The translations under genes and the position numbers were made by a program. From positions 4,898,001 through 4,962,000 of the forward strand of contig OZ024741.1 in assembly GCA_964016885.1 (NCBI GenBank): 64,000 nucleotides of DNA. Reading direction: 5' to 3'. The DNA comes from Eledone cirrhosa. Taxonomy: Eukaryota. How positions within the stretch are numbered: the stretch's first letter is position 1; each line of letters starts with the position of its first letter. Shown piece after piece: positions 1-64,000 of the stretch. The notes beneath the pieces are model-generated. The model searched no databases and was not told the DNA's origin. It saw nothing but the letters and a program-made list of their open reading frames with translations.

Positions 1-336
1 TGCTACGCCGTCCCTGAACAACAAATGCAAAATATAAAGCCATTAAAGGATGTGCAATGATAAATTCTATTTTGCTTTAAAATTTGAATGAAATCGGTGC
101 CAAAATGTGGGACCTAGAGCCAAAAATCTATTTTTCGATACCTAAAAAAAGGTGACCCCCACTATCGATTTTTATCTGCAGAATGACCCCGGAATAAAGA
201 AAAACATACGCTGATATATAGAAAACACTCCCCGATGACTAATCTATGAGCCTGTAAAGTTTCATGAAAATCGGTTGTAAGATGTAGGTCCCTATAGGTA
301 ATACACACACATACTTAATTTTATATATATACAGAT
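1..336. mobile_element. possible end of a non-autonomous Helitron/HINE-like DNA element
   Basis: Ends ...aaagtttcatgaaaatcggttg...acacacacatacttaattttatatatatacagat, resembling ends of microsatellite-bearing Helitron-like repeats. Resemblance only; no coding evidence. Confidence 0.25.
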
Positions 337-367
337 GTACATATATATATGTATATATATATATATC

Positions 368-615
368 AGTTATCCCAGTTTCCTAAGTTGCCTTCTTCTA
401 TAAAACATGCCGCTCAGTAACCGATGATGTTGATCTTTTCTTCTTTTCGGGTTATAGCTACTGTCGCTTAGAGAGTGGGATTGGCTCAGTGCACAGTCTT
501 TCTTCACTTTAAAAATATCTTCACGCACAGGCATTGCACGATAGAATTAATTAATTATTATTAATAATGGTATATCGTGCAATGGTCATACTCGATAACG
601 AGGGGGCAGCCTTCA
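368..615 (+). mobile_element. short SINE-like repeat related to 16253-16863
   Basis: Shares gatgttga..ttcttctttt..agagagtggga(t/c)tggct..cacaggcattgc and a 3' CTCG-N4-CGAG hairpin followed by ggcagcc with the element at 16253-16863. Confidence 0.5.
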
Positions 616-632
616 TATATATATATGTATAC

Positions 633-673
633 CTATGCAAGCGTGGAAGATGGACATTGAACGATGATGATGA
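633..673 (+). repeat. RTE-type 3' tail remnant
   Basis: atgcaagcgtggaagatggacattgaacgatgatgatg matches the tail of the RTE at 14083-14131. Confidence 0.6.
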
Positions 674-694
674 TATATATATATATATATATGT

Positions 695-1285
695 ATAACT
701 TTGATAACTTTCGGCCAATATTGGCCCAGGCCATGTCTAACTTAATAGCACCATCTGGCGAAGTCTTACAAATCAGTGTTTCGGCATCATGGCCCACTCG
801 AGCAGAGAGTTACTGTTTACGGAGGCATATCCAGGTGTAGGAGGCTTATCCGGGATTTCTTGAAGGAATTTATCCAAAGACTTCTTGAACTTGATGGGAT
901 CTGTCTCTGCTTTGATGTGTTTTGGTGTAATGTTAAAGAGTGCAGGGCCAATTGAGATGAAATAATTGTGCCGTATTGTTGTTATGAGATGCGAGTGAGA
1001 TTTTTGTTGTGGGTAGATAGCACGGGGCCCAAGCCTTGGGTGTACACTAAAGGTGATGCCAACATCATTTGGGCTAAGCTGATGGAATATTTTCCACATC
1101 ATACAGATAATGTAGCGCTCACAGCGACGTTGGAGAGAATAAAGTTTGAGATTTTCTAATCGACCCCAAAAGTCAAGGCCTGTCATGCCATCTATCTTTT
1201 TTGTAATTGACCTTTGGGGTGCTTCAACTTTCATGATACTTTGTTTCGTGTGGGGTGACCACAGTGCACAACAGTATTCAAGGTG
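695..1285 (-). mobile_element. 5'-truncated CR1-group LINE (ORF2 C-terminus and 3'UTR)
   Basis: The non-repetitive end of ORF 773..2290 reads [12 protein letters not shown]...[17 protein letters not shown]...[16 protein letters not shown], the typical post-RT region of CR1/L2-group ORF2. Confidence 0.8.
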
Positions 1286-2244
<959 letters not shown>

Positions 2245-3365
2245 GTTTTCTCTTTCTCTTAATTTCGAGTATATTTTTTTGACCGGCCACCTTCCTGGTG
2301 GCAAGGTTGTAAAAGAAAAGAAATTGTCATCCCTTGAATCGCAAGAATGTTTTGCAAATTTTGAAGGTGCCAGCTATCGCAGCCATTTGTAGACTATGAA
2401 TTAGGGAGCTGCGCTTTTTGTCCGCAAATCCAAGTTCAGTCATACTTTGGTCCAAGCGGGTTGGTATATAACCCGTAGGGTATATAACCCGTAGCACCAA
2501 TAATGATGGGTATGAAGCTAAAGGTGTATCTTGGATACTGGATTTGTAAACTCCTCATCAATGGTCCGTAGATGTCCTCCTTCTCCTGTATTTTTCTGAC
2601 AACGTTTACATCAAGTGGGCAGCTGATCTCCACAACAGAACACGTTTTCAATGTGTGGTCCCAAACTACAATATCAGGCCGGTTGTGCTTTAATTTGGTG
2701 GCAGTTTTTATTTTCAGGTTCCACCAGTATTTCTTAGTGCCATCTGTCTCAATATATTCTTCCTCGTTTGTTGTTAATTTTGTTTTCCGAAGTGCGTTCC
2801 AGATGGTTCTAGCTATCCCATCGTGTCTCATGGGGAGGTAGTAGCGAGATGACATTCTTTCGCAGCTGGCAACAATGTGGCTTACATCCTCGATCTTTGT
2901 TTTACATAGCCTACATTTATTGTCAGCTGCTGGCCCTCCTCTTTTGTGCAGCAGATATTTGGTAGGGAGTTCTTGTTCCTGTATTGCATAGAGATATCCC
3001 TCAAGTGTGATGTCATAAACTTGTCGGAACTCCATGCCAGGCTTTTTGAGTGGTTTATCCCCTCTATGGTCTGTGTTTTACGCCTCAAGTATCCATGCAC
3101 AACTTTTTCTGTAAATTGGTCAATTTTTTTATCTTGTTTGAACATTGAATAGGATCTTCCGATTTCTCTGGGTGAGAGATTTATATCAGGCTTTATTCCA
3201 TATCTCTCCTTCAGATCAGTCGCTATTCTAATGATATTTCTTTTTTCATGCTCATAAACCTGGGCAAGATGGTTGCCAACCTTTTTCCTCTGTTGAAGGT
3301 GTTGCTTCAGTGTTACTATCCGGGTCTCATATGTTGTTAATATTGATTTTAGACCCCGGCCACCA
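2245..3365 (-). mobile_element. 5'-truncated R4/Dong-type LINE with restriction-like endonuclease (frameshifted)
   Basis: CCHC knuckle [17 protein letters not shown] motif and RPDIVV..VVEISCP..KEDIY (PD-(D/E) RLE) in 2436..3035; upstream frame 2882..3145; GLKSI motif near 3350. Confidence 0.85.
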
Positions 3366-3377
3366 TGTATGTATGTA

Positions 3378-3413
<36 letters not shown>

Positions 3414-3539
3414 TGTATATATGTATGTATGTATGTATATATATATATATGTATGTATGTATATATATATATATGTATGTATGTATATATGTATGTATGT
3501 ATATATATATGTATGTATGTATATATATATATATGTATG

Positions 3540-3570
<31 letters not shown>

Positions 3571-3587
3571 ATATATATGTATGTATG

Positions 3588-3624
<37 letters not shown>

Positions 3625-3641
3625 GTATATATGTATGTATG

Positions 3642-3674
<33 letters not shown>

Positions 3675-3675
3675 G

Positions 3676-3708
<33 letters not shown>

Positions 3709-3723
3709 GTATATGTATGTATG

Positions 3724-3756
<33 letters not shown>

Positions 3757-3773
3757 GTATATATATATGTATG

Positions 3774-3808
<35 letters not shown>

Positions 3809-4303
3809 GTATATATATATGTATGTATATATGTATGTATGTATGTATATATATATGTATGTATATATGTATGTATGTATATATATATGTATGTATATAT
3901 GTATGTATGTATATATATATGTATGTATATATGTATGTATGTATGTATGTATATATGTCTATGTATGTATATATGTCTATGTATATATATATGTATGTAT
4001 ATATATATGTATGTATATATATATGTATGTATATATATATGTATGTATATATATATGTATGTATATATAAATGTATGTATATATATATGTATGTATATAT
4101 AAATGTATGTATATATATATGTATGTATATATAAATGTATGTATATATATATATATATATATGTATGTATATATATATGTATGTATATATATGTACGTAT
4201 GTATGTATGTATATATATGTATGTATGTATGCATATATATGTATATGTATGTATGCATATATATGTATATGTATATTTATATATGTATATATATATATAT
4301 GTA
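3366..4303. repeat. (TATG)n/(TA)n microsatellite
   Basis: Directly visible. Confidence 0.97.
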
Positions 4304-4585
4304 TGAAAGACGTAAATAAGAAAGTTATGAAAATTGACTTACTTACTAAAATTTCACTCCAACTAATTAGTTTCTGTAAGGGGATAAATATGGTTACGGA
4401 GCGTATAGAACCCCAAAGTTACTAAGACAAAACATATATATTTGCTAGCATAGGTATGCATCTGTATACATATGTTGGTAGATATACTAATTCTTTATAA
4501 TTCTTTATATATATATGTATGTATGTATATATATATGTATATATATATATGTATGTATGTATATATATATGTATATATATGTATG

Positions 4586-4620
<35 letters not shown>

Positions 4621-4622
<2 letters not shown>

Positions 4623-4676
4623 CATCATCATCATCATCACCGTTTTACGTCCGTTCTTCCACGCTAGCATGGGTTA
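4621..4676 (-). repeat. RTE-type 3' tail remnant
   Basis: Reverse complement of aacccatgctagcgtggaagaacggacgtaaaacggtgatgatg at 9049-9108. Confidence 0.75.
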
Positions 4677-4679
4677 TAC

Positions 4680-4745
<66 letters not shown>

Positions 4746-4766
4746 GTATATATGTATATATATATG

Positions 4767-4801
<35 letters not shown>

Positions 4802-4968
4802 ATGAATATGTATATATATATGTATATATATGTGTATATGTATATGTATATATGTGTATATGTATATATATATATGTATATATATGTATGTATATATATA
4901 TATATGTATATATATGTATGTATATATATGTGTGTATATATATATATATGTATATATATGTATGTATA

Positions 4969-5019
<51 letters not shown>

Positions 5020-5197
5020 GTATATATATATATATGTATATATATGTATATATATGTGAATATATATATGTATATATATATGTATATATATGTGTATATA
5101 TACGTATATATATGTATATATATATATATATATACATAAATATATATATATGTATATATATATATACATATATATATATATACATAAATATATATAT

Positions 5198-5232
<35 letters not shown>

Positions 5233-5320
5233 CATAAATATATATATATATGTATATATATATATACATATATATATGTATATATACATATGTATATATG
5301 TATATATGTATATGTATATG

Positions 5321-5367
<47 letters not shown>

Positions 5368-5371
5368 TTAC

Positions 5372-5422
<51 letters not shown>

Positions 5423-5446
5423 CATATATATATATATACATATATA

Positions 5447-6140
5447 GGGATGAAGAAAAAACACACACAGATACTTCTAAATTGTCAGCAGCAGCAAGAC
5501 ATAAGCTGACCACAACACCAACAACACTACAGAAATAATGGTAGAGGTCAAATGTATTTAACAATAGCAAACACAAACACTACAGGGAGCCTCACCCCAG
5601 AAAGAATTTCTATAGACTTCTGACTGAGGAATGCTCTCAACACTGACCAATGGGAAGTTTGACATTTTTTTGTTATTTTGTTCCTTTACCACCTTGTTCC
5701 TTCTACCACTTTATCAATTTTTTAAGCTAACTCCAACAATAACAACACTACCAACACAAGAATTGAGGTCAGATGTACCTAACAATAACAAGAACAACAA
5801 CTACAGATTGGCTTGCCTCAGAAAGAACTTCTATAGTCTTTTGAATGAGGAATGTTCTAACAACTGACCAATGAGAGGAGAAGAGGCCCTTTGACACTGA
5901 AATTCGTTTGTTTGAATTCATGATTCCAGTTCCTCAGTGAAATAACGACCCAACCAGGAACTGGGCATATAAAGAGTATTGACAAAATTATACAGCTCAA
6001 CAACATATGTACTTGTCTATACCACACTAATTTGGACTGCCTGAAGAGGTCACAGCCAAAGATGGCTGTCACCGAAATATATATAGCAGTAATAAACGAA
6101 GCTAAATTTTAAACATTTGACTTTTTATTTTACTTTATTT
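5447..6140 (+). mobile_element. solo PLE pseudo-LTR-like repeat
   Basis: Two ctgaccaatg (CCAAT) sub-repeats, a catataaa TATA-like site near 5966, an HHR, then AATAAA at 6091; flanked by (TA)n. Confidence 0.6.
6036..6090 (+). ncRNA. type I hammerhead ribozyme
   Basis: ACTGC-CTGAAGA-GGTcACAGCCA aaga TGGCTGTcACC-GAAA-TATATA-TA-GCAGT: perfect stem I, long stem II, palindromic minimal stem III. Confidence 0.88.
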
Positions 6141-6177
<37 letters not shown>

Positions 6178-6195
6178 GTATATATATATATATAT

Positions 6196-6227
<32 letters not shown>

Positions 6228-6239
6228 ATATATATATAT

Positions 6240-6271
<32 letters not shown>

Positions 6272-6299
6272 ATATATATATATGTATATATATATATAT

Positions 6300-6351
<52 letters not shown>

Positions 6352-6358
6352 GTATATG

Positions 6359-6389
<31 letters not shown>

Positions 6390-6394
6390 GTATG

Positions 6395-6451
<57 letters not shown>

Positions 6452-6472
6452 ATATATATATATATATGTATG

Positions 6473-6524
<52 letters not shown>

Positions 6525-6525
6525 T

Positions 6526-8262
6526 CATCATCATCATCAACATTTAACGTCCGTGTTCCACGCTTGCATGGGTTTGGACGGGGGTATTCCCACTTGAGGC
6601 AAGAGTGATTGTTTTGCTCGCATAGGACTGTCTGGCAGGTTTTCTACAGTTGGATGCCCTTCCTAACACCAACCACATTTACAGTGTGGGTCTGGGAGGT
6701 TTTTACCGTGTTGCCTACACGGCCACATTACAGCGTGGACTGTGTGTTTTTTTGTCGTGACACCTACACGATCTCATTTGTTTCGGCCTGGATGGCGTGG
6801 CACCGACATAACTTTACATAGAAGGGGGTGGTGGGACGGGGTGTATTTTGTTAGAGATGCCTACTGGCTGGAGTAAGTTTTACTATATATTTAGGTAAGG
6901 CGGGTCTTCTCTGTTACTGAGTACCGCCAAAGGTCTCGGTCCAGTGACATTGTCTTGGAGAGGTGTAAGTGTGTGAGGTCGGAGTTTATCAGCTCGTCCC
7001 AGGTTTTTCTAGGTCTGCCTATTCCGTGGCTACCGTCTATCTTTATTGCCCTGCACTTTGTTATACAGCTATCGACTTTCATGCGCATCACGTGTCCATA
7101 CCAACGTAGCCTTCTCTCGAGTAAACAACATCTGATCCCTCTTATTTCTAATTTTTTCCTTAGTTCGTTTATGCTTTGCCGTTCACGTATATTACTGTTA
7201 CACATCCAGCGGAGCATGCAAGCTTCCTTCCTCTCTAGTCTGCGTATATCCTCTGCACACAATGCCCAGGTCTCACTGCCATGCAACATTGCTGTTCGTA
7301 TGCAGGCATCATACAACCTGCCTTTCATTTTTAGGGAGAACCCTTTAGCAGCTAATAGTGGTATAAGCTCTCTGAACTTTTTCCATCCAGTTCTGACTCT
7401 AGCTACTGTACTTTCTGAGCACCCTCCCCCACTGCTGATTTTGTCACCCAGGTAACGGAAGCTGTCCACTATTTCTATAGAGCCCTCTGCGCAGTTGTAA
7501 GAGCTAGTATTTGTGGGCACTTGCTGCTACTTATTGCACCAGAGCACCGGCCACATGTAAAATCTATTTTCTTAGTTAGCTTACCTGTGATCCCACTACA
7601 TCTTTTATGCACCCATACTTTGCATTTGGGACATAAAATGGAGTTTCTACCTACGCCTTTCCTACACACTGAGCATGGCCATTTCCCAGAAGGGACCGCC
7701 GCCTTATTTTCTTTCCTACAAACTAGAACTTTAGTCTTAGCCAGGTTAATTTTAAGTCCTTTTGATTCTAGGCCATGCTTCCATGTTTGGAATTTCTTCT
7801 CTAGCTCGGCCATTGATTCAGCTATGAGTGTCAGGTCGTCTGCGTATAGGAGTTCCCATGGGCAGCCGGTCTTGAACTCCTCTGTTATAGCCTGAACGGC
7901 AATAATAAATAGTAGGGGGCTGAGAATAGAGCCCTGATGGACGCCATCTTTTACGCTAAACTCTTCACTATGTTCGTTGTTAATTCTAACCTTGCTGACT
8001 GTTTCTTTATACATGGCTTGTATAGCCCTCACAAGCCATTCATTAACACCTGGTTTTCTAAGAGCCCACCAGATAATGGAGCGGGGGACTCTGTCGAAGG
8101 CTTTCTCCAAGTCGACAAAAGCTAAGTAGAGGGGTTTACTTTTAGCTAGGTACTTCTCCTGTAGTTGTCGTACAATGAAAAGAGCGTCTGTGGTACTTTT
8201 GCCTGACACAAACCCGAACTGCATTTCATCTAGGTCAATTCTCTCTCTGATTAGTTGCGCTA
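6526..8262 (-). mobile_element. 5'-truncated RTE-clade LINE
   Basis: RT motifs QFGF, FVDLEKAFD, GVHQGS.LSP, YADD, FRYLG and RPRKTW; one frameshift near 7510; 3'UTR and (GAT)n tail; near-identical to 12369-14131. Confidence 0.93.
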
Positions 8263-8290
8263 TTTATGTATATATATATATATATATCTG

Positions 8291-8377
<87 letters not shown>

Positions 8378-8422
8378 ATATATATATATATATGTATGTA
8401 TATATATATATATATATGTATG

Positions 8423-8463
<41 letters not shown>

Positions 8464-8468
8464 GTATG

Positions 8469-8528
<60 letters not shown>

Positions 8529-8730
8529 TGTATGTATATATATATATATGTATGTATATATATAAATGTATATATATGTATGTATATATATATATATATG
8601 TATGTATATATATATATATATGTATGTATATATATATATATGTATGTATGTATATATGTATGTATGTATATATATAAATGTATATATATATATGTATGTA
8701 TGTATATATATAAATGTATATAAATGTATA

Positions 8731-9108
8731 TGACACACGACCGTGACTTCTGGCGTCACGCAGTAATACATGGTACCCGACCTATCATGGGTACATGCTG
8801 AAGCATATAAACAATATGCCCCCCCCCCCCCACCGCAAGGTGGCCGTGGAGGTGCCACGGCAAAAAAGCACCCAGCCCACACTGTAAAGTGGACGTGTAG
8901 GCGCCACGAAAAAGCACCCAGCACTCACTGTAAATGAGGTTGGTGTTAGGAAGGGCATCCAGCTGTAGAAATCAAGCCAGATCAGTTCCTGTATGAGCAA
9001 GGCATGGTCAGCCGACCAGACACTGCCCACAACAGGACAACCCGTCTAACCCATGCTAGCGTGGAAGAACGGACGTAAAACGGTGATGATGATGATGGTG
9101 ATGATGAT
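8731..9108 (+). mobile_element. 3' end of a second RTE subfamily or RTE-tailed SINE
   Basis: Starts with a DRDFWR-like coding end; contains ttggtgttaggaagggcatccagctgtagaaa and the (GAT)n tail shared with the RTE. Confidence 0.75.
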
Positions 9109-9258
9109 ATACGTATGTATGTATATATATATACGTATGTATATGTATGTATATATATATATATAAATGTATATATATGTATGTATATATATATATATAT
9201 ATGTATGTATATATATAAATGTATATATATATATGTATGTATGTATATATATATGTAT

Positions 9259-9995
9259 TATCTCACCTCTTCCGACCAATCTCTTCACGGATTACACATA
9301 TGTTCACCTCGATCCCTAGAATCCGCCACATCCCAAGGATATTACCCAGCATTCCACCACATTGTCTACGGAATTACCTTAAGGACTTACCCACGGACAT
9401 ACAGCCAAAAAAATTTTTTTTCGGACACGCCACCTACATCCACAACACGCATAAACACCACACACACACGTGCGTACCACCACATATTTACACATTCAGC
9501 CTCCGGAATCCTCTCCCCCCACCCCTCTATCCACACACACACACACTCCGACCTACACCCCACCCACACACACCTCTTCCTGAACATGCAACCCCGTTCT
9601 TCCCCCAACTCTTACTTTCACATACACACACACACACACACCACCTTCAGCCTTTCCCCGCTCGGACACCCCGCCTCCCTCTCCCCACTCCACCCGCAAC
9701 CACCCCTACACGCCCCACACCCTTCCACCACCTGTTTTACTTCATGTGTATTTTTATTTTTATCATGCCTTATTTAATTTCATTTGTACCGTTTCCTCTC
9801 ACCCCCCTTTTTTCTATATGTCTCTCCACCACTCCCCTACACACCCTTGGAACTCTCTTCCCACACACTTTTCACCTGAAGAAGGGCTTATGCCCGAAAC
9901 GTCGTTCCCCACCACCACCCCACTCTCAAGAGCGTGAAACTAATAAACCTTTGTTCGTACTGCCTCTCTGTTCTGTTCCCGTTCAATTTTTTACT
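9259..9995 (+). mobile_element. PLE 3'UTR/pLTR fragment (family of 52098-53872)
   Basis: Strong similarity to the reverse complement of 52100-52750; HHR core at 9876 and AATAAA at 9942. Confidence 0.8.
9870..9939 (+). ncRNA. hammerhead-like motif with interrupted stem I
   Basis: tttcac-CTGAAGA-a-GGGC ttat GCCC-GAAACGTC-gt...~28 nt...gtgaaa. Confidence 0.6.
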
Positions 9996-9996
9996 A

Positions 9997-10040
<44 letters not shown>

Positions 10041-10048
10041 AATATATG

Positions 10049-10082
<34 letters not shown>

Positions 10083-10084
10083 AA

Positions 10085-10208
<124 letters not shown>

Positions 10209-10216
10209 AATATATG

Positions 10217-10281
<65 letters not shown>

Positions 10282-10300
10282 GTATATATATAAATATATG

Positions 10301-10334
<34 letters not shown>

Positions 10335-10336
10335 AA

Positions 10337-10409
<73 letters not shown>

Positions 10410-10414
10410 GTATA

Positions 10415-10620
10415 TATTTATTAAAATAACAGATTAAAGTTTAAGCAAAGAATCGCTGCTTTCACCCTTAACGGGATCTTCTGTTAGTTTCAGAAGATCC
10501 CGTTAAGGGTGAAAGCAGCGATTCTTTGCTTAAACTTTAATCTGTTATTTTAATAAATATTTGCTCTACGGTTCTTATATATTTGATATATATTTTCCTT
10601 ATCGAGCCCTCTTTGGATTT
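10415..10620. repeat. fold-back insertion (~68-bp inverted arms, centre ~10487) with degenerate HHR
   Basis: atatttattaaaataacag...gggatcttctg ttagttt cagaagatccc...ctgttattttaataaatat; cAgaaga-tccc gttaa gggt-GAAA resembles an HHR core. Confidence 0.8.
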
Positions 10621-10651
10621 TAGTCTTCATTTTTATTATTATTACTATACA

Positions 10652-10719
<68 letters not shown>

Positions 10720-10799
10720 TACGTATATATATGTATATATATATATATATACGTATATATATGTATATATGTATATATGTATATATATGTATATATATG

Positions 10800-10834
<35 letters not shown>

Positions 10835-10905
10835 GTATATATATGTATATATATATATATATACGTATATATATGTATATATATATATATATACGTATAT
10901 ATATG

Positions 10906-10936
<31 letters not shown>

Positions 10937-10949
10937 GTATATATATATG

Positions 10950-10982
<33 letters not shown>

Positions 10983-11491
10983 GTATATATATGTATATAT
11001 ATATATATGTATATATATATGTATATATATATATGTATATATATATATGTATATATATATGTATATATATATATATATGTATATATATGTATATATATAT
11101 GTATATATATATATATATGTATATATATGTATATATATATGTATATATATATATATATGTATATATATGTATATATATATGTATATATATATATGTATAT
11201 ATATGTATATATATATGTATATATGTATATATATGTATATATATGTATATATATATGTATATATATGTATATATATGTATAGATATATGTATATATATGT
11301 ATATATATGTATAGATATATATATATATATGTATATATATGTATAGATATATATATATATATGTATATATATGTATAGATATATGTATATATATATGTAT
11401 ATATATGTATATATATATGTATATATATATATATGTATATATATATGTATATATATATATATATATATGTATGTATATATATATATGTATG

Positions 11492-11578
<87 letters not shown>

Positions 11579-11596
11579 GTATATGTATATATATAA

Positions 11597-14131
11597 CAGT
11601 GGGAATTCCTGAAAGCAAACCTGCTGATGGCAGCAGACGAAGTCTGTGGCTGGAGCAGGCCTGTAGGCTGGAGGAGAGTAACATGGTGGTGGAACAGTAA
11701 GGTGGAGGGGTCAATCAAGGCCAAAAAGCAGGCTTGGAAAGCATGGCGGGATGGGGGAAGTAGAGAAGACTATCAAGTGGCCAGGAGAGAAGCTAGGAGA
11801 CAAGTGTACTTCGCAAGAAGGGAAGCGGAGGAAAGAAAGTTCAAGCATGTTCTATAACGCGAAGACCAAAATCGTGATGTGTTCAGGATTGCTAGGCAAT
11901 GTGTCAAGGAAAACCGTGATATTGTCGGGGAGAAGTGTGTCCTTAACGATGATGGCGTACTTGCCCTCACTGACGCTGATAAGAAGGTAACTTGGAAGTG
12001 TCACTACGAAAGGCTACTAAATGAGGAGAATAAATGGGAGAAAGACAGTCTCCCCCACATCGACCCAATAGAGGGACCAGCAGTGTTACTCGAAGGTAGT
12101 ATAAGTAAGGCAATCAAAGATATGAAGAGGGGTAAGGCGGCTGGGCCTTCGGAAATAGTTGCTGAGATGCTGAAAGCCTCTGGTACGGTGGGACACACCA
12201 TGGTCACCCGGATAGTAAACCAAGTCATACAGAATGGGGTTGTTCCGAAGGACTGGCGTAGCAGCATCATCGTTAACTGTTACAAGGGTAAAGGAGACGC
12301 CCTAGATAGGAGTAACTATAGAGGCATTAAATTAATCGACCAGGTCATGAAGGTCACGGAAAAAGTAATAGCGCAACTAATCAGAGAGAGAATTGATCTA
12401 GATGAAATGCAGTTCGGGTTTGTGTCAGGCAAAAGTACCACAGACGCTCTTTTCATTGTACGACAACTACAGGAGAAGTACCTAGCTAAAAGTAAACCCC
12501 TATACGTAGCTTTTGTCGCCTTGGAGAAAGCCTTCGACAGAGTCCCCCGTTCCATTATCTGGTGGGCTCTTAGAAAACTAGGTGTTGACGAATGGCTTGT
12601 GAGAGCGATACAAGCCATGTATAAAGAAACAGTCAGCAAGGTTAGAATTAACAACGAACATAGTGAAGAGTTTAGCGTAAAAGTTGGCGTCCATCAGGGC
12701 TCTGTTCTCAGCCCCCTACTATTTATTATTGCCCTTCAGGCTATAACAGAGGAGTTCAAGACCGGCTGCCCATGGGAACTCCTATACGCAGACGACCTGA
12801 CACTCATAGCTGAATCAATGGCCGAGCTAGAGAAGAAATTCCAAACATGGAAGCATGGCCTACAATCAAAAGGACTTAAAATTAACCTGGCTAAGACTAA
12901 AGTTCTAGTTTGTAGGAAAGAAGATAAGGCGGCGGTCCCTTCTGGAAAATGGCCATGCTCAGTGTGTAGGAAAGGCGTAGGTAGAAACTCCATTTTATGT
13001 CCCAAATGCAAAGTATGGGTGCATAAAAGATGTAGTGGGATCACAGGTAAGCTAACTAAGAAAATAGATTTTACATGTGGCCGGTGCTCTGGTGCAATAA
13101 GTAGCCGCAAGTGCCCACAAAATACTAGCTCTTTCAATTGCGCAGAGGGTTCTATATAAATAGTGGACAGCTTCCGTTACCTGGGTGACAAAATCAGCAG
13201 TGCGGGAGGGTGCTCTGAAAGTACAGTAGCTAGAGTCAGAACTGGATGGAAAAAGTTCAGAGAGCTTATACCACTATTAGCCGCTAAAGGGTTCTCCTTA
13301 AAAATGAAAGGCAGGTTGTATGATGCCTGCATACGAACAGCAATGTTGCATGGCAGTGAAACCTGGGCATTGTGTGCAGAGGATATACGCAGACTAGAGA
13401 GGAAGGAAGCTTGAATGCTCCGCTGGATGTGTAATAGTAATATACGTGAACGGCAAAGCATAAACGAACTAAAGAAAAAATTAGAAATAAGAGGGATCAG
13501 ATGTTGTTTACTCGAGAGAAGGCTACGTTGGTATGGTCACGTGATGCGCATGAAAGACGACAGCTGTATAACAAAGTGCAGGGCAATAAAGATAGATGGT
13601 AGCCACGGAGTAGGCAGACCCAGAAAAACCTGGGACGAGCTGATAAATTCCGACCTCACACACTTACACCTCTCCAAGACAATGTCACTGGACCGAGACC
13701 TTTGGCGGTACTCAGTAACAGAGAAGACCCGCCTTACCTAAATACAAAGTAAAACCTACTACAGTCAGGAGGCATCTCTAACAAAATACACCCCCGTCCC
13801 ACCACCCCCTCCCCATGCACACCGCCCCTTTCAATGCAAAGTTATGTTGGTGCCACAACATCCAGGCCGAAACAAATGAGATCGTGTAGGTGTCACGGCA
13901 AAAAAACACACAGTCCACTCTGTAATGTGGCCGTGTAGGTAACACGGTAAAAACCTCCCAGCTCCACACTGTAAATGTGGTTGGTGTTAGGAAGGGCATC
14001 CAGCTGTAGAAAACCCGCCAGACAGTCCTATGCGAGCAAGACAACCACTCTTGCCTCAAGTGGGAAAACCCCCGTCCAAACCCATGCAAGCGTGGAACAT
14101 GGACGTTAAACAATGATGATGATGATGATGA
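11597..14131 (+). mobile_element. 5'-truncated RTE-clade LINE
   Basis: TWWWN, YKGKGD..SNYRGIKL and all RT motifs; 3'UTR; (GAT)n tail; inserted in (TA)n. Confidence 0.95.
11627..13741 (+). pseudogene. RTE reverse transcriptase ORF with three in-frame stops
   Basis: ORFs 11627, 11879, 13163 and 13415 share one frame, broken by stops at 11855, 13157 and 13412; the motif-A Asp is changed (FVALEK versus FVDLEK in the other copy). Confidence 0.9.
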
Positions 14132-14178
14132 TATATGTATATATATATATGTATATATATATGTATATGTATATGTAT

Positions 14179-14254
<76 letters not shown>

Positions 14255-14257
14255 GTA

Positions 14258-14478
14258 TTAGAAAGTGAGGGTTTTTTTACAAAATGAAAAATAACCGAGG
14301 TGTCCTATACGAGTGAGAGTATAAAGATGTGAGAAAAACCACAGACCCTCCATCTCAACTCACCTTTTGAAAAGCAGAAGAACTGCGAAACCGGTAAAGG
14401 AACCAAATAAATATATATATTTTTTTAAAAAATAAGACTCCAGTTGCATTTTCGATTTCATCTCTTTTTCTTTATATA
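14258..14478. mobile_element. short inverted pLTR insertion of the Neptune-type family
   Basis: 14258-14325 matches 59466-59533 directly; 14327-14475 is the reverse complement of 59535-59680 and 48172-48345. Confidence 0.85.
14363..14400 (+). ncRNA. variant hammerhead (U3-A8 core)
   Basis: CCTT-TTGAAAA-GCAG aagaa CTGC-GAAA-CCGG-TA-AAGG. Confidence 0.75.
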
Positions 14479-14479
14479 A

Positions 14480-14531
<52 letters not shown>

Positions 14532-14580
14532 ATACTTTGGGAGGGTCATGTTGTCAACAAATTCAGAAACGATATATATG

Positions 14581-14611
<31 letters not shown>

Positions 14612-14636
14612 GTGTATATGTATATATATATATATA

Positions 14637-14716
14637 TCATCATCATCATCATCATCAGGTTTAGCGTCCGTGTTCCACGCTTGCATGGGTTTGGACGGGG
14701 GTTTTCCCACTTGAGG
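14637..14716 (-). repeat. RTE 3' tail fragment
   Basis: Reverse complement of 14055-14131. Confidence 0.85.
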
Positions 14717-14856
14717 TAGATATATATATATATATGTATATATATATGTGTATATGTATATATGTGTGTATATATATATATATGTATATATATATGTATA
14801 TATATATATATATGTATATATATATGTATATATATATATGTATATATATATATATG

Positions 14857-15515
14857 GTTATATTTGGGGAGGGTCATATTTGCGTAATATTGCCAGAATT
14901 AATAACAGAACACACTCACTGTTTGGTTGGTTTTCGCTTCTCGCTGTCTTTTATATATATATATCTGCGATCTAACTTACTCGGTCCTCAATGTTGCCAT
15001 TGACTGACCGGCGGTCAAAAATAATACAGATACAATATAGACAAACACATATATATATAGTTTACATAAATCTTTCGTTGCACATCTGCAACATCGTCAG
15101 TGGTGTTATATTCATTGTTCCTCCTGTTGTGTTGTATGTCTACGCCATTTTTTTTTGTTCAGACTGAACAAAAAAAAATGGCGTAGACATACAACACAAC
15201 AGGAGGAACAATGAATATAACACCACTGACGATGTTGCAGATGTGCAACGAAAGATTTATGTAAACTATATATATATGTGTTTGTCTATATTGTATCTGT
15301 ATTATTTTTGACCGCCGGTCAGTCAATGGCAACATTGAGGACCGAGTAAGTTAGATCGCAGATATATATATATAAAAGACAGCGAGAAGCGAAAACCAAC
15401 CAAACAGTGAGTGTGTTCTGTTATTAATTCTGGCAATATTACGCAAATATGACCCTCCCCAAATATAACAATATCTGTTTCGACACACGATTTCATATAA
15501 AAAACCTCGCAAAAC
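14857..15515. mobile_element. fold-back pLTR insertion (~305-bp arms, centre 15163) with an HHR-like motif in each arm
   Basis: tttgttcag-a-ctgaacaaa at the centre; CTGACGA-t-GTTGCA gatg TGCAAC-GAAA at 15226 (+) and its mirror at ~15065-15102 (-); end similar to 14527-14550 and 58392. Confidence 0.85.
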
Positions 15516-15569
15516 TATATATATATGTATATATATATATGTATATATATATATATGTATATATATATG

Positions 15570-15600
<31 letters not shown>

Positions 15601-15601
15601 G

Positions 15602-15632
<31 letters not shown>

Positions 15633-15837
15633 GTATATATATATATATATGTATATATATATGTATATATATATATATATGTATATATGTGTATATATAT
15701 ATATGTATATATATATGTATATATATATGTGTATATATATATGTATATATATATATGTATATATATGTATGTATATATATGTATATATATATATATATGT
15801 ATATATGTATATATATATATATATGTATATATATATG

Positions 15838-15882
<45 letters not shown>

Positions 15883-15944
15883 GTATATATATATATGTAT
15901 ATATATATATGTATATATATATATGTATATATATATATGTATAT

Positions 15945-16128
15945 ATAACGAAGGAAATGTGGTAAGGAACCAGGTGGACCATAACGCACCAAAGTACTCA
16001 ATACTTAAGGTAGTAGAGTGGGGAGTAGGACCCCGACGGCTGAGCTCAAGCCGTTTCGACGGCTAATTCAAGTCCAGAATTAGCCGTCGAAACGGTTTGA
16101 GCTCAGCCGTCGGGCTCCTACTCGTTCC
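15945..16128. mobile_element. short fold-back pLTR end carrying the 3' half of an HHR
   Basis: Near-identical to 17963-18136; homologous to 47997-48132. Confidence 0.8.
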
Positions 16129-16252
16129 TATGTATATATATATATATATATGTATACATATGTACATATATATATATATGTATATATATGTATATATATA
16201 TATGTACATAAATATATATATGTATATATATATATATGTATGTATATACATA

Positions 16253-16863
16253 TGGTAACATGTATCCCAGGTGCTACTGGTAACATGTATCCCAGTACAA
16301 CCTGTCTCATGGTCGGGTCGTTGGCGACTAAACTGGCAACCCCACCAAGGTTTCTTGGTGAGGAGGGTGACTTTGGACATCCTGCAGGACTAAAAACAAA
16401 ACCTGTCAAAGGGCAAAGGAGCTCTCAATAGTCAATGGCCATCCAAAATCACCGGGAGAGATGACCCCTTAGCCTTTGTCAAGGCAGAATTCTAGGAGAA
16501 GGAAAACTCTGATATAACACCTGCAACTCTGATGGTATCCAATGATGTTGACTTGTTCTTCTTTTTGGTAAATATCCTCTTGGTTAAGAGAGTGGGACTG
16601 GCTTTGTGCAGTGCTTTTGCTCACTATAAAAGCTTCACGGCACAGGCATTGCTTTATATCTGGAGATCTCTCTGCACTTGTCGTCACATGGTACCATGGG
16701 CCCAGCACTATGTGTCAATAATTGTCACAACTGTAGTGTTTGTACCAGAGTTTTCAAGTCGCTGGCTGGACTAAAAAGTCACACTCGTTCAGCGCATCGG
16801 TAGGGGTTCTCCTACATGGATATAAAGTAGTGGCCGTACTCGAAAACGAGTTGGCAGCCACCA
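16253..16863 (+). mobile_element. non-autonomous RTE-derived element (UTR-like body plus C2H2 zinc-finger tail)
   Basis: 16732-16803 encodes [23 protein letters not shown], like the C-terminus of RTE-1/BovB-type ORFs; 3' hairpin ctcg aaaa cgag. Confidence 0.6.
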
Positions 16864-16869
16864 TATATG

Positions 16870-16904
<35 letters not shown>

Positions 16905-17171
16905 GTATATATATGTATATATATATGTATATATATATGTATATATATATATGTATATATATATGTATATATATATATGTATATATATATGTATATATAT
17001 ATGTATATATATATATATGTATATATATATATGTATATATATATATGTATGTATATATATATATATGTATGTATATATATATATATGTATGTATATATAT
17101 ATATATGTATGTATATATATATATATGTATGTATATATATATATATGTATGTATATATATATATATGTATG

Positions 17172-17205
<34 letters not shown>

Positions 17206-17317
17206 TGTAAAATATGTATATGTAAAATATATATATGTATATGTATATATATATATGTGTATAAATATGTATATATATGTGTATATATATATATATATGT
17301 ATATGTATATATATATG

Positions 17318-17353
<36 letters not shown>

Positions 17354-17373
17354 TGTATATGTATATATATATG

Positions 17374-17467
<94 letters not shown>

Positions 17468-17471
17468 AATG

Positions 17472-17560
<89 letters not shown>

Positions 17561-17711
17561 GTATATATGTATATATATATGTATATATATGTATATATAT
17601 ATATGTATATATATATAAACAATTAAGTTAAAAATGTACATCCACATATGTATACTGAAATACTAGTATGCATATGAATACACACACGTATACATATGTA
17701 GATGTACCGAG

Positions 17712-17790
<79 letters not shown>

Positions 17791-17801
17791 GTATATATAT
17801 G

Positions 17802-17894
<93 letters not shown>

Positions 17895-17962
17895 GTATAT
17901 ATGTATATGTATATATATATATGTATATGTATATGTATATATGTATATATATATGTATATAT

Positions 17963-18136
17963 AACGAAGGAAATGTGATAAGGAACCAGGTGGACCATAA
18001 CGCACCAAAGTACTCAATACTTAAGGTAGTAGAGTGGGGAGTAGGACCCCGACGGCTGAGCTCAAGCCGTTTCGACGGCTAATTCGAGTCCAGAATTAGC
18101 CGTCGAAACGGTTTGAGCTCAGCCGTCGGGGTCCTA
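17963..18136. mobile_element. short fold-back pLTR end (second copy)
   Basis: ccccgacggctgagctcaagccgtttcgacggctaattc gagtcca gaattagccgtcgaaacggtttgagctcagccgtcgggg. Confidence 0.8.
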
Positions 18137-18328
18137 TGTATATATATATATGTGTATATATATGTACATGTATATGTATATATATGTACATATATATGTA
18201 TATGTATATATATATAAATGGAATAGAATGAAACGAAATTTCATTTCTCACTCTTAGTACGGCACTTACTTAAATGTAAGTATGTATGTATACGTACATA
18301 CATATATGTATACAGACGTACAGTAGCA

Positions 18329-18366
<38 letters not shown>

Positions 18367-18516
18367 CAGGCACACATATATATATGTACGTATCAGTTTA
18401 GCGAACATTTATTATAATGTTCGGTTTGTTCGTTTGTAAACAAACGGACAGCCTGCTTTATGCCGTACGGTGTTATGGCAACCACGTCACCTTTTTGTTC
18501 AACACTGACACAGGAA

Positions 18517-18557
18517 CGATGTACTAGTTTCAAGCTTGTTAGCTATCGTCAGCACCG
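18517..18557 (-). ncRNA. minimal type I hammerhead
   Basis: Mirror copy of 18785-18825. Confidence 0.83.
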
Positions 18558-18784
18558 TATACCCTTCTGCCAGATGGTTGAACGTTCGAAAGTATATACT
18601 TTCCTTATGAAAATTAACGGCTGAGCAGCCTAATTTGCATATCGTTTCATTCTATTCCATTTATCGTTTTCGGTGCGCCTGGCCGACTGAACTCACTCGA
18701 TATGCAAATTAGGCTACTCAGCCGTTAATTTTCATAAGGAAAGTATATACTTTCGAACGTTCAACCATCTGGCAGAAGGGTATA

Positions 18785-18825
18785 CGGTGCTGACGATAGC
18801 TAACAAGCTTGAAACTAGTACATCG
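18785..18825 (+). ncRNA. minimal type I hammerhead
   Basis: CGGTG-CTGACGA-tAGCT aaca AGCTt-GAAA-CTAG-TA-CATCG; palindromic ACTAGT stem III. Confidence 0.85.
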
Positions 18826-19039
18826 TTCCTGTGTCAGTGTTGAACAAAAAGGTGACGTGGTTGCCTTAACACCGTACGTCATAAAGCAGGCTGTCCATTT
18901 GTTTACAAACGAACAAAGCGAACATTATAATAAATGTTCGCTAAACTGATACGTACATATACATATGTGTGCCTGTATGTATATATATATATGCATGCTA
19001 CTGTACGTCTGTATACATATATGTATGTACGTATAAATA

Positions 19040-21237
<2,198 letters not shown>

Positions 21238-21686
21238 AATTATTTAAAAAAATTATTAAAAAAATAATGAATAAACAAAGAAACAGTTCCTTATATTAAA
21301 CAAAAAAAGTTCATTATTTTACGATCTTTTCTAGGACATATATGTGTTAGAATTGGTATGCATATTCAAAAGATCTATGTACAAAATTATACAAACTATC
21401 AAAGAGAATATATATACCTTCACATATATATGCTGTCTCAGAAATAATGATGCATATTTATTGATAATAACGATAATTCAAAATTACAGGTCTGTTTGGG
21501 AACATATTATAAATAGACCAATGAAATACATAAAAATTTCTCAAGAAAATACAGTTAGGTGTGTGTATATATGTATGTAAAACCGTTCACAGATGTGCAT
21601 AAAATTGTATATTCATATGTATACGCATGTTGAAAAAGTGTATGTAAATATAAAAATTTAGGGCTAATATCTACAATCTACAGACA

Positions 21687-21733
<47 letters not shown>

Positions 21734-21803
21734 CATATACATATACATATATATACATACACATACATATACATACACATACATACATGCACACACATAC
21801 ACA

Positions 21804-21873
<70 letters not shown>

Positions 21874-22320
21874 TATATTATTATTATAACTATATGGATA
21901 TTGAGGAGCTCACATAAACACGCCCACACACACTTACATTCAGATGCAGAAGTAAAGGAGGTAAGGGAGGAAGTAATTAAAGGAAGGTGTCAACCTTGAC
22001 ATACTAATAAGAATGTATCCACAAGAATATAAAAATAAAAACATAAAAAACATAAAAGAGAGACATAAAATATACATGCTTATATACATACGCACATTTA
22101 CACATCCATACGTTCGATACATACATACGTTCACACACACACATACACATACTTAACCTCACGCATATTAACCTGTTTGTATGCATACACATAAAAATAA
22201 GTAAAACATATACCCATACATATAAATACACACCGATATATATATATATAATATATATATATACACACACATACATATATATACATATACACACACACAT
22301 ACATATACACACATATATAC

Positions 22321-22355
<35 letters not shown>

Positions 22356-22436
22356 ATATACATATACACACACATATATATATACATATATATACACATA
22401 CGAACACACACACACACACCCATGTATATATACAAC

Positions 22437-22468
<32 letters not shown>

Positions 22469-22480
22469 GACATACACACA

Positions 22481-22513
<33 letters not shown>

Positions 22514-23770
22514 AATACACACAGTCAGACACATATGCACACACATACACATACATACACACATCTCTACAAATACATATACATACACATACATACATAC
22601 ACATATATATACATACATATAATATATATATATATATGTGTATATACACTCATACACACATTTCCATGCGCACATATGTATTTTTTATACACACAAACAT
22701 ACATACACACTTACATACACATCCGATACATCTACGCTTACAAATACAAATAATTATTGGTGGGGGGGGGGGATTAAAATTATTAGTGGGAAATAGTAAA
22801 TATAGGTTTCAAGGAACATAGAATATTAATCTGCAGCTAAAACATATGTGTTTACATAGTTGTATCGGTTTTAGGAAATAGTATTTGTAAGAAAGAAGGC
22901 TAAATTATGTATTTTAATATAAGTAGAATATTAATTATAGGTTAACTAAGATAAAAATAGTTAATATATTAATTTCTAAGGTGTATACTACTTTGGTTTA
23001 TAATATTTAAAGCGGAATTTTGAAGTTAAACAGAAGTAGAGTATTAATTATAGCATAACTAAATTAAAAATAATTACATATATTAACATGATGGTATCAA
23101 ATTTAGGAAATGAATTTTGTAATAGGGAAAGCCAAATTAAGTATTTCATCGGTAGTATAATATTAATTATAGGTTAACCAAATTAAAAATTATATATTAA
23201 TTTCTATAGTATATGTTAATTAGGTTTATAATAACTAAAGCAAAATATTGTATTTTATCTATAGTAGAATTTTAATTATAGGTTAACTAAAATAAAAAAA
23301 ACCTATATATTAATTTGTAAAGTGTATATTAATTAGGTATATATTTAAAAGTTTTTCTCAGTTTATGATTACACGATATTCTGCAATCAATCTGTATTAG
23401 AATTTTAATTATAGTTAACTAAATAAAATTATAGGTTAACTAAATTAAAATTAATTTATATATTAATTTCTAAATTGTATATTAATAAGGTTTATAATAT
23501 TAAAAAGTATTTCCCCGTTATTAATTACACGATATTTTGTTGTATTTCATCTGTAAAAGAATTTTAATAATAGGTTAAATAAACTAAAATTAATCTATAT
23601 ATTAATTTCCAAAGTATATATTAATTATGTTAATAATATTTAAATGTTTTTCACAGTTTATGATTATACGATATTTTTTAATTTATCTGTAGTAGAATTT
23701 TAATTAAATTAAAATTATAGGTTAACTACATTAAAATTAATTTATATATTAATTTCTAAAATATATATTA

Positions 23771-24355
23771 TTAATTAGGTTTATAATATTTAAATGTTTT
23801 TCTTAGTTTATGATTACACGATATAATTAATTCTTGTCGCTTATTTAATAGGATATCCTTAGATTTCATTATTTCAAATAGTTCTTGGGAACACAATCTA
23901 CATTCATTTCTATTATTTTGATAAGGGGTGGCTCTTTTGAGCACACTCCAGGTCATATCATATTCTATATTCTTATTTCTATAACTATTAATTTTTTCTG
24001 CTAGAGATGTTGTATTGGCCAGTGCGGCATTTTTAAAACTATGTTTGTGGGTATTAAACCTTACCTTAAAATTGTTAGAAGTAGCTCCTATATATGAGCA
24101 AATAGAATCCTTAGTTTTAACTTTACATTTATAAACTATGTTGTTAACAAGACAATTTCCTTTTAATGGGCAGTTTGCCTTGTTTCTACAGTTACCTTTC
24201 GTTAATTCTGTATTTGAGGAGATATTATGGTTAGTTTGATGTATTGGTGGTATACTTATGGTTTTTTTACATTTATATGCATTATAGGCGCTTATATTTT
24301 GTTTTATGTTTTTGGTTGTTGAGTATGAGAATTTAACTGTTGATCTATTTTGACT
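23771..24355 (-). pseudogene. Naiad-type PLE GIY-YIG C-terminal fragment
   Basis: CRNKANCPLKGNCLVNNIVYKCKV..YIGATSNNFKVRFNTH..W..CRLC..LLNKR..CNH. Confidence 0.85.
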
Positions 24356-24365
24356 GTGTGTATTT

Positions 24366-24396
<31 letters not shown>

Positions 24397-24525
24397 AAGT
24401 TATATTTAAAATTGTTGGGTTACAACTAGTAAATATTTATAACTGATATAAAAGCACTCGACAAATATTTGGAGTATATTTACAATATTAAATAAATGGA
24501 AAACTATATTTATAAAACCATATTT

Positions 24526-24589
24526 ATTTCATTATATATATTTCGGGGATATCATATTAACAATATGCTATGCCTTCATCAGACAAAAT
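24526..24589 (-). ncRNA. type I hammerhead in pLTR
   Basis: Mirror of 24759-24822. Confidence 0.78.
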
Positions 24590-24758
24590 ACAATATAAAC
24601 AGTTTTATAGATAAATATATTCAACATACCGTAATAAACATCAACTTCATTTGAAGAGGTTTACGCTAGCAGTCACTGCTAGCGTAAACCTCTTCAAATG
24701 AAGTTGATGTTTATTACGGTATGTTGAATATATTTATCTATAAAACTGTTTATATTGT

Positions 24759-24822
24759 ATTTTGTCTGATGAAGGCATAGCATATTGTTAATATGATATC
24801 CCCGAAATATATATAATGAAAT
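24759..24822 (+). ncRNA. type I hammerhead in pLTR
   Basis: ATTTTGT-CTGATGA-long stem II (catatt gtt aatatg)-GAAA-TATATA-TA-ATGAAAT. Confidence 0.8.
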
Positions 24823-24957
24823 AAATATGGTTTTATAAATATAGTTTTCCATTTATTTAATATTGTAAATATACTCCAAATATTTGTCGAGTGCTTTTAT
24901 ATCAGTTATAAATATTTACTAGTTGTAACCCAACAATTTTAAATATAACTTTACATG

Positions 24958-24998
<41 letters not shown>

Positions 24999-25000
<2 letters not shown>

Positions 25001-25589
25001 CACACAGTCAAAATAGATCAACAGTTAAATTCTCATACTCAACAACCAAAAACATAAAACAAAATATAAGCGCCTATAATGCATATAAATGTAAAAAAAC
25101 CATAAGTATACCACCAATACATCAACTAACCATAATATCTCCTCAAATACAGAATTAACGAAAGGTAACTGTAGAAACAAGGCAAACTGCCCATTAAAAG
25201 GAAATTGTCTTGTTAACAACATAGTTTATAAATGTAAAGTTAAAACTAAGGATTCTATTTGCTCATATATAGGAGCTACTTCTAACAATTTTAAGGTAAG
25301 GTTTAATACCCACAAACATAGTTTTAAAAATGCCGCACTGGCCAATACAACATCTCTAGCAGAAAAAATTAATAGTTATAGAAATAAGAATATAGAATAT
25401 GATATGACCTGGAGTGTGCTCAAAAGAGCCACCCCTTATCAAAATAATAGAAATGAATGTAGATTGTGTTCCCAAGAACTATTTGAAATAATGAAATCTA
25501 AGGATATCCTATTAAATAAGCGACAAGAATTAATTATATCGTGTAATCATAAACTAAGAAAAACATTTAAATATTATAAACCTAATTAA
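24999..25589 (+). pseudogene. Naiad-type PLE GIY-YIG C-terminal fragment (mirror copy)
   Basis: NRSTVKFSYSTTKN... then CRNKANCPL...; mirror of 23771-24355. Confidence 0.85.
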
Positions 25590-26814
25590 TAATATATATT
25601 TTAGAAATTAATATATAAATTAATTTTAATGTAGTTAACCTATAATTTTAATTTAATTAAAATTCTACTACAGATAAATTAAAAAATATCGTATAATCAT
25701 AAACTGTGAAAAACATTTAAATATTATTAACATAATTAATATATACTTTGGAAATTAATATATAGATTAATTTTAGTTTATTTAACCTATTATTAAAATT
25801 CTTTTACAGATGAAATACAACAAATATCGTGTAATTAATAACGGGGAAATACTTTTTAATATTATAAACCTTATTAATATACAATTTAGAAATTAATATA
25901 TAAATTAATTTTAATTTAGTTAACCCTATAATTTTAATTTAGTTAACTTATAATTAAAATTCTAATACAGATTGATTGCAGAATATCGTGTAATCATAAA
26001 CTGAGAAAAACTTTTAAATATATACCTAATTAATATACACTTTACAAATTAATATATAGGTTTTTTTTATTTTAGTTAACCTATAATTTAAAATTCTACT
26101 ATAGATAAAATACAATATTTTGCTTTAGTTATTATAAACCTAATTAACATATACTATAGAAATTAATATATAATTTTTAATTTGGTTAACCTATAATTAA
26201 TATTATACTACGATGAAATACTTAATTTGGCTTTCCCTATTACAAAATTCATTTCCTAAATTTGATACCATCATGTTAATATATGTAATTATTTTTAATT
26301 TAGTTATGCTATAATTAATACTCTACTTCTGTTTAACTTCAAAATTCCGCTTTAAATATTATAAACCAAAGTAGTATACACCTTAGAAATTAATATATTA
26401 ACTATTTTTATCTTAGTTAACCTATAATTAATATTCTACTTATATTAAAATACATAATTTAGCCTTCTTTCTTACAAATACTATTTCCTAAAACCGATAC
26501 AACTATGTAAACACATATGTTTTAGCTGCAGATTAATATTCTATGTTCCTTGAAACCTATATTTACTATTTCCACTAATAATTTTAATCCCCCCCCCCCC
26601 ACCAATAATTATTTGTATTTGTAAGCGTAGATGTATGGATGTGTATGTAAGTGTGTATGTATGTTTGTGTGTATAAAAATACATATGTGCGCATGGAAAT
26701 GTGTGTATGAGTGTATATACACATATATATATATATATTATATGTATATATATGTGTATGTATGTATGTGTATGTATATGTATTTGTAGAGATGTGTGTA
26801 TGTATGTGTATGTG

Positions 26815-27014
26815 NNNNNNNNNNNNNNNNNNNNNNNNNNNNNNNNNNNNNNNNNNNNNNNNNNNNNNNNNNNNNNNNNNNNNNNNNNNNNNNNNNNNNN
26901 NNNNNNNNNNNNNNNNNNNNNNNNNNNNNNNNNNNNNNNNNNNNNNNNNNNNNNNNNNNNNNNNNNNNNNNNNNNNNNNNNNNNNNNNNNNNNNNNNNNN
27001 NNNNNNNNNNNNNN
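26815..27014. other. assembly gap (200 N)
   Basis: Run of n. Confidence 1.
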
Positions 27015-28300
27015 ACATTGACTTCAGTGTTGAACACCCAACGAAGACGGGTCACTTGCCCTCCTCGACTTCCGAATCAACATCACGGAACAGGGAAGGA
27101 TCCACTGCAACTTCTACCGAAAGGCAGCCTGCAGGGACCTATTCGTTCACTACAAGTCCGCCCTCCCTAACAGTGCCAAAAGAGGATACATCACGAACGA
27201 GATCGCGCGAATCAAAAACAGATGCAGCGATCCCGCGAGTGGTGTCACTCATACCAAGCGATTCCTAGAGGTGCTGGAGACGAACGGGTACCCTACCTCG
27301 ATCACAGACAGAATAGGAGACACCAGACGCAAGAGACAGAGAAGCACCCAAGGCAAGTGCTTCCTTAAAATGCCACACCTGGGCGAGAAAACCACCAACG
27401 CTATCCGCAAGGCTATACGGAGGAGGGCCTCGACATCCACCTGGCCCACTCGGGCCCCTCCCTACGAAGATGCCTCTCCAGGAAACCCGAAAAATCTACT
27501 GACGCATGCTCCCTCAGAGACTGCCCGATACGCCATGCGAACTGTTGCCTACGCACATACGTCGTGTATAAGATAGAATGTGACAGGTGCAACCAATACT
27601 ACATAGGTAGCACAATTCGACCTTTGCACATCCGGATCAAGGACACATTAAAACCAGGGCCTCGTCTTTCCGGAAACACATAGACAAATGCGGAAACAAA
27701 GACGAAGGCCCATTGTCACAATTCTAGCAACTGAAAGAAACGTCGGCACGTTACGTATCAAGGAAGCGCTTTTTATCAAACGACTGCAACCGCAAATAAA
27801 CAACCGATCAGAGAGAAGCGAAATGAGATGGCTGGTTTAAGTTAACAAGCGATGCAACAACACACAACACACGCACACACACACACACACACGCAAACGA
27901 GACAACTACACACACTCACGCACACACACACAGTAGCATTCCACCATACGAACATACTACACTGCCAATATAGAGGAACAAGGCAACAACACACGCACAC
28001 ACACACACACTCAAGTGAGTCAACAACACACGCACACACACACACAGTAACATTTAACAAACAGGCAGAGAATGGACTGACAGCTAGCGCCATCCCACTC
28101 CCTCATTCGGCCGCTGACCTCTGTACGACCGACCCCATTTCACGCGCACGCGCGCTCTGCCGAATACCTCCGATATTCAAAACAACAAACAGCGAAGGAC
28201 GTGTTCCGGACTTGTCCGACAGACAACCTTTTCCCCCACCCCGGAAAAAAACCCCAGTTGATGCATGTGAATCCGAAATATATAGGGACTATTAATCTCT
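27015..28300 (+). mobile_element. frameshifted PLE 3' half (RT thumb and GIY-YIG, stop at 27840) with 3'UTR
   Basis: IDFSVEHP.., FYRKAACRDLFVHYKSALP, CSLRDCP..C..VVYKIECDRCNQYYIGSTIRPLHIRIK, IKEALFIKRLQPQIN; degenerate HHR at 28252-28287. Confidence 0.85.
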
Positions 28301-28515
28301 CCCAAGGTAACTCTCTCTTGTGTTGTTATTTTTTTTATCCTTTATACTCTTCCCTTCATTCTACACATCTCACACATCTTATACACACCACGCATCTCAA
28401 CCTACACCCACTTACATCTCTCTCTCCACCACCGGACCTTGTTACCCGGAGATTTACCCAGTTGCATTGTCGAGGCTCCAAACGACTTAAAGATATTTAT
28501 GTATATATATATATG

Positions 28516-28547
<32 letters not shown>

Positions 28548-28573
28548 TGTATATATATGTATATATATATATG

Positions 28574-28626
<53 letters not shown>

Positions 28627-28665
28627 GTATATATATATGTATATATATATATGTATATATATATG

Positions 28666-28712
<47 letters not shown>

Positions 28713-28716
28713 GTAT

Positions 28717-28761
<45 letters not shown>

Positions 28762-28767
28762 TGTATA

Positions 28768-28831
<64 letters not shown>

Positions 28832-29005
28832 TATGTATATATATATATATATGTATGTATATATATATGTATGTATATATATATATATGTATGTATATAT
28901 ATATATAATATACATAAATATACACACATATATATATGTATATATAATATATATGTATGTATATATATATATGTATATATATGTATGTATATATATATAT
29001 GTATG

Positions 29006-29036
<31 letters not shown>

Positions 29037-29039
29037 GTA

Positions 29040-29748
29040 TTACCGTCTCGGCATATGCATGTGGTGTGTATACGTGCATATACGTGCTGAACATATTGAT
29101 GTGTACAATCTTGTGATGTCCCAATGCGGTGACTTAATGGCTCTTGAAGCTATTTTTTATATATCTTCTGTCTTTTTATATATATTTTGTATGCGCTACA
29201 ACTGTGTCTGCTTGCTTTAACCCGCCTCACCTCGCTTGCTAATGCACGTGAATTCTTCTACCTCCTTCGATGCACCTCTCTCTGACCATTGGACTCCTGC
29301 CCGTGTGTGAACCGGTTTGTGATTACCCCACCGCTCAACTGTGTGAATGCACACCCATGACTTTCGAGTGAACTTTCGAGACTGCCCAACCTGGGACGCA
29401 TCCATGCCTTGCAATGGTCAAGTGATACTGGTGACTGTGACACTTAGTGCCTTCGTGGGCCCCTGATGTTTTCAAGAAATATATTTTAAAAAATTGGTCA
29501 AGTGATACACATAACTGTGACACTTAGTGCCTTCGTGGGCCCCTGATATATTCAAGAGATATTTTTAAAAAATATATATATCTTATCTCAATTTACTTTA
29601 TTTCATTTTATTTTATTTCATTTCATGTTATCTAATTTTATTTATTTACTTACTTGACTCCATTTATTTATTTATTTATTTATTTAATTTTAAATTTAAA
29701 TTTTAATTTTAAAATTTTAAATTTTAATTTTATTTATTTATTTACTTT

Positions 29749-29784
<36 letters not shown>

Positions 29785-30246
29785 TTACATTTAATTACAT
29801 TTAATTATACATTTAATTATATCTTATATTATATTATTTTAATTTAGTCTATGTTATTTGATTTTAGTTTACCTTATTTTATCTTATTTTACGATTATAT
29901 TATATTATGTTCTATGTATATAATTTTTAATTTTTAATTTTATATTATTTTATCTCATTCCTTACCCTATATTTTATATGTAGTTTGTTATGTATTTCTT
30001 TGTATTTCTTTTTATATATATTATAAGTCTGTTTTTCACCTATTTTTACCTATTTTTTACCTACTCTTACCTAATCCCATTATCTTATCTACTCTTGTCT
30101 GTTCTCTTATCCATGTGTCTACTCTTGTCTGTTCTCTTATCCATGTGTATGCTTGTATGTAACTATATGTTGACAGCACCCCGCCCAATTGTGACTGATA
30201 GCACCCCTTATTTTTATTTTTATTTTTATTTTTATTTTTATTTTTA

Positions 30247-30277
<31 letters not shown>

Positions 30278-30293
30278 TTTATTTTTATTTTTA

Positions 30294-30324
<31 letters not shown>

Positions 30325-30520
30325 TTTATTTTTACTTTTATTTTATTCTTATCCTTTATCGTCTATTATTACCTTTCATTCTTCAATGTCTTGGATTTGT
30401 TATTGCTTGTATGGTATGTAATTAACCTTTATGCTCTGATGAGTCCCACTTATAGTGCGGATGAAACAATGTTAGCAAGTAAAGATATGCATATGCTATA
30501 AGCGTTCTTTGTTATTTATT
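29040..30520 (+). mobile_element. probable PLE 3'UTR/pLTR
   Basis: Non-coding; internal ~80-bp and 30-bp tandem duplications and (TTTTTA)n; ends with an HHR just before (TA)n. Confidence 0.55.
30427..30484 (+). ncRNA. type I hammerhead with bulged stem I
   Basis: CTTTATGCT-CTGATGA-GTCCcACT tat AGTgcGGAT-GAAAC aat GTT-AGCA(ag)TAAAG. Confidence 0.82.
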
Positions 30521-30653
30521 ATTTATATATATATATATGTATATATATATATGTATATATATATGTGTGTATATATATATATACATATATATGTATATAT
30601 ATCTATATATATGTATATATATCTATATATATGTATATATATCTATATATATG

Positions 30654-30704
<51 letters not shown>

Positions 30705-30773
30705 GTATATATATATGTATTATATATATATATATATGTATATGTATATATTATATATGTATATATTATATAG

Positions 30774-30806
<33 letters not shown>

Positions 30807-30807
30807 G

Positions 30808-30898
<91 letters not shown>

Positions 30899-31107
30899 GT
30901 ATAATATATATATATGTATATATATATATATATGTATATATATATGTATATAATATATGTATATATATATATGTATATATAAATATGTATATATATATAT
31001 GTATATATATATGTATATATATATATGTATATGTATATATATATATGTATATATATATATATGTATATATATACATATATACGTATATATATATGTATAT
31101 GTATATG

Positions 31108-31149
<42 letters not shown>

Positions 31150-31238
31150 TATGTATATGTATATTTATATATATATATATATTATTATATATATATATAT
31201 ATATATATATAGTATGTATATATATAATATATATTATA

Positions 31239-31306
<68 letters not shown>

Positions 31307-31327
31307 ATATATATATATTATATATAT

Positions 31328-31402
<75 letters not shown>

Positions 31403-31476
31403 ATATTATATATATATTATATATATTATATATATATATTATATAATATTTATATATATAATATATATATATTATA

Positions 31477-31511
<35 letters not shown>

Positions 31512-31597
31512 ATTATATATATATATAAATAAGATATATATATATTATAGATATTATATATATTATAGATATATATATATATATATATATATTATAG

Positions 31598-31662
<65 letters not shown>

Positions 31663-31796
31663 TATATATTATATATATATTATAATATATATATATATAT
31701 ATTATATATATATATATATATATTATATAATATATATATATATATATATATAATATATATATATTATATATATATTATATATTATATTAATATATA

Positions 31797-31840
<44 letters not shown>

Positions 31841-32147
31841 TATATATATATAATATTATATATATATATATATATATTATATAATATATAATATATATAT
31901 ATAATATTATATTATATATATTTATATATATATAAATATATAATATATATATATATATATATTATATTATATATAATATATTATATATATATATTATATA
32001 TATATATATATTAATATAAATATATATATATATATTATATATATATATATATATTATATATATATATATATATATATTATTATATATATATATATATAAT
32101 ATTATATATATATATATTATATATATAATATATATTATATATTATAT

Positions 32148-32187
<40 letters not shown>

Positions 32188-32262
32188 TATTATATATTTA
32201 TATATATATATATATATTAATATTATATATATATATATTTATATATATATAATATATATAAT

Positions 32263-32293
<31 letters not shown>

Positions 32294-32341
32294 TCTATAT
32301 ATATATATATATATATATATTATCTATATATATATATATAT
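30520..32341. repeat. (TA)n microsatellite with TTA/TAA variants
   Basis: Directly visible. Confidence 0.97.
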
Positions 32342-35200
32342 ATTGGAATAAATGCTCTGAAATTGCGATATATATGTGAATATAGACATAGAATATTCGA
32401 AAATATTCTGTATGTTTATAATAAACATTTGAAGACCTAATCGCTATAGAATAGAATACGTCACGTATTACAATTAGATTCTCGATAAAAGCAAGGGAAG
32501 TAATCTACGCGTTTCATTCTTGTTAGAAATCTTCAGACTACATATCCAGTGCTTTTATCGAGAATGAGCACAGCGCTAGAGACTTATAGAAATCTTAGCT
32601 GTGTACAGGAACTGTTTGAAAGAGCGGTTGCCGGTCCGGCAGAAATTAGAAATTGGAATAAATGCTCTGAAATAGCGATATATATGTGAATATAGACATA
32701 GAATATTCGAAAATATTCTGTATGTTTATAATAAACATTTTGAAGACCTAATCGCTATAGAATAGAATACGTCACGCATTACAATTAGATTCTCGATAAA
32801 AGCAAGGAAGTAATCTACGCGTTTCATTCTTGTTAGAAATCTTCAGGACTACATATCCAGTGCTTTTATCGAGAATGACACAGCTAGAGACTTATAGAAT
32901 ACTTAGCTGTGTACAGGAACTGGTTTGAAAGAGCGGTTGCCGGTCCGGCAGAAATTAGAAATTGGAATAAATGCTCTGAAATAGCGATATATATGTGAAT
33001 ATAGACATAGAATATTCGAAAATATTCTGTATGTTTATAATAAACATTTTGAAGACCTAATCGCTATAGAATAGAATACGTCACGTATTACAATTAGATT
33101 CCGATAAAAGCAAGGGAAGTAATCTACGCGTTTCATTCTTGTTAGAAATCTTCAGGACTACATATCCAGTGCTTTTATCGAGAACATACAGAATATTTTC
33201 GAATATTCTATGTCTATATTCACATATATATCGCTATTTCAGAGCATTTATTCCAATTTCTAATTTCTGCCGGACCGGCAACCGCTCTTTCAAGCCAGTT
33301 CCTGTACACAGCTAAGTATTCTATAAGTCTCTAGCTGTGTCATTCTCGATAAAAGCACTGGATATGTAGCCCTGAAGATTTCTAACAAGAATGAAACGCG
33401 TAGATTACTTCCCTTGCTTTTATCGAGAATCTAATTGTAATACGTGACGTATTCTATTCTATAGCGATTAGGTCTTCAAAATGTTTATTATAAACATACA
33501 GAATATTTTCGAATATTCTATGTCTATATTCACATATATATCGCTATTTCAGAGCATTTATTCCAATTTCTAATTTCTGCCGGACCGGCAACCGCTCTTT
33601 CAAACCAGTTCCTGTACACAGCTAAGTATTCTATAAGTCTCTAGCTGTGTCATTCTCGATAAAAGCACTGGATATGTAGTCCTAAAGATTTCTAACAAGA
33701 ATGAAACGCGTAGATTACTTCCCTTGCTTTTATCGAGAATCTAATTGTAATACGTGACGTATTCTATTTTATAGCGATTAGGTCTTCAAAATGTTTATTA
33801 TAAACATACAGAATATTTTCGAATATTCTATGTCTATATTCACATATATATCGCTATTTCAGAGCATTTATTCCAATTTCTAATTTCTGCCGGACCGGCA
33901 ACCGCTCTTTCAAACCAGTTCCTGTACACAGCTAAGTATTCTATAAGTCTCTAGCTGTGTCATTCTCGATAAAAGCACTGGATATGTAGTCCTGAAGATT
34001 TCTAACAAGAATGAAACGCGTAGATTACTTCCCTTGCTTTTATCGAGAATCTAATTGTAATACGTGACGTATTCTATTCTATAGCGATTAGGTCTTCAAA
34101 ATGTTTATTATAAACATACAGAATATTTTCGAATATTCTATGTCTATATTCACATATATATCGCTATTTCAGAGCATTTATTCCAATTTCTAATTTCTGC
34201 CGGACCGGCAACCGCTCTTTCAAACCAGTTCCTGTACACAGCTAAGTATTCTATAAGTCTCTAGCTGTGTCATTCTCGATAAAAGCACTGGATATGTAGT
34301 CCTGAAGATTTCTAACAAGAATGAAACGCGTAGATTACTTCCCTTGCTTTTATCGAGAATCTAATTGTAATACGTGACGTATTCTATTCTATAGCGATTA
34401 GGTCTTCAAAATGTTTATTATAAACATACAGAATATTTTCGAATATTCTATGTCTATATTCACATATATATCGCTATTTCAGAGCATTTATTCCAATTTC
34501 TAATTTCTGCCGGACCGGCAACCGCTCTTTCAAACCAGTTCCTGTACACAGCTAAGTATTCTATAAGTCTCTAGCTGTGTCATTCTCGATAAAAGCACTG
34601 GATATGTAGTCCTGAAGATTTCTAACAAGAATGAAACGCGTAGATTACTTCCCTTGCTTTTATCGAGAATCTAATTGTAATACGTGACGTATTCTATTCT
34701 ATAGCGATTAGGTCTTCAAATGTTTATTATAAACATACAGAATATTTTCGAATATTCTATGTCTATATTCACATATATATCGCTATTTCAGAGCATTTAT
34801 TCCAATTTCTAATTTCTGCCGGACCGGCAACCGCTCTTTCAAACCAGTTCCTGTACACAGCTAAGTATTCTATAAGTCTCTAGCTGTGTCATTCTCGATA
34901 AAAGCACTGGATATGTAGTCCTGAAGATTTCTAACAAGAATGAAACGCGTAGATTACTTCCCTTGCTTTTATCGAGAATCTAATTGTAATACGTGACGTA
35001 TTCTATTTTATAGCGATTAGGTCTTCAAAATGTTTATTATAAACATACAGAATATTTTCGAATATTCTATGTCTATATTCACATATATATCGCTATTTCA
35101 GCAGTTTATTCCAATTTCTAATTTCTGCCGGACCGGCAACCGCTCTTTCAAACCAGTTCCTGTACACAGCTAAGTATTCTATAAGTCTCTAGCTGTGTCA
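32342..35200. repeat. 310-bp hammerhead-containing tandem array (non-LTR retrozyme); ~2.7 units on - and ~6.5 units on +
   Basis: tagattac recurs at 33401, 33711, 34021, 34331, 34641 and 34950; orientation switch at ~33184; one HHR per unit; no ORF. Confidence 0.93.
33986..34028 (+). ncRNA. minimal type I hammerhead of the retrozyme unit (representative; also + 33366, 33676, 34296, 34606, 34915 and - 32500, 32810, 33119)
   Basis: GTAGTC-CTGAAGA-tTTCT aaca AGAAt-GAAA-CGCG-TA-GATTAC; cleavage predicted after GUA; palindromic ACGCGT stem III. Confidence 0.9.
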
Positions 35201-36463
<1,263 letters not shown>

Positions 36464-38180
36464 TATACGATATTAAACAAATGGAAACTATATTTATAAA
36501 ACCATATTTATTTCATTATACATATTTCCGGGATACCATATTAAAAATATGGCATGCCTTCTTCAGATAAAATAAAATATATAAGCAGTTTTATAAATAT
36601 ATTTGACGTACCATAAATATTGATCAACTTTTATGTAAGAAGTTGGTTTGGTAGTGAGATGTTTATAAATATTTAGTGTTAAGCACATTTAAAAAGAAAG
36701 ACGGAGAAAAAGAAGAAATGTATGTAAAGAAAAACAGAGAGAGATAGGGGAGAGAGAAATAGTGAGGAGGTGAAAATGAGAGGCAGCTGAGGCAACAGAT
36801 GAATAATAATAATTCATCATACAAATTGAGATATTTAGGAGGGAGGGAGTACTGTAATTATTTAGTTATAGTGTTAAGGAGACGGAGAGAAATAAAAAAT
36901 AAAGAGAAAACAGATAGGTAGAGAAAGATAGAGGTGGGGGGAAAAAGAGGTAGACCAAATAATAATAATTATATATGGGGAGGTGAGAGAAATAGGAGAG
37001 AAGTAAGAGAGAAGCTCGAGAGGCAAAGTTAAAATAACCGATACTTAAATTTCATCATGTATAAAGAGGGAGGAGAAGAAATAGCTATATCTAGAGAGAA
37101 GGATGATAGATTTACATCTTTATGTTATGTCCTATCAATTTGAATTATCAATTCATATGAATTGGGTATTATAATGTAAATATCAATATTCATGAATGAG
37201 ACATAGATATATAATGTGTGAAAAATAATGACCATATGTTTAGTTTAAAAATTCTTAGGTCGATGTACCAAAAACTGAGATAAAACTTCAAAAATACGGA
37301 AATACATAAGTATATATGTACTTTCCGGAAAAGGAAAGAAAGAGAAAAAGAAGGTCATCTCAAGTTCTAGTTGATACTATAGACATACCCGTGATCTTAC
37401 GTGATCAACTCTGTTTATTTCTTATTTCACAGAAAAAAAATTTCCCTTGTGTTATAAAAGATTTTACTATATATATATATACATAAATATATATACATAA
37501 AAATATATATTAATATTCCTGCCCTCACATACATGATTATCGTTCATGTATAGAATATTACGCATATCTGTAACATATCCAGAACTATAGCCACACATAC
37601 ATATATATATATATGCGTGCGCACATATATGTACATGGACAGATAAAATAAACAGATAAAATAGAATATACTCTGTAATCATTCCATATTCATATTAATA
37701 CATATGGCCTTTGCACAGAGACAACAGATATTAATATATCAGCACAGAGATATCAAAACGTTAAGAATATTTTCATCACTCCCTAGAGTGTCTCGGGCCG
37801 TAAAAAACACAGTATGTCCCCCATATATCAACCACAGAAATCTACCCTTCCAATTTATCTGACAATATATTGCCAAGTTCATTAGAAGCCATCAGAATCA
37901 AAAATCAAACAAAAAAACAAAAATTATTCAACAAAACTTATTTAGCAGAAATCATTTAAAAGATTTAGGAGACCCTGTTGTTCTACAGATGCTCTTATAT
38001 TTAGTATAGAAGTTTATCTCGCGTAAAATTTATTCAATAGATTGGGAGCATCAACATTTTAGGGTAGTTTAATTACATCATTAGTATATATTTATGAAGA
38101 AGGTTTAAAAGAAAAAGTTGAAGGAATCGAAAGATTTATCGTCAGGTTTCAGAATTAATTAAATATCTTAACTAAATATA

Positions 38181-40393
38181 CTACATTTTAAATTTATATT
38201 TATATTTAAACGTTGAGTTCAATCTATGTCTGCAGCAACTGAATAAATTGCTCCTTAAATTAAGGGAATTTTTAGATTTTAATATAAAAAATATCTCCTC
38301 CACACAGAGGTCACATGTCTCAGATGAGGAATTAAAAGGAATCCCTCTTGAGACTATATTCCAAAACATCGAATATCCAACGTTATCATGTTTAAGTTGC
38401 CAGAGTAAGCCTGATAGTGAAGTTGAAGATTTTTTGTTTGGATCTGTGAAAGAATTCTTATGATTATTATAGCGAAGTTTAAATTCTGTCGAGGTGGAAC
38501 CAACATAGTTAAAAGAATTTAAGTTAGTTTTAACATTACAATTGTATATTATATTTTTAACTAAGCAATTGTTATTTAACGGACATTTAGATTTATTTCT
38601 ACAGTTACAGTTGTTTAATTGAATATTGTTTAGGCTATTATCGGTATTTTGGCTAGGTTTTAGATTCCTATTATTTATTCTGTTAATATTTTGTGCTAAA
38701 TTTTTGGTGGACGAGTAAGTTAATTTTATAGTATGTCTATTAAAAATTGAGTGATATTTATGTGTTCTAGGGAAGCGTTTGTCAAGAGCATTAAAAAATA
38801 GTTTAGCAATGTGGGTTTTAATATTTAGTGAGAAAGGGGGGGCAAACCATATTATATTTCTAGTTCTATTTCTTTTCTGGCTTTTTGAATTATTGTAATG
38901 TTTTCTATTATAGTTGTTAAAGTTGTTACCGTAATTAAAATTGTTGTTATTTTGGTTAGTTTGCCTATTATTATCGATGTACTTAATTTTATCACTATAT
39001 CCTGCTCTAGCTAACGCTTCATTGTAATACTGCGCTTTTTCGTCGAAAGTATTTTTATTAGATGAAATTCTTGAGATACGTTCTTGAACAGAGTTCACTA
39101 TAGTATTTTTAACAGATCTGGGGTGATTAGAGTTAAAACTGACATAATTCAAGTTTTCATTTAGTTTGTGAAATGGATAGCGAAGACATGTGTTGAGATT
39201 TAGTGTTACATCTAGGAAATTGACTATTCTATGGTTATTCTCTATTTCTATTTTTAGATTAAGGTAATTAAAAAATTGTATAATTTGTTTTCTTTTTCTA
39301 TTTAGTTCAGAGTTATTATTTTCAATAAGTAAAAAGCATGTCATCACGATATAATCCTCCGGTTACACCAGGTATTTTTCTATGCAGCGAATTAATTATA
39401 AATAGGCCCACAAGGTCCGTTACCTGAGCTGAGTCAGATGATCCCATAGTAATGTCGAAATTATTATCTCTATCTGCCCTAGTCCATAGTTGGTTATTCA
39501 ATTCTATCAATGTTTTCCTTGCCGATAATATAATGTGCATTTCATTGCTAGTTAGGTCTGTATGTTTGAATGCGTAATTTAGTGCCTTATTCAGTAGATT
39601 AGGGGTAATAGATGAATAGTAGTTAGCAATATCTAGTTGAATAAATTTATTATTATTGTTATATTTAATTTCTTTAAACCACTCAATAACCTCACCAGTT
39701 CCCTTCCATACGTTTAAGTTAGGTAAATTATGTAAGTTTTTAATTTGCTGTATCACCCTGTCTAGAATGTTTTTACTAAGTTTACCCAGGTCAGATTTTG
39801 ATGGTGCAATCAATCTGACTGGCAAATCATTTTCAAAATTTCTTTTGTGATCTTTCATATTGATCTTGGGTTTCCTAGGCAAGAAGGGTTGTGTTTTGTT
39901 CTCAATGTCCAACTCATGCATTATACAAGATGCCTCAACATTCGTTTTTTCCAGTTCGTCCTTATCTGCTACCTTGTACTTTTTCCTTAGTTCTTTCAGT
40001 ATACATGTCTTTTTGCACTCCATAAAGGTTGTTGGTTTTGTCCGATTTCACCAAGATCTTCTCTGTTCTCTCCAAGCTTTCAATATTATCCTTAATGCTT
40101 CTTAGATAGTCCTGGCCTTTGAAGTTTCTCTTGAATTTGACTCCTTGTATGATAGAAAATATATCGTTTTCAAAATCCATTAAAAGTTTGTTGGGGGGTG
40201 GATTTTTTTTAGATTTGAAAAATTTATCTAAGTCTGAAACATTTTCATTTAGATTAGATTTATCAAAGTGGAAGGCACGCCACCTGATTCTTCTTATAAA
40301 AGAGTCTGATTTTTCTATTAATTGTTTAATAAAGTCTTTATTCTTAGGTAGAGGTATGTCTTTTAGAGAAGAAGATATCTTAAAGAATTCCAT
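38181..40393 (-). pseudogene. Naiad RT+GIY-YIG ORF with two frameshifts
   Basis: S.KDIPLP, RIRWRA, VKSDKTNNLY, KDHK..RLIAP.KSDLGK, LDIANYYSSI, FDITMGS.D, GLYRDD, NFLDVT, CNCR..CPL..YVGST..FK.RY.NH. Confidence 0.92.
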
Positions 40394-41821
40394 TTTTTTT
40401 CAGTTATAATATAAAGCGCTCAACAGTATTGGAGCAAAAATATATGCAAAAGTTTTATTTAAAATTGTTGGGTTACAACAAGTAAATATTTTATAACTGA
40501 TATAAAGCACTCAACAAGTTTTGGAGTAGATATACGATATTAAACAAATGGAAACTATATTTATAAAACCATATTTATTTCATTATACATATTTCAGGGA
40601 TACCATATTATGGCATGCCTTCTTCAGATAACATACAATATATAAGCAGTTTTATAAATAAATTTGACGTACCATAAATATTGATCAACTTTTATGTAAG
40701 AAGTTGGTTTGGTAGTGATATGTTTATAAATATTTAGTGTTAAGCACAGTTAAAAAGAAAGACGGAGAAAAAGAAGAAATGTATGTAAAGAAAAACAGAG
40801 AGAGATAGGGGAGAGAGAAATAGTGAGGAGGTGAAAAATGAGAGGCAGCTGAGGCAACAGATGAATAATAATAATTCATCATACAAATTGAGAGATTTAG
40901 GAGGGAGGGAGTACTGTAATTATTTAGTTATAGTGTTAAGGAGACGGAGAGAAATAAAAAATAAAGAGAAAACAGAGAGGTAGAGAAAGATAGAGGTGGG
41001 GGGAAAAAGAGGTAGACCAAATAATAATAATTATATATGGGGAGGTGAGAGAAATAGGAGAGAAGTAAGAGAGAAGCTCGAGAGGCAAAGTTAAAATAAC
41101 CGATACTTAAATTTCATCATGTATAAAGAGGGAGGAGAAGAAAGAGCTAAGAATTTTTAAACTAAGCATATGGTCATTATTTTTCACACATTATATATTT
41201 ATGTCTCATTCATGAATATTGATATTTACATTATAATACCCAATTCATATGAATTGATAATTCAAATTGATAGGACATAACGTAAAGATGTAAATCTATC
41301 ATCCTTCTCTCTAGATATAGCTATTTCTTCTCCTCCCTCTTTATACATGATGAAATTTAAGTATCGGTTATTTTAACTTTGCCTCTCGAGCTTCTCTCTT
41401 ACTTCTCTCACCTCCCCATATATAATTATTATTATTTGGTCTACCTCTTTTTCCCCCCACCTCTATCTTTCTCTACCTCTCTGTTTTCTCTTTATTTTTT
41501 ATTTCTCTCCGTCTCCTTAACACTATAACTAAATAATTACAGTACTCCCTCCCTCCTAAATCTCTCAATTTGTATGATGAATTATTATTATTCATCTGTT
41601 GCCTCAGCTGCCTCTCATTTTTCACCTCCTCACTATTTCTCTCTCCCCTATCTCTCTCTGTTTTTCTTTACATACATTTCTTCTTTTTCTCCGTCTTTCT
41701 TTTTAACTGTGCTTAACACTAAATATTTATAAACATCTCACTACCAAACCAACTTCTTACATAAAAGTTGATCAATATTTATGGTACGTCAAATTTATTT
41801 ATAAAACTGCTTATATATTGT

Positions 41822-41885
41822 ATTTTATCTGAAGAAGGCATGCCATATTTTTAATATGGTATCCCTGAAATATGTATAATGAAAT
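41822..41885 (+). ncRNA. type I hammerhead in Naiad pLTR (representative)
   Basis: ATTTTAT-CTGAAGA-AGGcATGCCATATT ttt AATATGGTATcCCT-GAAA-TATGTA-TA-ATGAAAT. Confidence 0.83.
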
Positions 41886-42017
41886 AAATATGGTTTTATA
41901 AATATAGTTTCCATTTTTTTAATATCGTATATCTACTCCAAAACTTGTTGAGTGCTTTATATCAGTTATAAAATATTTACTTGTTGTAACCCAACAATTT
42001 TAAATAAAACTTTTGCA

Positions 42018-42059
<42 letters not shown>

Positions 42060-42085
42060 CATATATATATGTATATATATATGTA

Positions 42086-43206
42086 GGAGGTGAGTTTTAT
42101 TGTAGTACAATAAAGCAATGCAGATATCGGATAAGAAGCACTCTACAGTTTGTAGGACTGGAGTATACATAATATATAAGAACAAAAGATGGTTAAAAGA
42201 GTTCCATGTATTTTATTATGCGCATTTCAAAAACAAATATCATCATGCAATAATATTTGTGTTTTCATCAGATAAAACAGGAAGACATGATATGAAGGTT
42301 AAAAAACACTTGTGGATAGTTCAGTTTTAAATCAACATATGAGAAGTAGTTTTAGATTGATGTGTGATATTGGGAAAAATATTTTATCTAGAGGGGGGGG
42401 ATGAAAAAGAGGAGGAGATGAGAGTAAAAAGTGGAGAGGGAGGAGTATAATGAGGAACGATGAGATAGGAGGAGAGATGGGTGATAGAGAGAGAGAGATA
42501 GCTTTTATAACTGAGAAAGATATATTGTTTTACATAGAGAGGTTGAAAACCGTTGGAAGATAATGTATAAATTAAAAGAATTTGAAAATTAACGAAGAGA
42601 AAAATAATGTAAAGTTAAGGTTTGTATATTGAGGGGTTTGATAATATGTGCGATGAAAAAGAAAATGTTAATATGTATTGTGAATAATATTTAAGGGTTT
42701 AATAATATGTGCGATGTTAAGAAAATGTTATGTATTATTAAAAGGAACAACAGGTTATTTAAGTAAGGAATTATTGTGAGATGAGCATTACATATACATT
42801 ATCTTCCAACGGTTTTCAACCTCTCTATGTAAAACAATATATCTTTCTCAGTTATAAAAGCTATCTCTCTCTCTCTATCACCCATCTCTCCTCCTATCTC
42901 ATCCTTCCTCATTATACTCCTCCCTCTCCACTTTTTACTCTCATCTCCTCCTCTTTTTCATCCTTTCCACCTCCCCACCCCTCAAAACAAATTTTTTTTC
43001 CCAATATCACACATCAATCTAAAACTACTTCTCATATGTTGATTTAAAACTGAACTATCCACAAGTGTTTTTTAACCTTCATATCATGTCTTCCTGTTTT
43101 ATCTGATGAAAACACAAATATTATTGCATGATGATATTTGTTTTTGAAATGCGCATAATAAAATACATGGAACTCTTTTAACCATCTTTTGTTCTTATAT
43201 ATTATG

Positions 43207-43207
<1 letters not shown>
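42086..43207. mobile_element. fold-back pLTR insertion (arms 42166-42569 and 42794-43207)
   Basis: Reverse-complement arms; HHRs at 42210-42278(-) and 43096-43164(+). Confidence 0.87.
43096..43164 (+). ncRNA. type I hammerhead
   Basis: GTTTTAT-CTGATGA-AAAcACAAATATTA...TGATATTTGTtTTT-GAAA-TGCGCA-TA-ATAAAAT; palindromic ATGCGCAT stem III. Confidence 0.87.
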
Positions 43208-43237
<30 letters not shown>

Positions 43238-43299
43238 GTATATATATATATATGTATATATATATGTATATATATATGTATATATATATATGTATGTAT

Positions 43300-45330
43300 A
43301 GAATTAATAAATCTGTACTCCAATGTTACTATGTAGTCGCATTGGTTGGAGTCAACCGACGTAGGATTCAAGACTGTCAGAGTAGTAGAGATTGTATAAA
43401 GGAAAATGTTTTGGCAGCAGTTAGCTAAATGAGGCGTGTTAAGGTTGGCGGGGGGAGTAAATTCTTCTAGTGGTGTTGTTTGGACAAAATTTAGTTAAAG
43501 GGGTCAATGTAGTACAGAATTATAGACAAGTTATTGGGGCTATTATAGTAGCAGGATATTTCTAAATGGGTCTAAGAAACAGTGTTTAGTGCTATTATTA
43601 TAAAAAGCCATATCGTGTGTATAAACATATAAAAATATGAAATAAAAATAAAAATGTGCAAATGGTGGTGTAAAAAGATAACATTACATGCATTTAAAAA
43701 AAGAAAAAGTCGTTTTTAAACGATGGTTACAGTAAAGTGAACGTTCAATTTTGCTGTTCAAAAGTTTGTTTTCCGACTTTCAAATGCAGTATATCTCCAT
43801 ATTGCATAATTTACAAAATCGTTGATTTTGCTTATATGCTGGCGCAACTGAAATCATTTGCCAGTCAAGGGAGAATGCTTGATTGTTCTTCCGAAGCTAC
43901 CAGGCTTTATCGCCTAGGGTTGTTACGGAGCGCATTTTCTCATGCTTGATCGAAGATCGATGTTGGTATAGGCGAGCTTTGAAAGATGTTGCGGTACATC
44001 CGACGTAATACCATTTGTTGGTTCCGGAATTTATTGTACATCGGTAGACAATATTGCGTGCTAGGCATTGGTTAATCAATGGACACGAACCTGGTTTAGT
44101 GCAGCTACAGTTATTTGTATGTTTTGCAGTAGTATTCTGGATAGTTTGGTGGGGTTGTAGCTGCGTGTTAGTGCGTTGTATGTCGCTATGCTGGTGCGCT
44201 GTGTCATTAGGGATGTACTTATTTAGTATTGTTGAGTTGAGTTTTTTAATTAGTTGTTCTATGTTAGGTGCAGTGGAGTATGAGAGTCTAATGGTGCGCG
44301 AGTTTAAGATTTTATAGTATTTATGTGAAGTTGTAAAGTGTTTATTGATCAGTGTATAGAATTCTGAGATAATCTTAGTGCTAATAGAAATATTGTACAC
44401 GGGGTTATACCATATGTACTCTCTACGTCTAACTCTATTTGTTGGTTTGCACCTATTATTATGCCTATTAATGTGTCTGTGTGGTGCAATACTAGTTCGA
44501 CTTAGATGTGATTTATTCATAGTACCTATGTGGTTATCTTCTAGATATTCTATTTTCTCGCAGTAACCAGCTTTTCTAAGTGCGTCGTTATAATACTCAG
44601 CATGCTCGTTGAAGGTCTGCAAATTAGACGATAGTCGGGAGATCCTTATGGATATATTTTTAGGGATAGATTTAATAATGGAATGGGGGATGGTTCGATC
44701 TTACATTAACGTACTTGAGATTTTCATTAAGTTTGTGAAATGGCTCTATATTACCGTTATTAAGGTTGAAGGTGACATCCAAGAAGTTGACCACCTTAAG
44801 ATTGTGTTCGAAGGTAATATTAAGCCCTAGTTCTAAGAAAAGTTTCTTAATGGTTTTACGTTCGCCTTTCTAGGTTTTGTTTGTTCATATTCTTGACTAA
44901 TAGAAGTGTATCGTCGCGGTATATTCCGCCGTGGAGGTCCGTAAATTCGCTCTGGAGTCTGTGGGCTATATAGATCCCAACCATATCCGTGACCTCCGCC
45001 GAATCATTAGAACCCATCGTAATGTCGAATTCCGAGGGTCTATCTCTGCGGACTCAATAACTATTTTCAAAATGCACTACTGTGCGTCTAGCTTCAAGTA
45101 TAATATTAATTTCCTCGTTTGTGAGGTCCGAGTTAGTCTTAGCGAATGAGAGGGTCCTATGGAGAGTTTCAGGTGAAATAGAGGAATAGTATTCATCCCC
45201 ACTAGAAGAATTACACCACTAGAAGAATTTACTCCCCCCCCCCCGCCAACCTTAACACGCCTCATTTAGCTAAACAAGTGTTACCTAATAAATTATTTAT
45301 ACCCGCATTTCCGTTTCATAAACTTCTTCT
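43300..45330 (-). mobile_element. degenerate 5'-truncated Naiad-type PLE with short inverted 5' segment
   Basis: FDITMGSND, GIYRDD, IWYNP, CSC..CPL..YVGCT..FK.R; stops and frameshifts; 45213-45272 is the reverse complement of 43421-43476. Confidence 0.87.
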
Positions 45331-47995
<2,665 letters not shown>

Positions 47996-47996
47996 T

Positions 47997-48129
47997 CAGA
48001 ATTAGCCGTCGAAACGGCTTGAGCTCAGCTGTCGGGGTCTTACTGGTCCCTATTACCCACTCTACTACCTCAAGTATTGAGTACTTTGGTGCGTTATGGT
48101 CCACCTGGTTCCTTACCACATTTCCTTCG

Positions 48130-48132
<3 letters not shown>
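47997..48132 (+). mobile_element. pLTR end starting at the HHR stem II loop
   Basis: cagaattagccgtcGAAAcggct...agctGTCgggg; same family as 15945 and 17963. Confidence 0.75.
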
Positions 48133-48175
<43 letters not shown>

Positions 48176-49329
48176 AAAAAGAGATGAAATCGAAAATGCA
48201 ACTAGAGTCTTATTTTTTTTTTTTTTTTTTTTAATATATATATTAAAAAATATATATATTTATTTGGTTCCTTTACCGGTTTCTCAGTTCTTCTGCTTTT
48301 CAAAGGGTGAATTGAGATGGAGGGTCTGTGGTTTTTCTCACATCTGGTTGGTCTCTGAATGTTACTTGTTTTATATGGAAAAAGTGGCTCGAAATGCCAG
48401 GTTTTTCGAGAAGTAATTTGATTGGTTTGTCAATAATTATAATAAATTTCGCGCCAGTTCGCGTTACAATAGTTCTTCAAATAAGAGAGGGGGGGGGGGG
48501 TTGTCACAGGTTGTTTTTCATATATGAGTGTTTGAATTTCTTTTTACTTGAAAAAAGGAGGCTCACGAAGGCTTTTTTTTGGTTGGTTATAAATGAAATT
48601 TGGCTGTCACGTGAACAAGTTTTCATTATATTTTTGCGCCCTTATTTGGAAAACTATTCTGTAGTCTTTATAGTGAATGTTATGACAATGGAGAGATAGT
48701 GGTCAAGAGAAAAGGGATTGGGAGAAATGTTCTGGTTCAGTGAATATGGCCAGCTCGCCGGGGTGTCAGAGTTCAGATTTTCTATTGAAGTGAAGATATG
48801 TATGTTTATTTGTGTGCTTGTGTGTGTGTATGTGTGTGTGTATGTGTGTATTGGAAGATAATTCTATTAGTAGAGATGGGGGAGGGTGTTGTGTGTGTGT
48901 GTATATGGGTGTTATGTGTGTGTGTGCGAGTATGTTAAGATGGAGAGAATATATATTTTGTGTGTGTGTATATATATATGTGTGTGTAGGAAAGTGGTTC
49001 TATTAGTAGAAATGGGGAGGGAGTTGTAGGTGTGGGGGTTGTTATGTGTGTGTATGGGTGTTATGTGTGTGGGAGTATGGTTAGCATGTTAAGATGAGGA
49101 GAATATATATATATATATATTGTGTGTGTGTATGTGTGTGTGTAGGAAAGTGATTCCTTTAGTAGGAATATTTTTGAATGAACATATTTTCCTTACTTTT
49201 TCGTGTTTGCTGTTGTATTGCCAGTGCAAACGTATGTTAAGGTTTATTTAGTTCGGGTTTTTATTTTCTAAAGTAGAAGGTGTTATGTGTGTGTGTGTAT
49301 GTCATATTGTGGTGTTGACATAATGTATA

Positions 49330-51660
49330 TTAAACCTTCTTTAATGTTGGTCTATATTTTTGAATAAACATATTTTCCTTATTTATTCGCATTTGTTCTG
49401 TTGTATTGTTAGCGCAAAGATAAAATGGGAAGACTTGGAATTTGGGTGTCTTATTACTTGCGCAAATGTCTAGATGTGCACTTAGTGGTATCTGTCTCGT
49501 GGTTGGATCTCGTAATTGTTGGCGATGAACTGTCATTCTGTTTCTGAGTGTGAGTTTAGTTTGTCCTATATAATCTTCATTGCATCCTTTACATTTAATG
49601 GCATAAATTAGATTTTTTGATGAGCAAGTGAAGTGATTTTTTACAGTAAAATTTTGTCCTGATTTAAATGTATACGTGTTGCCTTCAATGAGGTGAGTGC
49701 AGGTGCCACAATTAGAGCGACTACATTTTTTGATACTTGGTTGTGGGTTTGTGGTAGGTAATTTGGCATTGGTGAGTAATGTTTTCAGTGATTTGGGTTG
49801 TCTCTTGCTTTTGATTATTTTGTGTGTTTCAAGGGCTTTTTTCATTCTTGGGTTTTGTTTTAGTAGTGGGATGTTATTGTGAATAGTGTTGTAAGCTTCC
49901 GCATTTCTTGGGTTGTGTGTTGAGATATATGATAGAATATTGGACGTACCTTGAATTTGTTTCTGTTTCCGTAATTCATCAATGCCTATTGCTTTAGCCC
50001 TTTCTATTCCATTATTTATTAGTAATAGTGGGTACTCTCTCTCGAGTAGAATTTCCTTTAATTCTTGAAGTCTTTTATTTCGCGTTTCATAATTGGAGAC
50101 AATTGTGTAAATTCTTCTTGCTAGGTTAAAAGGAATGTTCGTCTTCGTGTGCTTTGGATGGTTGGAGGTGAATAGCAGATATTGTTTGGTATCTGTTGGT
50201 TTGTAATGTATGTCAGTTTCGATATTTGTGTCTTTTTTTGTGATTAAGATGTCCAGAAATGGGAGTTGATCTTGGCTGTATTCCATTGTGAATTGGATGT
50301 GGTTATTGATGCCGTTTATTAAGTTTTTGAAATCCTTCAGTTGGTCGAGTCTGTGGGACCAAAGAATGAGGCAATCATCCAAGTAGCGTTTCCAATTCTC
50401 TGATAAATATTTGTGGAAGTTCAATCCGTATTTTGATTTGGACTGTTCATATATCTGGACTTCTAAGTATGCCATGACTAAGTTGGCATAAGTTGGAGCG
50501 GCTTTTGTACCCATCGCAGTCCCCGATATTTGCTTGTAAGTATTGCCATCGAAATCAAAAAAGTTGTTCTGTAGGATGAATTTTAATCCCTCGGTGATGA
50601 AGCTTTTTTCTATTCTGTCAGGTATCTCATTGGGATATTTTTCTAGCCAGAATCCTATTGCTTCTAGTCCGTATTGGTGTGGGATCGTTGTGTAGAGATT
50701 CAATACATCGAAAGACCCAATAATAGTGTCGTTGTTGACATGTTTGGGGAGGTGGTTTAAGAGGTCCAGATCGTCTATTACAAGGCTTGGTATGTGTTTC
50801 AGTATTGGTTTCAGTAGTATGTCTATAAAGTTGCTCAATCTGTGTGTTTCACATTGTGGGCCCGCTACAATTGGTCTTAATTTAAGGTATGTGGGGTATT
50901 GTGTGTTCACGCAGGCTGAGGTGGATTGTTTACAGGCATCGTTGATTATTTTACATTTGTGGATCTTCGGAAGTCCGTAAAGGTTGCTGGTTTTGTATTC
51001 AAAATTTGTTAAATAATCGCGTTCCTTTTTAGTTAGGTCTTCCTGGTATCGATAAATCAGTGTGTTTAATTTGGTCATTATTTTTGATTGCTGGTAGTTT
51101 TTTACTCTTTCATAGTAATTAGTATTTTGTAAGAGAGAGAACATAGAATTTTTATATTTTTCAGCCTCCATAATGACAACAGTACTTCCCTTGTCCGCTT
51201 CCTTAATTACAATGTCCGTATTGTTTTTTAGTTCATGGATAATCTCCCATTCCCTTCGACTTGTGTTGGGTTTGGGTTTAGGTTGCGGTAGTTCATGGTA
51301 TGGGAAGGTAGCTATGTGGTCACAAAATTTGTCCAGAACTCTGTTTCTACCTTTTGTTGGGTTGTAGCTGCTTTTATTCCGTACAATTGATTCGTCGTTA
51401 TTCTCCTTGTCAAAGAATTCCTCTGTGAGACGTAATTTTCTACAGAAGTGTAAGATATCGTCATTTATCTCGTTGGGGTTAGGGTATTGTGGTGTTGGTG
51501 TGAATTTCAGACCTTTGGAGAGAATTTTTGCTTGTTGGGCTGAGAGGTTTGTATTTGAAATGTTAATTATTTTCGGTTTTTCAAAATCGGTTTGTGCCAC
51601 CGGGTGTCGTGAGTCCTGTAGCCTTGGTCTAAAAAATGATTTTTCTGGAATGTTTTTCAT
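49330..51660 (-). CDS. PLE reverse transcriptase-GIY-YIG endonuclease (776 aa, uninterrupted)
   Basis: KGLKFTPTP, IKEADKG, YGLPKIHK, LRPIV, FDVLNLYT.IP, GTAMGT.AAP.YANL, RYLDD, LPFLD, CxxxxCxxC linker, NLIY..C..C..YIGQT..R...H. Confidence 0.93.
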   Translation of the reverse strand: MKNIPEKSFFRPRLQDSRHPVAQTDFEKPKIINISNTNLSAQQAKILSKGLKFTPTPQYPNPNEINDDILHFCRKLRLTEEFFDKENNDESIVRNKSSYNPTKGRNRVLDKFCDHIATFPYHELPQPKPKPNTSRREWEIIHELKNNTDIVIKEADKGSTVVIMEAEKYKNSMFSLLQNTNYYERVKNYQQSKIMTKLNTLIYRYQEDLTKKERDYLTNFEYKTSNLYGLPKIHKCKIINDACKQSTSACVNTQYPTYLKLRPIVAGPQCETHRLSNFIDILLKPILKHIPSLVIDDLDLLNHLPKHVNNDTIIGSFDVLNLYTTIPHQYGLEAIGFWLEKYPNEIPDRIEKSFITEGLKFILQNNFFDFDGNTYKQISGTAMGTKAAPTYANLVMAYLEVQIYEQSKSKYGLNFHKYLSENWKRYLDDCLILWSHRLDQLKDFKNLINGINNHIQFTMEYSQDQLPFLDILITKKDTNIETDIHYKPTDTKQYLLFTSNHPKHTKTNIPFNLARRIYTIVSNYETRNKRLQELKEILLEREYPLLLINNGIERAKAIGIDELRKQKQIQGTSNILSYISTHNPRNAEAYNTIHNNIPLLKQNPRMKKALETHKIIKSKRQPKSLKTLLTNAKLPTTNPQPSIKKCSRSNCGTCTHLIEGNTYTFKSGQNFTVKNHFTCSSKNLIYAIKCKGCNEDYIGQTKLTLRNRMTVHRQQLRDPTTRQIPLSAHLDICASNKTPKFQVFPFYLCANNTTEQMRINKENMFIQKYRPTLKKV

Positions 51661-52075
51661 TGGTATTATTATATCTAATGGTATTTCCTCTGTTGTTGTG
51701 TGGTCTTGTATAGAAGTTTCGGACGTATTGAGGTTCGGTTTGTTGATAGTCCGGGTTGTAGATTTGGTTCCTTTGTGTGGGTTGGGATCTACGGTTTTGG
51801 AACAGGCTCTGTGTGGGCAGGGGTCTACGGTTTTGGAATAGGTTTTGTGTGGGTTGTGATCTGCGGTTCAGGTCCTGCCTTGTGTTCGGGGATCTTTGGT
51901 TTTTGTTAGTAGGGTTATAGTTTTGTCTATGGTTTCTGGGATTATCGTCATAGTTTTGCTGGGGGTATGTTGGACGTTTTGTTACTTTTTTTCTTATTTG
52001 TTGTGCATGTGGTGTGTGAGTTTTAGTTTGTTTTAAAAATGGGTTACCTGTATGTTGTTCATTTTTGAAGTCCAT
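51629..52075 (-). CDS. low-complexity N/Q/R-rich upstream ORF of the PLE (possibly truncated ORF1)
   Basis: 148-aa ORF overlapping the RT ORF start; three ~10-aa NRRSQPTQ-like repeats. Confidence 0.5.
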   Translation of the reverse strand: MDFKNEQHTGNPFLKQTKTHTPHAQQIRKKVTKRPTYPQQNYDDNPRNHRQNYNPTNKNQRSPNTRQDLNRRSQPTQNLFQNRRPLPTQSLFQNRRSQPTQRNQIYNPDYQQTEPQYVRNFYTRPHNNRGNTIRYNNTNEKHSRKIIF

Positions 52076-52097
52076 TTCGCAGTTGTTATATATATAT

Positions 52098-53872
52098 AAT
52101 GGAAAAATTTGAACAGGGACAAAACAGAGAGGCAGTACAACGAATGTTTATTATTTTCACGCTCTGGAGAGTGGGGTGTTGGTGGGGGACGACGTTTCGG
52201 GCATAAGCCCTTCCTCAGGTGAGAAGTGTGTGGGAACAGAGTTCAAAGGGTGTGTAGGGGAGTGGTGGAGAGACATATAGCGAAAGGAAACGGTGCGAAT
52301 GAAAAAATAAAAATAAAGATAAAAATAAAAATAAAGCATGATCAAAATACAAGGAATGAGATAAATTTAAAAATAAAGGCATGATCTAAATAAACTGAAA
52401 TTAAAATGGGGGTAAACAGGTGGTGGAAGGGTGTGGGATGTGTAGGGGTGGTGACGGGTGGAGTGGGGAGAGGGAGACGGGGTGTCCGAGCGGGGAGGGC
52501 TGAAGGTGGTGTGTGTGTGTGTAGGTGTGCGTGTGTTTGTGTGTGTGTATGTGAAAGTAAGGGTTGGGGGAAGAACGGGGTTGCATGTTCAGGAAGAGGT
52601 GTGTATGGGGGGGTCGGAGTGTCTGTGCGTGTGTGGATAGAGGGGTGGGGGGAGAGGAATCAGGAGGCTGAGGGTGTAAATATATGGTGGAAAGCACGCG
52701 TGTGTGGGGTTTAAGCGTGTTGTGGGTGTAGGTGGCGTGTGGAGAAAAAAAATGTTTGGGGGTGTGTGTGTGGGTGAGTTATATAGGTGATTACGTAAGA
52801 GGATGGTTGAAAAGTTGGTAAATTCCGAAGATGTTTAGTGGATTGGTTGTTGGTCAATTTCTGCGTGTGGGTATTCCATGAAGCGATGGTCGGAAGAGGA
52901 GAGATGTGGCGTGCGCGCGCAACAGGAAGTGGTCAGCAGTGGGAGTGCTGTGGTCTGTTTGTGCTGGGAGGTGGTCAGAGGGCATAGCAGCAGTCGGTGG
53001 AATGGTAAAGGGGCGAGGATGGGTAGGTGTGAAAGTTGGAGTGAGGAGGGTGTGTGTGTGTGTATTAGTAGGGGTGTTAGTGGGATGAGTGAGTGTGGAG
53101 CGAGGGTGTGGGTGGAGCAGGGAGAGAAGGGTGTGTGTGGTTCTATGGAGGGAGTGTGGTGTACTGGTGTGTGTGTAGTTTGATGAAGAGGTGTTAGTGG
53201 GTGTTAGTATACGGGAGGTGGGGAGGGGTTGAATGCAGGTGTGAGTGGGGGTTAGTGGTGGTAGGGTGTGTAGAGTTGGTGGTGTACGAGGGTGTGTGGG
53301 TACATGTGCGTGGGGTTCGGGGGTGTTAGTGATGTTAGTTGCGTGTGGGGTGGGTGGTGTAAGTGGGTGCGTGTGCTTGGGGTTAGGGGTGTTAGTGAGG
53401 TTAGTTGCGGGGTGGTGGGATGGAGGTGTGGGGGTGAGAGGTGTGGGGGTGAGGGTTAGTGGTGGTAGTAGGGTGTGTGTTTAGTGTGAGCGCGTGTATA
53501 TATGTGCCGGTGGGTGTGTGCGTGTGATAAGGAGGGGGAGCAGGAGAAGAGGGGAGGGAAGGGATGTTAGTATGTTAGTTGGGGAAGGGTGGTCAGATGA
53601 GAGGTGGAGTGGAGGTGTTAGTATTGTTAGTTGTGGGGTGGGCGGTGAAAAGGAGGGGTGTGTTAGTGGTGCTAGTGGGGGATAAGTGTGGGGGGAGGGG
53701 GGCGGTCGAAGCCTAAAGGAATAAGGGTGGGGAGTTCAGGCCGGGGGGAGTGTGGGTCTGTAAGATGAAGATAGTTCGTTGTTCGACCGTAAGGCGATTA
53801 ATGGGTGTTCCGTGGCACTGGAGTAGGCCACAGACTGTGAGATGGCGTGCGGAATGTCCAGGGCCACCAAAG
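52098..53872 (-). mobile_element. PLE 3' fragment: GIY-YIG C-terminus, long CA-rich 3'UTR and pLTR
   Basis: [34 protein letters not shown] at 53713-53870; HHR-like motif at 52155-52225. Confidence 0.85.
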
Positions 53873-53885
53873 ATATATATATATA

Positions 53886-58250
<4,365 letters not shown>

Positions 58251-58251
58251 G

Positions 58252-58284
<33 letters not shown>

Positions 58285-58297
58285 ATATTTATATATA

Positions 58298-58391
<94 letters not shown>

Positions 58392-58396
<5 letters not shown>

Positions 58397-58910
58397 ATAC
58401 TTTGGGAGGGTCATGTTGCTAATAAGAAACACACGCACCAGTTGCTTTCACTTCAATTTATTATAATAAATTTATAATAAATTTATAAATTTCTGGTTGG
58501 TTGGTTGGTTCCGCAACCAGATAGTTGTTTATATATAGTCATAGTTCTTTCGTCACACACTCTGTGACCTCTTCAGTGACTGGAGATTCCTTTCTTTGTT
58601 TCTGTGCCTCTCCTTTGTTCTGTCCTACGCCATTTTGTTTCTGTGTGTGTGTTGTGTGCTCAGTCTGCGCATGCGCCACATCCGGGTGTCTGTGTGTGTT
58701 TATGTTCATTTATTTATTTGTTTATTTACATGTTACTGGTTGGTTGTTTGTTCTATGTGTGTGTGTGTTTTCATTTTGTCCTTTATTGTAAGTTGTGATG
58801 TTGCTGTTCCACTCATATTTTCTATTTAATTTTGGTTGTAATTCTTTTATGTTTATTGCCTCTGTAATTTGTCTAAACATTGCGTCTTTTCTGTGTGTAG
58901 ATTCTATATA
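58392..58910 (-). mobile_element. pLTR-like repeat related to 14857-15515
   Basis: Shared end gttata(c)tttggg(g)agggtcat and ctacgccattt; contains an HHR. Confidence 0.7.
58537..58581 (-). ncRNA. minimal type I hammerhead
   Basis: AGTCA-CTGAAGA-g-GTCACA gagtg TGTGAC-GAAA-GAAC-TA-TGACT. Confidence 0.83.
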
Positions 58911-58914
58911 GAAT

Positions 58915-59381
58915 CTATTTATTTTTTATTTCTCTCCGTCTCCTTAACACTATAACTAAATAAATAACTAAATAAATAAATAAATAAATAATTACAGTAC
59001 TCCCTCCCTCCTAAATCTCTCAATTTGTATGATGAATTATTATTATTCATCTGTTGCCTCAGCTGCCTCTCATTTTTCACCTCCTCACTATTTCTCTCTC
59101 CCATATCTCTCTCTATCTCTCTCTGTTTCTCTTTACATACATTTCTTCCTTTTCTCCGTCTTTCTTTCTAACTGTGCTTAACACTAAATATTTCACTACC
59201 AAACCAACTTCTTAAATGGAAGTTGATCAATATTTATGGTACGTCAAATTTATTTATAAAACTGCTTATATATTGTATTTTATCTGAAGAAGCCATGCCA
59301 TATTTTTAATATGGTATCCCTGAAATAAGTATAATGAAATAAATATGGTTTTATAAATATAGTTTCCATTTGTTTAATATC

Positions 59382-59385
<4 letters not shown>
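58915..59385 (+). mobile_element. solo Naiad pLTR
   Basis: Matches 41490-41930; HHR at 59277-59340. Confidence 0.88.
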
Positions 59386-59448
<63 letters not shown>

Positions 59449-59465
59449 CATATATATAAATATAT

Positions 59466-61010
59466 ATTAGAAAGTGAGGTTTTTTTTTACAAAATGAAAA
59501 ATAACCGAGGTGTCCTACACGAGTGAAAGTATAAAAAAAAAGAGATGAAATCGAAAATGCAACTGGAGTCTTATTTTTTTTAAAAATATATATATTTATT
59601 TGGTTCCTTTACCGGTTTCGCAGTTCTTCTGCTTTTCAAAAGGTGAGTTGAGATGGAGGGTCTGTGGTTTTTCTCACATCTGGTTGGTCTCTGAATGTTA
59701 CTTGTTTTATATGGAAAAAGTGGCTCGAAATGCCAGGTTTTTCGAGAAGTAATTTGATTGGTTTGTCAATAATTATAATAAATTTCGCGCCAGTTCGCGT
59801 TACAATAGTTCTTCAAATAAGAGAGGAGGGGGGGGGGTTGTCACAGGTTGTTTTCTCATATATGAGTGTTTGAATTTCTTTTTACTTGAAAAAAGGAGGC
59901 TCACGAAGGCTTTATTTTGGTTGGTTATAAATGAAATTATGGCTGTCACGTGAACAAATTTTCATTAAATGCTTGTGCCCTTATTTGGAAATCCATTCTG
60001 TAGCCTTTTTAGAGAATTTTTTGATAAGTAAAAGATAATGGTCAAGAGAAAGGGATGGGAGAATTGTTCTGGTTCAGTGAATATGGTTAGTTCGCTGGGG
60101 TGTCAGAATTCAGATTTTCTATTGAATAAAGAAAGTAAAGATATGTGTGTTTATTTGTGTGCTTGTGTGTGTGTGTGTGTGCGTGTGTGTGTGTGTGTTT
60201 GAATTTCTTTACTTTAAAAAAAGGTGGCTCACGAAGGCTTTTTTTTTAATAAACATGATTTGATTGGTTATAAATGAAATTTGGCTGTCACGTGAACAAG
60301 TTTTCATTACATTTTTGTGCCCTTATTTGGAAAACTATTCTGTAGTCTTTATAGCGAATGTTATGACAATGGAAAGTTAGTGGTCAAGAGAAAAGGGATT
60401 GGGAGAATTGTTCTGGTTCAGTGAATATGGTTAGTTCGCTGGGGTGTCAGAGTTCAGATTTTCTATTGAAGTGAAGATATGTATGTTTATTTGTGTGCTT
60501 GTGTGTGTGTATGTGTGTGTGTGTGTGTATGTGTGTATTCGAAGATGATTCTATTAGTAGAAATGGGGGAGGGAGTTGTGTGTGTGTATGGGTGTTATGT
60601 GTGTGTGTGCGAGTATGTTAAGATGGAGAGAATATATATTTTGTGTGTGTATATATATGTGTGTAGGAAAGTGGTTCTATTAGTAGAAATGGGGAGGGAG
60701 TTGTGGGTGTGGGGGTTGTTATGTGTGTGTGTATGGGTGTTATGTGTGTGGGAGTATGGTTATCATGTTAAGATGAGGAGAATATATATATATATATATT
60801 GTGTGTGTGTGTGTATGTGTGTGTGTAGGAAAGTGATTCCTTTAGTAGGAATATTTTTGAATGAACATATTTTCCTTACTTATTCGTGTTTGCTGCTGTA
60901 TTGCCAGTGCAAACGTATGTTAAGGTTTATTTAGTTCGGGTTTTTATTTTCTAAAGTAGAAGGTGTTATGTGTGTGTGTGTATGTCATATTATGGTGTTG
61001 ACATAATGTA
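59466..61010 (-). mobile_element. non-coding 3' part of the Neptune-type PLE
   Basis: Highly similar to 48172-49325 with an extra ~330-bp internal repeat; variant HHR at 59606-59643. Confidence 0.9.
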
Positions 61011-61025
61011 TATATATATATATAA

Positions 61026-61094
<69 letters not shown>

Positions 61095-61112
<18 letters not shown>

Positions 61113-62015
61113 TATAGTTAAAAGAATAGAGGTGTAACACACAAGTTATTATATATTGGTAAACGGAATAGAAAATGCTGACAAATTGTTCACAGTTGAA
61201 AAATGGTTTAATTAGGAATAAAAGAGTATTAGTGATTGTATGGGTTAGTATTCAGTTGTGGTTTTAAGTTTTTAAGTTTTTACCGGTTGCGCATTTCTAA
61301 ATGCTTTTCAAAAATAATTTTGAGATAGAGTGTCCGTGCTGTTTGCTCTGATCTGATTAGTTTTTGGAATTCTACCTGTTTTTATGTTAAAAAAGTGGCT
61401 CCAGCGTTATTTTTGTGTTGCAAAAATACTTGTGCTCAAAACAATTTTGATTGGTCGGTAGAGGTCATGTGAATGTAAAAAGTTGATTTTGCGCCAAGAC
61501 TGTTTTTATGTTAAAAAAGTGGCTCCAGCAAAAATTCTTGGTCAAAACAATTTTGATTGGTCGGTAGAGGTCATGTGGATAAAAAAATGTTTATCCACAT
61601 GACCTCTACCGACCAATCAAAATTGTTTTGACCAAGAATTTTTGCTGGAGCCACTTTTTTAACATAAAAACAGTCTTGGCGCAAAATCAACTTTTTACAT
61701 TCACATGACCTCTACCGACCAATCAAAATTGTTTTGACCACAAGCATTTTTGCAACACAAAAATAACGCTGGAGCCACTTTTTTAACATAAAAACAGGTA
61801 GAATTCCCAAAACTAATCAGATCAGAGCAAACAGCACGGACACTCTATCTCAAAATTATTTTTGAAAAGCATTTAGAAATGCGCAACCGGTAAAAACTTA
61901 AAAACTTAAAACCACAACTGAATACTAACCCATACAATCACTAATACTCTTTTATTCCTAATTAAACCATTTTCAACTGTGAACAATTTGTCAGCATTTT
62001 CTATTCCGTTTACCA
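61095..62015. mobile_element. fold-back pLTR insertion (arms 61158-61583 and 61590-62015)
   Basis: Centre gtggataaa-aaaatg-tttatccac; duplicated ccgaccaatca blocks; variant HHR at 61859-61895(+) and 61278-61314(-). Confidence 0.87.
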
Positions 62016-62024
62016 ATATATATT

Positions 62025-62078
<54 letters not shown>

Positions 62079-62093
62079 TATATATATATAAAT

Positions 62094-62127
<34 letters not shown>

Positions 62128-62134
62128 GTATATA

Positions 62135-62166
<32 letters not shown>

Positions 62167-62185
62167 AATATATATATATATAAAT

Positions 62186-62318
<133 letters not shown>

Positions 62319-62320
62319 TA

Positions 62321-62466
<146 letters not shown>

Positions 62467-62467
62467 A

Positions 62468-62500
<33 letters not shown>

Positions 62501-62527
62501 AATATATATATATAAATATATATATAA

Positions 62528-63149
<622 letters not shown>

Positions 63150-63150
<1 letters not shown>

Positions 63151-63184
63151 ACACATACACTCATCCACACACACATACATATAC

Positions 63185-63231
<47 letters not shown>

Positions 63232-63680
63232 CATACACACACACATACATATACATACACACATACACACACACACACATATACACATACACACACATAT
63301 ATATATACACACACACACACATATATATACATACACATACATCCAGATACACACATACATATACACACACACACACACACATACATACACATATATATAT
63401 ATATGTACATACACATATATATATATATACACACACATACATACACACACACATATATATACATACACACATACAAACACACACACACATATATACACAT
63501 ACACACACATATATATACACACACACACACATATATATACATACACATACATCCAGATACACACATACATACACACACACACACATACATACATCCACAT
63601 GCACACACATACACACACACATACATACACCCACACACATAGAGAAATGGCCTCCAAATATATATATATACATACATACA
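63150..63680. repeat. (CA)n/(CATA)n microsatellite
   Basis: Directly visible. Confidence 0.95.
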
Positions 63681-64000
63681 CATATTTTTTCCATAATATA
63701 AGAAGTTAGAACAGTGAAATTAAAATACAAGTCATTCTGATCATATTGAGTTCTTCATGTAGATTGGGCCCCGCAACCGACAGTGGTGAATTCTGTGTGC
63801 GCATATATATATATATAGATATATGTGTGCGCACGTGCAGGGTTTAACATGGATGTGTTGGTCACACAAAGGCATGGTCTGTCAACGAATAAACCTGATT
63901 CTACAGAATTGGTCTCTGGTCTTTAATAGTAGTGATAATTATATACATGCACACATACACACACATATCTGTCACTCCGTGCGGATGTGTGTTTATATTT

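Follow-up and report, generated by a model that had tools for sequence, protein, structure and literature searches.

Head-to-head hammerhead arrays in (TA)n of Eledone cirrhosa: a dispersed 310-bp retrozyme family with insertion ends like those of Penelope-like elements

What process would place two arrays of one small ribozyme-bearing unit head to head inside a microsatellite? In the window (i.e., the whole stretch of 64,000 nucleotides of E. cirrhosa contig OZ024741.1 analyzed here), the region 32342-35201 consists of two oppositely oriented arrays of a 310-bp unit, flanked by long (TA)n runs (Table 1).

The locus and its hammerhead unit

A preliminary description of this DNA had read the region as a single head-to-tail tandem array; there are actually two inverted arms, with 2.7 units on the minus strand and 6.5 on the plus strand. 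As the arms start at different phases of the unit (bases 251 and 91), the inversion is not a mirror fold-back. The left end lies at unit base 165, the standard end of the family (see below). The right end, at unit base 251, has a single occurrence in the genome and likely results from a deletion after insertion, from a start at an aberrant position or from an error of the assembly. Indels in the arms are clustered close to the (TA)n edges.

The units are near-identical and non-coding, as had been described (98.6-99.6% identity to one unit; stop-free frames of no more than 59 codons); no ORF was found in the unit or attached to it in 40 loci scanned. The GC content of the region is 23-28%, (TA)n included. 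A complete hammerhead had been claimed for every unit, and this holds in part: all nine motifs show the order GTAGTC-CTGAAGA-helix II-GAAA-CGCG-TA-GATTAC, and six of the nine are intact. Helix I (GTAGTC/GATTAC) has 6 bp, the core CTGAAGA and GAAA segments are present, and helix II has 4 bp over a U.U; helix III is, as previously noted, only the palindrome ACGCGT, and cleavage is predicted past the GUA at 34022. The label "minimal" does not apply to this motif. Minimal hammerheads as defined in PMC4209133 are without helix III and have a helix II of 7-8 bp and a helix I of 4-5 bp, from which the unit's motif departs in all three respects (6-bp helix I, 4-bp helix II, palindromic helix III); it represents the canonical metazoan type I, for which dimeric action is expected according to the same source. 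The helix III self-duplex was computed at -7.5 kcal/mol, and the circular fold of the unit at -67.8 kcal/mol (z = -4.6, as compared to 100 dinucleotide shuffles). No Rfam family reached its gathering score over the window, a check that the preliminary description had proposed; the top sub-threshold match, Hammerhead_HH9, scored 16.5 bits where 52 are required (E = 0.44).

Table 1. Features of the two-armed locus, in window coordinates
Feature	Position	Strand	Remarks
Left (TA)n microsatellite, insertion target	30520..32343	.	Outer end of left arm adjoins with AT overlap
Left arm, 2.7 units, sense on minus	32342..33184	-	Runs from unit base 251 to unit base 165
Head-to-head junction of both 5' ends	33183..33184	.	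2-base overlap
Right arm, 6.5 units	33183..35201	+	Starts at unit base 91; end atypical (unit base 251, not 130-139)
Right (TA)n microsatellite	35200..36467	.	
Reference 310-nt unit, cleavage site to cleavage site	34023..34332	+	Base 1 is the first base past GUA
Intact type I hammerhead	33986..34028	+	Predicted cleavage after 34022
Further intact hammerheads	34296, 34606, 34915	+	
Further intact hammerheads	33161, 32852	-	
Hammerhead with helix I mismatch	33366..33408	+	Mismatch at 33370
Hammerhead with core G5>A, predicted inactive	33676..33718	+	Change at 33684
Hammerhead with one-base helix I deletion	32500..32541	-	Deletion at 32536
16-bp perfect helix extending helix I and closing the ribozyme domain	33962..34050	+	33962-33977 with 34035-34050
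Unit bases 130-139, (AT)4 stretch, first fixed end site	34152..34161	+	Putative priming site 1
Unit bases 140-165, "tail" between the end sites	34162..34187	+	Base 165, putative priming site 2
Unit bases 130-212, block with the highest conservation in families B and D	34152..34234	+	Candidate binding site of a PLE protein

Insertion ends across the genome and the link to Penelope-like elements

The preliminary description had proposed a young, dispersed family, and the genome bears this out: a 20-base stretch of the hammerhead has 15,050 exact copies in the 3.0-Gb genome, and identical units were found on contigs C1-C6. The family comprises >1,000 insertions, with arms that directly abut (TA)n and lack LTRs, and its units are 98-100% identical over >1,000 sites. 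Genome-wide, 1,034 junctions between unit and (TA)n end at unit base 165 and 1,154 end at bases 130-139, as compared to none for reversed-pattern controls of both junction types.

Pairing of the two ends was assessed in two samples. Among 38 other loci listed among the best matches to the window's unit, a sample biased to the window's haplotype, 30 were two-armed; both ends were visible in 28 of these, all pairing an end at 130-139 with one at 164-172, and six of the eight single arms ended at 139. The second sample was drawn from the first 84 165-ends listed for contig C1, of which 79 (745 units) were retained; two of the others were second insertions inside a fetched stretch, and three loci had been covered by the first sample. 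An inverted partner arm was present in 73 of these 79 loci, with its end at 139 in 71, at 138 in one and running off in one; the other six were three single arms, an assembly gap, a run-off after 29 units and a 165 arm that was too short to be scored. Thus, in all 72 visible two-arm pairs of the second sample one end lies at 165 and the other at 130-139, i.e., 26-35 nt apart, with minor ends at 170/172. The value 139 is an alignment end, as the (AT)4 of the unit at 132-139 matches the target; in approximately half of the loci, the sequence is that of the target from base 131 onwards. At the end of the 139 arm, (TA)3 or longer followed directly in 64 of 72 loci, while the 165 ends had been selected with TA. 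The (TA)n targets would mask any target-site duplications, which in retrozymes exceed 4 bp when present. Arms have a median length of approximately 3-4 units, reach 29 or more and stop at scattered phases; the lengths of the two arms are weakly correlated within loci (rho = 0.29, P = 0.013, n = 72), and the joined 5' ends mostly overlap by 0-8 bases. In one locus (L134:1-8991), where one arm has at least 29 units, linked changes at bases 81 and 84 recur in 6 of 29 units.

By sequence, retrozymes are recognized as short (150-450 bp) non-coding units of low GC content that occur in tandem, each with a canonical type I hammerhead, and that are dispersed in many copies without LTRs. All of this applies to the family, which is almost certainly a real hammerhead retrozyme and for which cleavage and a circle are predicted. 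Three runs of unrecorded kind under other organism codes (X2, X3, X6) each contained one cyclic 340-nt contig (depth 10-26, 1-2 differences); as low-level DNA could give the same, these contigs were set aside as evidence for circles.

The insertion structure closely resembles that of PLEs, whose hallmarks are an inverted 5'-truncated copy, a tail of 30-40 bp at one end and, in Neptune and Naiad, a bias towards (TA)n (PMC8557442). An inverted 5'-truncated arm was observed here in 73/79 and 30/38 loci, a tail at one end only is given by the 130-139 and 165 ends, and the target is (TA)n as in Neptune and Naiad; the RT plus GIY-YIG ORF of an autonomous PLE is lacking in the unit. In vitro, an anole PLE cut and extended both strands of AT-rich DNA, two internal start sites on the RNA delimited the tail, and the protein is predicted to be dimeric (PMC11167929); uncleaved RNA was the main substrate used, the element's own hammerhead being dispensable (PMC11167929). 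The paired 130-139/165 ends represent the PLE tail signature, and the inversion and the fixed outer ends, both missed by the preliminary description, are the strongest evidence on which PLEs are named as the enzyme class. The family is thus very probably mobilized by a PLE, and this PLE is probably of the Neptune clade.

The genome contains 10,596 GIY-YIG candidates and Neptune-type PLEs with a CX2-5CxxC linker, hammerhead-bearing pLTRs and (TA)n ends, some of them two-armed (L199, L204, L213). A GIY-YIG search, a hammerhead scan and sensitive blastn over 50 of the GIY-YIG loci (30 top and 20 long-frame) and the other loci fetched revealed no pLTR with homology to the unit. A family D copy that adjoins a PLE at L140 is a two-armed insertion of its own. 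The window itself holds a Neptune-type frame of 845 codons with RT and GIY-YIG matches (49333-51867, minus strand) and, at 48172-48300, a hammerhead-like pLTR (near 48270-48300) that passes into (TA)n at 48172. The family of this 845-codon PLE is represented in L199 by a complete pLTR-ORF-pLTR copy; judged by eye, this copy ends approximately 65 nt further on, and its tail is therefore longer than that of the retrozyme. L213 and L204 carry fragments of autonomous Neptune-type PLEs as two head-to-head arms, with ends of unequal length in L213.

Other elements were observed in the window. A second two-armed hammerhead element lies at 18400-18950 (motifs at 18552, minus, and 18790, plus; helix III palindrome ACTAGT) and is also found at L103:3100-6520, as an array of approximately 490-bp units. 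Further hammerhead-like motifs at 6041, 14367, 30436, 40627, 41829, 42271, 43103, 58061 and 58576 represent at least five sequence types, with several opposite-strand pairs. An inverted pair of degenerate 113-156-bp repeats (22922-23824 and 25536-26089) encloses two GIY-YIG-like frame fragments (23774-24436, minus; 25095-25586, plus), and the whole (22922-26089) is likely an old two-armed PLE. Retroelement fragments at 38184-40047 (minus), 43900-44700 (minus), 11858-13156 (plus) and 7478-8263 (minus) comprise a LINE-type RT that carries a PHD finger, and PLE-like frames to which no Pfam family matched.

Two related families retain the end sites at homologous positions, i.e., family B (320 bp, 69% identical to the unit; ends at 142/168-175) and family D (306 bp, 68%; ends at 133/160). 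Unit bases 130-212 are the best conserved against both (77-79%, as compared to 60-66% in bases 1-68 and 213-310). The related families B, C and D, of which B has 1,077 candidates and D has 2,646, are older than the 310-bp family and show the same two-arm geometry; loci of these families include L064:6250-7160, L104:888-1300, L136:9017-9471 and L140:2439-2851. Families B and C have U3-A8 in place of C3-G8, a swap known from PLE hammerheads (PMC4209133). In helix II all four pairs are changed on both sides in related families with pairing retained, and the helix III palindromes differ among families. As helix I and the long helix were out of register between families in the MAFFT alignment, covariation was counted at C3-G8 and helix II only; the score was reached by none of 500 shuffles, with seven related sequences only. 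Judged from the circular-fold z and this covariation of core and helices, the hammerhead is more than chance.

Metazoan non-LTR retrozymes are known from newt satellite 2, axolotl (Amex1 and Amex2), mussel and coral (Cervera and de la Pena 2020, PMC7229834). The present family shares with them a low-GC non-coding tandem unit within their range of 170-400 nt, a canonical type I hammerhead, dispersal as dimers to multimers and PLEs in the same genome; its weak palindromic helix III resembles that of HHR_Amex1, and the U.U at the base of helix II that of HHR_Amex2. Unlike them as described in that paper, it shows two head-to-head arms, two fixed outer ends, a (TA)n target and clonal haplotypes across arms; conversely, expression and circles were demonstrated there and are predicted for the 310-bp family. 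The same paper offers circle-templated reverse transcription by PLEs as a hypothesis, and the words "inverted", "microsatellite" and "rolling" are absent from its main text. A retrozyme-PLE link and a unit of approximately 310-320 bp are also common to the animal retrozymes treated as non-autonomous PLE derivatives by Li, Clavereau and Pollet (bioRxiv 10.64898/2026.07.22.740005), where the evidence is co-occurrence and pLTR homology, local DNA amplification is suggested, and eight of nine Xenopus retrozyme dimers were without cleavage; that preprint uses neither the term "tail" nor "target site". Here, by contrast, the evidence is an insertion footprint, and a homologous pLTR was not found in the loci examined. 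With Neptune-clade EN+ PLEs (Craig et al. 2021, PMC8557442) and the Poseidon element PAc (Frangieh et al. 2024, PMC11167929) the family shares the inverted 5'-truncated arm, the tail at one end, the AT-rich or (TA)n target and a hammerhead upstream of two internal start sites. It differs from EN+ PLEs in lacking an ORF, in arms that are multimers of a 310-nt unit and in a tail of 26-35 nt; in addition, the PAc start sites are reported as non-homologous to the cut DNA (PMC11167929), whereas the retrozyme sites share AT or (AT)4 with the target. Retrozymes as such are already known; the insertion evidence presented here (two arms, fixed ends) was not found in the openly accessible papers searched, none of which reports a two-armed architecture with a tail in retrozymes.

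In L1 twin priming, two target ends prime one RNA, giving an inversion with short microhomology. The retrozyme would resemble it in the two ends, the single RNA and the inversion with short microhomology, and is unlike it in having no poly(A), in two fixed start sites 26-35 nt apart and in a first arm that runs past the site of the second primer.

Haplotypes and fixed changes as markers of the template

In the 79-locus sample, 153 variants were fixed within a locus, over 66 loci. A variant was fixed in all units of both arms in 64 of the 73 two-arm loci, as compared to an arm-specific variant in a single locus, and some single-locus variants fill 18-23 units, up to 23 of 23. As variants are fixed across both arms, both arms derive from a common template lineage that went through a one-unit bottleneck. 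We consider it likely that both arms were copied from one RNA, and a monomer circle is the favored, if less secure, candidate for the usual template. The preliminary description had taken the array for a reverse-transcribed multimer of one monomer; the clonal haplotypes over both arms agree with this, while one locus runs contrary to it. At that locus (L229:1100-7501), the two outermost hammerheads of both arms carry one haplotype and all inner ones another. The junction of this locus has a single occurrence in the assembly, and copying of the center from a donor with the same junction was rejected, as the assembly holds no such donor. This pattern argues that the two arms copied a common template in parallel and that this template was not a pure monomer circle; a chimeric multimer or a template switch would be required, which speaks for a linear multimer as the template of at least a part of the insertions. 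Fixed haplotypes would likewise arise if a clonal donor were transcribed as a clonal linear multimer. In a further locus (L122), a mosaic of 276A>G is confined to one of the two arms.

The 5' ends of arms coincided with the cleavage site in 3 of 146 cases (4.7 expected) and with the start site of the other arm in 11 of 73 (9.7 expected); an absence of enrichment at either site is expected of an endless template. Classical twin priming, in which the arms would collide, was rejected, as was stopping of the RT at cleaved ends, since the 5' ends show no pile-up at either site.

With the polarity of substitutions assumed from the rarer allele, A>G accounted for 9 of 27 distinct fixed substitutions as compared to 9 of 131 single-unit ones (P = 6 × 10-4). 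Seven fixed A>G changes fell in confident helices, as compared to no C>T at 25 C-G pairs (P = 0.035), and 276A>G recurs on four backgrounds. Among fixed changes, A>G did not significantly exceed T>C (9:3; P = 0.15). One possible explanation for the A>G excess is RNA editing, with one edited circle copied many times; selection favoring G.U-tolerant changes is an alternative. Pairing was kept by 8 of 9 fixed changes at confident pairs, as compared to 11 of 46 single-unit changes, and the sole pair-breaking fixed change, U.U to A-U at the base of helix II, disrupts the minimum-energy fold and not the hammerhead. This change is also among the commonest fixed changes, together with those at free core base 7 (49 loci) and in loop 2. 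None of 28 fixed changes fell in the 12 core bases, which is not significant alone (P = 0.33).

Proposed mechanism and its alternatives

The explanation we favor is that of a non-autonomous, non-coding, non-LTR retrozyme whose two arms would be made by the RT/endonuclease of a PLE, probably of the Neptune clade, priming from both (TA)n cut ends on one RNA, most likely a monomer circle. Arrays would be transcribed; tandem hammerheads would pair their palindromic helices III and excise 310-nt monomers, which a host ligase would circularize (as suggested by PMC7229834 and PMC4209133). A PLE protein, presumably bound near unit bases 130-212, would nick both strands of the (TA)n in which the insertions are observed. 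At the two observed end sites, the (AT)4 of bases 130-139 would serve as priming site for one DNA end and the AAT with its last base at 165 for the other, by analogy with PMC11167929. Each RT would then circle the template for the observed lengths (a median of approximately 3-4 units and a maximum of at least 29) and stop at a scattered phase, and the two 5' ends would be joined with the overlaps, mostly of 0-8 bases, seen at the junctions.

The same double priming by a PLE could act on a donor array's long read-through transcript that had escaped cleavage, or an RT pair could switch templates, circles then being by-products if made at all. The haplotype switch after two hammerheads in both arms of L229, with its unique junction, and the mosaic at L122 speak for such a template, as do the main use of uncleaved RNA by the anole PLE in vitro (PMC11167929) and the weak cleavage of most Xenopus dimers (10.64898/2026.07.22.740005). 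Transcripts of 29 or more units would, however, have to escape cleavage (L134), and without a one-unit bottleneck single-locus A>G changes fixed in 12-23 units of both arms would go unexplained; per-unit editing of a linear RNA would produce many partial patterns, whereas only one A>G site is partial, and the collision signature of classical twin priming is absent. We regard a read-through template as unlikely. Growth of arrays at the DNA level from a short PLE-derived insertion, by unequal crossing over and gene conversion, as Li, Clavereau and Pollet 2026 propose for retrozymes, would account for the periodic single-variant repeats inside some arms (L050, L111, L112, L134), which represent local DNA duplication or assembly repeats. 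It is very improbable as the origin of the arms, given variants fixed over both inverted arms in most two-arm loci, arms that begin at scattered phases and stay in register to a fixed end, and the 98-100% identity of units over >1,000 sites.

An assembly artefact, in which fold-back reads make the inversion and polishing homogenizes the units, could be suspected at the window locus from its clustered indels near the (TA)n edges and its unique right end. In the second sample, the 5' phases of the two arms lie within 5 bases of each other in no more than 6 of the 73 loci (chance expectation, 2.6), and this disagreement of arm phases rules out a mirror fold-back. As the outer ends also differ in a fixed manner, haplotypes are locus-specific, families B and D show the same geometry, and run X1 contains loose (TA)n ends at unit base 139, we give an artefact hardly any credence.

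Animal retrozymes have been proposed in print to return to DNA through a circle and the RT of a PLE, and the origin of PLE inverted arms with a tail at one end has been called undefined (PMC8557442). The family joins both questions in >1,000 near-identical insertions with exact start sites and internal haplotype markers, and precise predictions are available for an in vitro test of a 310-nt circle with a Neptune protein. Tentatively, and with less confidence than in the mechanism itself, one may envisage a population of circles that evolves as an RNA lineage under ribozyme selection, with two PLE RTs set 26-35 nt apart on an A-to-I-edited 310-nt circle and rolling from both ends of a (TA)n break; this could be the general origin of the inverted-plus-tail structure of PLEs, and with this family, retrotransposition from a circular template could be on record in animal sequence for the first time. 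If true, the retrozyme and its PLE would represent a natural rolling-circle writer of RNA into DNA that targets (TA)n.
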